Origin: Chloroflexota bacterium
GTDB taxonomy: Bacteria > Chloroflexota > Limnocylindria > Limnocylindrales > CSP1-4
Assembly (NCBI GenBank): GCA_026004015.1
Contig: BPIH01000005.1
Location: 31,598-95,597, forward strand
Reading direction: 5' to 3'
Length of the DNA stretch: 64,000 bases
This document shows positions 1-64,000 of the stretch, piece after piece. The translations under genes and the position numbers were made by a program. The notes below the pieces were generated by a model. The model was not told the origin of the DNA, searched no databases, and saw nothing but the letters and a program-made list of their open reading frames with translations. Each line of letters opens with the position of its first letter. Position 1 is the first letter of the stretch.

Positions 1-2
1 GG

Positions 3-1205
3 GCGGGGCTCGTCGATCTCTTCGAGCGGCTCGGCTTCTTCGCCGTCTTCCGATCGACCATCTTCTCCATCGGCCTGGCCGTCCTCCTCGTCTCCATCAT
101 CGCCTGCACCATCGACCGACTGCCGCGCCTCTGGCGGCAGGCCACGGACGTCCGGGTCGTCCAGCCCGAGCCCTACTTCGACCCGCGCCTTCCCGACCGG
201 GCGACCATCGACGGCCTCACGGCCGATGCCGTCCGGGACGCCCTCCGCCGGCACGGCTACCGAGTCCGCGAAGCTGAGGTCGACGGGGTCCGCTATCTCT
301 ACGGGGATCGGAACCAGTACGCCAAGCTGGCGACCATCTTCACCCACAGCGGCCTCGTCCTCTTCCTCGTGGCGGCCGCCGTCACGAGCCGCTTCGGCGA
401 CGAGGTCGGCCTCGTCGTGGCCGAGGGGACCTCGACGACGGTCCAGCCCATCGGCACCCCGGGCCTCCTCCTCGTCAAGAACTACGGTTTCGAGGCGCCC
501 GGCTTCGAGACGGGCCAGCCCCTCGACTTCGTCACCGACCTCGGGGTCTTCCAGAACGGCCGCGAGATCGCCCGTAAGGAGATCCGGGTCAACGACCCCC
601 TCTCGGTCGCCGGCTACACCTTCCACCAGAACGGCTTCGGCCCCGCCCCCGAGCTCGTCCTCCGCGATGCCGCCGGTCGCCCCCTCTGGGACGGGCCGGT
701 GCCCCTCACCGACCAGGCGGCGGGCTTCCCGTACGGCCAGCTCTCGGTGCCCGGCCGGGACGTTGGGCTCGAGCTCCTCCTCCAGCGGGCGGCCGACGGC
801 CGGGGGATCGTCCTTGTCCTCCCGTACCGGATCGTTGGCCGGAACCCGGACGGTTCGCCCCTCGTCGAGGAGTTCGCCCCGATGGCGATCGCCGTCGGGG
901 AGAGCCAGACGGTCCCCGGCCTCGACTTCAGCGTCGGGCTCCGCCGCTTCGCCGACTACACCCTCATCATCGCCAAGCACGACCCCGGACAAGGGCTCGT
1001 CTGGCTCGCCTTCGGCCTCCTCCTGGCCGGCATCGTCGGCACCTTCCACTTCCCGCGTCGGCGGGTCTGGACGCGGCTCCGACCCGATGGCTCCCTCGCC
1101 CTCGTTGCCCGGGCCGACCGGTACGTCGACCCGCGCCGCGCCTTCGGTCCGCTCCTGGCCGACCTCGTGCGGCGGCGGGTTCCGGCCGAGCCGGCGTCGG
1201 GCTGA
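3..1205 (+). CDS. resB: cytochrome c biogenesis protein, ResB/Ccs1 family (5' end outside window)
   Basis: The frame of ORF 369..1205 stays open back to the window edge (GLVDLFERLGFFAVF...GDRNQYAKLATIFTHSGLVLFLV). Large extracytoplasmic middle part and a C-terminal TM (LVWLAFGLLLAGIVGTF), typical ResB layout. Confidence 0.75.
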   Translation, partial: AGLVDLFERLGFFAVFRSTIFSIGLAVLLVSIIACTIDRLPRLWRQATDVRVVQPEPYFDPRLPDRATIDGLTADAVRDALRRHGYRVREAEVDGVRYLYGDRNQYAKLATIFTHSGLVLFLVAAAVTSRFGDEVGLVVAEGTSTTVQPIGTPGLLLVKNYGFEAPGFETGQPLDFVTDLGVFQNGREIARKEIRVNDPLSVAGYTFHQNGFGPAPELVLRDAAGRPLWDGPVPLTDQAAGFPYGQLSVPGRDVGLELLLQRAADGRGIVLVLPYRIVGRNPDGSPLVEEFAPMAIAVGESQTVPGLDFSVGLRRFADYTLIIAKHDPGQGLVWLAFGLLLAGIVGTFHFPRRRVWTRLRPDGSLALVARADRYVDPRRAFGPLLADLVRRRVPAEPASG

Positions 1206-1226
1206 GCCCTCGAGGGAGGCACGGCG

Positions 1227-2891
1227 ATGGCGACCCTCGAGGACGTCCGCTCGGCCCTCTTTCCGGCTGCCCGACCCGTCGGCGATCCGGCCCCCGAGCG
1301 CCTCGCCGCCCAGGTGAGCTGGGTCCGCCTCCTCCGGGCCCGGGTGCCGGCCTTCGACGCCCTCGAAGCCGGGGATCTCGCCATCGTCCCGGCCTCGGCC
1401 CTTCGGGTCGTCGCCCCGGGGCCGGCCGAGACGGCGGCCCTCGTGGGCGCCCTCGTCCGGGCCCGCGTCGCCGGCTGCTGCATCGTCGGCGACGAATCGG
1501 CGCCGGAAGAACCCGATCGCTCCCTCACCCCGAGCGAGGCCCTCGCCCTCGCCGCCGCGAACGCCGGCCTGCCGACCTTCCGCCTCCCCGAGGCGGACCC
1601 CGTCGCCCTCGAGCGAAGCGTCATCGGGCTCCTCGTCAACCGGCGGGCCGAGCTCGAACACCAGGCCGCTCGCCTCGAGGCCCAGCTCGAACGGCTCGCC
1701 CTCGCCGGCGCCGACCTGGCGGCCCTCGTCGGGGCCATCGCCGGTGTCCTCGGCCGGGCCGTCGTCCTCGAGGGCCGAACGGGGACCGCCCTCGCCGCCC
1801 ACGCGCCGCCCGATCGACCCGAGGCCGTGGCCGCCGTCCACGCCTACCACGCCCGGGGGGAGGGGATCGTCCTGCGGGTCGTCCTGCCCGGCATCGAACC
1901 GCGCGGGGCGACGGCTGGCGCCCGCCCGGGAGCGTCGGGGTCGGGGCAGCCCGCGGAGCGCGCCGGCCGCCCCGAGGTGGCCGCTTCGTCGGCCGCCCCA
2001 GGTCGGGGTCGCCGCCCCGAGGCGAGCTCGGGGACCCTCGTCATCCTTGGTGACCGGCCGGCGACCGAGTTCGAGCGGGTCGCCGCCGAGCGGATCGCCG
2101 GGCTCCTCGCCCTCGAGATCGTGCGGGGCGATGCGGCCCGCCGGATCGCCGAACGCGAGCGGGGCGCCGAACGGCTGCCGGCCGACGGACCGCCCTGGGT
2201 CGTCCTCGTCGCCCGGCAGGGAGGGCCGCCCGACACCACCGCCGCTCTCGAAGCCCGCGAAGCCGTCCGGCGGGAGCTCCGCCTCCTGGCGCCCCTCGGC
2301 CGCCTCGTCCTCCGCGGCGATGCCGAGAGCCTCGAACTGCGGGCCGTCCTGGCCGCCGATGCGGCCGATCCGGGCGGTCTCGGCCTCGCCCGCCAGATCG
2401 CGGACTTCCTCGGCCGACGGGTGGCCGTCTCGCGACCCTTCGAGCGGCCCTCGGAGCGGCCCGTCGCCGAGGCCGAGGCGCGCTCGACCCTCGAGGCTGC
2501 CGAGAGCCTCGAGGCGGCCGGAGCCCCACCCGGCCCCATCGTCCGGGCCGATCGGCTCGCCGCCTACCGTCTCTTGAGCGTTCTGCACAACCTGCCCGAG
2601 GGCCGGCGGCACGCCCGCGCCCTCCTCGCTCCGCTCCTCGGCGGCCGGCCGGCGGCGGTCCGGGAACGGCTCGCCACCCTCCGGGTCGTCCTCGAGACGG
2701 GCGGCCCCGCCGAGGCGGCGGCCGTCCTCGGCGTCCACCGGAACACCGTCGCCTACCGTCTCCGGCGGATCGAGGCCCTGACCGGCTGGAACCTCGCCGA
2801 CCCTGAGCTGCGGCTCCCCCTCATCCTGGCCGTCTATCTTGTGCAATCGGAACTAACCGCCGACACCGAACCGCAACCTCCGGGCGGCTGA
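1227..2891 (+). CDS. PucR-family transcriptional regulator
   Basis: Intact 554-aa ORF. The C-terminal PucR-type HTH is readable (GVHRNTVAYRLRRIEALTGWNLADPELRLPLILAV). Lies directly upstream of glnA. Confidence 0.75.
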   Translation: MATLEDVRSALFPAARPVGDPAPERLAAQVSWVRLLRARVPAFDALEAGDLAIVPASALRVVAPGPAETAALVGALVRARVAGCCIVGDESAPEEPDRSLTPSEALALAAANAGLPTFRLPEADPVALERSVIGLLVNRRAELEHQAARLEAQLERLALAGADLAALVGAIAGVLGRAVVLEGRTGTALAAHAPPDRPEAVAAVHAYHARGEGIVLRVVLPGIEPRGATAGARPGASGSGQPAERAGRPEVAASSAAPGRGRRPEASSGTLVILGDRPATEFERVAAERIAGLLALEIVRGDAARRIAERERGAERLPADGPPWVVLVARQGGPPDTTAALEAREAVRRELRLLAPLGRLVLRGDAESLELRAVLAADAADPGGLGLARQIADFLGRRVAVSRPFERPSERPVAEAEARSTLEAAESLEAAGAPPGPIVRADRLAAYRLLSVLHNLPEGRRHARALLAPLLGGRPAAVRERLATLRVVLETGGPAEAAAVLGVHRNTVAYRLRRIEALTGWNLADPELRLPLILAVYLVQSELTADTEPQPPGG

Positions 2892-2941
2892 GCCGCTGCT
2901 AGCATCCTTCCCGTCACGGCCACTGGGCGAACCCTTCGTGC

Positions 2942-2967
2942 CCAGCGCCACAGTGCAGCGCCACAGT
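2942..2967 (+). promoter_or_regulatory. tandem direct repeat (AGCGCCACAGT x2, 13-nt period) in the glnA leader
   Basis: AGCGCCACAGT occurs at 2944..2954 and 2957..2967, about 20-45 nt upstream of the glnA TTG start and just before the SD GGTAAGGAGG. Confidence 0.35.
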
Positions 2968-2986
2968 TCACGGTAAGGAGGCCGCG

Positions 2987-4345
2987 TTGGCGGAAGCGAT
3001 CGCGCCGGAGGCGCGCGAAAAGATCGAACGGGCGAAGGCGAACGGCATTCGCTTCGTCCAGCTCCAGTTCACCGACATCCTCGGGGCGGTGAAGGCGGTC
3101 ACCATCCCGATCCACCAGCTCGAGGGATCGGTCGCTCACGGGACCTGGTTCGACGGGAGCTCCATCGAGGGCTTCACCCGGATCGCCGAGTCGGACCAGT
3201 ACCTGGTGCCCGACATGAGCACCTTCGCCGAGATCCCCTGGCAGCCGGGCTCCGGTCCCCGGGGCACGGCCCGCGTCATCTGCGACGTCTACACCCCGCG
3301 GGGCGAGCCCTTCGTCGGCGACCCGCGCTACGTCCTCCGCCGCCAGGTCGAACGGGCCCGGAAGCTCGGCTACATCGTAAACATGGGCCCCGAGCTCGAG
3401 TTCTTCCTCTTCCGACGGGAGAACGGCGAGATCAAGCCGCTGCCCCACGACGAGGCCGGCTACTTCGACTTCTCGACCGATCTCGCCCAGGAGATCCGCC
3501 AGGACATGGTCGACGCCCTCGAGGCCTTCGGGATCCGGGTCGAGGCCGCCCACCACGAGGTCGCCGTCGGCCAGCACGAGATCGACTTCGAGTATGCCGA
3601 CGCCCTCCGGACGGCCGACAACGCGATCACCTTCAAGTTCACCCTGAAGGCGATCGCCAACCAGCACGGCCTCTACGCGACCTTCATGCCGAAGCCGATC
3701 TTCGGGATCAACGGCTCGGGCATGCACACCCACCAGTCGCTCTACTCCATCGCCGAGGGCCGGAACGCCTTCGCCGATCCGTCGAACGAGTACGGGCTCT
3801 CCGACATCGCCCGGAAGTACATGGCCGGCATCCTCGCCCACGCCCGGGGGATGAGTGCGGTCCTCGCTCCCCTCGTGAACTCCTACAAGCGGCTCGTTCC
3901 CGGCTACGAGGCGCCGACGTACCTGACGTGGGGCCGCACGAACCGCTCGGCCCTCATCCGGGTCCCGAAGGTCTCGCCCGGCAAGTCGATCGAGGGGACG
4001 CGGATCGAGGTCCGCTGCCCCGATCCCTCCTCGAACACGTACCTCGCCTTCGCCGTCATGATCGCCGCCGGCCTCGACGGAATCGAGCGCGGCCTCGAGC
4101 TCGGCGAGCCGGTCGAGGAATCGGTCTTCGAGATGGACGAGGCCCGCCTCAAGGAGAAGGGGATCCGGGAGCTGCCGGGGACCCTCGCCGAGGCGATCGA
4201 CGAGCTCGAGAAGGACCCGGTCGTCTGCGAGGCCCTCGGCGACCACGTCCTGTCCCACTTCGTCGAGGCGAAGCGGGCCGAGTGGGACGAGTACCGGACG
4301 CAGGTCACCCAGTGGGAGATCGACCGCTATCTGGAGGCGTACTGA
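2987..4345 (+). CDS. glnA: glutamine synthetase, type I
   Basis: Intact 452-aa ORF with unmistakable GS sequence (IRFVQLQFTDILG..., GSGMHTHQSL, NSYKRLVPGYEAP). TTG start 5 nt after the SD GGTAAGGAGG. Confidence 0.95.
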   Translation: MAEAIAPEAREKIERAKANGIRFVQLQFTDILGAVKAVTIPIHQLEGSVAHGTWFDGSSIEGFTRIAESDQYLVPDMSTFAEIPWQPGSGPRGTARVICDVYTPRGEPFVGDPRYVLRRQVERARKLGYIVNMGPELEFFLFRRENGEIKPLPHDEAGYFDFSTDLAQEIRQDMVDALEAFGIRVEAAHHEVAVGQHEIDFEYADALRTADNAITFKFTLKAIANQHGLYATFMPKPIFGINGSGMHTHQSLYSIAEGRNAFADPSNEYGLSDIARKYMAGILAHARGMSAVLAPLVNSYKRLVPGYEAPTYLTWGRTNRSALIRVPKVSPGKSIEGTRIEVRCPDPSSNTYLAFAVMIAAGLDGIERGLELGEPVEESVFEMDEARLKEKGIRELPGTLAEAIDELEKDPVVCEALGDHVLSHFVEAKRAEWDEYRTQVTQWEIDRYLEAY

Positions 4346-4587
4346 TCGCTCGAATGCTCCGCCGCGCTCGGAGGGCGCCGATCTCCGAGCCCTAACCTTG
4401 CTGGTGCGCAGCCGGAGCGGGCGGGCCCCTGTGATGGGGGTCCGCCCGGTTCGGTTTCGCGACGGAGTGAGGCACTCCGCGTCGTCGGCCGGCCTCCAAG
4501 TGTCCTCCATGGCACAAGGACGGACGTGGGCGGGGTGATCTGGGGCCGTGCGTCTAGCGGCCCGGCGGCCCGAGCGCCGTGCGCTCA

Positions 4588-4710
4588 GAACACCAAACCC
4601 GGGCTGGGGGGCGAAGGGAAGCGGCCGATTCGGCGCCTCTGTTGCGCGACGAACACCACATGGCGGGTGCGCGGGCCCTCGATCCGGTGCATGCGGCCCT
4701 TTTGGTGTTC
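4588..4710. repeat. 123-nt element with 10-nt perfect terminal inverted repeats (GAACACCAAA...TTTGGTGTTC), copy 1
   Basis: Read directly. TIRs at 4588..4597 and 4701..4710. Its reverse complement aligns over the full length (about 68% by hand count, about 76% in the 3' 70 nt) with the copy at 6045..6167. Confidence 0.7.
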
Positions 4711-4792
4711 CTTGAACACGCCGGCCGACCACTGGCGGCGGGGCCAGAGCCGCCCGCGGCTTCGGTTCGGTCAGTGTGTGAGTCGGTCCCGG

Positions 4793-5941
4793 TCAGCCGA
4801 CGGCGGTGCCCAGGAGAGAACCGATGCCGAAGGTGATGGCCGCCGCCGCGAGACCGAAGGCGAGGGAGCGGAGGCCGGACCGCCACGGGTTCCGGCCGGT
4901 CAGGAGGGTGATGGCGGCGCCGAGGCCGAAGAGGGCGAGACCCGAGAGGATCGCCGAGGCAACGATGGCCGGGGTCCCCGAGGCGACGAGGAAGGGAATG
5001 ACGGGCACCATCGCTCCGGTGGCAAAGAGGGCGAACGAGGCAAACGCCGCCGTCCAAGCTGAGCCCCCGAGTTCGGCTGGGTCGATTCCAAGCTCCTCGC
5101 GGGCCATCGTGTCGAGGGCGACCGTCGGATCGCCGCTGACGATCCGGTGGGCGAGCCGCCGCGCCTCCTCGGTCGGCAGGCCCTTCGCTTCGTAGATGAG
5201 CCGGAGCTCCTCCTCCTCTTCGCTCGGGAAGACCCGGAGCTCCTCGGCCTCGGTGGCGATCTGGCTCTCGTAGAGCTCGCGTGCGCTCTGGACGCTCAGC
5301 CACTCGCCGAGGGCCATCGACAGCGACCCGGCGAGGAGGCCGGCGATCCCGGCGATGAGGACCGGCGGCCCGCCACCGCTCGCTCCGGCGACCCCCATGA
5401 CGAGACTGAAGTTCGAGACGAGGCCGTCGTTCGCCCCGAGGACACCGGCCCGAAGGGCGTTCCCGCCGATGGCCCGGTGGCGCCCCTCGAAGCGCGCGAG
5501 CATCGCCCCGGAGGCCCCGCCGGTGATCGTGTGGAGGAGGCGGGCGTGGGACCGCTCGTCGGCGGGGAGGGAGGTGCCGGCGGCCTCGGGCTGATGGTCG
5601 TACATCGTCCGGCCCTCCCGCTCTTCGAGGGCCATGATCGGGGCCACGGTTCCCGCACCGAAGCGGCGGGCGAGGAAGGCGAGGACCCGGGCCCGGAGGG
5701 TCGGTCGGAGCTCCGTCGCCGCCCCGGCCTCGCGGAGCCGGTCCCGCCAGAGGGCGGCGTGGCGTTCCTCGGTCTGGGCGAGGCGAAGGTAGAGGGTGGC
5801 GAAGCGCCCGTCGCCCGCGTTCGCCGCCATGGCCCGGTAGACGAGGGCTCCATCGACTTCGCCCTGGAGGTTCGCCCGCCAGCGGGCGAGGTCGCCGGCG
5901 GTCGGCGTCGCCGCTCGGGGAGGTTCGGCGGTCGTGGTCAT
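4793..5941 (-). CDS. VIT1/CCC1-family iron/manganese transporter with N-terminal ferritin-like (rubrerythrin-type) domain
   Basis: Intact 382-aa ORF. N-terminal ferritin-like helices (LQGEVDGALVYRAMA...TEERHAALW). C-terminal VIT1 membrane domain (LRAGVLGANDGLVSNFSLVMGVAG...GEWLSVQS...). Confidence 0.85.
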   Translation of the reverse strand: MTTTAEPPRAATPTAGDLARWRANLQGEVDGALVYRAMAANAGDGRFATLYLRLAQTEERHAALWRDRLREAGAATELRPTLRARVLAFLARRFGAGTVAPIMALEEREGRTMYDHQPEAAGTSLPADERSHARLLHTITGGASGAMLARFEGRHRAIGGNALRAGVLGANDGLVSNFSLVMGVAGASGGGPPVLIAGIAGLLAGSLSMALGEWLSVQSARELYESQIATEAEELRVFPSEEEEELRLIYEAKGLPTEEARRLAHRIVSGDPTVALDTMAREELGIDPAELGGSAWTAAFASFALFATGAMVPVIPFLVASGTPAIVASAILSGLALFGLGAAITLLTGRNPWRSGLRSLAFGLAAAAITFGIGSLLGTAVG

Positions 5942-6044
5942 GCTCCAAGGGTAGCGCGGCTTGGGCCGGGCGCTGGCTCGGCGGAAGGCCCGCTTGTCGG
6001 CGCTGCCGGTCGGGGGCTACGGCCCGCCCGGGCCGGTGCTCTCT

Positions 6045-6167
6045 GAACACCAAAACGCCCCCGCGCCCACCGCCCGGTCCCCCCATATCGGCCGATTGGT
6101 GCTCGACGAGCAACAACGGCGCCGAACCGGTCGCTGCCATTACCCCTGCACCCCCGCTTTGGTGTTC
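6045..6167. repeat. 123-nt element with 10-nt perfect terminal inverted repeats, copy 2 (inverted relative to copy 1)
   Basis: GAACACCAAA at 6045..6054 and TTTGGTGTTC at 6158..6167. Same 123-nt length as copy 1. The internal block GGCGCCGAA(C/T)CGG(T/C)CG lies at the same offset (73) when copy 1 is reverse-complemented. Confidence 0.7.
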
Positions 6168-6311
6168 TCTGCCCACGACCCGGCTGCGACCCGGCGCCGG
6201 GACGCCGGGAGGCTTACGGCTCTGGCTCGCCTTGACAGGCGCGCGACGGGCGGCCGATCCTTCCGGCGGTCGACGGTCCCGCCCGCCGAGCCGTCGGCCT
6301 GCCGGCGGCGG

Positions 6312-8583
6312 GTGTTCGACGAAGCGAAGGGGGACTCGACGATCAGCGGCCAGGCCTCGGGAGACGAAGGCTCGTCCATCGAACAGCGGCTGTCGGCGGC
6401 GGGGATCGGCGTCGCCCTCCTCGGCTTCGGCCTCCTCCTCGTTCTCCTGCCGCCCTTCTTCCAGTCCTTCGACGAGGCGAAGTACGTCGGCATCGGCCGA
6501 AACGTCCTCGCCGGAAGGGGGGTCGTCACCATCGACGGGACCCGCTTCCTCGAGCATTCGCCCCTCTGGTCGGTCGCCATCGTCGCGCCCTCTGCCCTCT
6601 TCGGCGGCTCGCCCCTCGATTGGGGGCGCGCCTTCAACGCCCTCGCCGGCCTTGGCCTCGTCGCCCTCGTCGGCGCCTTCGGCTGGCGGATCCGACCCGC
6701 CGTCGGGGCCCTGGCGGCGGCCGTCTTCGTCGGCTTCGTCTACGTCCACGACCTGACCCGGACGGCTCGCCTCGACGTCCCGGCGGCCTTCCTGACCCTG
6801 GCCGCCGTCGGGATCGGTCTGCGGGCCTTCGAGCGGCGTTCAGCCCGCTGGTCGCTGGCGGCGGGGGTTGCCTTCGGCATCGCCGGGCTCGTCAAGGAGA
6901 TCGTCCTGCCCTTCGCCCCGGTCCCGATCCTGGCGCCGCTCCTGCGCGGCCTGCCGGGACGGACCATCGCCCGGCTGAGCGGCTGGATGGTCCTGGCGGC
7001 GCTGGCGACGACGGCCTGGTGGTTCGTCGTCGTGGCCGGGTATACCGGCCGGGTCTACCGGCTCGGGCTGCCGGCCTGGACCCTCGGCCCGCTCTTTCTG
7101 GCCGTCACAGCGGGAGCGGTGGTCGCCATCGCCAGCGACCGGTTCGCCGGAGGGCAGGCGCGACCGGCGGATGCGGTCGGGGGTTCGGCCACGCTCCAGG
7201 TACGCCGGTTCGGCCTGACCCTCGGGGCGGCCGTCGCCTGGTTCGGCCTCCAGCTCCTCTTCTACGCCCAGAGTCGCGACGCTCGGCTGCCGAACCTGGC
7301 CAACCTCGCCCAGCTCCGAGCGTACGCCGCCACCTGGGCGCCGGCCCTCGGCCTCGTCGGCGCCTTCGTGGCTGGAGGTCTGGCCCTCCTCGGGGCCCGC
7401 CTTCTCGTCGGGCGTCGGTCGTCGCGACTCGAGCCCGGGACGCGCCCGCCCTCGACCGCGAACGGGGACTGGCTGGCGGTCGCCGAGCTCGTCGTCGCCC
7501 TCGTCTGCTCGGCGCCCCTCGTCCTCCTCGTCGCCACCCTCGGCGAACCGCCGCGCAACTACCTCGCCCAGATCGGTCTCGGGGTCGCCCTCGCCGCCGC
7601 CGGGTGGATCTGGCTGGCCGAGGTCGTCGCCCGTCACGGCCGGGCCGCCTGGCTCGGGGCGGGGGCGGTAGCCGGCCTGGCGGCTTCCATCGTCCCCGTG
7701 GCGGTTCGGTTGTCGCCGGCCGTCGCCGTTCCGGCGGGCCTCGTCGGGGGGCTCGTTGCCGGCGGGGTGGCCCGGCTCGCCTTCGAGCGCCTCGGCGTCC
7801 TTCGACGGACCTGGCCGGCGGTGACGGCGGTCGCGGCGGCGGTCCTCTTCGTCGGCGCCCTCGGCGTCTATGCCACGGGACACCGTGAGAGCGCCGGGGG
7901 GCGGGCCCGGGCCGAGGTGGTCGACGCCGTGGTCGCCTGGGTCCGATCGCACCTGCCGCCGGGCTCGACCGTCGCCCTCGGCTCGCTGCTCGGTTACGAG
8001 ATCGGCAACGAGCTCGTCGGGGACTACGGGGTGGTCCGGATCACCCAGACGAGCGCCCGGGTCGACCCGGGGGCGCCCCTCGGCATCGCCACGCCCGGCG
8101 GGCCGGGCCTCGACGACTGGATCGCCGTCGACCCGGCACCCCCGGAACACGGCCGAGCTGGCCGCCTTCCGAGCGACGACGATCCTCGATCGCCTCCGGC
8201 GGACGGGTGCCGTCGCCTGGGTCTACGTCGTGGGGACCGACACGGCCGCCCCGACGCTCCTGGCAGCGCTCACCCCCGAGCACGGTTTCCGTGAGGCGGC
8301 GCACGTCGTCGTCCCCACGGCCGGGTCGTCGCCGCCCATCGAGGGCTACGTCTTCACCATCGATTCCGACACGCTCGACCTCCCGACCGACCGGCTCTAT
8401 GTCGCCCCCGAGGCCCTCGAGCGGCTCGTGGCGGGGCTACGGGCCGCACATCCGCCGCCCCGGGAGGTGGCGGCCCGGCTCCTGGAGCGGATCGTCGTCG
8501 TCCCGGCGGAGGCCAGGCCGCGGGTCGAAGGGCTCATTGCCGAGCTCCGGGTGATCGCCGGCGGGTCTGCTGGCGGGCGGTAG
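6312..8583 (+). pseudogene. GT39/ArnT-like membrane glycosyltransferase, one frameshift near 8139-8143
   Basis: Multi-TM PMT/ArnT-like N-terminal part (FDEAKYVGIGRNVLAGRG...LVKEIVLPF). Reading continues sensibly only by moving from the frame of ORF 5961..8294 (...DDWIAVDPA) to the frame of ORF 7870..8583 (PRNTAELAAFRATTILDRL...) at a C5 run. The GTG start at 6312 is a guess. Confidence 0.65.
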
Positions 8584-8774
8584 CCGGTCGCGTCCTCCGG
8601 GAGCTCGAGGCGAGCCCTGCGGACGTGGGGTAAGGCGCCTTACGGACGGCCGGCTCGGGGCGCCCGAGACTGGTCCCAGAGCTACCCGCCGCGGTCGGCT
8701 GTCCTGCCGAGGACCTCCTCTGCGCCGCGGCCGGGTGCCCCAGAGCGACAGCGCGAGACCGCAGGAGCCAGCCG

Positions 8775-9381
8775 ATGCGTTCGGACATCCGACCCGGTGC
8801 CATCTTTCCCGACTACGAGCTGCCGGACCAGACCGGTACCCGGCGCAAGCTCTCCGAGATTCAGGGCGGCGATCCGATGATCCTGGTCCTCGCTCGTGGG
8901 CACTACTGCCCGAAGGATCGGCGCCAGCTCCGCAACCTCGTCGAGCTCTACCCGGAGATCCGGGTCGCCTACACGAAGATCGTCACCATCTCCACCGATC
9001 ACCCTCCTCGAGACGAACGAGCTGCGCGACGCCCTCGGGCGCTGGCCTGGCCGTTCCTGTCCGACCCCGGGCCGCGATCGTCCAGCGGGACCTCGACATC
9101 GCCGAGTACACCGACCCGCACCCACAACCCGATGATCCCGTACACCTTCGTCCTCGCCCCCGGCCTCCGGATCCACTCGATGTACAACGGCTACTGGTAC
9201 TGGGGCCGCCCCTCGAACGAGGAGCTCCGACGCGACCTCCGCGAGGTCACCCGGGCGATCCGGCCCGACTGGGACCTCGGCGCCCCCGGTCTCCGCGAGA
9301 GGCCTGGGAGCGGGGACGCTCGCGAGGAGGTTCTGGCCCTACGGGCGCTCGCTCCGCGAGGCCCTCGCCGATCGAGATTGA
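8775..9381 (+). pseudogene. AhpC/TSA-type redoxin (thioredoxin-fold), about 6 frame changes
   Basis: Family-like sequence is spread over three frames. Frame 0: MRSDIRPGAIFPDYELPDQTG...HYCPKDRRQL...KIVTISTD. Frame 1: TLLETNELRDALG. Frame 0: WPFLSDPG. Frame 2: IVQRDLDIAEYTDPH. Frame 0: NPMIPYTFVLAPG...GRPSNEELRRDLREVTRAIRPDWD. Frame 2: REAWERG. Frame 1: RRFWPYGRSLREALADRD*, with TGA at 9379..9381. Confidence 0.7.
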
Positions 9382-10631
9382 TGACGAGCCCGCCGACCGC
9401 TCGGCGCCCGGCGCCCCCGGGCGGGGTCGACCCACCCGTCGGTCATACAGGCGGGGTCCTCCGGCCCGATGGGCCGGCAAGCCAGGGGAGCCGGGCAATG
9501 CCGGCCACCCGAGACAGGGCCGTCCCCGACGGGGCCTACTTCCCGGGCCCCCTCTTCTGGCAGGCGCACCGCTCGCCCGATGCCCCGAGGTCGCCGGCGA
9601 CCTCGGGACTGACGCAGCCGCCGATCCACGCCAGGGCCGCGCTCGAGCTGCATCGTCGGTCTCGCGATGTCGACGCATCGCGCGCCTTCCTTCGCTCCAT
9701 CTACCCGCGCCTCGTCGCCGCCCACGAGTCCCTCGACCGCCGGCGGGACCCGCGGGGCATCGGCCTGCCGGCGATCGTGCACCCCTGGGAATCGGGTCTC
9801 GACAATTCGCCGGTCTGGGACCGGATCCTGGCCGGGATCTCCATCGAACCGGGGCAGCTGCCCAGGTACCAGCGTTGTGATCTCGTCCATGCCCGACCAG
9901 AAGACCGCCCGACCGACCGCGCCTACGACGTCTTCGTCTACCTCGCAAGCCGTTATCGCGACGTCGGGTACGACGACCGGCGCATGACGGAGGTCAGCCC
10001 GTTCCTCGTCGTCGGCCCGCTCTTCGTCGCCATCCACCTCTGGTCGACCCACGCCCTGGCCGAGATCGCCCGGATCGTCGGCGCCGATCCGCGCCCTCAT
10101 GTGGAGGCGGCGGAGCGGATCCATGCCGCTCTCCTGGACCAGTTGTGGGATCCGGTCCACGGGAGGTTCGCCGTCCGCGATCTGGTGCGGGACGCCCTCG
10201 TCGAAGAGGAAACGATCGTCTCCTTCGCCCCCCTCCTCGATCCCGAGCTCCCGTCCGCCATCGTCGCCTCTCTCGTGACGGAACTCGAGTCGGCCTGCTT
10301 CCACCCGTCGTCAGCTGTCCACTTCATCGTCCCGACGACGAGCCTGGAGAGCGCCGGCTTCGATCGACGTCGCTACTGGCGTGGGCCGGTCTGGCTGAAC
10401 ACGAACTGGCTCCTCGAGGCCGCGCTTCGCCAGCACGGCCGGCACGAGCTCGCGGACGAGATCGCGGCGACCAGCCTGGCCCTCGTCGAGCGGTCGGGCT
10501 TCCACGAATGCTTCGACCCGCTCTCCGGTGCCGGCTACGGCAGCGCCGACTTCGGCTGGACTGCCGCCCTCGCCATCGACTTCGCCCGGCGGGTGATGGG
10601 CGCGTCGCCCTCGCTCGTGGCCGGCGGCTGA
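9381..10631 (+). CDS. GH63-like (alpha/alpha)6 glycoside hydrolase (MGH1 / mannosylglycerate-hydrolase-like)
   Basis: Motifs YFPGP...TSGLTQPP, HPWESGLDNSPVWD, RYWRGPVWLNTNWLL and FHECFDPLSGAGYGSADFGWTAAL. ATG 9381 overlaps the reconstructed redoxin stop (TGATG). The ORF track fuses it with the redoxin as one 618-aa ORF. Confidence 0.7.
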   Translation: MTSPPTARRPAPPGGVDPPVGHTGGVLRPDGPASQGSRAMPATRDRAVPDGAYFPGPLFWQAHRSPDAPRSPATSGLTQPPIHARAALELHRRSRDVDASRAFLRSIYPRLVAAHESLDRRRDPRGIGLPAIVHPWESGLDNSPVWDRILAGISIEPGQLPRYQRCDLVHARPEDRPTDRAYDVFVYLASRYRDVGYDDRRMTEVSPFLVVGPLFVAIHLWSTHALAEIARIVGADPRPHVEAAERIHAALLDQLWDPVHGRFAVRDLVRDALVEEETIVSFAPLLDPELPSAIVASLVTELESACFHPSSAVHFIVPTTSLESAGFDRRRYWRGPVWLNTNWLLEAALRQHGRHELADEIAATSLALVERSGFHECFDPLSGAGYGSADFGWTAALAIDFARRVMGASPSLVAGG

Positions 10632-10813
10632 GCAGCCGCCCTCGGCGCCGGGTCGCGGACGAAAGCCGACCGGCGAGAACCCGACCCCCCGTCGACGCCC
10701 GCCGGGACATCGATCGATGTCGCCTCCCGAACCAATCGCCCACCTGGGGAGGCGGCTGCACTGGCGCCCGTGGCGGGTGGACGAGCGGCGACCGCTCGGT
10801 GATCGCCGGGTCG

Positions 10814-11224
10814 CTACCCGGTCGGGAGCACCTCGACGGGGATCGCGACGGCCGGCCACCCGGCGTCGGTGGTGAGGATGCGGTCCGCGCCGAGGACGAT
10901 GGCGGTGGCGATGACGAGCCCGTCGGGCAGACGGAGAGCCGCGCCGTGGGTCGCCCGGAGCGCGGCGGCGGTGGCGGCGATCGCCCGATCGACTGGTTCC
11001 ACCCGGGCCGGCAGGGCATCGAGGAACCGATCGACGACGGCGACAGCGTCGGCTCCGCGCCGGTGCGGGGCGACGAGGCACTCGGCGTAGGCCGATGCCG
11101 GCAGGACGAGCGCGTCGCCGCGATCCCGGGCGGCGCGGACGGAGGCGACCGCCGCGGCATGATGCACGTCGCCCGCGTCGAGGAGTCCGATGACGACGCC
11201 CGCGTTGAGGACGGTCAGGCCCAC
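10814..11224 (-). CDS. vapC: PIN-domain toxin VapC
   Basis: VLNAGVVIGLLDAGDVHH...LPDGLVIATAIVLGADRILTTD is PIN-like. The GTG start overlaps the vapB stop (GTGGGCCTGA). Confidence 0.8.
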   Translation of the reverse strand: MGLTVLNAGVVIGLLDAGDVHHAAAVASVRAARDRGDALVLPASAYAECLVAPHRRGADAVAVVDRFLDALPARVEPVDRAIAATAAALRATHGAALRLPDGLVIATAIVLGADRILTTDAGWPAVAIPVEVLPTG

Positions 11225-11463
11225 TCTCGACGGAGCTCCTCGAGCTCGCCCGGGCTGTAGACGCCGGTCAGGGCGCCCGCGTACTCTGCCACCGGATCGG
11301 TGTCGCGGACGAGGAGGACCTGACCCGGTCCTTGCACCTCGGCGCGCAGCGTGTCCCCCGTCCGGATGCCCGCCCGTCGAAGCGCTTCGACCGGGAGGGT
11401 TACCTGGTGCTTCGCGCTGACCCGCGTGTAGCCCCGCCGCCTGTGCTTGACTCGTGTACTCAT
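11215..11463 (-). CDS. vapB: AbrB/SpoVT-type antitoxin VapB
   Basis: 82-aa ORF with an AbrB-like swapped-hairpin motif (KHQVTLPVEALRRAGIRTGDTL). Lies immediately upstream of and overlapping the PIN gene. Confidence 0.75.
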   Translation of the reverse strand: MSTRVKHRRRGYTRVSAKHQVTLPVEALRRAGIRTGDTLRAEVQGPGQVLLVRDTDPVAEYAGALTGVYSPGELEELRREWA

Positions 11464-11473
11464 GAGTCAAGCA
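11444..11473. promoter_or_regulatory. perfect 10-bp inverted repeat (TGCTTGACTC N10 GAGTCAAGCA) centred on the vapB start codon; candidate TA operator
   Basis: Arms at 11444..11453 and 11464..11473. The vapB ATG (11463..11461) lies between the arms. Confidence 0.5.
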
Positions 11474-11660
11474 TAGGCCAGTCGGGCGCGCGCGGCAAGG
11501 GATGCACGGGCTTCACCGTTGGCCGGGAGCGTCGCCGGCAGCAGGAGTCGGAGCACGCTGGTGGGAGCACGCCGGCCGGAGAGCGGGTCTCGGCGCTTTT
11601 CTCAGCCCGGCGCGCGCCAGATGGGTTCGGCCAGATTGAACGGCGAAATCGACCAGGTGC

Positions 11661-11737
<77 letters not shown>

Positions 11738-11832
11738 ACCGTGGGCTCCATGCCGGCGGCCAGATGATACCAGAGGGTGCCGCGAGGTCTCGGCGCCCCG
11801 GGGTGCCGGTTCGGGAGGCCCCGGCGTCGTCA

Positions 11833-13043
11833 CTAGCCGATCGGGATGGCGTCACGGTGGCCGCCCCGACCCGACGGCTCGCGAATCGGGAGCACGGCGA
11901 GGGCGGCGACGAGATAGCTCGCGGCCATGATCCCGAAGGCGACCGGGAAACCGCTCTCGTTGCCGAGGGCGCCGACGAGCCACCCGAGGGCAGCCGACCA
12001 GACGGCCCCGACGACGAACATGACCGTGAAGTAGACGGCGAAGGCGACGTCCCGAACGGCCGGCCGGGCGACCTCGGCGAGGAGGGCCTGGAGGAGGGCG
12101 CTCTCCTCGAAGACGACGGCGCTCATGAAGCCGATGGCGAGCCAGACGAAGAGGAGGTTCGAGCCCGCGAGGACGAAGGCGCCGAGGGCCGCAGCGGCGA
12201 GAACGTACGAGCCGATGACGACCGGCCGGTGACCGAGGCGGGCCGCCAGCCAGCCGCCGACGAGGGGTCCCGGGACGCTGCCGGCGACGAGGAGGGTGTA
12301 CATGAGGGCGATGGTGCCCGGATCGAGGCGGAGGACGAGGCCGAGGTAGAGGGGCACGAAGGTCGTCACGATGCCGAGCCCTCGGCCGGCGGCGGCGATG
12401 GACGAGGCGACGGTGACCCAGACGACGTCCCGTTCCCCTCGGAGGGACCGAACGACGTCGCGGGTCGAGTGGCCGATGAGCGGCGCCCGCCCCGTCCCGG
12501 GTCCGTCGGCGAAGCGGAGGATCGCCGCCCCGACGGCGAGCGCCGGTAGGCCGACGGCCAGGACGGCGACCGGCCAGCCGGCGGTGGCGATGAGCCAGCC
12601 CCCGAGGAGCGGAACGAGGACGGTGCCGACGTTTCCTGCCGCGACGTGGACGTTGATCGCCATCGCCCCGTGGCGGAGGCCGTAGGCGTCGGCGAGGAGG
12701 GCATGGCCGACGACGTGCTGCGGGGCCCCGCCCGCCCGGGCGAGGACGGTCGCCCCAGCGAAGACGGGCCAGGAGCCCGCCGCAGCCAGGGCCGTCATGC
12801 CGGCCCCGAAGACGAGCCCGGCGGCCGCCGAGGATCGTCCGCCGCGGCAGATGCCGGGCGAGGGGACCGAAGGCGAGCTGGAGGCTGCCCGTTCAGGAGG
12901 TTTGCCAACCCGACGACGAGCCCGATGGCGTCGACCCCGACCTCGAATTCCTCGACGATCCGGACGAAGACGAGGGGCAGGAGGGCGCCCTGGGCGTGGA
13001 TGAGGGCGTGCTGGAGGGAGAGGAGGGCGAGGCTCCGCCGCAT
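11833..13043 (-). pseudogene. MFS transporter, two frame changes (about 12885-12890 and 12818-12830)
   Basis: N-terminus MRRSLALLSLQHALIHAQGALLPLVF...GLANLLNG (ORF 12795..13124). Then SLQLAFGPLARHLPRRTILGG in a second frame. Then GLVFGAGMTALAAAGSWPVFAG... (ORF 11833..12798). Confidence 0.7.
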
Positions 13044-13151
13044 GCCGGCCGATGGTACCGAGCCATGGTGACCAACCGGGCCGCGAGATACCGCGAGGCC
13101 CGGGCCAGACGACCCGGGCCTCACGGCGGGGAGGAGGAGGACGCGTTCGTG

Positions 13152-13370
13152 CTAGGACGACGGGGAAGCCTCCGCCGACGGCGAAGCCTCAGGCGTCGGC
13201 GCCTCCGTCGGGGTCGGCGAGACCTCGAGGCTCGGTGCGGTGCTCGGCGACTCGATGGGCGCATCCGAGGCGCCCGGGCTGCTCACCGGCGGCGTCGGGC
13301 TGGCACCCGGACCGCAGGCGGTGAGGACGGCGCTGGCAGTGACGATGACGACGGCGAGGCGTCGCTTCAT
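13152..13370 (-). CDS. small Pro/Ser/Thr-rich lipoprotein
   Basis: MKRRLAVVIVTASAVLTAC has a lipobox (LTAC). Strong SD GGAAGGAGG lies 6 nt upstream of ATG 13370. The mature part is low-complexity. Confidence 0.6.
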   Translation of the reverse strand: MKRRLAVVIVTASAVLTACGPGASPTPPVSSPGASDAPIESPSTAPSLEVSPTPTEAPTPEASPSAEASPSS

Positions 13371-13402
13371 GACTGACCTCCTTCCTTGTGGGCGACGGTG
13401 CT

Positions 13403-13513
13403 CCGGCAGATCTGGGAGCCGAGTCAACCGGACTGATGCGTGACGCTGACGGCGAGCGTGACGCTCGTCGTGCCGCCGGCAGATCTCGGAGCCGAGTCGA
13501 CCGGACTGATGCG
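13403..13513. repeat. two 38-nt direct repeats (73-nt period) in the divergent lipoprotein / two-component promoter region
   Basis: CCGGCAGATCTGGGAGCCGAGTCAACCGGACTGATGCG at 13403..13440 and the same with 2 mismatches at 13476..13513. GTGACGCT is also duplicated in the spacer. Confidence 0.7.
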
Positions 13514-13700
13514 GCTCCCTCTGGAGCCGACACGCGCGAGGGTCGAAAGAACCCCGGCGCCGGCGAAGGAGGATGGCAGGCCGTCGATGAAGGAACGATG
13601 AAGCGGAGGCTCCGGGCAGCAACGGTTACGAAATCTGACCCATGTCGCAACCGCCGGCCAACCGGAGGCCCCTAGGATGGGCGTCCCGGAGGTGATCGAC

Positions 13701-14425
13701 ATGCGCCTGCTCGTCGCCGAAGACGACCGACGCCTCGCTGGTCTCCTCCGGCGCGGTCTCGAGGGGGAGGGCTACGCCGTCGACGTCGTCGGGACGGCGG
13801 AGGAGACTCGCTGGCTGGCGGCGGACATTCCCTACGACACGATCGTCCTCGACGTCATGCTCCCGATGGGGACGGCTTCGACGTCTGCCGGGACCTCCGA
13901 GCCCGGGGACGCTGGTCGCCGATTCTCTTCTTGACCGCCCGGGGCGGCGTCGCCGACCGGGTTCGGGGCCTCGACGGCGGCGGCGACGACTACCTCGTGA
14001 AGCCCTTCGAGTGGGAGGAGCTCCTGGCTCGAATCCGCGCGCTCGTTCGCCGCGGCGCGCACCCGCGACCGGCGAAGATCGAGCTCGGCGCCTTCGTGCT
14101 GGACCCGGCGAGCCGGGAGGTCCGGATCGCCGGCCAGCGGATCGACCTCTCCGCCCGCGAGTTTGCCATCCTCGAGGTCCTCGCCCGCCGCCCGAACGAG
14201 GTCCTCTCGCGGGCCGACATCCGGGAGGCCGTCTGGGACTGGGCCTTCGAGGGCCGCTCGAACGTCGTCGACGTCCACGTGGCCTCCCTTCGCCGGAAGC
14301 TCGGCGGTCAGCCTGACGGACCGCGAATCGAGACCGTCCGAGGCATCGGGTACGTCCTCCGGACCGGGCCCTCCGCTGACTCGGGGGCATCGGGCACGCC
14401 CCGGATTCCCGACGCCGACCGGTGA
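13701..14425 (+). pseudogene. OmpR-family response regulator, one frame change at about 13863-13866
   Basis: MRLLVAEDD...DTIVLDVMLP (frame of ORF 13677..13934) continues as DGDGFDVCRDLRARGRWSPILFLTARGGVADRVRGLDGGGDDYLVKPF...winged helix (frame of ORF 13931..14425). SD GGAGGTG precedes ATG 13701. Confidence 0.8.
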
Positions 14426-15756
14426 GCCTGCGAACCCGGCTCACCCTCTGGCTGGCCCTGGCTGCTACGAGCCTCGTCGTCGCCGCCGGAACCCTCGTCT
14501 GGGTCGCCGTCGGTCAGCAGCTCCGGCTCGGCCTCGACGAGACCCTCCGGCTTCACGCCGAGAGCGTCGCGACGGCCCTCGAGGCCGACCCGAACGCCCC
14601 GATCGACAACCTTCCGAGCGGCCGGCCGGCGGTCTTCACGATCCTCTACGGCGCCCGACGGCGTGCCGATCCGGAGAACGGGGATGGCGGCCGAGCTGCC
14701 GGCGGTGCCGCCGCCGGGCCGTTCGGAGCTCGTCGTCGAGAACGATGCGCTACGTCTTCTATGCGGTCGACGGCGCGGCGGGCCGGGTCGTGACCGGCGC
14801 GACCACGGCGGGTATCGAAGCGACCCAGGTGGCAGTGACCCAGGCCCTCGTGGCGGTCGGGCTCTTCGTCGCCGTGGTTGCTGTCGGCGGGAGCTGGTGG
14901 CTCGTGGGGCGGGTCCTGGCGCCCTTGAGCGCGCTCGCTGCCGAGCTCGAGACCATCGAGCCCGACGAGCTCGATCGACCCTTCGTCGGTCGTCCGGGTC
15001 GGGACGAGGTCGGCCGCCTGACCCGGTCGACCGCCGACCTCCTCGCCCGCCTCGACGAGGACCGACGCCGCCCAGCAGGCCTTCGTCGCTGCGGCCTCCC
15101 ACGACCTTCGAACGCCGCTCGCTGCCCTCCGGACCGAGATCGAGCTCGCCCTCCGGGGCCGGTCCGACGCGGGGCGCCTCCGTCGGGCCATCGAAGCGGC
15201 CCACGGCGACGGCCGTCCGGCTCGGGCAGCTCGCCGACGGGCTCCTCGCCCTGGCCGAGGCCGAACCGGGAGGCCGGCCCCTGACCCGAGGCCGGGTCAG
15301 CGTCGAGGCGCTCCTCGAGGCGGCCGTCGACGACTGCCGGTCGCTGGCCGACGGCAAGGGGGGTGGCGATCGAGGTCGCGGCCCCCGCGACCGAGGTCGC
15401 CGTGGATCGGGTCCGCCTCGAGCAGGCGCTCCGGAACATCGTCGCCAACGCGGTTCGGTACTCCCCACGAGGGGGCCACGGTCCGGATCGTGGCCGAGGT
15501 CGTGACCCGCCGCCTGCGGCCCGGCCTGCCGGGTCGGCCCTGGCTCCGGGTCGGTGTCGTCGACCGCGGACCGGGAGTGGATCCGGCGGTCGAGGGCCGT
15601 CTCTTCCTCCCGTTCGTCCGGCGCCACGGCGACGGCGAGGGGACCGGGCTCGGCCTCGCCATCGCCGCCGCCGCGGTCCGCGCCCACGGCGGTGAGATCG
15701 GCTATCGACCGGCGGCAGGGGGCGGCTCGGAGTTCTGGCTCGCGGTCCCTTGCTAG
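14422..15756 (+). pseudogene. sensor histidine kinase (TM-HAMP-HisKA-HATPase), about 6 frame changes
   Basis: The GTG overlaps the response-regulator stop. Recognisable pieces lie in successive frames: MSLRTRLTLWLALAATSLVV..., PDGVPIRRTGMAAELP..., RYVFYAVDG...HAMP, QQAFVAAASHDLRTPL (H-box), VRLGQLADGLLALAE..., VAIEVAAP...LEQALRNIVANAVRYSP, TVRIVAEV...DRGPGV...GTGLGLAIA. Junctions at about 14651, 14747, 15060, 15210, 15358-15363 (G6 run) and 15471-15477 (G5 run). Confidence 0.8.
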
Positions 15757-15889
15757 GTGACCGCCGGACGGCCCCGGGCTCTTACCTGGACTGGACAGCA
15801 GGCTCGGAGGGGGCTAGGCTCGGGTTCAGCGAGACGCAGGCATCGGCGACGCAACTTTGAGCGGGTGGGTCACGGCCAGGGAGGTCCGG

Positions 15890-16201
15890 GTGGTTGCCAG
15901 AAACACAGCCATTGCCGGGGCCGAGCCGGCGGCGACCCTCGCGGCCGAGGGGCTCGGGCGCCGCTATCGGCGATGGGGTCCCTGGGCCTTGCGGGACGTC
16001 ACGCTCGGGATTCCGGCCGGTTCGGTCACGGCCCTCGTCGGACCGAACGGCGCGGGCAAGAAAACACTCCTCCGGTGCTGGATGGGTTTCGAGCGCCCCG
16101 ACGCGGGCCGGGTCCGCATACGCTTGGCCTTCGGCGATGGCGTCCGCCGCGACCGCATCCGTCTGAGCCGTCCCACGTCACCCGCTGCGTCCCGGGACTG
16201 A
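15890..16201 (+). pseudogene. ABC-transporter ATP-binding protein, N-terminal fragment only (Walker A retained)
   Basis: LAAEGLGRRYRR...LRDVTLGIPAGSVTALVGPNGAGKKTLLRCWMGFERPDAGRVRI, after which family-like sequence stops near 16120. The rest of the ORF reads through the leader element. No Q-loop, signature or Walker B motif was found downstream. Confidence 0.6.
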
Positions 16202-16215
16202 TCGGCTCCGGGCGT
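16125..16215 (+). promoter_or_regulatory. leader element R1: crcB/fluoride-riboswitch-like core (degenerate copy) upstream of the MFS gene
   Basis: CGGCGAUGGCGUCCGCCG (16132..16149) matches the conserved P1 core GGCGAUGGnGUUCGCC. CUGAUCGGCUCC lies at 16198..16209. The pseudoknot (GGCGU vs GCUCC) has one mismatch. The linker and P2 are poorly defined. Confidence 0.35.
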
Positions 16216-16250
16216 GATCGCACCGTGAGGCACCGTGAAGGGAGGTGCAC

Positions 16251-17561
16251 GTGAGCGTGGCTGACGGGTCGGACGGACCGGACCACGGGAGTGAGACGAG
16301 GGTCGTGGACGCCCGTCGAACCGGAACCGGATCGGGGACGACGGCGGCGCCGGTCCCCTCGGCCGAGGCCGCTTCGGGCTGGCTGACCCCCGGCGTTCGG
16401 GGCATCGGGGCGGCCAGCCTCCTCTCGGACCTCGGGCACGAAGTCCCGACGACGCTCCTGCCGGCCTTCCTCTCGACCGTCCTCGGCGCGCCGGCGGCCG
16501 CCCTCGGCCTCATCGAGGGGCTCGCCGACGGCCTCTCGGGGCTGGCCAAGATCATCGGCGGTCCATTCGCCGACGAACCCGGACGGCGCCGCTCGATCGC
16601 CGTCGGCGGCTACACGGTCACTGCGGTCCTGTCGGCGGCGATCGGGCTCGCCACGGCGGCCTGGCAGGTCGGCGTTCTGCGGACCGGCGCCTGGGTCGCC
16701 CGCGGTCTCCGGACCCCCGCCCGGAACGCCCTCCTCGCCGATGCCGTGGACCGGCGAGCCTACGGGCGGGCCTACGGCTTCGAGCGGGCGATGGACAACC
16801 TCGGGGCCGTCCTCGGGCCGCTGGCGGCCCTCGCCCTCGTCAGCCTCCTCGACGTCCGGACGGCAATCCTCGTCTCGGTCGTGCCGGGCCTCCTCGCCGG
16901 CCTCGCCATCGTCTACGCCATCCGCCACATCCGCGCCGTGCCCCTCGCGACCCCCCGTCCCCGACGTCGCGTCCTCGATCTTCCCGTCCGCTCCCTCCTC
17001 CGGGGGCACCTCCGTCGCGCCTTCCTCGTCGTCGGGGCCTTCGAGGTCGGCAACGTCGCGGCGACCCTCCTCATCCTCCGCGCGACGGAGGTCTTTACTG
17101 CGGCCGGACGAGCCGACGCCGCCCAGCTCGCCGTCACCCTCTACGTCGCCTACAACCTCGCCGGCACCCTGGCGAGCGTCCCCTTCGGTCGCCTCGGCGA
17201 CGCGCGGGGCTTCACCGCGCCGCTCCTCGCCGGGTTCGCCCTCTTCGCCGGGGCGTACGGCGCCTTCGCCCTCGGACCGACCGACCCGCTCGTCCTGGGC
17301 GCTGCGTTCGTGGCCGCCGGCGTGGGCATCGGGATCGTCGAAACGGGCGAGCATGCGATCGTCGCCTCGGCCGCCCCGCCGGAAGCGCGAGGCTCGGCCT
17401 TCGGGCTCCTCGCGGGCGCCCAGAGCTTCGGCGACTTCGCCGCCAGCGGGATCGTCGGCATCCTCTGGAGCCTCGCCGGGGGGACGGTCGCCTTCGCGTA
17501 CGCCGCCACCTGGATGCTCATCGCCCTCCTTCTCGCCGCCATCGTCCGGCCGGGCCGCTGA
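16251..17561 (+). CDS. MFS transporter
   Basis: Intact ORF (track 16245..17561) with about 12 predicted TM segments. The GTG at 16251 follows the SD GGGAGGTG. Confidence 0.8.
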   Translation: MSVADGSDGPDHGSETRVVDARRTGTGSGTTAAPVPSAEAASGWLTPGVRGIGAASLLSDLGHEVPTTLLPAFLSTVLGAPAAALGLIEGLADGLSGLAKIIGGPFADEPGRRRSIAVGGYTVTAVLSAAIGLATAAWQVGVLRTGAWVARGLRTPARNALLADAVDRRAYGRAYGFERAMDNLGAVLGPLAALALVSLLDVRTAILVSVVPGLLAGLAIVYAIRHIRAVPLATPRPRRRVLDLPVRSLLRGHLRRAFLVVGAFEVGNVAATLLILRATEVFTAAGRADAAQLAVTLYVAYNLAGTLASVPFGRLGDARGFTAPLLAGFALFAGAYGAFALGPTDPLVLGAAFVAAGVGIGIVETGEHAIVASAAPPEARGSAFGLLAGAQSFGDFAASGIVGILWSLAGGTVAFAYAATWMLIALLLAAIVRPGR

Positions 17562-17644
17562 CGCCGGGCCGCTGACCAGCACGAGACCGGTCGGGGATCC
17601 CAGGGTCCGCCAGTTGACCGGCGTCGCGGTGGCCTCTATCCTTG

Positions 17645-17715
17645 CCTTCGGCGATGGAGTCCGCCGAGACGGAAGCCTCCGTCTGAACCGCCTCGAACGG
17701 CTGATGGCCCCTGAT
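17645..17715 (+). promoter_or_regulatory. leader element R2: crcB/fluoride-riboswitch-like motif upstream of the CPA2 antiporter
   Basis: CGGCGAUGGAGUCCGCCG (17649..17666) is P1-like. An extra perfect hairpin AGACGGAAGCCUCCGUCU follows (17667..17684). Then GAACCGCC-UCGAA-CGGCUGAUGGCCCC (17685..17711) resembles the AAC linker, P2 and the CUGAUG core. The pseudoknot GGAGU/GCCCC has 1 mismatch. Confidence 0.5.
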
Positions 17716-17752
17716 CGCTCGACGACCGGGGGTCGTTCGATTCCCGGGCCAG

Positions 17753-19048
17753 ATGGAGGTGGTCGGCGTGGACAACGTCTACCTTGTCGCCGCGCTTTGG
17801 ATCGGCATCGCGCTCGCTGCCAGTCTCATCTCGATTCGACTCGGGGTGTCGGTCGCCCTCATCGAGATCGGGCTGGGGATCGTCGCCGGGAACTCGATCG
17901 GCCTCAGGACGACCCCCTGGATCGACGTCCTGGCTGGCTTCGGGTCCGTCATCCTCACGTTCCTCGCCGGCGCCGAGATCGACCCGGCCTCCCTCCGGCG
18001 TCATCTGCGGGCGAGCCTCGCCATCGGAGCCGTCTCCTTCGCCGCACCCTTCGTGGCGGCGTGGGTGTTCGCCTACGTCGTCGCCGGCTGGGACATGGCG
18101 GCGAGCCAGATCGCCGGCGTCGCGCTCTCGACGACCTCGGTCGCCGTCGTCTACGCGGTCATGGTCGAATCCGGGCTCGCCGGCGCGGAGATCGGCAAGC
18201 TCATCCTCGCCGCCTGCTTCGTGACCGACCTCGGGACGGTGTTGGCGCTGGGGATCCTCTTCGCGAACGTGAGCCCGCTCCTCGTCCTCTTCGGGATCGT
18301 CGCGGCGGCGGTTCTCCTCACCGTCGGCCGGGTGACGCGCTGGTTCGTGGAGCGGTTCCCGGACCGCGTCTCGGAGCCCGAGACGAAGTTCCTCCTGTTC
18401 GTCCTCTTCGCCCTCGGCGGCCTCGCCTCGACGGTAGGGAGCGAAGCCGTCCTGCCGGCGTACCTCCTGGGTCTCGCGGCGGCGGGCGTCCTGGCCGAGA
18501 GCCGAGTCCTGGTGACGCGGATCCGGGCGACGGCGTTCAGCCTCCTCACGCCCTTCTACTTCATCAAGGCGGGACTCTTCGTCTCGCTCCCCGCCGTCGC
18601 CGCCGGGATCGGGCTCATCGCCGTGCTCTTCGCGGTCAAGGTTGGAACGAAGACGATCGGGGTTTGGCCGGTCAGCCGCGCCTTCGGCCTTCCGCCCCGA
18701 GAGGCGAACTACACAACCCTCCTCATGTCGACGGGGCTCACCTTCGGGACGATCTCGGCGCTGTTCGGGCTGAACCGCGGCTACATCGATCAGACGGCGT
18801 ACACCGTCCTCGTGACCGTCGTCATCCTCTCCGCCGTCGTCCCGACGCTGCTGGCGACGACGTTCTTCACCCCGGCGCTGGCGAGCCCGGAAGACACAGA
18901 GGAGTTCGACGCGGCCGAGGAGATCGACGCCGGCCTCCTGCCGCGACCCGAGTCGTGGACACCAGCGGCCGGATCCTCCAGGCGTGGGTCTCGGGACGGG
19001 GCGGAGGCCGATGAGCGAGCGATCTACGGCGAGGCCGAATCGGCCTGA
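17753..19048 (+). CDS. cation:proton antiporter, CPA2 (Kef/NapA-like) family
   Basis: Intact 431-aa ORF with typical Na_H_Exchanger sequence (SVALIEIGLGIVAGN...LTFLAGAEID...STTSVAVVY...). The real start may be GTG 17768, after the SD GGAGGTG. Confidence 0.85.
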   Translation: MEVVGVDNVYLVAALWIGIALAASLISIRLGVSVALIEIGLGIVAGNSIGLRTTPWIDVLAGFGSVILTFLAGAEIDPASLRRHLRASLAIGAVSFAAPFVAAWVFAYVVAGWDMAASQIAGVALSTTSVAVVYAVMVESGLAGAEIGKLILAACFVTDLGTVLALGILFANVSPLLVLFGIVAAAVLLTVGRVTRWFVERFPDRVSEPETKFLLFVLFALGGLASTVGSEAVLPAYLLGLAAAGVLAESRVLVTRIRATAFSLLTPFYFIKAGLFVSLPAVAAGIGLIAVLFAVKVGTKTIGVWPVSRAFGLPPREANYTTLLMSTGLTFGTISALFGLNRGYIDQTAYTVLVTVVILSAVVPTLLATTFFTPALASPEDTEEFDAAEEIDAGLLPRPESWTPAAGSSRRGSRDGAEADERAIYGEAESA

Positions 19049-19434
19049 CGCGCCGTCGATCGGCGCCCGACCCTCCGAGGACGCACCGGCGCTCGGGGCG
19101 GCCGGCGAGGACGGCGCGGTCGGGGTCGGGAGCTCGGCGGCAGCGCCGGAGGCGGACGGCTGGTGGACCGGGCTCCTGAGCGAGGCCGGTCTCCGCGCCG
19201 AATTCGAGCGGGGCGCCTGCCCGATCTGCACGGCGGCGACGGGCTCATCGCGAACGCCCGTCCGAGCCGCCCGAACCCGGCCCGCTGACCCGCGTCCCCG
19301 CCGGGTCCGCCACCCGAGCTCCGTCACCCTTCGAGGAGCGCGAGGCCGGGCACGGTCCACGTCCTCGATCTCCCTGGGCGGGGATTCGGGGCTGTGGGCG
19401 GAATTCGCCGGACGAACGGGGTGCCTGGTCCGCG

Positions 19435-20304
19435 TCAGTCCTCCGCCCAATCCCCCACGAAGAAGAAGGCGCCGCTCGATGGGGGGATGGGCGCTTGGAC
19501 CTCGAGCCACCGGACCGGGGTGTCGGTGGTGTTCGAGAAGCCGTGCAGGGCGTTCACCTCCGGCGAACACGAGGTCACCTGGCCCGACCTCGACGGTGTC
19601 GTCCTCGAGGTGGGCCAGGGCCGTCCCGGAGAGGATGTAGTACGTCTCCTCGAAGGGGTGGAAGTGCTGCCCGCCGAGGGTCATCCGTCGCCCGGTGGGT
19701 TCGAACTGGACGACGAAGAGCGTGTGGTGGGTAGCGCCCACCACCTCGTCGACGAGCATGGCGAGGCCGACGTTCGTGCGGCCAGGGGACCGAAACCCCT
19801 TCATCTGGAGGGGACCGGGGCCAGGGAGAAGGCTGTCGTCGAAGTGCCCGACGAAGCGACGGCCGCGATCCCGTACCTCCACCGGGCGCCCGTTCGTCGG
19901 CGGGGCGACGGACGGCTCGGGATAGCTCCCGAGCGCCCGGCCCAGGCGTCGCGGCTGGGGGCGATCGAGTGCGGAGCCAGCGCACCGGCTGCGTGCCGGG
20001 GTTCCGCCAGGCGTGGGGGGGTGGAGACGGGGGCGTACCCCCAGTCGTGGGCCACGAGGTGGTAGGAGCGATCGGCCAGGGTGACGAGCACCTCTCCCTC
20101 GAGGATGTAGAAGGACTCCTCGAAGGGGTGGAGGTGGCCCTCGATCGTCCCGCCTGGAGCCAGCTCGACAAGCGCCACTTCGAGATGGAGGGCCCCCTCC
20201 GCCGGACCGGCCAGGATGGCCTGGGCGACGCCCTGGCAGATGCCGTCAGCCTCGACCGGTTGCAGGGGGCGCTCGCTCGCCTTCGTGACTGCCCAGCTGG
20301 CCAT
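19435..20304 (-). pseudogene. bicupin protein (two cupin domains), 3 frame changes
   Basis: MASWAVTK...[19 protein letters not shown]...[11 protein letters not shown]. Then [14 protein letters not shown] in a second frame (shift at a C7 run, about 20012). Then [20 protein letters not shown]...[19 protein letters not shown]...GDLVFAG in a third frame. Then VNALHGFSNTTDTPVRWLEVQ...FFFVGDWAED* back in the first frame. SD GAGGAGGAAGG precedes ATG 20304. Confidence 0.7.
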
Positions 20305-20482
20305 GCCTTCCTCCTCAGTCCACGTGCCCCCAGTCCACGTTCCGGGCCCCGGGGACCGTTCATCCAACCGGGCGACAGGATACGGCGCGTCATGAGCCGT
20401 CGATGTGATGCCGAGCCCAGATCATCCCGATCCGGCCCCAGGAGGGCGCAAGCGGGTGCGGGGAAGCCGCGGTCGGTCCCCG

Positions 20483-22111
20483 TCAGGCCTCGAGATGGGC
20501 GAGGGCCGGGCACGGTCAGAAACTCGACGAACTCGTCGGCGAGGACGAGCCGATCGAGGAGCTCCTCCGCGGCCGGTCCCGTCGGGAGCCGCTCGAGCCC
20601 GACCGTCGCGGCCTCCTCCTCCCGGAGCCCGCCGATATCCGTCCGGCCGTGAGCGGCTCGCCGTCGACGGCGACCCGGATCGCCGCCAGAGCCAGAGGAG
20701 CGAGCGGGCGATCTCGGCCGTCGCCGCGTCCTCCATGAGGCTGTTGATGGCGACGGCGCCGCTCCCGGCGAGCCAGGCCGCCAGGTACTGGAGGGCGACC
20801 GAGACGTTCGAGCGGAGCCCGGCCTCGGTGACCCCGGCCCCCGGGACGGCGAAGTCGAGGAGGGCCTCGGCCGTCGACCGGTTCGCCCGGCCGCTCGAGC
20901 TGGTTCGGTCGCTCGCCGAGGGTCGCGTCGAAGACGGCCCGGGCCACCGGGACGAGATCGGGGTGGGCGACCCACGTCCCGTCGAAGCCGTCGGCTGCCT
21001 CCCGCTCCTTGTCCTCCCGGACCTTGGCGAAGGCGAGCTCGTTCGCCGAGGGGTCGCGGCGGCTCGGGACGTAGGCGGCCATCCCCCCGATGGCGTGGGC
21101 CCCGCGGCGGTGGCAGACCTCGACGAGCCGGCGGGTGTAGGCCCGCATGAAGGGGACGGTCATCGTCAGGGCCGCCCGGTCGGGCAGGACGAGGCCGCTC
21201 GCCCGGAAGGTCTTGATGATGCTGAAGAGGTAGTCCCAGCGGCCGGCGTTCAACCCCGTGGCGTGCTCGCCGAGGGCGAAGAGGATCTCCTCCATCTCGA
21301 GGGCGGCGAGGACGTGCTCGATGAGGACCGTCGCCCGGATCGAGCCCGGCGGGAGCCCGAGGCGCGCCTCGGCGAAGGCGAAGACGTCGTGCCAGAGGGC
21401 GGCCTCGGCGGCGTCTCTGGAGCTTCGGGAGGTAGAGGTACGGGCCCGAGCCGCGCTCGAGGAGCTCGCGGGCGTTGTGCCAGAGGAAGAGCCCGGTGTC
21501 GAAGAGCGAGGCGCTCACCGGCTGCCCCGTCGAGCCGGACCCGCGGCTCGTCGAGGTGCCAGCCCCGCGGTCGGACGACGAGCGTCGCCGATCCGCTCGG
21601 CCAGCCGATAGCGCCGGCCGTCGGGGGCGTCGTACGCGAGCCGCCGGCGGACCGCCGCGGCGATGTTCGCCTGCCCCTCGACGACGTTCGCCCAGGTCGG
21701 GCTGAGGGCGTCCTCGAGGTCGGCCATGAAGACCGAGGCGCCCGAGTTCAGGGCGTTGATCATCATCTTCGCCTCGGCCGGGCCGGTGATCTCGACCCGC
21801 CGATCGCGCAGGTCGGGCGGTGCGTCGGGAACCCGCCACCCCGGGGCGTGGGCCGGACCCGGGGGCGGCTCGGACGGGCGCTCGCCGGCGTCGATGGCGG
21901 CCTGCCGTTCGGCGCGGGCGGCGAGGAGGCGCCGCCGGGCGTGTCGGAACTCGCGCTCGAGCTCGGCGACGAAGGCGAGGGCCTCGGGGGTGAGGACGGT
22001 CTCGACCGCCGCCGGGTTCGGGCGATGGCGCCCGGGGCGGATCTCGAGGCCGTCGAGCGGGGCGCTGCGTCGCTCGGCGATGACCGCGGGGGTGCGGGTC
22101 AGCGGCTCCAC
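20483..22111 (-). pseudogene. aceB: malate synthase A, about 6 frame changes
   Basis: The GTG lies 2 nt after the isocitrate lyase stop. Family blocks are found in alternating frames: ...[34 protein letters not shown]..., [12 protein letters not shown]...[43 protein letters not shown]...[40 protein letters not shown]..., ...[44 protein letters not shown], ...[21 protein letters not shown]. Junctions at about 21583, 21418, 20888, 20688, 20644 and 20506. Confidence 0.85.
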
Positions 22112-22113
22112 GG

Positions 22114-23409
22114 CTAGACGACCTTGTCGTCGGGGAGCGCCTCGACGAACTGAAGCCCGAGCCGGGCAGCTTCGTAGGCCGAGCCGACGAGGTGGTGGTA
22201 CGGAACGCCCGAGAACTCGTGGTGGCTGCGGGTCGGCCAGTACGTCCCCTCGGCCCACTCCGCCCGCTGGAGCTCGATGTAGCCCTCCTCCTGCCGCTCG
22301 GCCATGGCCGCCAGGAGGCGCGACAGGCCGAGGCCGTTCGCGTGCTGACCACCGAGGGTGATGAAGATGAACCGGAAGCCGAGCTCGGCGAGCTCGCTGA
22401 AGCGGAGCGGGTTCGGGTCGTTGAACCACTTGAAGCTCGACGACCAGTTGAAGGCGAAGCGAGCTTCCGGGAAGCGCCGACGAACCTCCGTGGCGAAGGT
22501 CTCGACGGGGCCGCGATCGGCCGTCGGGAACTCGCACCAGACGAGGTCGGGGATGCCCGTGTCGAGGTAGCGCAGGGCTCGCTCGATGCCGAGGCTGAGG
22601 CCGCGGGTCGGCTCGGGCGCGTCGACGGCCGAGACACCGTCGGTCCGGGCGATGACGACGAAGTCGGGGTTGCCGACGTCGTCGGCCACGGCCCGCATCA
22701 TCCGGAGCTTGCCGATCATCTCGGTGGCCGGGACGAGGGCCTTGCCGCCGATGTGGCCGCAGCGCTTCGGGAAGACCTGGTCCTCGAGGTGGGCCCCGGC
22801 GACGCCGGCCGTCACGAGGAGCTCGGTCTGGCGCTGGACGTTGAAGAGGTTCCCGTAGCCCGCGTCCATGTCGACGACGACGGGCGGGATGTCGAGGTGG
22901 CGGGGCGGGATCCCCTTCTCGGGGTCGCCGACGGCCATGGTCAGCTGGAACTTCCGGAGGGCCATCACGGTCCGGCGGGCGGCGTCGGCGATCTCGACCC
23001 CGTTGTAGAGGTCCATGTCGGTTGTGCCGAGGTGGCCGATGGCGAACGAGTAGCCGCTGAAGTAGACGGCCCGGAAGCCGTAGTACATGACGAGCTGGGC
23101 TCCGAAGGGGTCGTAGACGCCGGGGCCGAAGAGGTACGGCTCGGTCGCCAGGAGCTCGCGCATCCGAACCGAGGGATGGACCCAGCGGGTCGCCGGGACG
23201 GCGTAGCCCTCGGGGAGGAGGGGCGTGGCGACGAGGGGGGCTCGGCTCGTTCCGACCCGCGGCCCGGGGTGGACGTCGCTGCGTTCCCCGTTGGCGCCGT
23301 CGGTGCCGGCCACGCCCTCGGCATCGGGCCGCCGGGCCGGGCGCCGATGACGGTCGCCTTCTGCTCGGCCGGGGAAGGGGATGGTGCGGCGTCGCTCGTC
23401 GTCGATCAT
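22114..23409 (-). CDS. aceA: isocitrate lyase family protein (ICL/PEP-mutase superfamily)
   Basis: Intact 431-aa ORF with the catalytic-loop signature [11 protein letters not shown]. Lies directly upstream of malate synthase. The N-terminal ~80 aa are low-complexity, so the true start may be internal. Confidence 0.75.
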
Positions 23410-23474
23410 GACCTCCTCACCTCGTGCTGGGATGGTGGCCGTTCGCCTGGAACTGTCGCTGGGGCGATCGCCCG

Positions 23475-23669
23475 CTACTCGTTCGGGTGGTCACGCCCGC
23501 AGGCGTCGGGGCAGCGACACTCGGCGGTGAGCGGGTCGTCGACGGTCGGCCGCGGGTGGTCGGCGCTCGATCTCGGGTCCAGGACCTCGTCGAGGGGAAC
23601 GCCGATCATCCACAGATGGTCGAGGGCGACGATCTGGCGATCGACGAGGGCCTTCAGGCGGGCGTTCAT
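23475..23669 (-). CDS. small hypothetical protein (64 aa, Cys-rich C-terminus) heading the glyoxylate-shunt operon
   Basis: ATG 23669 is preceded by the SD GGGGAGG. Sequence MNARLKALVDRQIVALDHLWMIGVPLDEVL...TAECRCPDACGRDHPNE. No family recognised. Confidence 0.45.
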   Translation of the reverse strand: MNARLKALVDRQIVALDHLWMIGVPLDEVLDPRSSADHPRPTVDDPLTAECRCPDACGRDHPNE

Positions 23670-23779
23670 CGGGTACCTCCCCTGGGTGCATCGGGTTCGG
23701 CGTTTTGCGCGTCGGGCTCGGGCTGGCCCCGGCTGACTGCCGGGGCTCTCATGCTGGCACGGCGAGGACGATAAGTCCA

Positions 23780-23794
23780 ATCGAATGATTCGAT
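23780..23794. promoter_or_regulatory. LysR-type T-N11-A box with perfect dyad (ATCGAAT-G-ATTCGAT)
   Basis: Read directly in the AT-richer divergent region between 23669(-) and the LysR gene start 23859(+). Confidence 0.6.
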
Positions 23795-23858
23795 CTAGCG
23801 GATAGACAGGCCTTATGATTTGCGCGTCGCTCCGGTCGCATCGCCGAAGGAGGTCGCG

Positions 23859-24794
23859 GTGCTCCTCGCCCAGATCGAAGGCTTCCTCGAAATCGCCCGG
23901 CAGGGCAACCTCAGTCGGGCCGCTGCAGCGCTCCACGTCACCCAGCCGGCCCTGACGGCTCGGCTGGCTGGCCTCGAGCGGGAGCTCGGGACGCCCCTCT
24001 TTCGGCGCTCGCATCGGGGCATGGAACTCACCGACGCCGGCCGGGCCTTCCTTCCCTACGCCGAGCGGGCCCTGGCCGCCCTCCGGGACGGTCGGGCGCT
24101 CGTCGCCGAGCTCCGTCGGGGCGCGGCCGGGGAGCTCGTCCTCGGCGCTGCGCCCGCGGTGAGCACGTACGTCCTGCCCGGCCTCCTCAGCCGCTACACG
24201 CGGCGCCACCCGTCGGTCCGGCTCGTCGTCCGAACCGGCCACTCCGAGGAGATCGTCGAGCTCGTCCTTCGGGACGAGGTGGCGGTGGGGCTCATCCGGG
24301 AGATCCGGCACCCCGGCCTCGAGGTTCGCCCCCTCTACGAGGATCGCCTCGTCCTCGTCGTGCCGCCGGGCCACCCCTTCGCCGCGGAGGGTCAGATCGA
24401 GCTCGCCGAGATCGCCGAGACCCGGATGATCCTCTTCGATCGGACGTCGAGCTACTACGAGCTCACCCACGCCCTCTTTCGGTCGGCCGGGGTGGCCCCG
24501 CGGAGCGTCATCGAGCTCGACAACATCGACGCCGCCAAGCAGATGGTGGGTCAGGGGCTCGGGGTCGCCCTCCTACCGGCGACGGCCGTCGCCGCCGAGC
24601 TCGCCGCTGGTCGGCTCGTGAGGGTGGCGATCCGGGACGCGGTCCCGCCCCGCCGGCGGATCGTCGCCGTCCGCCGCGCCGACGCCGGCCCGATGAGCCA
24701 CCCCGTGGCCGCCTTCTACGAGGTCCTCGGTGGGATCGGGGCCGTCCTGTCCGAGGGGCGGCCCGTCGACCCGCGTCTCGAGCCGTCGGCCTGA
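23859..24794 (+). CDS. LysR-family transcriptional regulator
   Basis: HTH LLAQIEGFLEIARQGNLSRAAAALHVTQPALTARLAGLERELGTPLF plus a LysR substrate domain. The GTG at 23859 follows the SD GAAGGAGG. The ORF track starts it at 23820. Confidence 0.85.
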   Translation: MLLAQIEGFLEIARQGNLSRAAAALHVTQPALTARLAGLERELGTPLFRRSHRGMELTDAGRAFLPYAERALAALRDGRALVAELRRGAAGELVLGAAPAVSTYVLPGLLSRYTRRHPSVRLVVRTGHSEEIVELVLRDEVAVGLIREIRHPGLEVRPLYEDRLVLVVPPGHPFAAEGQIELAEIAETRMILFDRTSSYYELTHALFRSAGVAPRSVIELDNIDAAKQMVGQGLGVALLPATAVAAELAAGRLVRVAIRDAVPPRRRIVAVRRADAGPMSHPVAAFYEVLGGIGAVLSEGRPVDPRLEPSA

Positions 24795-25036
24795 CAACCG
24801 ACGCTCGGGCCGCTACCAGCGCCGTCCAGAAACCCGTGGCCGATTCGGACGAAGACGTGCCCGAGCCGCGCCCGCAGACGGACCGAGGTGGTTCCCTCGC
24901 CCGACCGCCGGTCGTCGCCAGCATCCCGGTCGCAAGCGCCCCGACGAAAGTCTCGCTCGCGGGCGAGCTCCTGCACGAGGGCCTCTCGCTCGCGGTGAAG
25001 CAGCCAGACGAGCGCTTCGTGATCGTGGAGCGACAT
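24716..25036 (-). CDS. hypothetical protein (weak call)
   Basis: A very good SD (GAAGGAGGAACG) lies directly before ATG 25036, and the first ~30 aa look plausible (MSLHDHEALVWLLHREREALVQELARERDF). The remainder is Arg/Gly-rich and overlaps the LysR 3' end, so it may be frame-disrupted. Confidence 0.3.
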   Translation of the reverse strand: MSLHDHEALVWLLHREREALVQELARERDFRRGACDRDAGDDRRSGEGTTSVRLRARLGHVFVRIGHGFLDGAGSGPSVGCQADGSRRGSTGRPSDRTAPIPPRTS

Positions 25037-25070
25037 CGTTCCTCCTTCGGCCGGGCTCCGGGCAGGGCCG

Positions 25071-25104
25071 GGCGACCGGCGGGGCGACCGGCGGGGCGAC
25101 CGGC
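25071..25104. repeat. 12-nt tandem repeat (GGCGACCGGCGG x2.8)
   Basis: Read directly: units at 25071..25082, 25083..25094 and 25095..25104. Confidence 0.8.
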
Positions 25105-25148
25105 CCACTTCGCCGGGTCGCCGAACGCGACGTGTGCACCGTATCGGC

Positions 25149-25175
25149 TATTCCTGCCACATTCCGGCAGGAATA
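25149..25175. promoter_or_regulatory. 10-bp perfect inverted repeat TATTCCTGCC-N7-GGCAGGAATA in an AT-richer patch
   Basis: Arms at 25149..25158 and 25166..25175, 17 nt upstream of ATG 25192. Function unknown (operator or hairpin). Confidence 0.4.
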
Positions 25176-25191
25176 CGGCCAGCATCCAGCC

Positions 25192-25653
25192 ATGCGAGCG
25201 AGGCGGGAGACCTGGTCCCTCGTCGCCCGCCGGGATGGGCTCCTTCGGACGTACCGCGTGTCTCGGATCGTCGGCGCGAGGGCGACCGGCGAGCGATTCG
25301 AGCGCCCGCCCGATTTCGACCTCGCCGCCACCTGGTCGCAGATGACCGCCGACCTCGAAGCGGGCCCGGGGGAGCGACCGCCCTACCGGGTGACGCTCCG
25401 ACTCTCCGCCGCGGGTGCGACCGAGCTCGCCTCGATCCTCGGGGAGGCGCGGGCTCGGGTCGCCCTCGACGCTGCCGGGCCGGCCGACGAGGATGGCTGG
25501 CGCAGGGTCGTCGCGGATCTCGAGAACCCCGGCTGGGCGCACGAGGTCGCCCTGCGTCTGGCCGATCGCGCCGAGGTGCTCGCCCCCGCCGAGCTCCGGA
25601 TCCGGGTCGCCACCACGGCTCGGGCGTTCGCCGCGCGGTACCTCGGAGGCTGA
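25192..25653 (+). pseudogene. C-terminal fragment of a WYL-domain (YafY/PafBC-like) regulator; no HTH
   Basis: ETWSLVARRDGLLRTYRVSRIVGARATGERFERPPDFDL (end of a WYL domain) plus a WCX-like tail. The N-terminal HTH and the first half of the WYL domain are absent. Compare the full-length paralogue at 28330..29337. Confidence 0.55.
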
Positions 25654-25823
25654 TTCGGCCGGCGCTGGCGTCTCGAGGTCCTGGGCCCTCGGGTTCCGTG
25701 CCGCAACCCGTTGGCGGGTGCGCAAACCGCTCGAGGCTCGTCCCCCACGATCCGACTTCTCACCGACCTTCTGTCCATTTGTCCCTCGTCAGCCCCGATG
25801 ACTCGGAGTATCGTTGCCGGGTC

Positions 25824-26615
25824 ATGGACGACCCATCGACGCGAGTGGCCGAGACGACCGGCTCCACCCTCCGGCCCGACACTCGGCACTGGCTCCTCGC
25901 CCTCGCCCGAGCGGCGGTCGGCGGAGCGGCCGAGGCGTACCGTGACGGCCGACTCCAGGAGCTCGAGGAGCGACTCGCTGCCTACGCGCCGCCCGGTGCC
26001 GAGGCGCGTCGGGAGGCCGACCGGGCGACCGATTCGGAAGCGCCGGGTGCCGGGCAGCCCGCGGCCGGCCTGCCGGAGCGGGCGAGCCAGCAGCTCGTTC
26101 GGCCGGCGGCCGCCTTCGTGACGCTCACGACCGCCGGGGAGCTCCGGGGCTGCATGGGCCGGCTCGACGCCGAGCGGCCCCTCTGGGAGAACGTCCGCGA
26201 CGCCGCCATCGCCGCCGCCATCGGCGATCCCCGGTTCCCGCCCTTGACTCCCGAGGAGGTACCGGGGGTTCGGATCGAGATCTCGATCCTGAGCCCACTC
26301 ACCGAGATCGCCGACGCCGCCGAGTTCGACGCCGAGCGGCACGGGATCGTCGTCGAGGCGGCCGGGCGGCGGGCCCTCCTCCTGCCGAAGGTCGCCCGGG
26401 AGCAGGGCTGGGACGAGGCGTCGACGCTGGCCGCGGTGTGCCGGAAGGCGGGCCTGCCGCCGGACGCCTGGCGCTGGCCGGAGGCGCGTCTCTGGGTCTT
26501 CGAGGCCGAGGACTTCGGCGAGGCCGAGTGGTCGGGCGCCGACGCCGCCGGCGGGGCGGGTCACCCTGACGGCCACTCGGGCGGTGGGGGCCGGCCGAGC
26601 GGAGGTGAGGCGTGA
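25824..26615 (+). CDS. AMMECR1-domain protein
   Basis: AAFVTLTTAGELRGCMGRL...DPRFPPLTPEEVPGVRIEISILSPL...GIVVEAAGRRALLLPKVAREQGWD is characteristic of AMMECR1. Confidence 0.8.
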   Translation: MDDPSTRVAETTGSTLRPDTRHWLLALARAAVGGAAEAYRDGRLQELEERLAAYAPPGAEARREADRATDSEAPGAGQPAAGLPERASQQLVRPAAAFVTLTTAGELRGCMGRLDAERPLWENVRDAAIAAAIGDPRFPPLTPEEVPGVRIEISILSPLTEIADAAEFDAERHGIVVEAAGRRALLLPKVAREQGWDEASTLAAVCRKAGLPPDAWRWPEARLWVFEAEDFGEAEWSGADAAGGAGHPDGHSGGGGRPSGGEA

Positions 26616-26896
26616 CCGCCTCTCGCGATGTCGTCTTCCGCGACCGCTACGGCCTTCACCCCCGAGCCGCCATGCGGATCAGCCAGACTGCGGCGCGCTT
26701 CTCGGCACGGGTGACCCTCGAAGACCTGACCGCCGGTTCGCCGCCGGTAGAGGCGCGGAGCATGCTCGCCCTCGTCGGGGCTGCCATTCGGGCGGGCAAC
26801 CGGGTCCGGGTGGCGGCCGACGGGGACGACGGCGAGGCGGCCGCCGCGGCCATCGCCGACCTCCTCGAAGGGGGCGTCTGCCACCCCGGCGGGTAG
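26612..26896 (+). CDS. HPr-family phosphocarrier-like protein
   Basis: 94 aa. GLHPRAA (the His-15 region is GLHARPA in canonical HPr) and ARSMLALVG (Ser-46 region). The GTG overlaps the AMMECR1 stop (GTGA). Confidence 0.65.
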   Translation: MTASRDVVFRDRYGLHPRAAMRISQTAARFSARVTLEDLTAGSPPVEARSMLALVGAAIRAGNRVRVAADGDDGEAAAAAIADLLEGGVCHPGG

Positions 26897-26905
26897 CCGG
26901 GGCTC

Positions 26906-28322
26906 TCACCCCCGCCCGATCCGGCGGTACCGCCGAGCGACCCCCGCGAAGGCCGGCAGCCGAGCGAGCGCTCGGGACAGGAGCCCCGGGCGGCCGTCGC
27001 GTCCCTCGACGGCGAGGAGGGTGTCGGTCGTCGAGCTGTCAGCCGGCCGGGCGTCGACGACGGCGACGTCGATGGTCACCCGTCCGGGCTCCGGAAGGCC
27101 GAGGCCGGCGATCTCGTCGGCCGGTGGCGCCTCGTCGAAGGCGAGTCGGACTTCCGCTTCGGCCCGCCAGTTCGGCCGCCGGAGGAGGATCGCCCGCCAG
27201 AGCCGTCCCACGGCTGGCGTCACCCGCCCCTCTCCGGGTCGCGGCCGTTCCGCCAGCGCCTCGCCCCGGGCCCAGCGGGCCGCCTGGTGGAGGAGGGCGT
27301 ACTCGTCGAGGTCGGCGTAGTCGGGGAGCCGTTCGACCGGCGATCCGTCCCCGAAGATGGCCTGGATCGACGGCCCGAAGACCTCGGCCAGGTCGAGGTC
27401 GATGGCCCGGACCGTCCGATGGAAGTAGACCTGCTGATACATGAAGAGCCGCGCCGTGAGGAACATCTCGAGGGCCCCGAGCCCCGGCTCGTAGATCGTC
27501 AGGCCCCGGTCGGTCACGAAGGTGTAGCGCCGGAGCCGCTCCACGTCGACCGGCCCGATGGCAACCCCCGTCATGTACGCGTCGCGGCGGACATAGTCGA
27601 GGTTGTCGACCGTGAAGACCCCCGAGAAGAGCGGCTGGAGCCAGCGCAGCCAGCGCGGCATCGAGGGATCGACGAGGGCGGGCTTGGCGACGAGGTAGGA
27701 CACCCAGCGGGGGTCGATCGCCTCGCCCGGCCCGAAGCGATCCCGCTCCGGTGTCGCCCCCGGCGCCCGCCGCAAGCCGGCGATGAGCGGGCCCAGCTCG
27801 CGCTCGATGATGAGCTGGCTCAGGTCCTCGTGGCTGAGCCGCTTCCCGGGTGCCCGCCGCGGATCGGGCGGCGCCTCGAAGGCGGCGAGGACGTGGTCGT
27901 CGAAGAAGTGGGCAAAGGGACCGTGCCCGACGTCGTGGAGGAGCCCGGCGATCCGGAGCGTCTCGACGACGAGGCCCTCCGACGGTACGCTCCCGGCCGG
28001 TTCGCCGGAGGCGAGGAGCGCCTCGCGGAGGGAGGGATAGAGGGCCCGGCCCCAGAGGCCGGCTTCGTGCATGACGCCGAGGCCGTGGGTGAAGCGACTG
28101 TGCTCGGCGGTCGGAAAGACCCAGCGGGCGCTCTGGAGCTGGCTGATCCGGCGCAGCCGCTGAAGCCAGGCCGAATCAAGGAGATCCTCCTCGGCGACGT
28201 CTTCCTCGGGCAACTCGGCCCGTTGCGCCTCGGCCGGGCCAAGACGCTTCGTCAGCTCGAGGTAGCGCGTGGATCGGATCGCTGATGAGGTTGACGGCGG
28301 CGAAGCGCGGGTGGCGGCGCAT
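26906..28322 (-). pseudogene. HD-domain dNTP triphosphohydrolase-like protein (SAMHD1/dGTPase-like), one frame change at about 28262-28268
   Basis: MRRHPRFAAVNLISDPIH (frame of ORF 28176..28421), then RYLELTKRLG...RLRRISQLQ...AEHSRFTHGLGVMH...IAGLLHDVGHGPFAHFFD...DNLDYVRRDAYMTG (frame of ORF 26906..28609). ATG 28322 lies 5 nt after the WYL-regulator stop, with the SD GAGGAG. Confidence 0.75.
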
Positions 28323-28329
28323 CCGCTCC

Positions 28330-29337
28330 TCAGCCCTCGCCGTACTGGGCCAGGGCGGCCCGGAGGGTCCGGGCGACGTCGGCTCGAAGCCCGGGCGGGG
28401 CGAGGACCTCGACGTCGGCACCCCAGCCGAGGATCCAGAGCTTGATCTCGTGGGTCCCGGCGACCCGCGCCCGCCAGAGGAGGGAACCGTCGGGAGCCTC
28501 TTCGACGCTCTGGGTCGGATGCCAGGTCGCCTCCTGGACCCGGGCCGCGACGAGCGGCGAGAAGCGGAGGACGACCTCCACCTCCGGTTGATCGCCGATG
28601 ATGTCCCAAGCCCGAAGGAGCGTCCGCTCGAGTTCGTCGCCGTCCGGGGGCTCGAAGGTCTCCGGGCTCACCGACAGCGCCTCGATCCGCTCGACCTTGA
28701 AGGTCCGGAGGGCACGCCGGTCCTCGTCGTAGCCGATGAGGTAGAGGGCGTGGGTCTGGAGCGAGGGCTCGAGGAGGTAGGGCCGGACGCGCGCCTCTCG
28801 GGGTTCCCGCTCGGCCCCCTCGTAGCGGGCCGGGACGTAGCGGAAGGTGACCATTCGCCGCTCCGCCCAGGCGCGGACGAGGTCGTGGACGTGGCGATTG
28901 AAGCGAGCGTCACTCCGTCGGCTGGCGAGGACGGTGAGGGTCCGCTCGACGTGGTCGCGGAGCGGGACCGGGAGGACCTCCTCGAGCTTCTGGAAGGCGG
29001 CCGCCAGCTCCGGGTCGTACTTGTCGGCGTAGCGGGCCATGAGGCGCGCCGAGAGGACGACGGCCATGGCCTCGCCGAGGGTCAGGTTCAGGGGCGGCAG
29101 GAAGGTCTCGCCCTCGACGCCCCAGCGGCCGCGGTCGTTCCAGACCGCCGCCCCGATCTCGCTCTCGAGGGCCTGGAGGTCGCGGTAGGCCGTCCGGCGG
29201 GAGACGCCGACCCGGCGAGCGATCTCGTCGATCTGGACGCCGCGCTCGCCGTGGGATCGGAGGACCGAGAGGACGCGGTAGAAGCGGGCCAGGCGGTCTC
29301 GCTTGCCGTTCGAGCCTCGGCCGCCGCTGTCGATCAT
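28330..29337 (-). CDS. HTH-WYL-WCX transcriptional regulator (YafY/PafBC/BrxR-like architecture)
   Basis: RFYRVLSVLRSHGERGVQIDEIARRVGVSRRTAYRDLQALE (HTH). HALYLIGYDEDRRALRTFKVERI (WYL). A C-terminal extension follows. The likely start is ATG 29337 (SD GGGAGGAG); the ORF track starts at 29424. Confidence 0.8.
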   Translation of the reverse strand: MIDSGGRGSNGKRDRLARFYRVLSVLRSHGERGVQIDEIARRVGVSRRTAYRDLQALESEIGAAVWNDRGRWGVEGETFLPPLNLTLGEAMAVVLSARLMARYADKYDPELAAAFQKLEEVLPVPLRDHVERTLTVLASRRSDARFNRHVHDLVRAWAERRMVTFRYVPARYEGAEREPREARVRPYLLEPSLQTHALYLIGYDEDRRALRTFKVERIEALSVSPETFEPPDGDELERTLLRAWDIIGDQPEVEVVLRFSPLVAARVQEATWHPTQSVEEAPDGSLLWRARVAGTHEIKLWILGWGADVEVLAPPGLRADVARTLRAALAQYGEG

Positions 29338-29476
29338 CGCTCCTCCCGGGCGTTCCGTTCCGTCCGCGTCGTTGGTCGTCGCCTCCATTCTGCCACCCGA
29401 GGGAGCGAGGGAGGCGCTCGCCACGGCACGCTCGGGTCGCCGTCACCCGGCGCACCGCAGCGCCCAGCCGCCCCGA

Positions 29477-30661
29477 TCACGGTGTCGGGCGGGCGACGCT
29501 CGCATCCTGCCCCCGGGCGACGGCGTCGAGCTCGAGCCGGACGGTGGCCAGGAGCCCCGGCGGCGAGAGCTCGTACGCCTCGCCGTTCACCGTCGCCTCC
29601 ACCCGGCCGACCTGCCCGTCGGCGAAGATCCAGTAGTCGAGCTGGCCGCGCCAGCGCCGAAGCGAGGCGTCGCCGACGAGGAGCCAGAGCGGCCCGACCG
29701 CCGACCGAACGGTCGAGCCGTCGACGGCGATCCGGCAGTGGCGAGCCCGGGCTCCGCCGATGGTGGCGATGCCGCGGTCCTCCGCCGCCGTCCGATTCTC
29801 CGGCGCCAGGGCCACCGCGACGAGCCGGCGGTCGAGGTCGGCCCCGGCCACCTCTGCCGGTGCAACCCGGAACCAGCCGATGCGGGGCAGTGCCCGCCAG
29901 GCCTCGCTCCCGATCCGAGCGGCACCGTACGTCCCCAGGGCGACCGGGGTCGCAGCGTAGCCGCTCCAGCGGAAGTCGTCCCCGACCCGGAGGCCGGCGA
30001 TGTCGACCTCCCCGATGGGACGGAGATCGACCTCGCCCGAGAGCTTGAGGCTCAGCCGGGCGCTCCGGCCGGCGGTGATCTCGGCATCGCAGGCGGGCGG
30101 CTCCAAGGACGGATCCGTCGGCCCGTAGATGGAACCCGGGACCGGCCGATCCCGGAGGGCGAGGTCGTTCGCCACCGCCGTGGCCGCGACCGCCGACGCG
30201 GTCACGATGGTGAGGGCGGCCCCGATGGCCGAGCCGACGGCGAGCCGTCGCCGCCGACCCGCGCTCCAGCCGAGGAGCCGCCGGGCGAGGCCGAAGCCGG
30301 CGAACAGGCTCGTCCCGACCAGGGCGAGGAGCCACGGGTAGGCCGCCTCGACCGACGGGAGGAGCGTCTGCGGCCCGCCTCGGATGAGGCGGAGGACGAG
30401 GCCGCCGATGGACGGGACGAGGACGAGGAGACTGAGGGTCCCGAGGGTGACGATGGACGGGAAGGCGAGCCGTCCGCGGGGAACGGGCGGCCAGCGCAGG
30501 CCGGCCGCGGCGATGGCGGTCGGGAGGCAGGCGGCGAGGCCGACGAGGAGGTCGATCGGGCCGCCGGGACGGTAGCCGACGAGGACGAGGATCCCGGTCG
30601 CGGCCCAGGCACCGGTCAGGGCCGCGGCGAGGAGACGAAGCTCGAACTGGCGGACGCGCAT
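29477..30661 (-). CDS. hypothetical membrane protein (about 4 N-terminal TM helices plus extracytoplasmic domain)
   Basis: This is the coherent C-terminal 394 aa of ORF 29477..31927 (MRVRQFELRLLAAALTGAWAATGILVLV...). The upstream part of that ORF is Arg/Pro-rich noise. The start is uncertain (no clear SD). Confidence 0.55.
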   Translation of the reverse strand: MRVRQFELRLLAAALTGAWAATGILVLVGYRPGGPIDLLVGLAACLPTAIAAAGLRWPPVPRGRLAFPSIVTLGTLSLLVLVPSIGGLVLRLIRGGPQTLLPSVEAAYPWLLALVGTSLFAGFGLARRLLGWSAGRRRRLAVGSAIGAALTIVTASAVAATAVANDLALRDRPVPGSIYGPTDPSLEPPACDAEITAGRSARLSLKLSGEVDLRPIGEVDIAGLRVGDDFRWSGYAATPVALGTYGAARIGSEAWRALPRIGWFRVAPAEVAGADLDRRLVAVALAPENRTAAEDRGIATIGGARARHCRIAVDGSTVRSAVGPLWLLVGDASLRRWRGQLDYWIFADGQVGRVEATVNGEAYELSPPGLLATVRLELDAVARGQDASVARPTP

Positions 30662-31117
30662 CGGAGAGGCAGTGTACGGGTCGGCCTCCGAGCCCACACG
30701 CGGACGCGCCGCGGCAGGCAAGGAGACGGCAGGGCTCCGAGAAGTACCCCGCCCTCCCGGACCTTGGAGCCATCGAAGATCGCTCCGCAACGCGGCACGA
30801 TGGCGCCGACCGCACCGGACCGCAGCGAACCGGTCCGGCCCGGTCCGCGGGCAGGCACCCGCGATCTGGCAGGTGGATGCCGACATGATCGACGAGCGAC
30901 GAACCGAGGGGCCACGCGACCCGGCGCCTACGACCCGGAGCAGCGCTGCCGGCCCGGAGCGCCTCCATCGGCGCTCGTTCGTCGGCCGAGACCCGCCAGC
31001 CGAGCTCGGGGCGCAGTGCGAGGCCGCCGGCCGCCACGGCCAGGCGAGCCGACGGCCGTCGCCGGGCGAACCGACCGGCCCGGCGCACCGCCAACGACGA
31101 CCCTCGCTCCGACGAGG

Positions 31118-31330
31118 GCGATCTATCGGCTCCTCCTCCTGCGGGGGCTGTCCGAGGCCGAGGCGGCGAACCTCACCGCCTTCCTCTGCGGGCTCCCGGT
31201 CGGCGAGCGGCCCTGGCAGCTCCGCGAAGTGAACCAGCTTCTCTTCCTCCGCGAGCTCCATCGCCGTGGTCGCTTGGAGCGAGGCGCGGTCCCGCCGGGG
31301 CTCGACGAGGCCCCGCCGCCACTCGCCTGA
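31118..31330 (+). CDS. hypothetical protein, 3' portion only; start unresolved
   Basis: The last ~70 codons of ORF 29303..31330 look protein-like (AIYRLLLLRGLSEAEAANLTAFLCGLPVGERPWQLREVNQLLFLRELHRRGRL). Everything upstream is low-complexity in all frames. Confidence 0.3.
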   Translation, partial: AIYRLLLLRGLSEAEAANLTAFLCGLPVGERPWQLREVNQLLFLRELHRRGRLERGAVPPGLDEAPPPLA

Positions 31331-31414
31331 CGGCCGATCCCTCCACCCAGGAGGGACGGCACGAGACAACTGCACATCCCGCCGACGGCGTCCCTCCTCC
31401 GCCGCCGGACCGAC

Positions 31415-31452
31415 CCCGAAGCGGCGCTCTCCTCCTCCGGCGCCGCTTCGGG
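31415..31452 (+). terminator. 13-bp perfect GC-rich hairpin (possible terminator/attenuator before the DUF62-ECF operon)
   Basis: CCCGAAGCGGCGC (31415..31427), a 12-nt loop, then GCGCCGCUUCGGG (31440..31452), followed by CCGUCUUGUG (weak U tract). Confidence 0.35.
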
Positions 31453-31520
31453 CCGTCTTGTGAGGCGGGCCGAGCACGCCGCCGTCGACCGGGCGGGTCG
31501 GGACCGTATCATCGGCGGCC

Positions 31521-32352
31521 ATGCGACCCTTCATCAGCTTCCTGAGCGACTTCGGGGCCGACGTCGCGGCCGCCGTCTGCCGGGGTGTCATCCTCGGCAT
31601 CTGTCCCGAGGCGACGATCCTCGACATCAGCCACGCCGTTCGGAAGTTTGCCGTCGCCGACGGTGCATGGCGGCTCGTCTTCGCCCTCCCGTATCTGCCG
31701 GTGGGCATCCACGTCGCCGTCGTCGACCCCGGCGTCGGGACCGAGCGCCGGCCGATCGGTCTTCGGGTCGGGCGCGGCGACGTCCTCATCGGGCCCGACA
31801 ACGGGCTCCTCGTCCCGGCCGCCGAGGCCCTCGGCGGGATCGTCGAGGCTCGCCTCCTCTCGAACCCCTCCCTCTGTCGCGAGACCGTCTCCTCGACCTT
31901 CCACGGCCGCGACATCTTCGCCCCCATGGCGGCCCATCTGGCGACGGGCGTACCCTTCGAGGCCGTCGGCCCGACCGTCCCGCCGGAGGATCTCGTCCGT
32001 CTCCCCGAGCCCCAGCCGAGGGTCGTTCGGGGCGGCCTCGAAACCGTCGTCGTCTTCGTCGACGGCTTCGGGAACGCCTATGTCGCCGGCACGCCCGAGG
32101 ACCTCGAGGCGGCCATCGGGCCGCTGAGGCCGGGCCGCCCCCTCCGGCTCCGATTCGGCGACCCCGACGGCCCGACGGTGCGCCTGCACCTGGCAGCGGA
32201 CCTTCGGGGAGGTCCCTCGGGGTGCGCTGCTCCTCTACCGTTCCTCGACGGGACTCCTCGCCGCCTCCGAGAACCAGGGCAGCATCGCCGAGCGCCTCGG
32301 CCTGGCCGTCGGCCTTCCCGTCCGCATCGAGCCGCTCGACGCGGCGAGCTGA
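31521..32352 (+). pseudogene. DUF62 SAM-hydrolase family (SAM hydroxide adenosyltransferase / chlorinase-fluorinase fold), one frame change at about 32190-32197
   Basis: MRPFISFLSDFG...HVAVVDPGVGTERRPI...LIGPDNGLL...STFHGRDIFAPMAAHLA, then RTFGEVPRGALLLYRSSTGLLAASENQGSIAERLGLAVGLPVRIEPLDAAS* in the +1 frame. Confidence 0.75.
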
Positions 32353-32367
32353 GGGTCGCCCCGCCCG

Positions 32368-34075
32368 ATGATCGACCCGCGGGCATCGCTCGTCGAGGTC
32401 GACGCCGTCTCCTTTCGCTACCGACGGGCGACCGAACCCGCCATCCGAGACGTCTCACTGGCCATCGAGCCGGGGACGGTCACCCTCGTCGCCGGACCCT
32501 CGGGCTGCGGCAAGAGCACCCTCATCCGGACCCTCAACGGGCTCATCCCCCACGCCTACCCGGGCGAGCTCCACGGTGCGGTGCGCATCCGGGGTCGTCC
32601 GACGACGGAACTCCGGCTCCGCGACATCGCCCGGACCGTCGGAACCGTCCTCCAGGACCCGGCCCGCCAGATCGTCGGGGCGACGGTCGAGTCGGAGCTC
32701 GCCTTCGGCCCCGAGAACCTTGGCCTCCCGCCGGCCGAGATCCGGCGCCGCCTGAGCGCGGTGGCAAGCCGGACGGCCATCGAGCACCTCGTCGGGCGCG
32801 AAACGGCGGCCCTCTCGGGGGGCGAGCGGCAGCTCGTCGCCGTGGCCGGCATCCTCATGATGGAGCCCGACGTCCTCGTCCTCGACGAGCCGCTGGCGAA
32901 CCTCGACCCGGCCACGGCCGATCGCCTCGTCGCCATCCTCCGCCGACTGGCCGACGAGGGACGTGCCATCGTCATCGTCGAGCACCGGGTCGAAGAAGCC
33001 CTCGCCCTCGCCCCCGACCGCGTCCTCTATCTCGAGGAGGGGCGGGTGGCCTACGCGGGGGCGGTCGAGGGTTTCCTCCGGGTCGCCGACCCGGGGGCGG
33101 TGAAGCTCCCCTTCGAGGTCGTCCTCGACCGGGTTCGCCAGGCCGCGGATCCGGGCGCTGCGGGCGATCCCTTCGGCCCCGTCCGAACCGCCCCGCGACA
33201 CCCCCGACGGGCCGCCGCGGCTCGAGTTCCGGGGTGTCGACGTCGTTCTCGGCGAGCGGCCGGTCCTCCGCGGCCTGAGTGCCCGCTTCGGCCGCCGCGA
33301 GGCGATCGCCGTCCTCGGACCGAACGGATCGGGCAAGACCACCCTCTTCCGCACGGCGATGCGGCTCGTTCCGACCCGGGCCGGCGAGGTCCTCGTCGAC
33401 GGCGTCTCGACGGCGAGGCGGACGGTGGCCGAGCTGGCGACGATCTTCGGCTTCGTCTTCCAGAGCCCGAGCCAGATGCTCTTCGCCCGAACGGTCCGAG
33501 AGGAGCTCCTGTTCGGGCCGCGGAACCTCGGCCGGCCGGCGTCGGCCGCCGAGGGCCTCCTCGCCCGCGTCCTCCGGCAGACCGCCCTCGACACCATCGA
33601 GGGGATTCTCGACCGGCCACCGCTCACCCTCTCCTTCGGCCAGCAGAAGCGGCTCGCCCTCGCCATCGCCCTCGCCCTCGAGCCGCGAACCCTCGTCCTC
33701 GACGAGCCCTCGGCCGGCCAGGACTACCGGACGGCCAGGCGCTTCATGGCCGAGGTGTCACGGATCGACGAGCTCGAGAGCACGTACTTCATCACCCACG
33801 ACGTCGATCTTGCATTGACGCACGCAGACCGTATCCTCCTCCTTCGGGACGGGCAGGTCGTCGCCGACGGACCCCCGGCCCGGGTGACGGAGGACGAGGA
33901 GCGCTGGCGGGCGTGCAATCTGCACGTCACCTCGCTCATGCGGGCCAACGCCCGGTGGCGCATGGGCGATGGGCGCTTCCTCGACGCGGAGACGCTCGCC
34001 CACCGCATCGTCGCCCAGGAGCGCTCGAGGGGCGGAGGGAAGAACCGGGCATCGGAGAACCATCGGAGGGAGTGA
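32368..34075 (+). pseudogene. ECF-transporter ATPase with two fused ABC domains (EcfA1-A2/CbiO-like), one frame change at about 33185-33195 (C5 run)
   Basis: Domain 1: GPSGCGKSTL, LSGGERQ, VLVLDEPLANLD. Domain 2 lies in the next frame: PRLEFRGVDVVL...VLGPNGSGKTTLF, LSFGQQKRL, TLVLDEPSAGQD. Confidence 0.8.
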
Positions 34076-34077
34076 TC

Positions 34078-34638
34078 ATGGCCACGATGCAGATGCAACG
34101 GCCCGGTCTCTGGGAGGTCTCGTCCCGGGTCATCGTCTACGCCGCCATCGGGGCGGCCCTCTACGGCGTCCTCGGCCTCTTCAGCTTCGTCCTGCCGGGG
34201 ACCCAGAACGTCTCGGTCCGGCCCGCCTTCGCGATCGTCACCTTCTTCGGCTACTCCTTCGGGCCGGTCGTCGGGCTCTTTACCGGCCTCGTCGGCAACG
34301 CCGTCATCGACCAGCTGACCGGCTACGGCTTGCTGACGGCCTGGAACTGGAGCATCGCCAACGGCCTCGCCGGGCTCATCGCCGGGGTTCTCGGGGCCGG
34401 CGCCCTGGCGACCGCCGGGGGCTCGAAGATCGTCGGATCGGCGGTCGTGGCGGCCGTCGCCGTCGTCGTCGGCTTCCTCTTCGTCATCACCGACATCTGG
34501 GTCTTCGGCAACAGCCTCGAGACGGCGGTCACCGCGAGCTACGTCCCGGTCGTCATCGCCGACGTCATCGCCGGGGTCATCCTGACCCCGATCCTCGTGG
34601 CGGCCTGGGAGCCGTTGCGGGAGTCCCTCGGTCGCTGA
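34078..34638 (+). CDS. ECF transporter S (substrate-capture) component, specificity unknown
   Basis: 186-aa polytopic protein. ATG 34078 lies 2 nt after the ATPase stop, with the SD GGAGGGAG. The ORF track merges it into a 756-aa ORF. Confidence 0.7.
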   Translation: MATMQMQRPGLWEVSSRVIVYAAIGAALYGVLGLFSFVLPGTQNVSVRPAFAIVTFFGYSFGPVVGLFTGLVGNAVIDQLTGYGLLTAWNWSIANGLAGLIAGVLGAGALATAGGSKIVGSAVVAAVAVVVGFLFVITDIWVFGNSLETAVTASYVPVVIADVIAGVILTPILVAAWEPLRESLGR

Positions 34639-34737
34639 AACCCGGCGCTTCGAGCTCGGCGGTCCAGCCGGTCGGGCTGGCCGGGCTCGGCGCCGCCCCA
34701 CCGAGGCGCCGACGGCGGTCGCCGGCCGGTCGCGACG

Positions 34738-35589
34738 ATGATCGTCACGCCGCGCTATCTCGCCCGGGGGTCGTGGCTCGCTCGCCGCGATCCCCGGGTC
34801 CCCCTCATCGTCGGCGTCTGCGCGGCGGCGACGGTCATCCAGGTCTGGGACGCCCGGATCGTCCTCGGGCTCCTTGCCGTCGCCCTCCTCTACTACCGGA
34901 CGGCCGCCATCCCCTGGCGGGCGGTTCGCCGCCAGTGGTTCTTCGCCCTCGCCTTCGTCAGCCTGCTCGTCCTCATCAACACCTTCCTGACCGGGGGTGA
35001 GATCGGGGGCCTCGACCCGCGAACGTTCCGGCCCCTCTTCCGGATCCCGATCCTCGGGACGATGATCTACGCCGAGACCGTCTCGTACGGGGCGACCCAG
35101 CTCCTCCGCTTCGTGACCTTCGTCGCGGTCGGCTTCCCGATCGCCTACGCCATCGCCCCGGCCGATCTCGGGGTCGCTCTCGCCCGCCTCGGCCTGCCCG
35201 ACCGGTTTGCGGTCGGCATCGACCTGACCTTTCGCTTCCTGCCGTCGCTCGCCGCCGACTTCCAGGAGACCATCGACGCCCAGCGGATCCGCGGCTACGA
35301 ATGGGAACGCGGGGGGCGGAACCCGGTTGCGCGGCTCCGCCAGGCAACCCCGCTCATCGTGCCCCTCACGATGCGGGCCATCGTCGGAGCCGAGGACACC
35401 ATCGACGCCATGGATCTCCGGGCCTTCGGAACGGGGCGCCGCACCTGGCTTCGAGAGCTGCGCTTCGACCCGATCGACCGCCTCGTCGTCGGCCTGGCGG
35501 TCGGCATCCTCGTCGTCGTGACGGTCGTCGGCTTCGCCGGTTACGCCCGGCTCTGGGTCTTTCCGTTCCTGCTCGGTCCGACGGGCTAG
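34738..35589 (+). CDS. ecfT: ECF transporter T component (EcfT/CbiQ family)
   Basis: Intact 283-aa ORF with a CbiQ-like sequence, including the conserved R-rich coupling helices (DAQRIRGYE...LTMRAIVGAEDTIDAMDLRAFG). Confidence 0.8.
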   Translation: MIVTPRYLARGSWLARRDPRVPLIVGVCAAATVIQVWDARIVLGLLAVALLYYRTAAIPWRAVRRQWFFALAFVSLLVLINTFLTGGEIGGLDPRTFRPLFRIPILGTMIYAETVSYGATQLLRFVTFVAVGFPIAYAIAPADLGVALARLGLPDRFAVGIDLTFRFLPSLAADFQETIDAQRIRGYEWERGGRNPVARLRQATPLIVPLTMRAIVGAEDTIDAMDLRAFGTGRRTWLRELRFDPIDRLVVGLAVGILVVVTVVGFAGYARLWVFPFLLGPTG

Positions 35590-35639
35590 GGTCGCGGGTA
35601 GGCGCCGCTGCGCCGCCCGCCCGTTCTCGGCAGTGCCCC

Positions 35640-36498
35640 TCAGCGCCGGAGGGCACTCCCCCGGCAGGCGTCGACGAACACCCGCCAGAGCCGCTCGAAC
35701 TCGGGCGGCGACGTCTCGATCCGCTCGGGATGGCACTGGACGCCGACGACGAAGCGGTCTCCGGCCGACTCCAGGGCCTCGACGAGCTCGCCGGCCGGCG
35801 ACCAGGCGTAGCCGGCGGCGACGAGGCCCGGCGCGAGGTCGACCGGACGCACGGCCTGGTGGTGGGACGAGTTGACCCGGAGCCGGCCCGTGCCCGAGGC
35901 CGGAGCGAGGATCCGGGCCAGCCGCGTTCCCGGGACGAGTCGGAGGTCGTGGCACCGCTCCGGGCGTCCGAGGGCGTCCCGACCGCAGCTCGCCTCGTCG
36001 CCTCGCGCCCCGGCGCCCGACGCCTCGCCCCCCGCCCTCCCCCCGCAGCCGTCGCCTCCCGCGACGGCCGATCGTGGCCCTCGACGTGCTGGAGGAGCCG
36101 GCCCCCCGAGAAGACGTTGATCGCCTGGTGCCCGCGGCAGATCCCGAGAACGGGGAGGCCGCGCTCGGCGGCGACCGCCCAGGCCTCCGCCTCGAGCTCG
36201 TCCCGGGCCTCGTCGACGTCCCGCGCCCCCGCCGCCGTCGGCGCCGTAGCGAGCCGGGGCGATGTCGACGCCGCCGGAGAGGAGGAGGCCGGCCATCTCG
36301 GCGAAGGCCCGCCGTCGCTCCGCGGCCGACGCCTGGGCATCCAGCGGGATCGGGGCGCCGCCGAAGCGCCGGACGGCCTCGAGGTAGCGAGCGTTGACGG
36401 CGTCGACGCGGGCCGAGCGCCCCGGGGCCGAGACGCCCCGGGGCCGAGCCCTCGGTGGGGGCGGCGACGGTGACGACGATTCGCGGTCCCTCGCCCAC
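35640..36498 (-). pseudogene. class I glutamine amidotransferase (peptidase C26 / PuuD-like gamma-glutamyl hydrolase), several frame changes
   Basis: Pieces lie in three frames: GPRIVVTVAAP..., ARVDAVNARYLEAVRRFGGAPIPL...MAGLLLSGGVDIAPARYG, DVDEARDELEAEAWAVAAERGLPVLGICRGHQAINVFSGG (nucleophile Cys), VNSSHHQAV...VVGVQCHPE (His). Confidence 0.7.
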
Positions 36499-36521
36499 GT
36501 GAGCCCCTCGCCGCGAGTCGC

Positions 36522-37733
36522 CTACCGCCCGAACATCGTGTCGAGGGTAACCGGCACGAGCCCCCGCTCGCGGAGCCCCTCGACGATCCGCGGCAACGCC
36601 TCGAGGGTGTGGTAGCCGCCGAGGTGCATGAGGACGATGGAACCACCCTGGACCCGCGACAGGACCTTGGCGACGATGTCGTCCGTCGTCGGCCCGCCGT
36701 CGGACTCCGGCTTCCAGTCGATGGTGTCGATGTCCCACATGACCGTGTAGCTCCAGCCGGCGCCTCCGACGGCCGCCCGGACCGTCGCGTTCTGGGCCCC
36801 GTAGGGCGGCCGGAACCAGGGCCGCGTCGAGCGGCCGGTGATCGGCTCGATGACCGCCTCCGTCCGCTCGAGCTGGTCGACCATCTGGGCGGCGGTGAGC
36901 GTCGTGAAGTTCGGGTGGTCCCAGCTGTGGTTGCCGACCCGGAACAGGTCGGGGTGGGCGGCCGCCCGCTCGATGACGGCCCGACCGACGGCCGTCGTTG
37001 AGGCGATCTTGCCCGTGGGGAAGATCGTAGCCGGGACGCCGTTGGCGATGAGCCAGTCCATGATGTCGAGGGCCGGATCGAGCCGACCGCCCATGTCGAG
37101 GGTCAGGGCGACCGCGTTGGAGCCGCGGGGGCCGGAGGAGATCAGGAGGCTCGTGCCCGCGGCGGTGTCGGGGCCGGCGGCAGGGTCAGGGTCGGGATCG
37201 GCGTCGTCGTCGGGCGGGGCGTCGGGATCTCGTCGTCGCTGAGGACGACGCCCGGGACGATGAGCAGCTGCCAGCCGGCGACGATCGTGTTCGGGTCGTA
37301 GTCCGGCGAATCGGGATCGAGGCTCGGGTAGCGGTCCCGGTTCCAGTACGAGATGCTCCGGACGTCGGTGGCGAAGCGGCGGGCGATGGAGGTCAGGGTG
37401 TCGCCGCGGACGACGACGTAGACGAAGGGGGTCGGCGAGGCCGCCGTCGTGGGCGAGGCCGGGCCGGACGGCGACGGGGGCGGCGACCCCGCTCCCGGTG
37501 GCTCGGTTGCTCGGCGGCGCCGACCCCTCTCCCGAAGCCGACGGGCTGCCGCCGGCGCTGGCGAGCGGGCTCGGAGCCGACCCGACCGGCGAGGCGGAGG
37601 AGGTGGGGGAGCCGCAGCTCGCGGCGACGAGGCCCACGAGGAGGGCGATGGAGAGGGCGGGGGCGCCGATGGGACGGCGCGGGCGGCGCGGCGGAGACGG
37701 CGGATGCGGCATGGCAGCGTCAGTGTGACGCAT
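36522..37733 (-). pseudogene. secreted lipoprotein: LysM domain plus NodB-type polysaccharide deacetylase; the LysM block sits in a shifted frame (about 37430 to 37170)
   Basis: Signal/lipobox ...ALSIALLVGLVAASCGS. LysM FVYVVVRGDTLTSIARRFATDVRSISYWN...IVAGWQLLIVPG is readable only in another frame. NodB motifs LTLDMGG, NHSWDHP, RPPYG and IVLMH lie in the frame of ORF 36522..38321. Confidence 0.75.
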
Positions 37734-37807
37734 GGCGCCGCCGGATGTGGCGGCGGCGCTCGAATTCGGCCGGTGGGCGTCTCCCGCTCGCGCCTCGGCC
37801 GAGGGGC

Positions 37808-40738
37808 TCAGTCGAGGGGGAGGCTCGGTGGGTCGACGGGGGTCGGGACCTGGAGGGTGAGCTCCCCGGCCAGGGCCTCGCCGTCGGCCGCCGTGGCGAT
37901 CTGGCCGTGACCCCGCCGCTTGGCGACGAAGCAGGCCCGGTCGGCCGCCAGGAGGATCTCCTCGGATGCTCGGCCGTCGGCCGGGAAGGTCGCCACGCCG
38001 ATGGAGGAGCTGACCGTCACCCCGGTCCGTGCCCACTCCGACCCGGTGCCCCCGACGGCGAGGATGGCGTCGCGGATGCGGGTCGCGGCCGCCAGGGCAC
38101 CGGCCATGTCCGCGCCTCGGAGGATGACGGCGAACTCGTCGCCGCCGTACCGGAACACCCAGTCCGTGTCGCGCCCGGCCCGCGAGATCGCCGCCGCGAC
38201 GTCCCGGAGGTAGCGGTCCCCGGCCTGGTGGCCGAGGGCGTCGTTCACGCTCTTGAAGTCGTCGAGGTCGAGCATGAGGAGCCCGAAGGGCTCGCCGGCC
38301 TCCACGAGCCCGGCCAACCACTCCTTGAAGGTGCCGTGGTTCAGGAGCCCGGTCAGGGCGTCGGTCTGGGCTCGGATGGCAACGGCCCGGTGGACTTCGG
38401 CGTTCTGGAGGGCGATCGAGACCTGGGCCGCGAAGACCTTCGCCAGCTCGAACTCGTCGGGCGTGTAGCCGCGATCGCCGAACCGCTCGAGCATGAGGAC
38501 GCCCGTGGCCCCCGTTCGGCCCCGGAGGGGAGCGACGATCCGGCTTCGGGCCGCCCGGGGGCTGCCGGCTTCGGTGCCGGCGCCGCCCCGGGCGACCCCG
38601 TCGCCATCCACCGAGCCCCGCCCCCCGACGAGGCGGGCGGCGTTCTCGGTGACGACGAGCTTGGCCAGTCGTCGCGCCTCGGCGTCCCAGCTCGTCGGCT
38701 CCGCCGCGGCCAGGCCCTTGGCGGTCAGGGAGCGCAGCGTCCCCGTCGCCGGATCGACGACGGCGATGGTGATTCGGTCGTAGCCGATGATGGCCGCCAG
38801 GCCGTCGGCGACCTGATCGAGGACGGCCCGCGGGTCGAGGGTGGCGAGGATCGACTCGGTGATTCGGAGGAGCTCGCGCTGGCCGAGGAGCTGCCGCTCG
38901 AGGGTCGCCGACTGGGCCCGGAGCCGCTCGGTGGTGTCGGCGTTCGCCATGGCCTGGGCGGCGAAGTTGGCGTAGATGACGAGGAGCCGGAGATCGTCGT
39001 CGGTGAACTGGTGGAGCCCGAGCTTGGAAAGGACGAGGACCCCGAGGACGTCGTCCTCGTAGAGCATCGGCGCCAGGAGCATCGACTCGTCGAGGTCGGC
39101 GTCGGTTCCCGGGATGGTGAGGGCCCGCGGATCGTGGGCGGCGTCGCCGACGATCTGGGCGACCCGGTGCTGGGCGACCCAGCCGGTGAGGCCGAGGCCG
39201 ACCTTCGTCCGGAGCTGGTCCGGGGTCTCGTCGACGTACTCGCCGACCCGCCCCCGCATGGCGACCGGAACGAGATCCTCCCCGTAGCGCCGGTAGACGC
39301 GGACGTTGTGGTGGTCGATGAGCTCGCTCAGGCCGGCGACGATGGCCTCGCCGATCTCGCGGACCGACGACAACCGGGACAGCCTCGCCCCGAGCTGCTG
39401 GATCGAGGCGAGCTGTGCGGTCCAGCGGGCCATCTGCCCGTAGTCGCGGGCGGTCCGAATGGCGACGCTGGCGTGGTCGGCGAAGGCGGCGACGGTCGCC
39501 AGGTCGGCCGGCGAGAACGAGCGCGCCGTCGCCGGGTAGAGGTCGAGGAGACCGAGGGTGACGCCTCGATCGACGAGGGGGACGACGGCGCGGCCGACGA
39601 CGCCCTCCTGGATGGCGATCGAGCGGAGGCCGCTCTCCCGGGGGTCGGATCGAACGGCGTCGGTGGCTCGGGGCTCCCGGGCGGCGAGGGCCTCGGCGAC
39701 GAGACCGGAGCGCGTCGGATCCGAGGCCGTGGCGAGATACGCTGCCGACAGCCCGCGGGCGACGCCGATCTCGAACCGCCCTGGCAGGCCGCGGCTCAGG
39801 TAGATGGCGCCCCGATCGGCCGCGAAGAAGGCGAGGGCGTGGTCGACGAGGGCATCGAGGACCTGGTCGAGGTCGAGCCGACCACCGAGGTCGAGGGCGA
39901 TCCGGCGGAGCGCCTCGGTCGCCTGGAGGCTTCGGCGGGCGTCCGCCTCGGCCCGCTCGACGCGAAGGAGGGCGCCGACGATGGCGGCCAGACTGCGAGC
40001 GAAGTCGGGCCGCGGCAGGGCGGCGAGGGGCTCGCCCGCAGCGAGCCAGAGGATCGCCGACGGATTGCCGGCTGGCGTGGCGACGGCCAGCTCGGGGCCG
40101 AGGCCGAGGATCGGTTCGGTGCCCGGGCCGGGGACGACCGCCAGGTCGCCTCGAAGGGCCGTCGCCAGGAGTCGGTGGCCGGGATCGAGGGGTCCCGCCG
40201 GCGCGAGCCCGGCGGTCGCCCGGGCGACGAAGCCGTCGGCCTCGAGCTCCCAGACGCCGCCGGCGGCGAGGCCGAGCCCGTCCCGGATCGTCCGGAGGGC
40301 GGCACCGAGCGGGTTCGGCCGCTCACCCTCGGCGGCGGCGACGCCGAGGCGAGCGATGAGGTCGAGCTCGAGTCGCCGTCGCTCGTCCTCGAGGACGGCG
40401 TCGGCGCCGGTCCTCGGAGACGGGGCGAGGGTGCCGGGGCCATCTCCCCGCGGCGTCCGCTGGATTGCGGCCTGGGCCGCCGCCGGCCCGTCGGCGAGGC
40501 GCTCCGATCCGCCGTGTCCGCCAAGGTGCTCGGCCTCGGCGAGGAAGCGTTCGAGGTCGACGAGGCGGAAGCGGCGATCGCCGCGAGCGTTGATCCGGAA
40601 GTGGCGGAGCAGCCCCCGATCGCTCCAGGCTCGCACCGTGTTCGGATGGACGCCGAGGATGCGGGCGGCCCGGGTGACCGAAAGGGTCGCTTCGGTCGAC
40701 CGGTCGGGACGCGGCGGCTCGTTCGATGGGTCGGGCAT
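37808..40738 (-). CDS. MerR/excisionase-type HTH, multiple GAF domains and GGDEF diguanylate cyclase (977 aa)
   Basis: LSVTRAARILGVHPNTVRAWSDRGLLRHFRINARGDRRFRLVDLERFL (HTH). Several GAF-like blocks follow. C-terminus DALTGLLNHG...LMLDLDDFKSVND...RYGGDEFAV has an intact GGDEF motif. Likely start ATG 40738. Confidence 0.8.
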   Translation of the reverse strand: MPDPSNEPPRPDRSTEATLSVTRAARILGVHPNTVRAWSDRGLLRHFRINARGDRRFRLVDLERFLAEAEHLGGHGGSERLADGPAAAQAAIQRTPRGDGPGTLAPSPRTGADAVLEDERRRLELDLIARLGVAAAEGERPNPLGAALRTIRDGLGLAAGGVWELEADGFVARATAGLAPAGPLDPGHRLLATALRGDLAVVPGPGTEPILGLGPELAVATPAGNPSAILWLAAGEPLAALPRPDFARSLAAIVGALLRVERAEADARRSLQATEALRRIALDLGGRLDLDQVLDALVDHALAFFAADRGAIYLSRGLPGRFEIGVARGLSAAYLATASDPTRSGLVAEALAAREPRATDAVRSDPRESGLRSIAIQEGVVGRAVVPLVDRGVTLGLLDLYPATARSFSPADLATVAAFADHASVAIRTARDYGQMARWTAQLASIQQLGARLSRLSSVREIGEAIVAGLSELIDHHNVRVYRRYGEDLVPVAMRGRVGEYVDETPDQLRTKVGLGLTGWVAQHRVAQIVGDAAHDPRALTIPGTDADLDESMLLAPMLYEDDVLGVLVLSKLGLHQFTDDDLRLLVIYANFAAQAMANADTTERLRAQSATLERQLLGQRELLRITESILATLDPRAVLDQVADGLAAIIGYDRITIAVVDPATGTLRSLTAKGLAAAEPTSWDAEARRLAKLVVTENAARLVGGRGSVDGDGVARGGAGTEAGSPRAARSRIVAPLRGRTGATGVLMLERFGDRGYTPDEFELAKVFAAQVSIALQNAEVHRAVAIRAQTDALTGLLNHGTFKEWLAGLVEAGEPFGLLMLDLDDFKSVNDALGHQAGDRYLRDVAAAISRAGRDTDWVFRYGGDEFAVILRGADMAGALAAATRIRDAILAVGGTGSEWARTGVTVSSSIGVATFPADGRASEEILLAADRACFVAKRRGHGQIATAADGEALAGELTLQVPTPVDPPSLPLD

Positions 40739-41022
40739 GGTGGCGGTGGGTGGCCGAAGCCCCGTGGCGGCTCGTTCGTCTGTCCCCCGTGGGCCGGGGC
40801 GGCGCGGCCCCGGGCGGATGGCGGTCTCTCCGCGATCCGGAGAGCGGGTGGGAAATGTGAGGTTCGTGCGTCGAACGGTAGGGAAGGTCACAGATCTTGC
40901 CAATGGGACGAAGGTCCCACCGGGCACACGCTTCTGGCGTCGCCGCCATCGAGACGGCGGGCGTGATGCCCGCGTTCGGTCCGGCCGGCGTGAGGCGCGC
41001 GGTCGCGCGGGAAATGCCGCCC

Positions 41023-41352
41023 TCAGCGGCGGTCGTCCTGGCCGTCGCCCGGGACGAGCCGGACGTAGAGGAGCGTGACGGCGACGGCGAGGATCCCGAC
41101 GAGGAGGACGAGGCCGATGGCGACGATGGGCTCACCGACGAAGCCCGGTCCCTGGCCCGGACTCCGCGGGTCGCCGGCGGGGAGCGACGGGGTCGGACTC
41201 GCGGCCCGGACGACCGTGGCTCCGAACCCCCCGAACCCGCTCGCGAGCCCGACCGGCGAAGCGGCCCAGAGCGCGGCGACGAGGAGACCGACGAGAAGGG
41301 GGATGACCGGCACCGTCAGCCGTGGCGGGGAGCCCTTGACCACGGCCGTCAC
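41023..41352 (-). CDS. small membrane/secreted protein
   Basis: 109 aa with an N-terminal signal-like helix and a C-terminal TM. The GTG overlaps the upstream stop (GTGA). Confidence 0.5.
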   Translation of the reverse strand: MTAVVKGSPPRLTVPVIPLLVGLLVAALWAASPVGLASGFGGFGATVVRAASPTPSLPAGDPRSPGQGPGFVGEPIVAIGLVLLVGILAVAVTLLYVRLVPGDGQDDRR

Positions 41353-42068
41353 CCGGCCAGGAGGCCGACGAGCCCGACGACGAGACCACCGCCGATGGCG
41401 AGGAGCCCGACGACGAACAGGAGCGCGGCGGCGGCGGGCCGGAGGCGCTCTCCCTCGACGAGGACCCGCATCGCCTCGGCCGGTTCGAGGGTCGTCAGGA
41501 CGAGGTCCCGTCCGAGGCCCGGTCCGAGCCGTGCCCGCCCGTCGGAGCCGAGGGTCGGAACGCCGAGGGCGATGGCGTGCTCGACCGACGAGATCTGCTC
41601 GACCCGGACCCGGACGAGGGCTCCGGGTGGCGTCCCGGCCGGCAGCCGCTCGCCGAGGTCCGTGGCGCGACCTCTCGATTCCCGAGGCAGGACAACGAGA
41701 CCGGCGTCGAGGGCGTCCCCGTCCACGGCGATCGCCTCGAGTCCGTCGCGGATGCCGAAGGGGACGGTCTGGCGGTGCTCCTCGACCGTCCGCCAGCCGC
41801 GTCCCTCGAGGACCTCGATCCGGGTCCGCCGCCAGACGAGGGGCCGATGGGCAGCGTCCTCGAACTCGGCCTCGCTGTCGATCCGCCCGTCGACCCGAAC
41901 GTAGCGCGGGATGCCGGACCGGGCGAGGGCGACGGCGTCGGCGACCGACACCCTCGGCGTCACGGCAAGGAGGCGTCCAATTCGATACCGGTGGCCGTAG
42001 CTCCGGACGATGGCGACGGCGACGACGAGGGCGAGGCAGCCGAGCGCGACGAGGAGGAGGGGAGTCAC
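41349..42068 (-). CDS. membrane protein with N- and C-terminal TM helices flanking a soluble domain
   Basis: VTPLLLVALGCLALVVAVAIV...central domain...AALLFVVGLLAIGGGLVVGLVGLL. GTG start at 42068 inferred. Confidence 0.5.
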   Translation of the reverse strand: MTPLLLVALGCLALVVAVAIVRSYGHRYRIGRLLAVTPRVSVADAVALARSGIPRYVRVDGRIDSEAEFEDAAHRPLVWRRTRIEVLEGRGWRTVEEHRQTVPFGIRDGLEAIAVDGDALDAGLVVLPRESRGRATDLGERLPAGTPPGALVRVRVEQISSVEHAIALGVPTLGSDGRARLGPGLGRDLVLTTLEPAEAMRVLVEGERLRPAAAALLFVVGLLAIGGGLVVGLVGLLAG

Positions 42069-42331
42069 GGCTCGATCATACGTGGCGGCCGCCGCCGGGC
42101 CGCCGCCGGGCGGACCGACGGTCCGACGCCGGAAACGCAAGGGCCCGAAGGAACCTACCCAACGCGTGGGCATTGATGTGATCGCTGCCGTTAGCGTCGC
42201 TCGGCCCCTTCGGGCTGAGACGAATCCTACGCCGGGCCCCGGCCGCCGGCAATGGCCTTATCCACGAGTTTCAGAGCCCGCGCCGGAGTTATCCACCGAT
42301 CGTCCACAGGCTGCCGCTGGAGGAGGTCGAT

Positions 42332-42940
42332 TCAGCCCTCGGCGACCCGCCGCCCGCTCCTCGGATCGAGGACCGCCCGCTGCCCGCCGTAGCTCTCGAG
42401 GACGAGCCGCCCACCGACGAGCTCGGCTGCTGCGACGACGTCGCTGTGCCCGATTCGCCAGGCGACGGAGCCATCGGGCTCGAGGGCGAAGGTCTCGATC
42501 TCGGCCTGGACGATGACGTGCGGGAGCCTCGGTGAGCCGAAGAGGCCGATGATCGGGCTCGCCGAGCGGTGGATCCAGCGCAGCGCCCCCGATCGGGCCT
42601 CGAACCCGTAGCAGTGGAAGCCGTAGCGGACGACGAGGAGCCCCTCGCTGTCCCAGTGGAGGGCGGTCGGCTGGTCGTAGATCGTCGAGGCGAGGCGGAC
42701 GCTCCAGGCCCCGCCGGGGCCGGTGACCGAGAGCTCGGCGCGACAGCGCGCCTCCGGGTCGTCGGCGACGAGCCCGCCGAGGTCGACGGGCGGCGCCCCG
42801 GTCGTCGTCGACTCGGTCGCTCCCGCCGCGAGCGCTCCTCCGCCCCCGCTGCCCGTCCAGCGGATCCGGGTCCGAAGCCCGCCCGGGTAGTCAACGACCG
42901 ACTCCCGGACCGGCGGCTGGTCCGGTTCCGGTTCAGGCAC
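42332..42940 (-). CDS. hypothetical protein
   Basis: 202-aa ORF with non-repetitive, beta-rich composition (WDSEGLLVVRYGFHCYGFEARSGALRWIH...). It overlaps the YbaK stop by 8 nt. Confidence 0.5.
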   Translation of the reverse strand: MPEPEPDQPPVRESVVDYPGGLRTRIRWTGSGGGGALAAGATESTTTGAPPVDLGGLVADDPEARCRAELSVTGPGGAWSVRLASTIYDQPTALHWDSEGLLVVRYGFHCYGFEARSGALRWIHRSASPIIGLFGSPRLPHVIVQAEIETFALEPDGSVAWRIGHSDVVAAAELVGGRLVLESYGGQRAVLDPRSGRRVAEG

Positions 42941-43505
42941 TCGCGTTCTGGGTCGTCGGAGGGCGGCTCGTCAGCCCTTCGTCGGCGGGCCGGGTCTCCT
43001 CGGTGATCGGGGCGACGACGGCGTTGGCGAGAAGCCGGAGCGAGGCGGGCGGAACCGGGAAGACGGCACTCGGCGTCCCGGCCGCCGCCCAGACGACCGG
43101 GTACCGACCGAGGTCGGGATCCATGATGACCCGGATCGGCTTCGGGTGGCCGAAGGGCGGGATGCCGCCGATGACGAACCCCGTGAGGTCGTTCGCCTCC
43201 TTCGCCGTCGCCCGCCGGATGTCGGGCTCCCCGGTCACCGCGGCGAGGCGGGCGAGGTCGACCCGGTTCCGGCCGGAAACGAGGCAGAGGATCGGCTCGA
43301 GGCCACCGTCGTCGCTCGGGGCGACGAAGACGAGGGACTTGACGATCTGGCCGAGATCGGCTCCGACGGCGGCCGCGGCCTCGGCCGCGGTGTGGGTCGA
43401 CTGCTCGAAGGTCCGGATGTCGAGGCTGACTCCCTTCCGAGCCGCCGCCTCGAGGACGCGCCGGATGGCCGGGTGGGTCGTGCTGTCGGGTGAGCTCTCG
43501 GGCAC
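42933..43505 (-). CDS. YbaK/EbsC-type aminoacyl-tRNA editing (deacylase) domain protein
   Basis: IVKSLVF...ILCLVSGRNRVDLARLA...TGFVIGGIPPFGH is YbaK-like. Confidence 0.7.
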   Translation of the reverse strand: MPESSPDSTTHPAIRRVLEAAARKGVSLDIRTFEQSTHTAAEAAAAVGADLGQIVKSLVFVAPSDDGGLEPILCLVSGRNRVDLARLAAVTGEPDIRRATAKEANDLTGFVIGGIPPFGHPKPIRVIMDPDLGRYPVVWAAAGTPSAVFPVPPASLRLLANAVVAPITEETRPADEGLTSRPPTTQNASA

Positions 43506-43587
43506 GGCCGGCAGTCTACCACGGGGCGCCGCCGATCCTGGGCGCCTGCATCGCCCCGAACCCCGTCCGCGCTACGATCGGACCGCG

Positions 43588-44295
43588 ATGGTCGCGATCC
43601 TCTTCGACTGGGACGGCACCCTCGCCGACAGCCTCGGCACCTTCTTCCAGGCAAACCGGCGCCTCCTGGCCAGCTACGGTCGGCCCTTCGACGCCGAGCG
43701 CTACCGGCGGAACTACTCGCCGGACTGGCGCCGCCTCTACCGGCGCCTCGGCATTCCGCCCCACCGGCTCGCCGAGGCGAACGCCGCCTGGGAGCGCCAC
43801 TTCGATCCCGCCGCCGCCCGGCTCTTCCCCGGCGTCCGCGACGCCCTCGAGGCCCTCGCCGGGGCGGGCGCCCGGCTCGGCGTGGTGACCGCGACCCGGC
43901 GGGTCATCGTCGAACCCCAGCTCGAGCGATTCGGCCTGACCGGCCTCCTCGACGTCCTCGTCACCGCCGACGACACACCGACGACGAAGCCGGACCCGGC
44001 GCCCCTTCGGCTCGCCATCGAACGGCTCGGCCTCGGCGGCGAGGCGGCCGACCACGACATCTGGTACGTCGGCGACGCCCCCGACGACATGCGGATGGCA
44101 CGCCGACTCGACATCCCGGCCGTCGGTATCCCCTCCCTCCTCAGTCGCCCCGCCTCCCTCCGGGCGGCGGGCGCCGTCGAGATCTGGCCGTCGGTTCCCC
44201 TCTGGGCGGCGAGCTTCCTCGGCCGACTCGAGCGCGACGGGAGCGGGCGGCGCGCCCCGGCCCCGACCGAGGCCGCCCCGGATGCCCGGCCGTAG
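43588..44295 (+). CDS. HAD-IA family hydrolase (phosphoglycolate-phosphatase-like)
   Basis: MVAILFDWDGTLADS (DxDGT motif I), VVTAT (motif II), KPDP...YVGDAPDDMRMA (motifs III/IV). Confidence 0.8.
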   Translation: MVAILFDWDGTLADSLGTFFQANRRLLASYGRPFDAERYRRNYSPDWRRLYRRLGIPPHRLAEANAAWERHFDPAAARLFPGVRDALEALAGAGARLGVVTATRRVIVEPQLERFGLTGLLDVLVTADDTPTTKPDPAPLRLAIERLGLGGEAADHDIWYVGDAPDDMRMARRLDIPAVGIPSLLSRPASLRAAGAVEIWPSVPLWAASFLGRLERDGSGRRAPAPTEAAPDARP

Positions 44296-45010
44296 GTCCG
44301 GCCCCGGGTCGGTTCGACGGACCGTGCACGCCCTCGTCGTCGCCGACGGTCGCCTCCCTGCCCGGGAACGCCTCGACGCCGCCTGGCCCGGCTGGGCGGC
44401 GGACGTCGGCCTCGTCGTCGCCGCCGACGGCGGCGCCCGGGCGGCCGAGCAGCTCGGACTCCCCATCGATCTCGTCGTTGGCGATCTCGACTCCCTCGAC
44501 CCCGCCGACGCGGAGCGCCTCCGGGCGGCCGGCACCGCCTTCGAGCGGTCGCCGCGCGACAAGGACGAGACGGACACCGAGCTCGCCGTCCTGGCCGCCC
44601 TCCGCCGGGGAGCCGATCGCCTGACGATCCTCGGCGCCCTCGGCGGGCGGCGTCTCGATCACGAGCTGGCGAACCTCTGGCTCCTCGGGCACCCGGCCCT
44701 CGGCCAGGTCCCGGCCGTCGTCCTCGACGAGACGGTCCGGGTCCGGCTCCTCCAGGCGCCGGATCCGGCCGGGCGGCCGGTCCGGCTCGACCTGACCGGC
44801 CCCGTCGGCGGCGTCGTCTCGCTCCTGCCGTTCGGGGACGAAGCCGTCGGCATCACGACCGACGGGCTCCGCTACCCCCTCCGCGACGAGCCCCTCCGCT
44901 TCGGGCCGGCGAGGGGCGTCTCGAACGTCCGGACCACGGAACGGGCGAGCGTCCTCCTCCGGGCTGGCCGTCTGCTCGTCGTGGAGGGCCCTGCTACCCT
45001 CTCACCATGA
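44282..45010 (+). CDS. thiN: thiamine pyrophosphokinase
   Basis: VVGDLDSL and KDETDTELA motifs plus a C-terminal thiamine-binding beta domain. Confidence 0.75.
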   Translation: MPGRRSGPGSVRRTVHALVVADGRLPARERLDAAWPGWAADVGLVVAADGGARAAEQLGLPIDLVVGDLDSLDPADAERLRAAGTAFERSPRDKDETDTELAVLAALRRGADRLTILGALGGRRLDHELANLWLLGHPALGQVPAVVLDETVRVRLLQAPDPAGRPVRLDLTGPVGGVVSLLPFGDEAVGITTDGLRYPLRDEPLRFGPARGVSNVRTTERASVLLRAGRLLVVEGPATLSP

Positions 45011-45515
45011 GCTAGCCTGACCGAGGCCGCCGGCGTCCCCCCGGTTGGTGCTCCGGCGCCCGACTTCAACCTCCCCGACGCCACCGGCACCGAGCATCGG
45101 CTCAGCGACCTCCGCGGCCGGTGGGTCGTCCTCTACTTCTACCCGGCCGACGACACCCCCGGCTGCACGACCGAGGCGTGCCAGTTCCGGGACCTCCACG
45201 CCGAGATCGCAGCGGCGGGCGCCGTCGTCCTCGGCGTGAGCCCCGACGACCGTGCGAGCTCACGCCCGCTTCCGGGACAAGTACGGACTGCCCTTCGCCC
45301 TCCTCGCCGACGTCGACCACCGGGTCGCCGAAGCCTACGGGGTCTGGCAGCTGAAGACGAGCTACGGGCGCTCGCAGATGGGAATCGTCCGCTCGACCTT
45401 CCTCATCGACCCCGAGGGTCGGATCGCCCGGGTCTGGCCGAAGGTGAAGGCTGACGGTCACGCGGCCGAGGTGCTCGCCGCCCTCACCGCCGAGCAGGCC
45501 CGCCGCCGGTCGTGA
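45007..45515 (+). pseudogene. bcp: peroxiredoxin Bcp, frame changes at about 45013 and 45245
   Basis: VGAPAPDFNLPDATGTEHRLSDLRGRWVVLYFYPADDTPGCTTEACQFRD...VVLGVSPDD, then HARFRDKYGLPFALLADVDHRVAEAYGVW...RSTFLIDPEGRIARVW (ORF 45252..45515). A probable ATG at 45007 overlaps the TPK stop (ATGA), but an in-frame TAG follows after 2 codons as sequenced. Confidence 0.8.
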
Positions 45516-45578
45516 CGCCGGCCCGAGTTCCCCTCGCGCCCGCCCACGGCTCCTCGTCCGGGGCGGCGAGGAAAGCGA

Positions 45579-45614
45579 GAGGCTTCGCTCGTGGGGGGAG
45601 ACGAGCGAAGCCTC
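45579..45614 (+). terminator. 14-bp perfect hairpin downstream of bcp, followed by an unusually AT-rich stretch
   Basis: GAGGCUUCGCUCGU (45579..45592), loop GGGGGGAG, ACGAGCGAAGCCUC (45601..45614), then GAUGCAAUCUUAUAGCGACUUUCUGUG. Confidence 0.45.
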
Positions 45615-45686
45615 GATGCAATCTTATAGCGACTTTCTGTGCGCCGCGCAACCCCTTCCGACGCACATCCGGCCACCCATCCCACG

Positions 45687-46517
45687 ATGAGCCCCCGACG
45701 CCGCCGACCCCACACCTGGCGGCCCGAGCGCTTCATGGTCGTCGTCGCTCACCCGGACGACGCCGACTTCGGGCCCGCGGCGACGGCCGCCCGCTGGATC
45801 GACGAAGGCTCGACGGGCTGGCTCGTCTGCTGCACGAGCGGTGACGCCGGCGGCGACGACCCGGATCTCGATCCCCTCGAGCTGGCGGCGACCCGGGAGG
45901 CGGAGCAGCGCCAGGCAGCGGCCGTCGTCGGCTATGCCGGCGTCAGCTTCCTTCACCAGCCCGACGGCGCCCTCGCCAACGACCTCCCGCTCCGGGAGCT
46001 CCTCGTCCGCGAGATCCGCACCTTCCGGCCCGACGCGGTCCTGGCCACCGATCCCGAGGTCGTCTTCTACCGAGGCGGCGGGGTGAACCACGCCGACCAT
46101 CGCGCGGCGGGCCTGGCGGCCACCGACGCCGTCTATCCGGCGGCCCGCAACCCGATGGCCTTCCCGCACCTCGCCCGTGCCGGCCTCGCCCCCCACGTCG
46201 TCCGCCGGCTCTACCTCTTCTGGCCGAACTCGCCGAACGCCTGGATCGACGTGACGACGACCCTCGAGCGGAAGGTCGCCGCCCTCCGGGCCCACGTCAG
46301 CCAGATCCGGCAGCCGGATCGGCTCGAGGAGCGGATCCGGCGCTGGGCGGCCGAGGAGGGGCGGGTCATCGGGGTGCCGGCCGCGGAGGCCTTCCGGGTC
46401 GTCGTCATCGAGGAGGACGACGAGGAGGGGCCGACGGGGGAGCTTCCCGAGGACGACCCGGCCGCGGATGGCCCCGGGGAGCGCTCGGGTTCCCGGAGCG
46501 AGCTCCGTTCTCGCTAG
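45687..46517 (+). CDS. PIG-L/LmbE-family N-acetylglucosaminyl deacetylase (MshB/Mca-like)
   Basis: VVVAHPDDADFG...HADHRAAG motifs. Confidence 0.8.
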   Translation: MSPRRRRPHTWRPERFMVVVAHPDDADFGPAATAARWIDEGSTGWLVCCTSGDAGGDDPDLDPLELAATREAEQRQAAAVVGYAGVSFLHQPDGALANDLPLRELLVREIRTFRPDAVLATDPEVVFYRGGGVNHADHRAAGLAATDAVYPAARNPMAFPHLARAGLAPHVVRRLYLFWPNSPNAWIDVTTTLERKVAALRAHVSQIRQPDRLEERIRRWAAEEGRVIGVPAAEAFRVVVIEEDDEEGPTGELPEDDPAADGPGERSGSRSELRSR

Positions 46518-48458
46518 ACGAGCTCGATGAGGAGGGGGCGGACCCGGCCCCAGGCGTTCCAGAGGTCGGCCAGCTCGTCGGCCCGCTGACCGAGCAGCTC
46601 GACGAGCTCGCTCAGGGTCAGGCCACCGGCCTCCCGGGTGAGGAACTCGTCGGCGGCGATGGTCACCCGGGCGAAGAGGTCCGGGAGCTCGGCCTCGCTC
46701 GGCCAGGTTCGGATCCGCATCGGGTCGAGCCCGGCGTAGCCGACGGCGAGGGAGAGGTCCCGCTGGCTCGGCACCCGACCGTCGGCGAAGCCGCCGAGGC
46801 CGTCGAAGCGGTAGCCGAGGGCGGCCAGGGCGGCGGCGATGTCGCGACACTCGGCCGGTGTGAAGCGGCCCCAGAAGGGGTCGTCCTCGGGGAAGTCGAG
46901 GGCGTTCGCCTCGATGGCCCGGGCGATGACGGCGTCGACGAGATCGGCGAGGAGGAGCCGCCAGCGCCGTGCCTCGCCTTCGTCCGAGCCGGCGAGCCGG
47001 GCGACGAGCCGCTCGAGGACGGCGTGGTCGCCGCGGAGGAGGCGCAGGATCGCCGCTTCGCGGCCCCGCTCGACGGTGAGGGCCGCCGTGTCGTCCTCGA
47101 AGGCGAAATCGGGGCCGGCGGCGGCTCGGGGGCGCCCGCCGCGGGAGCCGGTCCGGCCGGCCCGGGCGCGCCCTCGGGCGTCGGTGCGGAGGTCGGGGCG
47201 GGCGGCGCGTGTCGAGGGCGGCGGCCGTCCTCCTCGCACTCGGCGAGGGCCTGGCGGGCGGCGAGGCAGGCCTCCTCGGCCGACTCGGCGAGGATCCGGG
47301 CGGCATCGGCCTCCGTCGCCAGGCGCTCGATCTCCGGGCCGAGCTCGGCGAGCGTCTGCGCCAGGCGGGCCGCTTCGCGAGAGGCAGCCGCCGCCTCGCG
47401 ATTGATCCGGTTGATCTCGTCGAGCCAGGCTCGGGCCGCCGCTTCCGCCTCGGCCCGACTCCGCGCCGACGCTCGGGCCACCCGGAACGCGTCCTGGGCC
47501 GCCTCCTTGGCCGCCCGAACCGCCCGAGGGTCGGCCCGGCTCGCGGCCGCCTCCGCCCTGGCCGCGGCATCGTCGTAGGCTCTCCGGGCCGCCCGGAGCC
47601 GCTCGGCCGCTTCGGCCGCCTCGGCCCGGGCTCGGGCGGCGACCTCGCACCGCTCTCGGGCGAGGAGGCGAGGGCCCGAGCACGGATCGAGGGCGCTCGC
47701 GTCCGCCGAAGCGCTGTCCGGGAGCCGATCGGGCTCGGCCGCCGGCGCCGGGCCGCCGTCGGCCCTCGCGGACGGTCCAGGTCCGCGTCGTGGGCCGGTG
47801 CCGAACCGAGGGACCGTGCCGAGGCGAGGGAGCCCCGACCGCTGGCCGGGACGCCGGCGGGCTCGCCCTCGGAACGGGGCGTCGGCCTGGCGCCGGCGGT
47901 CGCGACCATCGCCGGCGGAGTCGACGGCCTGCCCGGAGACCCGAGGACCTCGGCGAGGAGGGGATCGCGTCCGGCCTCGACGGGGATCGCCCTCCAGCCG
48001 ACGGTCGCTCGGCAGACGGCTCGTCGGCAGACGGCGCATCGGCGACCGGCTTCCCTGGAGATCGGTCCGAACGCTCGTTCGGATCGTGGCGCTGGTTCGG
48101 GCATCTCCTCGGCCGCAGCGGCTGCTCCGCGGGTCCCGCGTCCGTTGCCGCCGGAGGCCGCGGGAAGCCCGGCCTCGCCGCTCTGTCGGGCGGACTCGCG
48201 GGCCGAGCGGAGCTCCGGGTCCCGGTCCGCTCCGAGCTCGGCGGGATCGGCCGGGCCGCCGCGGGCCGGCGGGATGTCGAGGGGAGCAAGGTACGTCGCC
48301 AGCGTGGCGGGGCGGCGTGCGGCCGGGGCCGGGGCGACGGTGACGCGGATCTCCCGGGCCGGTCGGCTCCGGCCACGGGAGGCGACCGCCGCCGCGGCAC
48401 CGCCGGTGGCGCCGAGGAGGAGGCCGAAGGCTAGGAACGCGATCTCGCTCGCGGTCAC
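46514..48458 (-). pseudogene. membrane-anchored coiled-coil protein with a conserved-looking C-terminal domain, at least 2 frame changes
   Basis: N-terminus VTASEIAFLAFGLLLGATGGAAAAVA (GTG 48458, SD AGAGGA). The Ala/Arg/Glu coiled coil (ARARAEAAEAAERLRAARRAYDD...LAECEE) lies in a second frame. DFAFEDDTAALTVERG...FTPAECRDIAAALAALGYRFDG...LIELV* lies in a third frame (junction about 47110). No family recognised. Confidence 0.5.
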
Positions 48459-48740
48459 ACGATCCTCTGCGTGGTGCGGCGACGGGGATCGCCGCTGCCG
48501 AGCGTAGCTGCACGCCGCTCGGGCGTCAAATCGACCGCCGCCCGGGGCGCTACCGACGGCAGCCGTGGCGCGGGCCGCCGCCGCGGTGCCCGGTCCCGAG
48601 CAGCCATGTGGTCCCGCCCAGCGGCCCGTTTTGCGCCGATCGGCGGGCCGATGGTAGATTCCCTTCTCGCGTTCCCGCGCGGCCCCCGCCGCTCTCTCCA
48701 CGCCCCCGAGCCCGGTACAGAGGAAGGGACTGACCGAGTC

Positions 48741-50574
48741 GTGGCCATCGAGCCGCAGGAGTTTCTCGTCCAACCGGTGGACGCCTCCTGGCTCCAGTGC
48801 AACATCGAGTGCCAGGAAGGTTGCCCGGTCGGGACGAACTGCCGGGGCTACCTGAACCTCGCCGCCGAAGGGCGGTTCGAGGAGGGCTACATCCTGTCCC
48901 GGGAACCGAACCCGGTGGCGGCGATGTGCGCCTACGTCTGCTCGGCGCCCTGCGAGCGAGCCTGCCGCCGCGGCGACATCGACCGGCCCCTCGCCATCCG
49001 GGCCATGAAGCGCTTCCTCGTCGAGTGGCACGCCGCCTCGGGGATCCCCGACGTCATGCCCGACATCACCCCTCGCCCCGAGCGCGTCGCCGTCATCGGC
49101 GCCGGCCCGGCCGGCCTCTCGGTCGCCCGGGAGCTCGCCGTCAAGGGCTACCAGGTCACCGTCTACGACGCCCTCCCCTACGGCGGCGGGACGATGCTCA
49201 TCGGCGTCCCCGCCTTCCGCCTGCCCCGGGAAGCGATCGAGATGGACGTCCGCCTCGTCGAGCGGCTCGGGGTCCGCTTCGTCTACAACACGACCGTCGG
49301 CGTCGACGTCGCCTTCGAGGACCTCCAGGCCGAGTACGACGCCATCGCCATCTGCGCCGGGGCGATGAACCCCGTCGTCCTCGACGTTCCGGGGGCGGAC
49401 CTCGAGGGCGTCGAGTACGGCGTCGACTTCATGCGGAAGGCGAACCTCGGCGAGCCGCCTCGAGGTCGGCCGGGACGTCGTCGTCATCGGCGGCGGCTAC
49501 ACGGCCATGGACTGCTCGCGGACGAGCCTCCGCTACGGCGCCGAGCGGGTCGCCATCGTCTACCGCCGGACCCGCTCCGAGCTCGTCGTCGACGAGGAAG
49601 AGCTCGGCGAGACCGAGCGCGAGGGCGTCCGGATGGAGTTCCTCGCCAGCCCCCTCGAGATCATCGGCGAGAACGGCCGGGTGAAGGCCGTCCGCTTCAT
49701 CCGGAACAAGCTCGGCGAGCCCGACGCCTCGGGTCGTCGCTCGCCGATCCCGATCCCGGGCTCGGAGTTCGTCATTCCGGCCGACACCGTCATTCCCGCC
49801 GTCGGCCAGGCGGCCGACCTCTCCTTCCTCCCGGCCGAGACGAACTTCGAGATCGGCCGCGGCCGGATCCGGGTCGACCCGGCGACGTACGCCACGAACG
49901 TTCGCGGCGTCTTTGCCTGCGGCGACTTCGTCACCGGGCCGACGACCCTCATCGAGGCCGCCGGGCACGGCAAGAAGTGCGCCTACGCCATCGACCGCTA
50001 CCTCTCCGGCCAGACCGAGGTGACGGTCACCCCCAACGTCAAGATCACGAGCTCGTGGCGCCACGAGATGCCCGAGTTCTACGACGTCCTGCCCCGCCAG
50101 CACGTCCCGATGGCGCCGGTCGCAGCCCGCTTCCCGTCGACCGAGCCGACGCTGAACTTCACGACCCCCGTCGAGCTCGGCTACACGACGACCGAGGCCG
50201 TCGCCGAGGCGACCCGCTGCCTCATGTGCAACTACAACATCTGGTTCGATCCCTTCCGGTGCGTCCTCTGCGGGGCCTGCGCCGACGTCTGTCCGGAAGG
50301 CGTCATCCACATGGTCGACATCAACCAGCTCAAGAGCGAGGGCTACCTGCCCGAGCTGGAAGAGGCGTACGGCTGGGAGAACGGGGCAGCCATGGTCCTC
50401 GACGAGGAGCGCTGCATCCGCTGCGCTCTCTGCGTGAAGCGCTGCCCCTTCGATGCCATTACGATGGAGCGGTTCGAGCTCCAGGAGGTTTCGAGCGACG
50501 GGCGGCTCTACAAGGAGTCGTACCGTGACGGTCAGCTTGCCGGTCTCGCCGGCGTGGCAGGAGGAGCACGGTGA
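48741..50574 (+). pseudogene. GltD/NfnB-like NAD(P)H-dependent flavo-iron-sulfur oxidoreductase with a C-terminal 2x[4Fe-4S] ferredoxin domain, one frame change at about 49455
   Basis: N-terminal Cys clusters (CNIECQEGCPVGTNC; CAYVCSAPCERAC). VAVIGAGPAGLSVAREL...YGGGTMLIGVPAFRLP. Then, in the next frame, VVVIGGGYTAMDCSRT...FACGD. CVLCGACADVCP and CIRCALCVKRCP. The stop overlaps the cytochrome b6 GTG (GTGA). Confidence 0.75.
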
Positions 50575-51299
50575 GTTTCCTCGAGCGGGTGGATCAGACC
50601 ATTCGCCGGAGCGCCGTCTGGCGCTCGTTGTTCCGCCAGCCGTACCCGAACGACGAGCGGTCGCGGGCCTACGCGGTGATGAACAACGTCTTCCTCCACA
50701 TCCACCCGGTCCGCGTCCGCCAGCACGCCGTGAAGTTCGCCTACACCTTCTGCCTCGGCGGGCTGAGCTTCTTCCTCTTCCTCGTCCTGACCGTGACGGG
50801 CGTCTACCTCATGTTCTACTACGTCCCCTCGGCGACCCAGGCCTACTCGAACATCCTCGCCATCCAGAGCGAGGTGACCTTCGGGCTCCTGACCCGCAAC
50901 ATCCACCGCTGGGGCGCCCACCTCATGGTCTTCTTCGTCTTCCTCCACATGATGCGGGTCTTCTACCACGGCGCCTACAAGCCGCCCCGTGAGTTCAACT
51001 GGGTCGTCGGCGTCGTCCTCCTCTTCCTGACGATCATGCTCAGCTTCACCGGCTATCTCCTGCCCTGGGACCAGATCGCCTACTGGGCGATCACCATCGG
51101 CACGAACATGGGCGGCTACGCCCCGCTCTTCAACACGCCGGCGAAGCTCATCCTCCTCGGCGGGATCGAAGTCGGCCAGAACACGCTCCTCCGCTTCTAC
51201 GTCCTCCATATCATGGTCTTCCCGCTCCTGGCGGCGATCTTCCTGGCCGTCCACTTCTGGCGCATCCGGAAGGACGGCGGGATCTCGGGCCCGCTATGA
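50571..51299 (+). CDS. cytochrome b6-type subunit (N-terminal 4-helix cytochrome b)
   Basis: Intact 242 aa. Haem-ligand regions [14 protein letters not shown] and [23 protein letters not shown]. Confidence 0.9.
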
Positions 51300-51388
51300 G
51301 CCGCCGAACCGGGTCAGCGTTGCCGTCTCCACCCCCGATCCCCGAGGCACGACCGAGCACCAACCGATGATCCCTGCGAGCGCCTGCC

Positions 51389-51991
51389 ATGGCTGACACG
51401 TCCACTCCACCCGAGCGACGGGTCGTCCTCCCCGTCGATCCGACCCGTCGGACCGAGATCGACAAGCAGCGGGTCCCGATGTCGGCCCGCCCCTACCGCC
51501 TCCTCGCCCTCGTCAAGCAGGATGCCGTCGTCCGGGTCCAGAAGGAACCCGACGACACGGTCATGACCTGGCCGCACCTTCTCTCCATCGAGTTCCTGGC
51601 GGCGGCGATGATGAGCATCTTCCTGCTCCTCCTCGGGCTCTTCGTCAACGCCCCCCTCGAGGAGCTCGCCAACGGGAACGTGACGCCGGCCGTGGCGAAG
51701 GCGCCCTGGTACTTCCTCGGTCTCCAGGAGCTCCTCGCCTACTTCCACCCGACCGTCGCCGGCGTCCTCGTGCCGACCTTCGTCCTCGTCGGGGCGGCGG
51801 TCATCCCCTACGTCGATCGGGGGAACCCGACGGCGACCCGGCCCTCGGAGCGGAAGACGGCCGTCGTCCTCTTCACCCTCTTCTGCATCCTGGGCCTCGT
51901 CCTGACCTTCGTCGGCATCTTCTTCCGGGGCCCCGGCTACGGGTTCGCCATCCCGTACGTGAACACCCCCGGCCTCCACTTCGCCCTCTGA
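51389..51991 (+). CDS. cytochrome b C-terminal domain / subunit IV (PetD-like)
   Basis: Intact 200 aa with a PEWY-equivalent motif (AKAPWYFLGLQELL) and 3 TM helices. Confidence 0.85.
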   Translation: MADTSTPPERRVVLPVDPTRRTEIDKQRVPMSARPYRLLALVKQDAVVRVQKEPDDTVMTWPHLLSIEFLAAAMMSIFLLLLGLFVNAPLEELANGNVTPAVAKAPWYFLGLQELLAYFHPTVAGVLVPTFVLVGAAVIPYVDRGNPTATRPSERKTAVVLFTLFCILGLVLTFVGIFFRGPGYGFAIPYVNTPGLHFAL

Positions 51992-52016
51992 GCCCGATCC
52001 GAGCGACTGACCGAGC

Positions 52017-52694
52017 ATGAGCAACTACCACGTCGAGCCGGCCCACCGCCCGCAGGCGCTGAGCACCCAGGCCCTGAAGGCCCTTCGGCGGGAGCCCGTC
52101 GAGGGGATGTCCCGCCGACAGCTCCTCCGCCTCTCCCTCGGGGCCGGCATGCTCCTCTGGCTGACGGAGGTGACGGCGGGCACCATCGGCTTCATCTGGC
52201 CGGCCCTCCGGAGCGGGTTCGGGGCGAAGATCCGGATCGGCACCCTCGACGACGTCAAGCTCGCCAACGCGAACCTCCCCATCGCCGAGGGCTTCCCGGC
52301 CTACTTCTCCGAGGCACGGGCCTTCGTCGTCCTCGTCGACCCGTCGCGCCAGGAGTTCCTGCCCGGGGAGGATCGGACCGGCGAGGGCACGGCCCTCAAC
52401 GTCCGGGCCCTCTACCAGCGCTGTCCGCACCTCGGCTGCAAGCCGAACCCGTGCCAGCGGAACTTCTGGCTCGAGTGCCCGTGCCATGGCTCGCGCTTCG
52501 ATCGGCTCGGGATCAAGGCAGCGGGTGCCCAGTTCGGGCCGGCGCCGCGGAGCATGGACCGCTTCGCCATCGAGGTCGATGCGTCGGGCGCCCTGACCAT
52601 CGATACCTCTCGGATCACCCTCGGCCCGCTGCCGATCGCCGTCGGCCAGCCGGGCATCATCCCGCCGAAGTCGCCGACGGGCTGCATCGACTGA
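52017..52694 (+). CDS. Rieske [2Fe-2S] subunit with Tat signal
   Basis: SRRQLLRLSLGAG (twin-arginine), CPHLGC ... CPCHGS cluster boxes. Confidence 0.9.
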   Translation: MSNYHVEPAHRPQALSTQALKALRREPVEGMSRRQLLRLSLGAGMLLWLTEVTAGTIGFIWPALRSGFGAKIRIGTLDDVKLANANLPIAEGFPAYFSEARAFVVLVDPSRQEFLPGEDRTGEGTALNVRALYQRCPHLGCKPNPCQRNFWLECPCHGSRFDRLGIKAAGAQFGPAPRSMDRFAIEVDASGALTIDTSRITLGPLPIAVGQPGIIPPKSPTGCID

Positions 52695-52725
52695 GCCGGC
52701 GACGAGATTCGACGCGAGGAGATCG

Positions 52726-53811
52726 ATGACCGACCAGCCTGACCGCGGGCCGGACTCGCGCCTGCCCGTCCCCCGGCCGCCGGCCGAGCCGGTCTCGCCG
52801 GACCGCTTCGCCGCCCCGCCTTCGGCGCGCCGCTTCGAGCTGACCCCGGAACGGGCGGCCCAGATCGTCCGTCAGTCGTCGAGCGCCCGCTTCGTCGGCT
52901 TCCTCGCCGTCGGGGTCGTCGTCCTCTTCGTCATCGTCTACTACTTCTACGAGCTCGGCTTCCCGGGTGGGCTGACCCAGAGCCGGCTGGCGGCCGAAAC
53001 CGAGGCCCAGCAGGTGACGGCCGTCGAACGGGGCTACAACATCTACCAGGCGAACTGCGCCCGCTGCCACGGTGCGAACGGCGAGGGTGGGATCGGCCCG
53101 AAGCTGAACGACCAGAGCAAGCTCTTCTGGCACCTCCGCGAGGACTACCTGCGGAACATCCTCGAGGTCGGTGGCCGCTACGCCTGCGGCGACCCGAACA
53201 GCCTCATGCCGGTCTGGTCCGATCGGAACGGCGGGCCCCTGAACTACAAGGCCATCGAGGACCTCATCGCCTTCCTCCGGGCGACGAACGAGCGCGAGTA
53301 CACCGTCCGGGATCCGGAGCTCTTCGAGCCCGAGATCGACCCCGAGACCGGGCGCCCGAAGACCTTCACCGGCTGGCGGGATCCGAACTGGCGGCCCGAA
53401 CCCGGGGCGACGCCCTATCCGGCCTGCTGGAAGGACGAGTTCACCTCCCCGGCCTCGCCAGCTCCCGGCCTCGCCGGCGCCTCCCCCTCCGCTCCGGCCG
53501 CCTCGCCCGGGGCCTCGGCCCCGGCCGGGGTCGTCCTCGAGATCAGCGCCCAGAACATCGCCTTCGACAAGACCGAGCTCCGGGCCCCGGCGAACACCCC
53601 CTTCCAGATCCGCTTCACGAACAACGACGCCGGCATCCCCCACAACGTCGCCATCCACGAGGGGAGCCCGACCGGACCCGAGGTCTGGCGGGGCGAGATC
53701 TTCAACGGCGTCGAGACCCGGGTCTACGACGTCCCCGCCCTGCCGGCCGGGACGTACGGCTTCATCTGCACCGTCCACCCGAACATGACGGGCACCCTCA
53801 TCGTCGAATGA
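52726..53811 (+). CDS. membrane-anchored monohaem cytochrome c fused to a type-1 copper (cupredoxin) domain
   Basis: TM FVGFLAVGVVVLFVIVYYF. CARCH haem motif with a downstream LMPVW Met region. Pro/Ala/Ser linker. Cupredoxin ligands HNVAIH ... CTVHPNM. SD GAGGAG before the ATG. Confidence 0.8.
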   Translation: MTDQPDRGPDSRLPVPRPPAEPVSPDRFAAPPSARRFELTPERAAQIVRQSSSARFVGFLAVGVVVLFVIVYYFYELGFPGGLTQSRLAAETEAQQVTAVERGYNIYQANCARCHGANGEGGIGPKLNDQSKLFWHLREDYLRNILEVGGRYACGDPNSLMPVWSDRNGGPLNYKAIEDLIAFLRATNEREYTVRDPELFEPEIDPETGRPKTFTGWRDPNWRPEPGATPYPACWKDEFTSPASPAPGLAGASPSAPAASPGASAPAGVVLEISAQNIAFDKTELRAPANTPFQIRFTNNDAGIPHNVAIHEGSPTGPEVWRGEIFNGVETRVYDVPALPAGTYGFICTVHPNMTGTLIVE

Positions 53812-53881
53812 GGCTGCCAGGCGAGCTCGGCCGGCTCGCCGCCGGCCGCCACCCGCGACCGACCGCATCGTCGATCTCCCA

Positions 53882-55341
53882 GTGACCGCAACGAGGATGG
53901 AGGAGATGGCTCAGGCTCAGCAGCTCGGCCCCGGCAAGATCCGAAAGCGTGCGCTCTTCGGGTTGCTCGACGCCGACGGCTGGTCGTGGGCGTCGATCAA
54001 GGCCTTCTTCTGGTTCATCGTCATCATCCTCATGCTCGGCTACCTCCCCGACCGGGCCTACTACTTCACGGTCTTTCCGACCATCGACCTCGGGGTCCTC
54101 GTCTGGTCGCCCGTGAACCTCTGTCCCCCGGAGAACGGGGAGAACATGCCCTGTCCGGTTCCCGCCGGGGCACCGCTGCCGTGGCAGCCCTCACCGGCCG
54201 AGCTCGGCCTGCCCGAGCCGCGGATCGGCGGCGCCGTCGTCCAGGTCGGGACCCAGCTCCTCTACATCGGCGGCTCGAACGGCTCGGCGGCGACCTCGAC
54301 GGTCTACGTCGCCAGGCTCGTCGACGGCAGCACCTTCGATCGCTGGTCCGAGGGTCCGGCCCTCCCCGAGCCGCGGGCGAACGCCGCCGTCGCCTTCTTC
54401 GGCGGCTCGGTCTACGTCATCGGCGGCACCGATGCCTCGGGCGCGCCGACCTCGACGACCTTCGTCCTCACCCCAGACCTCGCGACCGGCGAGCTCGGCA
54501 CCTGGACGACGAACGAGACCCTCGCCCTGCCAGAACCGCGGACCGAAGCCGCTGTCGTCGCCGCGCCGACGGGTCTCATCCTCGTCGGCGGGAGCGGGCC
54601 GAGCGGCCCGGTCGACACGGTCTGGCGGTCGGCCCTCGAGCGGAACGCCCTCGCTGCCTGGCAGCCCCAGGCCCCCTGGCTCGGCCCCAGTCGGGCGGCG
54701 TGGCGATGCTCGCCGGCGACTACCTCTGGTACGTCGGCGGGCGCGACGCCAGCGGCCCGGTCGGGGCGGTCCAGCGCGGCGAGTTCGGCACCGACGAGGC
54801 GACGGCCGGGAGCGTCGTTCGGTGGGGGATCCGGAACGACGTCAACCTGCCCGCGCCTCGAGCCGAGCTGACGGGCTTCACGACGAACGGCGTCCTCTAC
54901 GCCATCGGTGGCTTCGACGGCCAGGCGCCGCGGGGCGAGGTCTACTGGGCGATCCCGGACAGCCGGGGCGAGATCGGCGAGTGGAAGCACCTCGCCCAGA
55001 GCGACCTGCCGGCCGTCGGGCTGGCCGGGGCGGCCTCGGTCGTCTCCGGCTCCCACGCCTTCGTCATCGGTGGCCGAACGGCCGACGGGCTCATCGGGGC
55101 CGCCGCCCGGACGAACCTGGCGCCCCAGCCCCCCTTCTTCCAGCTCGGCCTCTTCGGGATCGTCGTGCCGGCCCTCAAGATCGAGGGCGAGATCGGCCAG
55201 CAGCTCGGCTACCTGAACGCGGCCGGTGTCGGAACGCTGAACTTCATCATCCTCGTCCTCATCGGCTGGGCCTACGCCCATCCGGACCGGGCCCGGGAGA
55301 TCGCCCGGCGGGTCCTGCGCGAGGGCGGCTCGGCGGGGTAG
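53882..55341 (+). pseudogene. Kelch-repeat beta-propeller membrane protein, one frame change at a C5 run (about 54672-54676)
   Basis: N-terminal TM (IKAFFWFIVIILMLGYL). Repeated ...LYIGG/VYVIGG/LILVGG/LWYVGG/LYAIGG/AFVIGG blades. C-terminal TM. The sequence moves from the frame of ORF 53882..54871 to that of ORF 53986..55341 (...AWQPQAP / LARPQSGGVAMLAGDYLWYVGG). Confidence 0.7.
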
Positions 55342-55382
55342 GGGCGGCGCCCGCGCCGACGCTCCTCGCCGCGTCGCTGCCA

Positions 55383-55597
55383 GCGAACACTTCGGGCGCT
55401 TCGGCCCGGCGCCTGCCGGCCGCGTCGCCCTCAGCGAACACGACGCGGTCGGGGGCGTGAGACAGGTGCGTTCTGTTCGACCCTGGCCGACGCGCCAGGC
55501 GGGCTGCCCGCCCAGACGGGCGTTGTGTTCGGTCACGGCGACGCGTTGCACGCACACCGCCTGGCACGACGCGTTCTGTTCGCCCTGGCCGACGCGC
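55383..55597. repeat. intergenic repeat cluster (GCGAACAC/GTGTTCG motifs and a 27-28-nt direct repeat)
   Basis: CAGCGAACAC occurs twice (about 55381 and 55431). GCGTTCTGTTCG(A)CCCTGGCCGACGCGC is at 55468..55495 and 55571..55597. GCGAACACGACGC / GCGTTGTGTTCGG is an imperfect inverted pair. The cluster lies in the convergent gap between the Kelch gene and rhodanese. Confidence 0.6.
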
Positions 55598-55598
55598 G

Positions 55599-56042
55599 TC
55601 AGCGCCTCGCGACGTCGCGGCGTTGTCCCTCGGCCGGCTCGGCGCGGAGGGCGTGAGGTGCCGAGGAGCGCCCGCCTACCCCAGCTCCTCCGGGTCGAGG
55701 CGGCCCGCTCCGCCAGGGGAGGCCCGCCCGGTACCAGGCGACCGTGCCGCCCTCGACGTTCGCCACGTCTCGGAACCCCGCGGCGAGGAGGTAGGCCGTC
55801 GCCGACGCCGAGCGGTTGCCCGTCGCGCAGATGACGAGGATCGAGCGATCCCGCGGGAGGTGCCGCCAGCGGTCGGGCAGCGTCCCGAGCGGGACGAGGA
55901 TCGCCCCGGCGGCGCGGACCCGCACGAACTCGTCCGGTTCCCGGACGTCGACGAGGAGCGGCCGCGCTTCGCCGGGCCCGGTGAGTCGGCGATGCGCCTC
56001 GAGGACGTCGACCGCGGGGACGCGCGGAGCGCGGCGGATCAT
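55599..56042 (-). CDS. rhodanese-domain sulfurtransferase
   Basis: LLVDVREPDEF...ILVICATGNRSASATAYL (active-site Cys loop). The C-terminal ~35 aa are low-complexity, so the true stop may differ. Confidence 0.75.
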   Translation of the reverse strand: MIRRAPRVPAVDVLEAHRRLTGPGEARPLLVDVREPDEFVRVRAAGAILVPLGTLPDRWRHLPRDRSILVICATGNRSASATAYLLAAGFRDVANVEGGTVAWYRAGLPWRSGPPRPGGAGVGGRSSAPHALRAEPAEGQRRDVARR

Positions 56043-56464
56043 CGGCGGGCTCCAGCCGCGAGCCGACGGAGCCGGGGTGCCCGGAGGGCGAGTCTCGGAG
56101 GGCGCCGTCCGCGCTCTGCCGCCGCCTCGAGCCGGCGGATCCGGAGATCGACGGCCGCAACGAGCGCGTCGACGTCGACCGGGATCGCTTCACCGGCGGC
56201 TGCGGCACCCCGTTCGAGGCGCTCCCGCGCGCCGCGGAGGTTCTTCAGGACACCGACGGGGTTGCCTCGGGCCGCGTGGACGTAGGCGGCGGCGAGCTTG
56301 ATGAGACCGGACAGCAGGTCACGCTCGACGAGGTCCGAACTGCCGAGCCAGGCCGGCTCGAGGAGCTCGTGGGCGAGGAAGTAGTCACCCCGCCGGTAGG
56401 CGGCCAGGCCGGCCCGGATCGCCGCCGCCCGCTCGGGGAGAGGGAGCGGCCGGTACGCCTTCAC
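56039..56464 (-). CDS. DUF309-domain protein
   Basis: AGLAAYRRGDYFLAHELLEPAW...LIKLAAAYVH is the DUF309 pattern. The stop overlaps the rhodanese ATG (ATGA). GTG start inferred. Confidence 0.6.
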   Translation of the reverse strand: MKAYRPLPLPERAAAIRAGLAAYRRGDYFLAHELLEPAWLGSSDLVERDLLSGLIKLAAAYVHAARGNPVGVLKNLRGARERLERGAAAAGEAIPVDVDALVAAVDLRIRRLEAAAERGRRPPRLALRAPRLRRLAAGARR

Positions 56465-56576
56465 CCGGCCGCCCTGGACGATGCGCCCCTCGTGCGCCGC
56501 GCCGGCCCGGGCGACGGGTCCGGTGGGGGCTGCGGTTCGAAGCGGGACGCTCGGCACGAACGGAGGGTCGGCAGGT

Positions 56577-57020
56577 TCAGGCGAGGTCGATGAGTGGCCG
56601 CCGACCGGCGAAGCCGGCCTCGAGCTCGTGCCACCAGCCGATCTCGTCCTCGCCGAGGCGCCAGCAGAGCCAGATCTGGCGGCCGTTCGCGAGGGCCGGG
56701 AAGTCGACGAGTCCGCTCTCGATGTCGCGGAGCGAGATGTCCCAGTCCACGAGCTGCTGGACGGCGGCCTCCATCTGGTCGATGATCCCGCGCATCCGGA
56801 GCCGCAGCGCCTCGGCGTCGCTCGCCGCCTTCGCCGGTCGCGCCGACCGGGCCCCCTCCGCCGATCCGCCTTCCTCGGCTCCTCCGCGCCCGCGCCGTCG
56901 AGCCGCCAGCTCGTCCCGAAGGGCGATGAGCTCGGCCCGCTGCTCCCGGAGGCGTTCGAGAATCGCCCGGACCTCGGGGAGGCGTTCGTTCGCGGTGTCG
57001 ATCGTGTAGAAGCGGCCCAT
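56577..57020 (-). CDS. DUF2203-family protein
   Basis: Intact 147 aa. FYTIDTANERLPEV...LRDIESGLVDFPAL...IWLCWRLGEDEIGWWHELEAGFAGRRPL. Confidence 0.65.
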   Translation of the reverse strand: MGRFYTIDTANERLPEVRAILERLREQRAELIALRDELAARRRGRGGAEEGGSAEGARSARPAKAASDAEALRLRMRGIIDQMEAAVQQLVDWDISLRDIESGLVDFPALANGRQIWLCWRLGEDEIGWWHELEAGFAGRRPLIDLA

Positions 57021-57030
57021 GCGGGCATTC

Positions 57031-57946
57031 TAGGCCGAGTCGGAGCCGCTCGGCTCTGCCGCGCCGGCGCGCCGGAGCTCCTGCGAGGGCTTCACGGACC
57101 GCCGGGTGACCGATCCGCTCGCGGCGGAAGGCGGCGCTGATCCGGCGGACGAGGGGCGGCTCGAGCTGCGTCAGCCGGACTGCCACGTCGCGATCGCGGA
57201 CGGCGAGTCCGGGCACGACCGCCACCCCGAGACCGGCCGCGACGAGGGCGAGGATCACGGCATAGTCCTTGCAGTGGGAGCGGATCGTCGGGACGAAGCC
57301 GGCGGCGCGGCAGGCCGCCGCGACGACCCGGTAGAGGTGGCTCGTCTCGGTGTCCATGATCCACGGGACGTGCGCCAGGTCGGCGAGGCGGACCGCCTCG
57401 GACCGCGGCCAGTCGAGGGGCAGGGCGAGGAGGAGCGGGTCCTCGAGAACGAGGCGACGGTCGATCGTCCGCGGCCAGCCCGATGTCGGGCTCGGCGTAC
57501 TCGTCGACGAGGGCGAGATCGAGATCGTCGGCTCCCAGGGCGACGAGGCTCTCGTCGGCCTCGCAGTCGCGGATCGTGATCTGGAGCATCGGATGGCGAC
57601 GGGCCAGCGCGGCGACGACCGGCGGCAGGAGGGTTCGGGCGGCCGTCGGGAAGGCGGCCACGCGAAACGTGCCGGTGAGGTGGCCTCGGAGGCGGGCGAC
57701 GTCGGCCTCCGCGGCGGCGACGACACCGCCGATTTCGTCGGCGTGCTCGGCGAGGCGCAGGGCGGCCTCGGTCGGGCGGAGGCGCCGCCCGACCCGCTCG
57801 AAGAGGATGAGCCCGGTCTCGTCGGCGAGGAGCCGCAGCTGTTGCGAGACGGCCGAGGGGCTGACGTGGAGCGCCTCGGCTGCGGCGTGGACCGTCCCTC
57901 GCCGGACGACCTCGCGGAGGAGCTGGAGGCGGCCGAGGTGGAGCAT
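57031..57946 (-). pseudogene. LysR-family transcriptional regulator, at least 2 frame changes (about 57480 and 57090)
   Basis: MLHLGRLQLLREVVRRGTVHAAAEALHVSPSAVSQQLRLL...DEYAEPDIG, then RTIDRRLVLEDPLLLALP...AGLGVAVVPGLAV... in another frame. The 3' end (TAG 57031) is inferred. SD GAAGGAGA before ATG 57946. Confidence 0.75.
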
Positions 57947-58120
57947 CCGTCGTGTCTCCTTCGCGTCGTCGGTGGCGCCCGTTCGGGCCAGCTCGCGGGG
58001 CGTCGGCTTGTCGCGACCGTTCGCCATAGTGTAGAGTGCCTTCACAAACACTTCAGCAATTCGATCTTGTCCTGAACGATCGCCCGAGGCATGCTCACCT
58101 CCGTGACGGGAGGCGGACCC

Positions 58121-59267
58121 ATGTACCTGGCACGACGGATCGCGGACCTCGGCACCGAGAGCGCCTTCGAGTGGGCGGCGCGGGCGCGGGCGCTCGAGGC
58201 GACCGGCCGATCGATCGTCCACCTCGAGCTCGGCGAGCCCGACTTCGACACCCCGACCCACGTCCGCCTGGCGGCAGCGCGGGCGCTCGACGCCGGGGCG
58301 ACCCACTACGCGCCGTACCCGGGGATCCCCGAGCTCCGCCGGGCGATCGCCGAGGACGCCGGCCGGCGGCGCGGGATCGCGATCGATCCGGAGCAGGTCC
58401 TCGTGACGGTCGGCGCCAAGTCGGCGATCCTCTACGCGATGCTCGCCCTCGTCGAGCCCGGCGACGACGTCCTCGTCCCGGATCCCGGCTACCCGATCTA
58501 CGCCTCTCTCGCCCGCTTCCTCGGCGCCCGGGTCGTGCCGCTGCCGACGACGGGGTCGCCGGCCTGGCGGCTCGATCTCGCGGAGCTCGAGCGCCACGTC
58601 TCGACCCGGACCCGCCTCCTCGTCCTCAACTCGCCGGCGAACCCGACCGGCGGCGTGCTGACCGAGGCTGAGCTCTGGGCGATCGCCGATCTCGCCCGGC
58701 GCTTCGACGTCGCCGTCCTCTCCGACGAGATCTACAGCCGGATCGTCTACGACGGGCCGTGCCGGTCTCCATCGCCTCGCTGCCCGGCATGGCGGAGCGG
58801 ACGGTCATCCTCGACGGCTTTTCGAAGACGTACGCCATGACCGGCTGGCGCCTCGGCTACGCCATCGTCCCGCCGGACCTGGCGAGCGTCTTCGGGGCGC
58901 TCATCATCAACTCGGTGAGCTGTGCCCCGACCTTCGTCCAGTGGGCGGCCATCGAGCGCTCCGAGGGCCGCAGGAGCCGGTGGCGGCGATGGTCGAGGAG
59001 TTCGCCGCCCGGCGCGACCTCGTCGTCGAGGGCCTGGCCCGGATCCCCGGCCTCCGCTGCCCGCGGCCCGCCGGCGCCTTCTACGTCTTCCCCGACGTGG
59101 CCGGCACGGGGCTCGACGGAGCGACCTTCGCCGAGCGCCTCCTCGACGAGGCCGGGCGTCTGCGTCCTGCCGGGGACGGCCTTCGGTGACCTGGCTCGGA
59201 CGCAGTCCGGCTCAGCTACGCGGCCGCGCGGTCGGAGCTCGAGGAGGCCCTCCGGCGGATCGCCTGA
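58121..59267 (+). pseudogene. class I/II pyridoxal-phosphate aminotransferase (aspartate-aminotransferase-like), about 4 frame changes
   Basis: ...LELGEPDFDTP...LNSPANPTGGVL...LSDEIYSRIVYDG, then VPVSIASLPG...ILDGFSKTYAMTGWRLGY (PLP Lys), then GPQEPVAAMVEEFAARRDLVVEGL...GAFYVFPDV, then GVCVLPGTAFG, then DAVRLSYAAARSELEEALRRIA*. Junctions at about 58756, 58955, 59158 and 59188. Confidence 0.8.
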
Positions 59268-59291
59268 GTTCGTCGGCCGGGCGGGGGCGGC

Positions 59292-60273
<982 letters not shown>

Positions 60274-60299
<26 letters not shown>

Positions 60300-60828
60300 C
60301 GCTCGGTCTGCCGGCCGACGACCAGGTCGCATCCTCGCGCGCGTCGCGTCCGGTCACGAACCGGTACGACTCGATGACGAGGGACCAGAGAACGTCGAGC
60401 TCGTTCGCCGTCCGGGGCGTGTAGGCGAGGACGAGGCCGTCGAGGCCGAGGGCGGCGGCGATCGGGTGCGGCTCCGCCCAGCCAGCGGCGTCGGCCTCCC
60501 GGGCTCGTTCGACCGGGAGGGGAAGGTGCATGCTACCGTCCGGGTGGATGTGGCTGAGCTCGCGGCCGGCGACGATGGCTTCGGGTCGGGCGATCGGCGC
60601 GGCGTCGGTCAGCCACAAGGCCCGCGCTCCGGGGACCGAGACGACCGTCGGCCGTTCGACGACATCCGGCAAGGCGAAGGCGCGCCGGGCGAGTTCGGCG
60701 ACGATGGCGGGATCGGGGACGACGCCGAGCTGCATGTGCGGCATGCCGCGGGTCGTCGGCGGCCGGGGTCCGAGGCGGACCGGAAGTGGCCGATCGACGA
60801 CGGGTGCGGGGGCGAGCTCGGTGCTCAT
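60274..60828 (-). CDS. luciferase-domain (DUF5519-like) family protein
   Basis: [14 protein letters not shown]...PHMQLG...[10 protein letters not shown]...[18 protein letters not shown]...GWAEPHP matches my recollection of this small family. The 3' end overlaps the convergent dehydrogenase gene by 26 nt. Confidence 0.5.
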
Positions 60829-60847
60829 CGGCCGATCCTCGGCGGCA

Positions 60848-61267
60848 CTAGCGGACTGCGACGGTCGACGGCAGGACGGCGATCGCGCCCGGGCCGAGGG
60901 TCAGGAGGGCGAGGTTCGCCGCGAGGAGGACGAAGTCGAACTCCCAGCCGGTCGCCTGCATGGCCATGAAGCCGGTCTTCATCATCGTGTTCTTCAGGTA
61001 GATCGCCCCGACCATGATGATCGCGAAGAGGACGTTCACGAGCTGGGTCCAGATCCCGAGGATGAGGAGGACGCCGCCGACGGCCTCGACGACGCCCTGG
61101 ACGGTGATAAAGGCGACGCCCGCTGTCCCGGGCCGACCCATCGCCTCCGCCATGCCCCGGGCGCCGGTCACCTTCGGCCAGCCGTGGACGATGAAGATGA
61201 TCCCGACCGCGGCCCGCAAGGCGAGGAGCCCCCAGTCGACGTAGGTGCCGAGATCCGGTACGAGCAT
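60848..61267 (-). CDS. DoxX-family membrane protein
   Basis: Intact 139 aa, 4 TM. LLALRAAVGIIFIVHGWPK... is typical DoxX. Confidence 0.8.
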   Translation of the reverse strand: MLVPDLGTYVDWGLLALRAAVGIIFIVHGWPKVTGARGMAEAMGRPGTAGVAFITVQGVVEAVGGVLLILGIWTQLVNVLFAIIMVGAIYLKNTMMKTGFMAMQATGWEFDFVLLAANLALLTLGPGAIAVLPSTVAVR

Positions 61268-61521
61268 CCTGTCTCCCTCCTTTTTCGCCGAGGACGCGAC
61301 GACACGCCGCCCGTCGTCGGCGCGCTGAACGTGACTGCGCCGGGGTCGTGCCCCCGGCCGGCGGTCCGGCCCGGCCGACCCTCAACGGAGCCAGCCTACG
61401 CGAAGATCGTTGCGTTGTCAACGAGGTTGGTTTGGTGGAGACCCCGAAGGAAGGCGGCAGGGGACGGGGCGGCCACGACGCCGGCGAGCGGGAGCGGGCG
61501 GTGCCGCGGCAGAATGGTCCG

Positions 61522-61731
61522 GTGAGCCGCTCGCTCCTGGCCGCACTCCTCCTCGGCGTTTCCGCCGTGGCGAGCCTCGCCTGGCTCGGGTGGCAGGCGA
61601 CGACGGTCCTCGCCGCCGCGGGCGGGCCGCCCGGGCACGCCGAGGCCGAGCTGCGGATCCTGAGCGGGCTCCTCATCCTCGGCGGGTGGATCGTCGCCTG
61701 GCGCCTCTATCGGCGCTCTGAGGAGGGGTAG
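61522..61731 (+). CDS. small two-TM membrane protein (hypothetical)
   Basis: From GTG 61522: VSRSLLAALLLGVSAVASLAWLGW...LSGLLILGGWIVAWRLY. The upstream part of ORF 61348..61731 is not protein-like. Confidence 0.4.
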   Translation: MSRSLLAALLLGVSAVASLAWLGWQATTVLAAAGGPPGHAEAELRILSGLLILGGWIVAWRLYRRSEEG

Positions 61732-61800
61732 CGGATCCGCCGCGTCGACCGCGTCGCTCCACACCCCCGGCTCGGCGGCCGGGTATCGTTACTCGCGGAC

Positions 61801-61875
61801 GGGCCCGTAGCTCAGGGGTAGAGCAGGGGACTTTTAATCCTCCGGTCGTGGGTTCGAATCCCACCGGGCCCTCCA
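61801..61875 (+). tRNA. tRNA-Lys (anticodon UUU)
   Basis: Manual cloverleaf: GGGCCCG/CGGGCCC acceptor, GCUC-AGGGGUA-GAGC D arm, GGGGA-CUUUUAA-UCCUC anticodon arm, GUGGG-UUCGAAU-CCCAC T arm, encoded UCCA end. Confidence 0.9.
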
Positions 61876-61930
61876 GCTCCGGCGGCTGGGTCAAGCCGCT
61901 TGGTGCGGCGTCGGCTGCTCGGGATCCGGA

Positions 61931-63276
61931 TCAGAATTCGCCGTCGACGACCCCGTCGGCCTCCAGGTCGACGGTCACCGAGTGGGCACATTCCCGCTCT
62001 GCCTCGTCTTCGGTGGTCAGCCGCACCCGAACGACGAGGCGGACCTCGCGATCGCCCTGCCGGTCGACCGGCGGTTCGGCGGGCGCCGGGGGCGCGAGGC
62101 GATCGGGTCGTCCGATGCGGCGCCGGAGGCGCCTGAAGATGCCCACCGGCTCACCCGGCTCGACGCGCCGGACCACCGGTCGCGCGGCCACGATCATGTG
62201 CCATTGCCCACACCCCAGAGGTACCCGATCTCGGCCACCGTCGCGATGAAGGCCGGCGTCGACATCGGGCGAGGCCCCGGCCCGGCGTCGGCCGCTACCG
62301 GCCTCGACGGAGATCGAGCGGATCCTCGTCACCGCCCACGCCGGCTGTCCGTAGCCGCCGGCCTCGAGTCCGGCGCGCCTCGCCGCGGCGGTTCGCGCCG
62401 AGGGGCGGGCCATGAGCTCCCGGTTCTCGCCGAGCGGCGCCACGGGGCGACCGCCCGTCGTCGTCCACGACCGGAGACTGGGGCTGTGGCGCCGTCGGCG
62501 CGAACCGGGAGCTCATGGCCCGTCCTCCAGATCGCCGCCGCCGGGCTCGCCGGGCTCGACGCCCGCGTCTTCCGACACTGGCGTCGGGCGCGCGCCGCTC
62601 CGTCGAGCCGGCGACCGAGCGGCTCGGAGGCCGGGGCCGCGATGGCGAGGATGTTCGTCCGGGTCGGTGGGTCGAGCCGAACCGTCGCCCGCCGGACGAC
62701 CTCGGGCGGGGCCGCCCGGAACCGGCCTCCGTACAGCCCCGCCGGGCGACCGGCCGCAGGGTCGGGGTTCGTTAGGAGGTGGACCCGCCGCTCCGCTCCT
62801 GTCACGAGAACCGGCGTCGGCGTCCCGTCGGGTTCGACGGTCCGGTCGCCGCGGCCCTCCGCCCGGAGCGCCTCGACGAGGGCGGCGAGGATCGGATGCT
62901 CGGCGACCTGGAGCTCGTCCTGGGCAAGGAGGCCGGTTCCGTCGCAGGCGAAGAGGCTCGGATCGGCAAAGTTCACATGCCACTCGACCGCTCCTGGTCG
63001 GACCGGGCGGTAGTCGAAGTACCCGTCCCGAAGGTCGACGATGTCGACGCCGGCAGCCGGTTCGATGGTTGGCGGGAGGGACATCGCCGGCCACCGCGAG
63101 AAGCCGACGCGGCCCCGCGGGCCGGCACCGCCCGGACAGGCGACCTCGAAGACGACCCGCTTGTTCGGATCGTCGATCCGCGGTGGGTGGTCGCGCACGA
63201 GGGCGGCCGCATCGTACTGGATCCGTTCGAGGGGCTCGACGGTTGCCGGCGTAGCGGTCGTGGTGTCGTGATCCAT
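61931..63276 (-). pseudogene. degraded gene of unknown function (conserved-looking N-terminal ~220 aa, then loss of frame)
   Basis: ORF 62329..63276 reads well up to ...RATVRLDPPTRTNILAIAAP (about 62640), including VEWHVNFADPSLFACDGTGLLAQDELQVAEHPIL. Beyond that no single frame is convincing, and a ~125-bp palindrome occupies 62402..62526. A plausible tail (ORF 61931..62443) ends ...VRLVVRVRLTTEDEAERECAHSVTVDLEADGVVDGEF*. Confidence 0.4.
62402..62526. repeat. ~125-bp near-perfect palindrome (19-bp perfect core arms, ~40-bp imperfect arms)
   Basis: GGCCATGAGCTCCCGGTTC at 62408..62426 and its exact reverse complement at 62502..62520. Pairing extends with a few mismatches/bulges to 62402..62445 and 62484..62526. 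The loop is about 38 nt. Confidence 0.8.
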
Positions 63277-63354
63277 TGCCTGCCCTCGGATGCTCGTCTG
63301 GCGCGGATGATCCGGCTCCGTCGCGTCACCTCGGCTGTCACGGCGTGGCGTCGG

Positions 63355-63708
63355 TCAGTCCTCTCCGGCCCGATCTCGGCGGTCACCGTCGTCGAGGAGG
63401 GGGGTCGGCGGCGTCACGTCCTTCGAGGGCGGTCGCCGTTCGAACTCGGGGGCCCTTCGGGTGCCGAGGAGTCGGCCCAGCCCGCCGTCGACGGTCACGA
63501 AGGGCGCGAGGTAGGCGACGATGAGGATCGGAACGAGGAAGCGGGCGAGCCCCCGGAGCTCGACGGCGGCGAACGCAAGGGCGAGAAGGGCGAGGTAGTA
63601 GACGAGGACCCCGCGCCCGGACCAGCCGGCGAGATGGAGGCGTCGAGCCGGCAGGAGGGCGAGGAGGGCGAGGACGAGGAAGAAGGCGAGGAGGGCCGGG
63701 TTCGCCAT
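63355..63708 (-). CDS. small membrane protein (3 TM), hypothetical
   Basis: From ATG 63708: MANPALLAFFLVLALLALLPA...VLVYYLALLALAFAAV...FLVPILIVAYLAPFV. Confidence 0.5.
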   Translation of the reverse strand: MANPALLAFFLVLALLALLPARRLHLAGWSGRGVLVYYLALLALAFAAVELRGLARFLVPILIVAYLAPFVTVDGGLGRLLGTRRAPEFERRPPSKDVTPPTPLLDDGDRRDRAGED

Positions 63709-63748
63709 GGCCCCTCGATCATAGGGGCCATGGGGTACGATGGCGCCG

Positions 63749-64000
63749 ATGACGAACCGCACCGAGGAGATCCGGCCCGCCTGGCTCGACGACCCGACGA
63801 CGGTCGCCCCCACCGTCCTCGTCATCGGCGGCTTCCTCACCTCGCCGCCCCTCTACCGGGGGCTCCGCGCTCGTCTCCTCGAGGCCGGCGCGGCAGCCGT
63901 CGAGATCGCCCCGATCTGGACGCCTGACTGGCTCCTCGTCGTCGGGCGGGGCCTCGGCGCCATCGTGACCCGAGCCAGCCGGGCGCTCCTCGGCGCTGCT
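63749..64000 (+). CDS. alpha/beta-hydrolase-like protein, 3' end outside window
   Basis: Open from ATG 63749 to the window edge: MTNRTEEIRPAWLDDPTTVAPTVLVIGGFLTSPPLYRGLRARLLEAGAAAVEIAPIW... It is not in the ORF track because no stop lies inside the window. Confidence 0.5.
   Translation, partial: MTNRTEEIRPAWLDDPTTVAPTVLVIGGFLTSPPLYRGLRARLLEAGAAAVEIAPIWTPDWLLVVGRGLGAIVTRASRALLGAA

Follow-up and report, generated by a model that had tools for sequence, protein, structure and literature searches.

A predicted fluoride riboswitch in front of a cation/proton antiporter gene in a Limnocylindria-type Chloroflexota genome

The closest described relative of the leader studied here is the crcB motif (RF01734; Weinberg et al. 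2010, PMC2864571). The two share a P1 stem with its GAUGG loop, an AAC linker, P2 and the CUGAUG core, and further a pseudoknot made by the 3' tail, a conserved U after it and a location in the 5' UTR. The leader differs from RF01734 by a 17-nt insertion (an 18-nt hairpin at 17667-17684) that is common in these environmental lineages, by an A.C mismatch at the third pair of the pseudoknot, by a P2 of three pairs, and by a G+C-rich platform with a weak U-tract. For the RF01734 family as a whole an "aptamer plus overlapping hairpin" motif has been reported, with terminators as well as sequestering hairpins (PMC12667848).

Fluoride riboswitches are also known in front of antiporter genes. PMC11139923, citing Baker et al. 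2012, places Na+/H+ antiporters as the second most common gene class associated with fluoride riboswitches, after the exporters. The leader resembles these cases in having a Na_H_Exchanger gene directly behind the aptamer; the antiporter found here belongs to a CPA2-like clade, carries a T-D motif and is about 426 aa long. Two other riboswitches, for Li+ (nhaA-I) and Na+ (DUF1646), likewise control cation transporter genes (PMC9646797), but the leader matches neither of them in sequence or structure. The closest solved structure by sequence is that of Thermus thermophilus NapA, an electrogenic CPA2 Na+/H+ antiporter (PDB 4BWZ; E 5e-6, about 355 residues aligned), a distant relative at 29 bits. 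In this single pairwise alignment of low identity, D156-D157 of NapA, its ion-binding pair in TM5, reads T-D in the antiporter, and a K aligns with the lysine of TM10.

We analyzed a stretch of 64,000 nucleotides of contig BPIH01000005.1, hereafter the window, with its leader and a set of related loci. Very probably the leader belongs to the canonical class of fluoride riboswitches (RF01734) and works as an ON switch of a monocistronic gene, that of a cation/proton antiporter.

The aptamer and its conserved helices

The preliminary description of this DNA, which was made from the letters and open reading frames, had seen a fluoride riboswitch-like leader in the 191-nt gap between an MFS transporter gene and the antiporter. 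The gap has this length when counted from the stop of the MFS gene (17561) to the ATG at 17753, and the leader sequence elements that had been listed were all found in place. We ran the suggested comparison with RF01734 by scanning the 64 kb, on both strands, with 4227 Rfam families. RF01734 matches 17641-17720 (+) over model positions 1-64 of 64, with 40.2 bits for a gathering score of 34 (E 1.1e-7), a match well beyond chance that bears out the identification. This score is among the weaker ones, as the aptamers that we collected span 34 to 61 bits. At the curated thresholds the scan of the whole window returned only RF01734 and two tRNAs. A permissive scan of 17300-18000 (701 nt, the same 4227 families, E up to 10) gave the fluoride family with an E value of 1.2e-9 and, besides it, only three snoRNA matches at chance level. 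The proposal that the element might sense another small ion was not borne out: in the permissive scan neither the Li+ (nhaA-I) nor the Na+ (DUF1646) riboswitch family gave a match at E up to 10, both families being part of Rfam 15.

Within the RF01734 match the structured core extends from 17650 to 17712. In the cmscan alignment P1 (17650-17665, +) is formed by GGCG 17650-17653 and CGCC 17662-17665, to which C17649:G17666 adds a pair; the whole stem and loop, CGGCGAUGGAGUCCGCCG, is thus 17649-17666. The loop of P1, AUGGAGUC, holds the conserved GAUGG, in agreement with the "P1 enclosing GAUGGnGU loop" of RF01734. The linker GAACC (17685-17689, +) contains the conserved AAC and aligns to uuAACC of the model. 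It leads, as in RF01734, to a P2 closed by the C of CUGAUG: P2 (17690-17701, +) pairs GCC 17690-17692 with GGC 17699-17701 around the loop UCGAAC in the cmscan alignment, and has only three standard pairs here, the fourth being a U.C flagged as non-standard by cmscan. The last part of the aptamer (17701-17712, +) consists of the core CUGAUG (17701-17706), GGCCCC as 3' strand of the pseudoknot (17706-17711) and U17712; the tail GCCCC corresponds to 17707-17711 (GCCCCU, 17707-17712). By analogy with the crystal structure of the class, we take the core nucleotides 17701-17712 to belong to the fluoride/Mg2+ site, and U17712 and A17704 presumably form the long-range pair of that structure. This site was reportedly described by Ren and colleagues in 2012 in the structure of the T. 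petrophila riboswitch.

The stems put forward in the preliminary description were checked for covariation in an alignment, A1, of the window and 27 Limnocylindria-type leaders. Pairing amounts to 96-100% in P1, the extra hairpin and P2. The four pairs of P1 are standard in 28 of 28 sequences and three of them are invariant. In P2 the first two pairs are GC and CG in all 28 sequences, and the third covaries (CG in 26, AU in 2). The G, A, A and C of the linker are invariant, and the G, C, U, A, U, G, G and C, C, U of the core show no variation; U17712 and A17704 are both present and invariant. Six pairs are changed on both sides, against 2.4 in shuffled alignments, and none of 500 shuffles reaches the observed value; in slid controls pairing falls to 24-48%. 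RNAalifold, which was given no structure, recovered P1, the extra hairpin, P2 and the platform hairpin. The leader of the closest relative, a Chloroflexota MAG (locus L001), has the same P2 of three pairs and the same platform. Judged from its sequence, the element genuinely belongs to the fluoride riboswitch class and appears to be intact; homology suggests that it binds fluoride.

The extra hairpin lies between P1 and the linker (17667-17684, +), where the cmscan alignment shows the 17-nt insertion. It pairs AGACGGA with UCCGUCU around the loop AGCC, with a folding energy of -9.2 kcal/mol. The seven perfect base pairs noticed in the preliminary description are present, but the hairpin is not atypical as had been thought: a second hairpin at this place is predicted in 57 of the 89 collected aptamers (29/29 of the Limnocylindria type and 28/60 from other phyla) and its arms covary. 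In A1 the hairpin pairs in 98% of its cells, and changes on both sides occur in 4 of 6 pairs. We found no description of an inserted hairpin in PMC12667848.

The pseudoknot would join GGAGUC (17656-17661, +) in the loop of P1 to its partner at 17706-17711. As announced in the preliminary description it has one A-C mismatch: five of six pairs form (G17656:C17711, G17657:C17710, G17659:C17708, U17660.G17707 and C17661:G17706) and A17658.C17709 is unpaired. The six-pair pseudoknot of RF01734 is therefore present with an exception at one pair, and this exception is found throughout the clade. Pseudoknots were counted in A1 and in 85 of the 89 aptamers, the other four not being parseable. At least one mismatch occurs in 25 of 29 Limnocylindria-type aptamers; it falls on the third pair in 24 of them, and on this pair only in 23. 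It takes the forms U.C, C.U, U.U and A.C (columns 12 and 73 of A1). Among aptamers of other phyla the six-pair pseudoknot is perfect in 51 of 56. The A.C mismatch is a trait of the whole clade and not a private defect of this locus. Both features that could seem atypical, the extra hairpin and the mismatch, recur in the relatives, and the Rfam model accommodates them. The clade as a whole tolerates or selects a pseudoknot mismatch, which could bear on the tuning of sensitivity in hosts of high G+C content.

The antiporter gene and its linkage to fluoride aptamers

The longest open reading frame of the antiporter runs from ATG 17753 to 19048 (431 aa). The ATG was taken as the start in the preliminary description, but the conserved N-terminus (V/M-D-N-V-Y) and the spacing of the Shine-Dalgarno sequence favor GTG 17768, which gives a gene of 426 aa at 17768-19048 (+). 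Because GTG/ATG-GAC-AAC is conserved in relatives and preceded by GGAGG, GTG 17768 is probably the real start. Here the Shine-Dalgarno GGAGG is at 17755-17759 (+), 8 nt before GTG 17768; in 30 of 32 relatives a GGAGG stands 4-9 nt from the start. A promoter-like site, TTGACC and TATCCT separated by 17 nt (17614-17642, +), came out of a consensus scan as one site for 0.0 expected in shuffles, and the same TTGACC...TATCCT is present in the sequence of the closest relative. The predicted promoter would put the start of the transcript at about 17649-17650, i.e. at the foot of P1.

The product matches the Pfam family Na_H_Exchanger (PF00999) with an E value of 6e-38 and 131 bits, for a cutoff of 26.2. 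It had been called a CPA2 antiporter. The family holds, and the best matches are to CPA2/NapA proteins, but the membership cutoff of CPA2 is missed: the best NCBIfam match, TIGR00932 (CPA2), reaches 96.3 bits, far below its cutoff of 238.3. As judged from these matches, CPA2 is the nearest subfamily of the antiporter and not a demonstrated membership. The reading frame is intact, has a third-position GC of 0.91 and is 92% identical over its full length to that of the closest relative. We looked in the literature for a functional study of this antiporter clade and found none.

That the antiporter is the regulated gene, as had been supposed, agrees with its place directly behind the predicted riboswitch and with the opposite orientation of the genes that follow. 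It is monocistronic, the next recognizable genes (a cupin, a malate synthase fragment and an isocitrate lyase) being on the other strand. The association of RF01734 with fluoride-response genes is found here in the class of the antiporter.

The linkage was examined in 80 loci from representative genomes, chosen around relatives of the antiporter at 50-92% identity; they span Chloroflexota/Limnocylindria, Gemmatimonadota, Binatia, Verrucomicrobiota, Thermomicrobia, Bacteroidota and others. An RF01734 match above the gathering score lies upstream and on the same strand in 71 of the 80 antiporter loci, directly adjacent in 61. In several loci from other phyla the aptamer is followed first by a short ORF of 126-141 aa, CrcB-like as judged by eye, and then by the antiporter. 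Together these analyses show that the leader fits the covariance model, that all its helices are conserved and covary, and that the linkage to this antiporter clade is conserved.

About 89% of the loci, in many phyla, are riboswitch-linked, so the antiporter may not be a housekeeping Na+/H+ exchanger. We see a slim chance that the transporter of this clade is dedicated to fluoride stress or, separately, that the Limnocylindria-type aptamers form a tuned subclass with a different fluoride threshold. A role in fluoride stress, if true, would imply an unrecognized substrate or coupling, e.g. a proton extrusion matching the entry of HF and exit of F, or the transport of a fluoride-metal species; in a tuned subclass, the deliberately mismatched pseudoknot would set the threshold. 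As the CPA2-like clade is almost always riboswitch-linked, it offers a clean target for asking why antiporters join the fluoride response.

The expression platform and the mode of control

Downstream of the aptamer a hairpin can form at 17706-17734 (+), which by its features may be a terminator-like or a sequestering one. The 3' strand of the pseudoknot serves as its 5' arm, GGCCCCUG, in correspondence with the overlapping platform of RF01734, and the 3' arm, CCGGGGGUC, is 17726-17734. Folded alone this hairpin has an energy of -18 kcal/mol. In stepwise folding it is predicted once the transcript has reached 17734-17745, while P1, the extra hairpin and P2 stay intact; in the isolated platform region there are competing folds of similar energy and the z-score is -1.1. 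The homologous helix is 96.9% paired in A1, with CG/UG/UA and GC/AU exchanges. The CG/UG/UA exchanges fall on the very column where the pseudoknot has its mismatch: in 28 of 28 sequences the 3' nucleotide of this pair finds a partner in the competing downstream hairpin (CG 19, UG 6, UA 3). In the loci of the clade (L001-L028) the mismatch may adjust the competition between pseudoknot and terminator where the RNA is very rich in G+C.

The hairpin is followed by the tail GUUCGAUUCCC (17735-17745, +), a weak U-tract. The 9 nt after column 107 of A1 (CGUUCGAUU, 17734-17742) hold 4 U, in a window of about 73% G+C. In the relatives the corresponding tails have 2-7 U in 9 nt, mostly 4-7, and are enriched in U compared with the genome composition. 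A consensus scan for canonical intrinsic terminators called none in the leader. With just 4 U in 9 nt and no call by the terminator scan, intrinsic termination is not assured.

Another platform had been proposed earlier, the pairing of UCGAACG (17693-17699) with CGUUCGA (17734-17740). The two strands are indeed complementary and the helix belongs to the MFE fold, where it extends the alternative (platform) structure, but it is not a conserved platform: the closest relative has an uncompensated G-to-A change, and inspection by eye of the other leaders that were compared showed no such complementarity. The conserved and covarying platform is the hairpin 17706-17734 and not the earlier pairing.

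Homology and architecture suggest the following course for fluoride binding, the ON direction and the role of the antiporter. The transcript would start at about 17649, probably from the promoter-like site at 17614-17642, and P1, the optional extra hairpin and P2 would fold first. In the presence of fluoride (a Mg2+-F complex in this class), GGAGUC (17656-17661) would pair with GGCCCC (17706-17711) into the pseudoknot. In its absence the GGCCCC(UG) strand would be captured by the 3' arm 17726-17734 into the hairpin of 18 kcal/mol with its U-enriched tail, which would then halt transcription and/or leave the ribosome-binding site occluded. Fluoride, by holding the pseudoknot, would block the hairpin, as in the classic ON design of the class, and raise the expression of the antiporter, which presumably relieves the proton/cation imbalance caused by the entry of HF. 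We infer that termination is favored over translational control; the weak U-tract keeps the latter a live alternative.

If control were mainly translational, the same fluoride aptamer would leave the Shine-Dalgarno GGAGG (17755-17759) sequestered without fluoride and free it on binding, and the hairpin 17706-17734 would be a sequestering or relay element and not a terminator. We consider this rather unlikely, but several observations point to it. Besides the poor U-tract and the empty terminator scan, the unconstrained fold pairs the Shine-Dalgarno with CCUCC 17676-17680 of the extra hairpin, and with the aptamer constrained to form, its predicted accessibility in the window goes up from 0.03 to 0.38. 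Accessibility also rises in 18 of 32 leaders (mean 0.26 to 0.41), an anti-Shine-Dalgarno (CUCCGG) lies just 3' of the hairpin in several relatives, and fluoride riboswitches that act on translation are known (PMC12667848). On the other hand accessibility drops in 7 of the 32 leaders and is flat in the rest, and on account of this inconsistency the sequestration of the Shine-Dalgarno was rejected as a conserved mechanism. Moreover, the CCUCC of the extra hairpin is limited to the window and its closest relative, which places it beyond covariation testing, and the tails of most relatives are enriched in U (up to 7 of 9 nt), which is consistent with termination.

Two further readings question the response to fluoride itself. 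The leader could be a decaying copy that no longer responds to its ligand, the antiporter being constitutive or silent: the mismatched pseudoknot with the P2 of 3 bp, a degenerate leader copy 1.5 kb upstream and several neighboring genes of fragmentary appearance would fit. This is nevertheless very improbable, as the invariant core nucleotides are all intact and the score exceeds the curated threshold, the mismatch is the rule of the clade (25 of 29 copies), the closest relative retains the P2 of three pairs and the platform, and the antiporter frame is unbroken and shares 92% identity with its full-length counterpart there. It is more improbable still that the Limnocylindria-type aptamer is a variant sensing another ligand, such as Na+, Li+ or some other ion relevant to an antiporter. 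The cation/proton antiporter downstream, the systematic departure of the clade from the consensus pseudoknot and the fact that a fluoride exporter was not found in the window (for CLC, among ten ORFs scanned) speak for such a variant. Yet the mismatch falls on a central pair of the pseudoknot helix and the nucleotides conserved for ligand binding are all invariant; orthologues in other phyla stand behind fully canonical fluoride aptamers, some with the CrcB-like ORF in between; and the nhaA-I and DUF1646 models gave no match even at E up to 10.

With the leader read as a fluoride ON switch, the annotation gains a regulon whose response to fluoride is suggested by sequence, in a Limnocylindria-type Chloroflexota lineage that is uncultured and very rich in G+C, and a corrected probable start codon for the antiporter. 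To riboswitch biology the locus adds little, since the class, the design of the platform and the association with antiporters were already known. The most useful leads are the clade-wide linkage of a T-D CPA2-like transporter to fluoride sensing and the mismatched pseudoknot of the clade.

Neighboring genes and other aptamers

The preliminary description had reported no crcB or CLC-F gene in the window, and our searches agree. No CrcB was found in the window at E up to 10 with an HMM made from six CrcB-like ORFs that come from the related loci. No CLC protein was found by Pfam among ten ORFs, nine of which are among the largest.

The MFS transporter gene directly upstream of the riboswitch (16245-17561, +) encodes a protein 41-43% identical (E about 1e-70) to the products of the MFS genes of loci L043 and L079, which have RF01734 aptamers of their own. 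By this identity it belongs to an MFS family associated with fluoride riboswitches. In the closest relative this MFS gene lacks a leader, its start overlapping the ORF before it.

In the window this MFS gene is preceded by a degenerate copy of the fluoride leader (16130-16232, +), 1.5 kb upstream of the intact aptamer. A clade-specific model (R1) matches it with 28.3 bits (rough E 1.5e-7), and RF01734 gives only a local match of 16 nt in P1 (13.7 bits). The copy keeps P1 and the P1 loop intact. Its linker is GAGC in place of GAAC, CUGAUCG with an extra C replaces CUGAUG, the conserved U after the pseudoknot is a G, and the extra hairpin is down to about 3 bp. A second functional aptamer in front of the MFS gene was therefore rejected in favor of a degenerate copy, probably, by its sequence, a relic that no longer senses fluoride.

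Fragmentary genes lie nearby at 15857-16201 (+), 15490-15756 (+), 13931-14425 (+) and 20516-21295 (-). They comprise an ABC ATPase that ends after position 45 of the 137 of its profile and runs on into the degenerate aptamer, part of the ATPase domain of a histidine kinase, a response regulator that keeps just the terminal part of its receiver domain, and a partial malate synthase. They may reflect either frameshift errors of the assembly, or a real decay and rearrangement around an inserted MFS-antiporter cassette.

More than one fluoride aptamer per locus is common in the collected loci, with two or three within 7 kb ("fluoride islands"). This is the case in L025, L027, L033, L040, L043, L049, L051, L053, L060, L063, L064, L066, L070, L072 and L079; in L066 two aptamers are in tandem, 50 nt apart. 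The islands would control the antiporter and ORFs that by eye resemble crcB, MFS transporters, ATPase-like proteins and proteins whose N-terminus is DUF190-like. A riboswitch of another class, unrelated to the fluoride leader, is found in a locus of a Gemmatimonadaceae MAG (L078): a c-di-GMP-I riboswitch (RF01051, 57.3 bits) at 5718-5796 (+), about 1.6 kb downstream of the antiporter.

Follow-up and report, generated by a model that had tools for sequence, protein, structure and literature searches.

A cluster of five closely spaced genes in a hot-spring Chloroflexota bacterium places an NADP(H)-type iron–sulfur flavoprotein directly ahead of Rieske/cytochrome b genes, raising the question of whether this flavoprotein belongs to the complex encoded behind it and, if so, which way it passes electrons. 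The cluster occupies 48741..53811 on the + strand of the window (the whole 64,000-nucleotide stretch of DNA analyzed here), where open reading frames and Pfam domains place all five genes, and it is a genuine respiratory gene set. Its features, together with the gene that follows, are:

48741..50574, + strand: NADP(H)-type FeS flavoprotein, 610 aa once one base is removed; Fer4_20, Pyr_redox_2 and two Fer4 domains (Pfam)
49458..49458, + strand: extra single nucleotide that breaks the flavoprotein frame (comparison with relatives L001–L004, tblastn)
50571..51299, + strand: cytochrome b6, 242 aa; Pfam Cytochrome_B, 1.8e-46
51389..51991, + strand: subunit IV, 200 aa; Pfam Cytochrom_B_C, NCBIfam ExtQ, motif and hydropathy
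52017..52694, + strand: Rieske [2Fe-2S] protein, 225 aa; Pfam Rieske, motifs
52726..53811, + strand: fusion of a membrane-anchored monoheme cytochrome c and a type-1 (blue) copper domain; Pfam Cytochrom_C/Cytochrome_CBB3 and Cupredoxin_1/Copper-bind
53882..55341, + strand: Kelch-repeat membrane protein; Pfam Kelch, frame break at ~54675

Pfam and motif reading bear out what an earlier note on this DNA described: the genes present, their domains and cofactor motifs, and the cytochrome c–cupredoxin fusion. We interpret the cluster as encoding a b6-type Rieske/cytochrome b complex, of the kind known as the "APWY clade" or "subfamily G", with an NADP(H) flavoprotein attached on its cytoplasmic side, and assign this reading, mechanism included, a probability of about 0.55.

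The flavoprotein and its broken reading frame

Judged by its motifs, the flavoprotein carries an FAD site (GAGPAG, 49098–49115, read from the sequence), an NAD(P)H site (GGGYTA at ~49489–49506 and YRR at 49561–49569) and four putative FeS clusters, two in an N-terminal GltD/NfnB-type 2x[4Fe-4S] domain with eight cysteines and two in a C-terminal 2x[4Fe-4S] ferredoxin domain (CVLCGACADVCP, 50260–50295; CIRCALCVKRCP, 50413–50448). YRR after the second Rossmann strand is a pattern that we take to mark NADPH-dependent GltD/NfnB proteins. Because its sequence contains neither a TM-like segment nor a signal peptide, we place the protein in the cytoplasm. Its best PDB match is NfnA (9n5u_A, 6e-113, residues 19–566), followed by NfnABC (9bov_A/9bp5) and 8oh5_C and after those by NfnB and GltD, while its top NCBIfam match, PRK12771, falls under that model's cutoff, as do its scores against all curated NCBIfam models, GltA/GltD included. 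The Brocadia flavoprotein, 41% identical over residues 7–582, gives the same NCBIfam ranking. With NfnB/GltD/SudA and the Bfu-type NfnABC/StnABC modules the protein shares its N-terminal 430 residues, comprising Fer4_20, FAD and the NADPH Rossmann fold, and its ferredoxin-domain extension resembles those of 9n5u_A, 9bov_A and 8oh5_C. At 610 aa it stands between NfnB/GltD (~470 aa) and the Bfu subunits (963–1178 aa).

The window encodes this protein in two frames, residues 1–239 in frame 0 (48741–49457) and residues 240–610 in frame +1 (49459–50571), and tblastn divides its orthologue at residues 239/240. At the break the window reads GAGCCGCCTCGAG, i.e., GAGCC[G]CCTCGAG, where L004 has GAGCC-CCTCGAG and L001–L003 have GAGCCG-CTGACC. 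One reading is that the flavoprotein is truly a pseudogene here, or is made by a +1 programmed frameshift, leaving the operon to specify a plain b6-type complex without it; the extra base is, after all, present in the deposited sequence, and the window has no full-length open reading frame. However, coding constraint is obvious in both halves, since deleting the base yields a 610-aa protein that differs from the intact relative P0001 only at five internal residues and its GTG start, and intact 610-aa relatives in fourteen clusters (P0001–P0014) share 97–99% identity at 100% coverage. Frame breaks also recur nearby: tblastn against intact orthologues finds them in an AhpC-like gene, in the gene for a 642-aa protein (two) and in the Kelch gene, and by eye a LysR gene near the locus is broken as well. 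The total of at least six breaks in ~16 kb, at least five of them outside the flavoprotein gene, is the pattern of assembly error, and the sequence is likely a metaFlye assembly of PacBio reads. No slippery or stall site is recognizable at CCG-CCU-CGA, and the relatives need no shift. With near-identical relatives intact and neighboring genes broken too, we attribute the extra base at 49458 most probably to faulty assembly and consider a pseudogene or programmed frameshift highly unlikely. The full-length product that the earlier note had assumed across a break at ~49455 is thereby probably retained.

Linkage to cytochrome b genes across phyla

At 50571–50574, GTGA joins the flavoprotein stop to the GTG start of cytochrome b6, with GGAGGAG just upstream. 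This overlap, to which the earlier note had drawn attention, is real, and all 4 nt are kept in L001–L005, whose flavoproteins share 85–99% identity with that of the window. The remaining gaps, from cytochrome b6 through the cytochrome c–copper gene, are 89, 25 and 31 nt. In a survey of 57 GTDB species-level loci whose homologue extends through the C-terminal ferredoxin domain, cytochrome b6 and subunit IV lie within ~1 kb of the flavoprotein in 43, mostly with a Rieske match too, and the linked loci, in several gene orders, carry no fewer than 11 phylum-level labels. Shorter homologues of GltD/NfnB length in the same survey showed no linkage to cytochrome b (0/23). Outside the class, the nearest homologues (33–54% identity; Acidobacteriota, Brocadia, Verrucomicrobiota, Nitrospirae and others) themselves adjoin Rieske/cytochrome b6/subunit IV genes, so the refuting case that the earlier note had set, soluble GltD/NfnB partners never linked to such genes, does not arise. 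In a rough NJ tree the linked flavoproteins group together, with the Limnocylindria group in a subtree that also holds Brocadia L077 and the unlinked PVC proteins L048/L051. Since the linkage is kept across so many phylum-level labels and gene orders, it points to a functional tie, and judging from these neighborhoods the flavoprotein is not the chance neighbor that the earlier note had likewise argued against.

Conserved synteny and the anammox homologues suggest that the flavoprotein is, very probably, a true subunit. It could instead be an independent soluble enzyme, an NADPH-dependent FeS flavoprotein like GltD, NfnB or SudA, whose partner is ferredoxin or some other protein and which merely shares the operon. 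Its catalytic core is plainly GltD/NfnB-like, and two results count against a subunit role: 14 of the 57 full-length homologues lie apart from cytochrome b genes (two were not judgeable, being at contig ends; the L051 gene is surrounded by unrelated genes), and a search for fusions of the flavoprotein to cytochrome b or Rieske proteins found none. Against an independent enzyme stand the breadth of the linkage, the separate tree clusters of linked proteins, the conserved stop/start overlap, and the scores under every curated GltA/GltD cutoff. Partners of the gltB, nfnA or sudB type are absent among the genes neighboring the flavoprotein, which is linked instead to membrane cytochrome genes. Furthermore, complexome profiling (de Almeida 2016, as cited in PMC5600118) found anammox cytochrome b and oxidoreductase subunits in the same complexes, at high levels, so that these complexes are more than the proposals for which the earlier note had taken them. 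Altogether we regard an independent enzyme as very improbable, slightly more so than a pseudogene.

Membrane core and outer-side partner

By its motifs, the membrane core consists of cytochrome b6 with hemes bL and bH, subunit IV and a Tat-exported Rieske protein. Cytochrome b6 has the heme b ligand pairs H112/H126 (H-x13-H) and H213/H228 (H-x14-H) and, for heme c_n, a CxGG motif (CLGG, 50751–50762); among solved structures chloroplast b6 is nearest (1e-53). Against NCBIfam ExtP it scores 297 bits, above the equivalog cutoff of 290, and we take Geobacter ExtP to be a deltaproteobacterial member of the subfamily G/APWY clade. A ~58-residue N-terminal extension, unalignable to b6, contains His43 (50697–50699), which is conserved in 48/48 flavoprotein-linked cytochrome b sequences. 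The c_n cysteine occurs in merely 20 of the 48, so an electron wire cannot rely on c_n universally. In AF3 models of Kuenenia Kuste4571, His43 is the ligand of an extra heme; the window's His43 is probably its equivalent, judging from residue numbering and the aligned Brocadia sequence, Kuenenia being outside the alignment. Subunit IV has the Qo motif APWY (51701–51712) and three TM-like segments by hydropathy.

The Rieske protein has a Tat motif (RRQLL, 52113–52127) and the cluster boxes CPHLGC (52422–52439) and CPCHGSRF (52476–52499). Its best PDB matches, 9rk4_A and 9rk3_A, are two Kuenenia proteins (Kuste4569, Kustd1480), and its second box carries the same second-sphere Ser/Phe pair as Kustd1480, measured at +335 mV (PMC12954380).

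On the outer side, motifs and domain matches identify the partner as an anchored monoheme cytochrome c to which a blue-copper domain resembling auracyanin and amicyanin is tethered: one TM-like segment at ~residues 51–83, heme motif CARCH (53056–53070), and CTVHPNM (53767–53787) in a domain that matches auracyanin A and amicyanin. CTVHPNM is a single-Cys type-1 copper site, which rules out CuA. The protein is 100% identical to NCBI KatS3mg065_0983, and the fusion was found solely in close Limnocylindria loci (L001, L005–L009, L011). In L001, COX1 and COX3 genes directly follow the cytochrome c–copper gene, which suggests that the high-potential branch ends at O2. A Kelch gene lies immediately downstream in L005–L008, L011 and L016; the intact 482-aa orthologue in L005 begins 4 nt past the cytochrome c–copper gene, and the window's copy, which tblastn shows to be split, may be a sixth co-transcribed gene.

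Electron flow and relation to known complexes

Synteny and the anammox homologues suggest that a four-cluster wire would join FAD to the n-side hemes of cytochrome b6, possibly via an extra heme that two invariant His43 residues would ligate across the dimer interface. In the least certain part of this reading, menaquinol (whose use by the host lineage we assume) would be oxidized at the Qo site and its two electrons separated. The downhill electron would pass from Rieske through cytochrome c and copper to a terminal oxidase and O2, and the low-potential electron from bL through bH and c_n to the 4x[4Fe-4S] wire and FAD, where NADP+ would be reduced; an ordinary Q cycle may persist as an alternative outlet. 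Conserved synteny, the GTGA overlap, 41% identity to the Brocadia protein, the Kuenenia-like Rieske protein and His43 in 48/48 sequences are points in favor of such a bifurcating subunit. We estimate that a sole complex III sending all low-potential electrons to NAD(P)+ alongside a pumping complex I would need more than the available free energy, so NADPH formation could in that case take only part of the electrons, or take them only under some conditions. The NADP+-reducing direction is accordingly put forward tentatively, at somewhat less than even odds.

Electrons might also run the other way, with NAD(P)H donating through the FeS wire to heme c_n/bH and either quinone being reduced at the n-side (Qi) or the Q cycle receiving its "second electron" from this source. 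The complex would then be an NAD(P)H:quinone or NAD(P)H:cytochrome c oxidoreductase, akin to the role proposed for chloroplast b6f-bound ferredoxin:NADP+ reductase. Flow from NAD(P)H (~−320 mV) to menaquinone (~−75 mV) is thermodynamically easy, the anatomy of a wired subunit backs it equally, and oxidation of NAD(P)H is normal in an apparently aerobic heterotroph with an oxidase beside the operon in a relative. The Ser-containing Rieske box, if as oxidizing as that of Kustd1480, together with the assumed menaquinone, would nonetheless make the low-potential branch unusually reducing, which NAD(P)H oxidation does not need, and the non-carboxylate APWY Qo motif marks a non-standard complex. Literature cited in PMC5600118 reports FNR to be a subunit of b6f, but the authors of PMC12954380 argue that NAD(P)H oxidation by this route would waste much energy where coupled NADH dehydrogenases exist. 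We consider this direction possible and rather unlikely.

The closest known system is that of anammox Kuenenia stuttgartiensis (Kuste4569–4574, Kustd1480–1485; Kartal et al. 2013; de Almeida 2016; PMC12954380), with which the cluster shares a split, CxGG-bearing cytochrome b6, a protein resembling subunit IV, a Rieske protein with the Ser/Phe pair of Kustd1480, the N-terminal His43, and a cytoplasmic flavoprotein of ~570–610 aa that has FAD and an NAD(P) site besides its four FeS motifs. The structural relatives used to place the Kuenenia clusters, NfnABC 9bp5 and FwdF 5t5i, are common to both. In contrast, the anammox outer partners are hexa-/octaheme cytochromes or an HAO-like protein, the flavoprotein gene here comes first and overlaps cytochrome b6, the host is a probably aerobic hot-spring bacterium without an anammoxosome, and subunit IV has three TM-like segments rather than the five of anammox models, a point against the proposed reading. 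Compared with cyanobacterial/chloroplast b6f and Firmicute b6c, the cluster shares the split b6/subunit IV, both histidine spacings and CxGG, and a copper protein as downstream carrier recalls plastocyanin; it lacks cytochrome f and PetG/L/M/N genes, has APWY in place of PEWY, adds the His43-bearing extension, and encodes its flavoprotein in the operon, whereas chloroplast FNR is just peripherally associated.

Motifs and similarity to members suggest membership of the APWY clade (Kao & Hunte 2014, PMC4122944, which explicitly includes Chloroflexi) and of subfamily G (Dibrova et al. 2013/2017), which share a short cytochrome b with CxGG, APWY in subunit IV and a co-occurring large NAD(P)-binding FeS oxidoreductase. 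Both studies report the association across a wider range of phyla than the anammox planctomycetes to which the earlier note had confined it, and quinol bifurcation with two exits, plausible here, is a hypothesis already published for anammox bacteria (Kartal et al.; PMC12954380). This kind of complex is thus already described from genomes, above all those of anammox bacteria, in which such complexes have been studied; the novelty first claimed was overstated. Dibrova et al. and Kao & Hunte do not describe the Limnocylindria operon, its cytochrome c–cupredoxin partner or the Kelch gene. What is new here is that partner and the apparently aerobic host, in which the complex, if our reading is true, would make NADPH directly out of the quinol pool.

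Gene content and reading frames of the operon

The five plus-strand genes at 48741-53811 encode a predicted b6-type Rieske/cytochrome b complex, with heme sites, a split subunit IV, Tat-Rieske boxes and a CxGG motif all present. The gene content, cofactor motifs and GTGA overlap recorded in the earlier note were all recovered from open reading frames (ORFs), Pfam searches and motif reading in this G+C-rich (~73%) window.

Genes of the operon and its 3′ neighbor, with Pfam domains for the operon genes
48741-50574, +: flavoprotein; Fer4_20, Pyr_redox_2 and two Fer4 domains
operon gene 2, +: cytochrome b6; Cytochrome_B (1.8e-46)
operon gene 3, +: subunit IV; Cytochrom_B_C
operon gene 4, +: Rieske protein; Rieske
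operon gene 5, +: cytochrome c-copper protein; Cytochrom_C/Cytochrome_CBB3 and Cupredoxin_1/Copper-bind
53882-55341 (15013-16461 in the close relative L005): Kelch-repeat membrane protein, directly after the cytochrome c-copper gene

The flavoprotein, which has no hydrophobic segment, carries GAGPAG and GGGYTA, with YRR after the latter, as well as eight N-terminal cysteines and a pair of C-x2-C-x2-C-x3-CP motifs. Cytochrome b6, which finds b6 at 1e-53 among solved structures, has bis-His heme sites at H112/H126 (H-x13-H, helix B) and H213/H228 (H-x14-H, helix D) and CLGG, the CxGG motif for covalent heme c_n, at residues 61-64. Subunit IV has three transmembrane-like segments and the Qo motif APWY at residues 105-108, and the Rieske protein has a Tat motif (RRQLL) and the cluster boxes CPHLGC and CPCHGSRF. 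The cytochrome c-copper protein has one transmembrane-like segment, one CARCH heme site and a type-1 C-x2-H-x2-M copper site. Because COX1 comes after this gene in a 98%-identical relative (L001), a CuA/COX2-like subunit was considered; it was ruled out by the single Cys of the copper site and by the best solved matches of the domain, which are auracyanin A and amicyanin.

The flavoprotein stop and the cytochrome b6 start overlap by 4 nt (GTGA at 50571-50574, with GGAGGAG in front), an overlap found again in 5/5 close contigs, and the other intergenic gaps are 89, 25 and 31 nt. In six Limnocylindria loci, as in the window, the Kelch gene lies directly 3′ of the cytochrome c-copper gene (gap of 4 nt in L005), and it may be a sixth operon gene. 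Its product has hydrophobic stretches close to both ends, and its sole NCBIfam matches are weak ones to mutarotase/epimerase families. A promoter scan of the window found no promoter, a result of little weight at 73% GC. A search for terminator-like hairpins gave five against 1.6 expected, and these were not taken as real because 4/5 fall within operon coding sequences. One hairpin of 7 pairs with a weak T tail (50604-50623) sits ~30 nt into the cytochrome b6 coding sequence, just past the flavoprotein overlap, and is probably meaningless at such G+C.

Upstream of the operon and divergent from it (46514-48460, minus strand; also in L001, L004 and L005) is a gene for an Ala/Arg/Pro-rich protein of ~615-642 aa with no Pfam match, well conserved in its C-terminal third and divergent in the remainder. 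A 1287-aa ORF (45624-49487, minus strand), antisense to PIG-L, to the gene for the 615-642 aa protein and to the flavoprotein start, was rejected as a gene; it is an artefact of the rarity of stop codons at high G+C.

As assembled, frame 0 of the flavoprotein gene extends to 49457, and the coding sequence resumes at 49459 in frame +1. Compared with the closest relative found (contig L004, 95% nucleotide identity across 12 kb), the window has one surplus base (GAGCCGCCTCGAG in the window, GAGCC-CCTCGAG in L004), and its removal gives a 610-aa flavoprotein that differs from the intact protein cluster P0001 at five internal residues and in its GTG start. Intact flavoproteins covering the full query length were found in fourteen protein clusters at 97-99% identity. 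Nearby genes are broken as well, with a total of at least six frame breaks in ~16 kb of the window.

Frame breaks in the window
~45250: AhpC-like gene, one break, relative to the intact orthologue
47100-47800, minus strand: 642-aa protein, two breaks, relative to the intact orthologue
49458, +: flavoprotein gene, one break
~54675: Kelch gene, one break, relative to the intact orthologue
~57450: LysR-type gene, apparently split, by inspection

The break in the flavoprotein gene is most likely an assembly error; the gene is unlikely to be a true pseudogene or to rely on programmed frameshifting. A programmed +1 frameshift at 49458 was specifically rejected, as relatives are unshifted, no slippery or stall site was recognized there and nearby genes are frame-broken too. 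The concern in the earlier note that a real break would leave no full-length protein is thus probably unfounded, given the intact relatives and the likewise broken adjoining genes. A GC3 frame plot hints at further frame breaks elsewhere in the window. The cytochrome c-copper protein is 100% identical to KatS3mg065_0983 (NCBI; Chloroflexota MAG). The tag "KatS3mg" apparently denotes a series of MAGs from the Katase hot spring (52 °C), for which PacBio reads were assembled with metaFlye (PMC9671151, where mg065 itself is absent). The window looks like an unpolished long-read assembly, and its ORF-based findings therefore call for care.

Linkage of the flavoprotein to Rieske/cytochrome b genes

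The flavoprotein family is large, with 7481 matches at E ≤ 1e-10 in a word-indexed search and 12449 at E ≤ 1e-10 in a library of 50%-identity representatives, where the Limnocylindria proteins form a single full-length cluster (82% identity) and the next full-length relatives are 37-49% identical. We aligned ten full-length relatives and then scanned one genome per GTDB species, which gave 80 loci, each of which was searched with the window's four membrane proteins. Cytochrome b6 and subunit IV genes occur within ~1 kb in 43/57 loci with a match that extends across the C-terminal ferredoxin domain (these 43 are hereafter linked loci), mostly with a Rieske match, and in 0/23 loci with a match of GltD/NfnB length only; two of the 14/57 unlinked full-length loci lie too near a contig edge to judge. 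The tie between flavoprotein and Rieske/cytochrome b genes is thus more than adjacency, and the main objection raised in the earlier note, that the nearest homologues might be soluble proteins never linked to such genes, fails. Linked loci are labeled Chloroflexota, Acidobacteriota, Planctomycetota (including Candidatus Brocadia), Verrucomicrobiota, Victivallales, Abyssobacteria, Zixibacteria, Eisenbacteria, Waddliaceae, Nitrospirae and Ignavibacteriota, and their gene order varies.

Gene orders in linked loci
Chloroflexota: flavoprotein-b6-IV-Rieske
Most other groups: flavoprotein-Rieske-b6-IV
Brocadia: Rieske-b6-flavoprotein-IV
One Planctomycetota MAG: Rieske-flavoprotein-b6-IV

In a rough neighbor-joining tree the linked flavoproteins cluster, and those of Limnocylindria fall in a subtree with the Brocadia protein (L077) and with L048 and L051, a pair of unlinked proteins from the PVC group. 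These two are among the closest non-Chloroflexota relatives of the Limnocylindria/Brocadia group and have no cytochrome b linkage, so the flavoprotein module can stand alone; the neighbors of the L051 gene (6878-8707) encode an integrase, a Kdo-transferase, a peroxiredoxin and an acyltransferase. Fusion of the flavoprotein to cytochrome b or Rieske was not seen: 0/7 longer representatives carry a cytochrome or Rieske domain, their extensions being response-regulator, 2Fe-2S, a duplicated flavoprotein module or N-terminal stretches without assignment.

The flavoprotein resembles GltD, NfnB and SudA in its Fer4_20 domain and FAD/NAD(P)H Pyr_redox_2 core. Its scores nevertheless lie under every curated GltA/GltD cutoff (TIGR01316, 350.5 vs. 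471.75; TIGR01318, 266 vs. 483; TIGR01317, 211 vs. 448), and no gltB, nfnA or sudB-type partner gene adjoins it in the window, L001, L004 or L005, where its neighbors are instead PIG-L, the 615-642 aa protein and cytochrome b6. Because of these scores, the absence of partner genes nearby and the cytochrome b linkage, the flavoprotein, judged by sequence, does not belong with the ordinary soluble GltD/NfnB partners. Its NAD(P)H site is probably specific for NADPH, going by the YRR after GGGYTA, a motif that we take from GltD and NfnB to point to NADPH. The best solved relatives of the flavoprotein are NfnA (9n5u), NfnABC (9bov/9bp5), StnC (8oh5) and FwdF (5t5i), and 9bp5 and 5t5i have also been used to place the FeS clusters in Kuste4570 and Kustd1483 of the Kuenenia anammox complexes (PMC12954380).

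Outer-side partners and relation to published complexes

The outer-side partners of the complex differ among lineages. A monoheme cytochrome c fused to a type-1 copper domain could be detected in close Limnocylindria loci only (L001, L005-L009 and L011); farther Limnocylindria loci encode cytochrome c with no cupredoxin detectable. The fusion family is common in metagenomes, with 2930 matches, and the whole top tier shares its architecture. In 13 linked loci (L017 at 4726-6929, L018, L019, L021-L023, L025, L029, L032, L038, L042, L076 and L084), from Acidobacteriota, Eisenbacteria, Zixibacteria and a Planctomycetota MAG, a separate secreted type-1 cupredoxin with a CarboxypepD_reg domain is encoded 5′ of the flavoprotein-Rieske-b6-IV cluster. 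Upstream of this cupredoxin most of the 13 encode a conserved protein of ~526 aa that matches no family and has one CxxCH and, apparently, a signal sequence at its N-terminus. Inspected by eye, the ~526-aa protein looks similar in layout to fused cytochrome-porins such as Cyc2.

In L001, COX1, COX3, a 64-aa protein and a 375-aa polytopic protein are encoded directly after the operon (13095-16806), and at the end of the last of these is another blue-copper domain (CTVHPNM), with 54% identity to that of the operon. No CuA-type COX2 is visible in the L001 locus, and the window has no COX genes. The position of the COX genes straight after the operon in L001 suggests an oxygen reductase as the end point of the high-potential branch.

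Complexes of this kind are already known from genomes, as a published class that is not biochemically characterized. The flavoprotein and APWY fit the traits of subfamily G and the APWY clade, namely the Qo motif that defines the latter (PMC4122944) and an adjacent gene for a large Cys-rich FeS oxidoreductase. The window's cytochrome b passes the NCBIfam equivalog for Geobacter ExtP (297 vs. a cutoff of 290), a score in favor of a place inside clade G/the APWY clade; unlike the window, the Geobacter ExtP cluster is cytochrome-rich and lacks a flavoprotein. The earlier note was right about the operon and its linkage and wrong to restrict such clusters to anammox bacteria, since Dibrova et al. 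report the association of cytochrome b with an oxidoreductase "in many other cases" outside planctomycetes (PMC5600118). That paper also cites de Almeida et al. (2016) for high expression of such complexes in Kuenenia, and anammox complexome data that bear on whether the flavoprotein associates with the membrane subunits (PMC5600118). In the literature we found no experimental structure (cryo-EM included) or assay of any flavoprotein-bearing Rieske/cytochrome b complex and nothing specific on Limnocylindria respiration, and as late as 2025 the role of the anammox complexes was described as unclear (PMC12954380). Because the genomic association is already in print, our results add a variant and a wider distribution, and no new principle: what is new is the cytochrome c-cupredoxin partner, the Kelch neighbor and a hot-spring Chloroflexota host that is apparently aerobic.

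The flavoprotein and Rieske protein of anammox complexes resemble those of the window. The Brocadia flavoprotein is 41% identical to the window's over residues 7-582 (E 3e-135) and has an equal NCBIfam ranking. Kuenenia Rieske proteins (9rk4 and 9rk3) are the best solved relatives of the window's, whose CPCHGSRF box has the Ser/Phe pair of Kustd1480, a Rieske protein measured at +335 mV (PMC12954380). AF3 models of the Kuenenia complexes place an extra b heme at the dimer interface on the n-side, with His43 of Kuste4571 as a ligand (PMC12954380). In an alignment of flavoprotein-linked cytochrome b sequences only, His43 is present in 48/48, as are the heme ligands H112 and H126, with H213 in 47/48 and H228 in 46/48. 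The window's His43 sits in an N-terminal region outside the alignment to chloroplast b6, and from its numbering and the aligned Brocadia sequence it would correspond to His43 of Kuste4571. The heme c_n cysteine (window residue 61, nt 50751-50753) is found in 20/48 of the linked sequences, those of Limnocylindria, Brocadia, a single Nitrospirae locus and a few others; Acidobacteriota and most other groups have Tyr, Gly, Trp or Phe at this position. Heme c_n would therefore be no universal entry point if the flavoprotein is wired to the hemes. The Kuenenia complexes differ from the window in having a multiheme cytochrome c partner, where the window has one CxxCH and a type-1 copper domain, and a five-helix subunit IV. 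Since partners differ among loci, the multiheme partner and five-helix subunit IV look like traits of anammox members rather than of the wider class.

Direction of electron flow

The sequence predicts a flavoprotein in the cytoplasm, with four FeS motifs, FAD and a site for NAD(P)H; a core of the b6 type; and an outer c-heme with copper. From synteny and the anammox data we infer that the flavoprotein would dock on the n-side, its cluster chain reaching the b6 hemes. As the direction of electron flow we tentatively favor the published bifurcation model, with a probability of roughly 0.45. Quinol would be oxidized at Qo, with one electron passing to Rieske, cytochrome c, copper and an oxidase, and the other passing through bL, bH, the FeS chain and FAD to NADP+. 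The Ser-containing Rieske box (of the same type as that of +335 mV Kustd1480, with use of menaquinone by this lineage assumed), the Qo motif APWY, which lacks a carboxylate, and the high-potential copper/c partner point to a non-standard and strongly reducing low-potential branch.

The rival explanation, which we consider less likely, is that NAD(P)H is the donor and its electrons enter at the n-side hemes or at the Qi site, as with FNR on b6f; this direction is thermodynamically easy and suits an aerobic heterotroph. A simple energy estimate of ours also limits the bifurcation model: if this were the sole complex III, all low-potential electrons went to NAD(P)+ and a pumping complex I oxidized it again, the charge moved would exceed what the span from NADH to cytochrome c permits. 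NADPH formation would then be only partial or conditional beside a normal Q cycle, or the NADPH would be spent in biosynthesis.

Whether the low-potential electron of a Rieske/cytochrome b complex goes to NAD(P)+ rather than quinone has been an open question since the anammox proposal. The window and the 43 linked loci place the same flavoprotein-bearing complex in common, probably aerobic lineages, several of which have cultured relatives among the Acidobacteriota. Simple outer-side partners (a blue-copper protein, alone or fused to a cytochrome c) make for more tractable test systems, and the conserved His43 of cytochrome b6 is a specific residue for mutation. This wide linkage and the invariant His43 ease testing of the bifurcation question, although the architecture itself will be recognizable to a specialist.

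One possibility, which we regard as doubtful, is an O2-linked bifurcating complex in which the drop from menaquinol to cytochrome c, copper and O2 lifts the second electron to NADP+, as a general respiratory strategy across at least 11 phylum-level groups. If so, NADPH would come straight from the quinone pool, without reverse electron flow driven by proton-motive force. The device would then be no anammox curiosity, and would be shared by aerobic Chloroflexota, Acidobacteriota, Verrucomicrobiota and at least eight more phylum-level groups.
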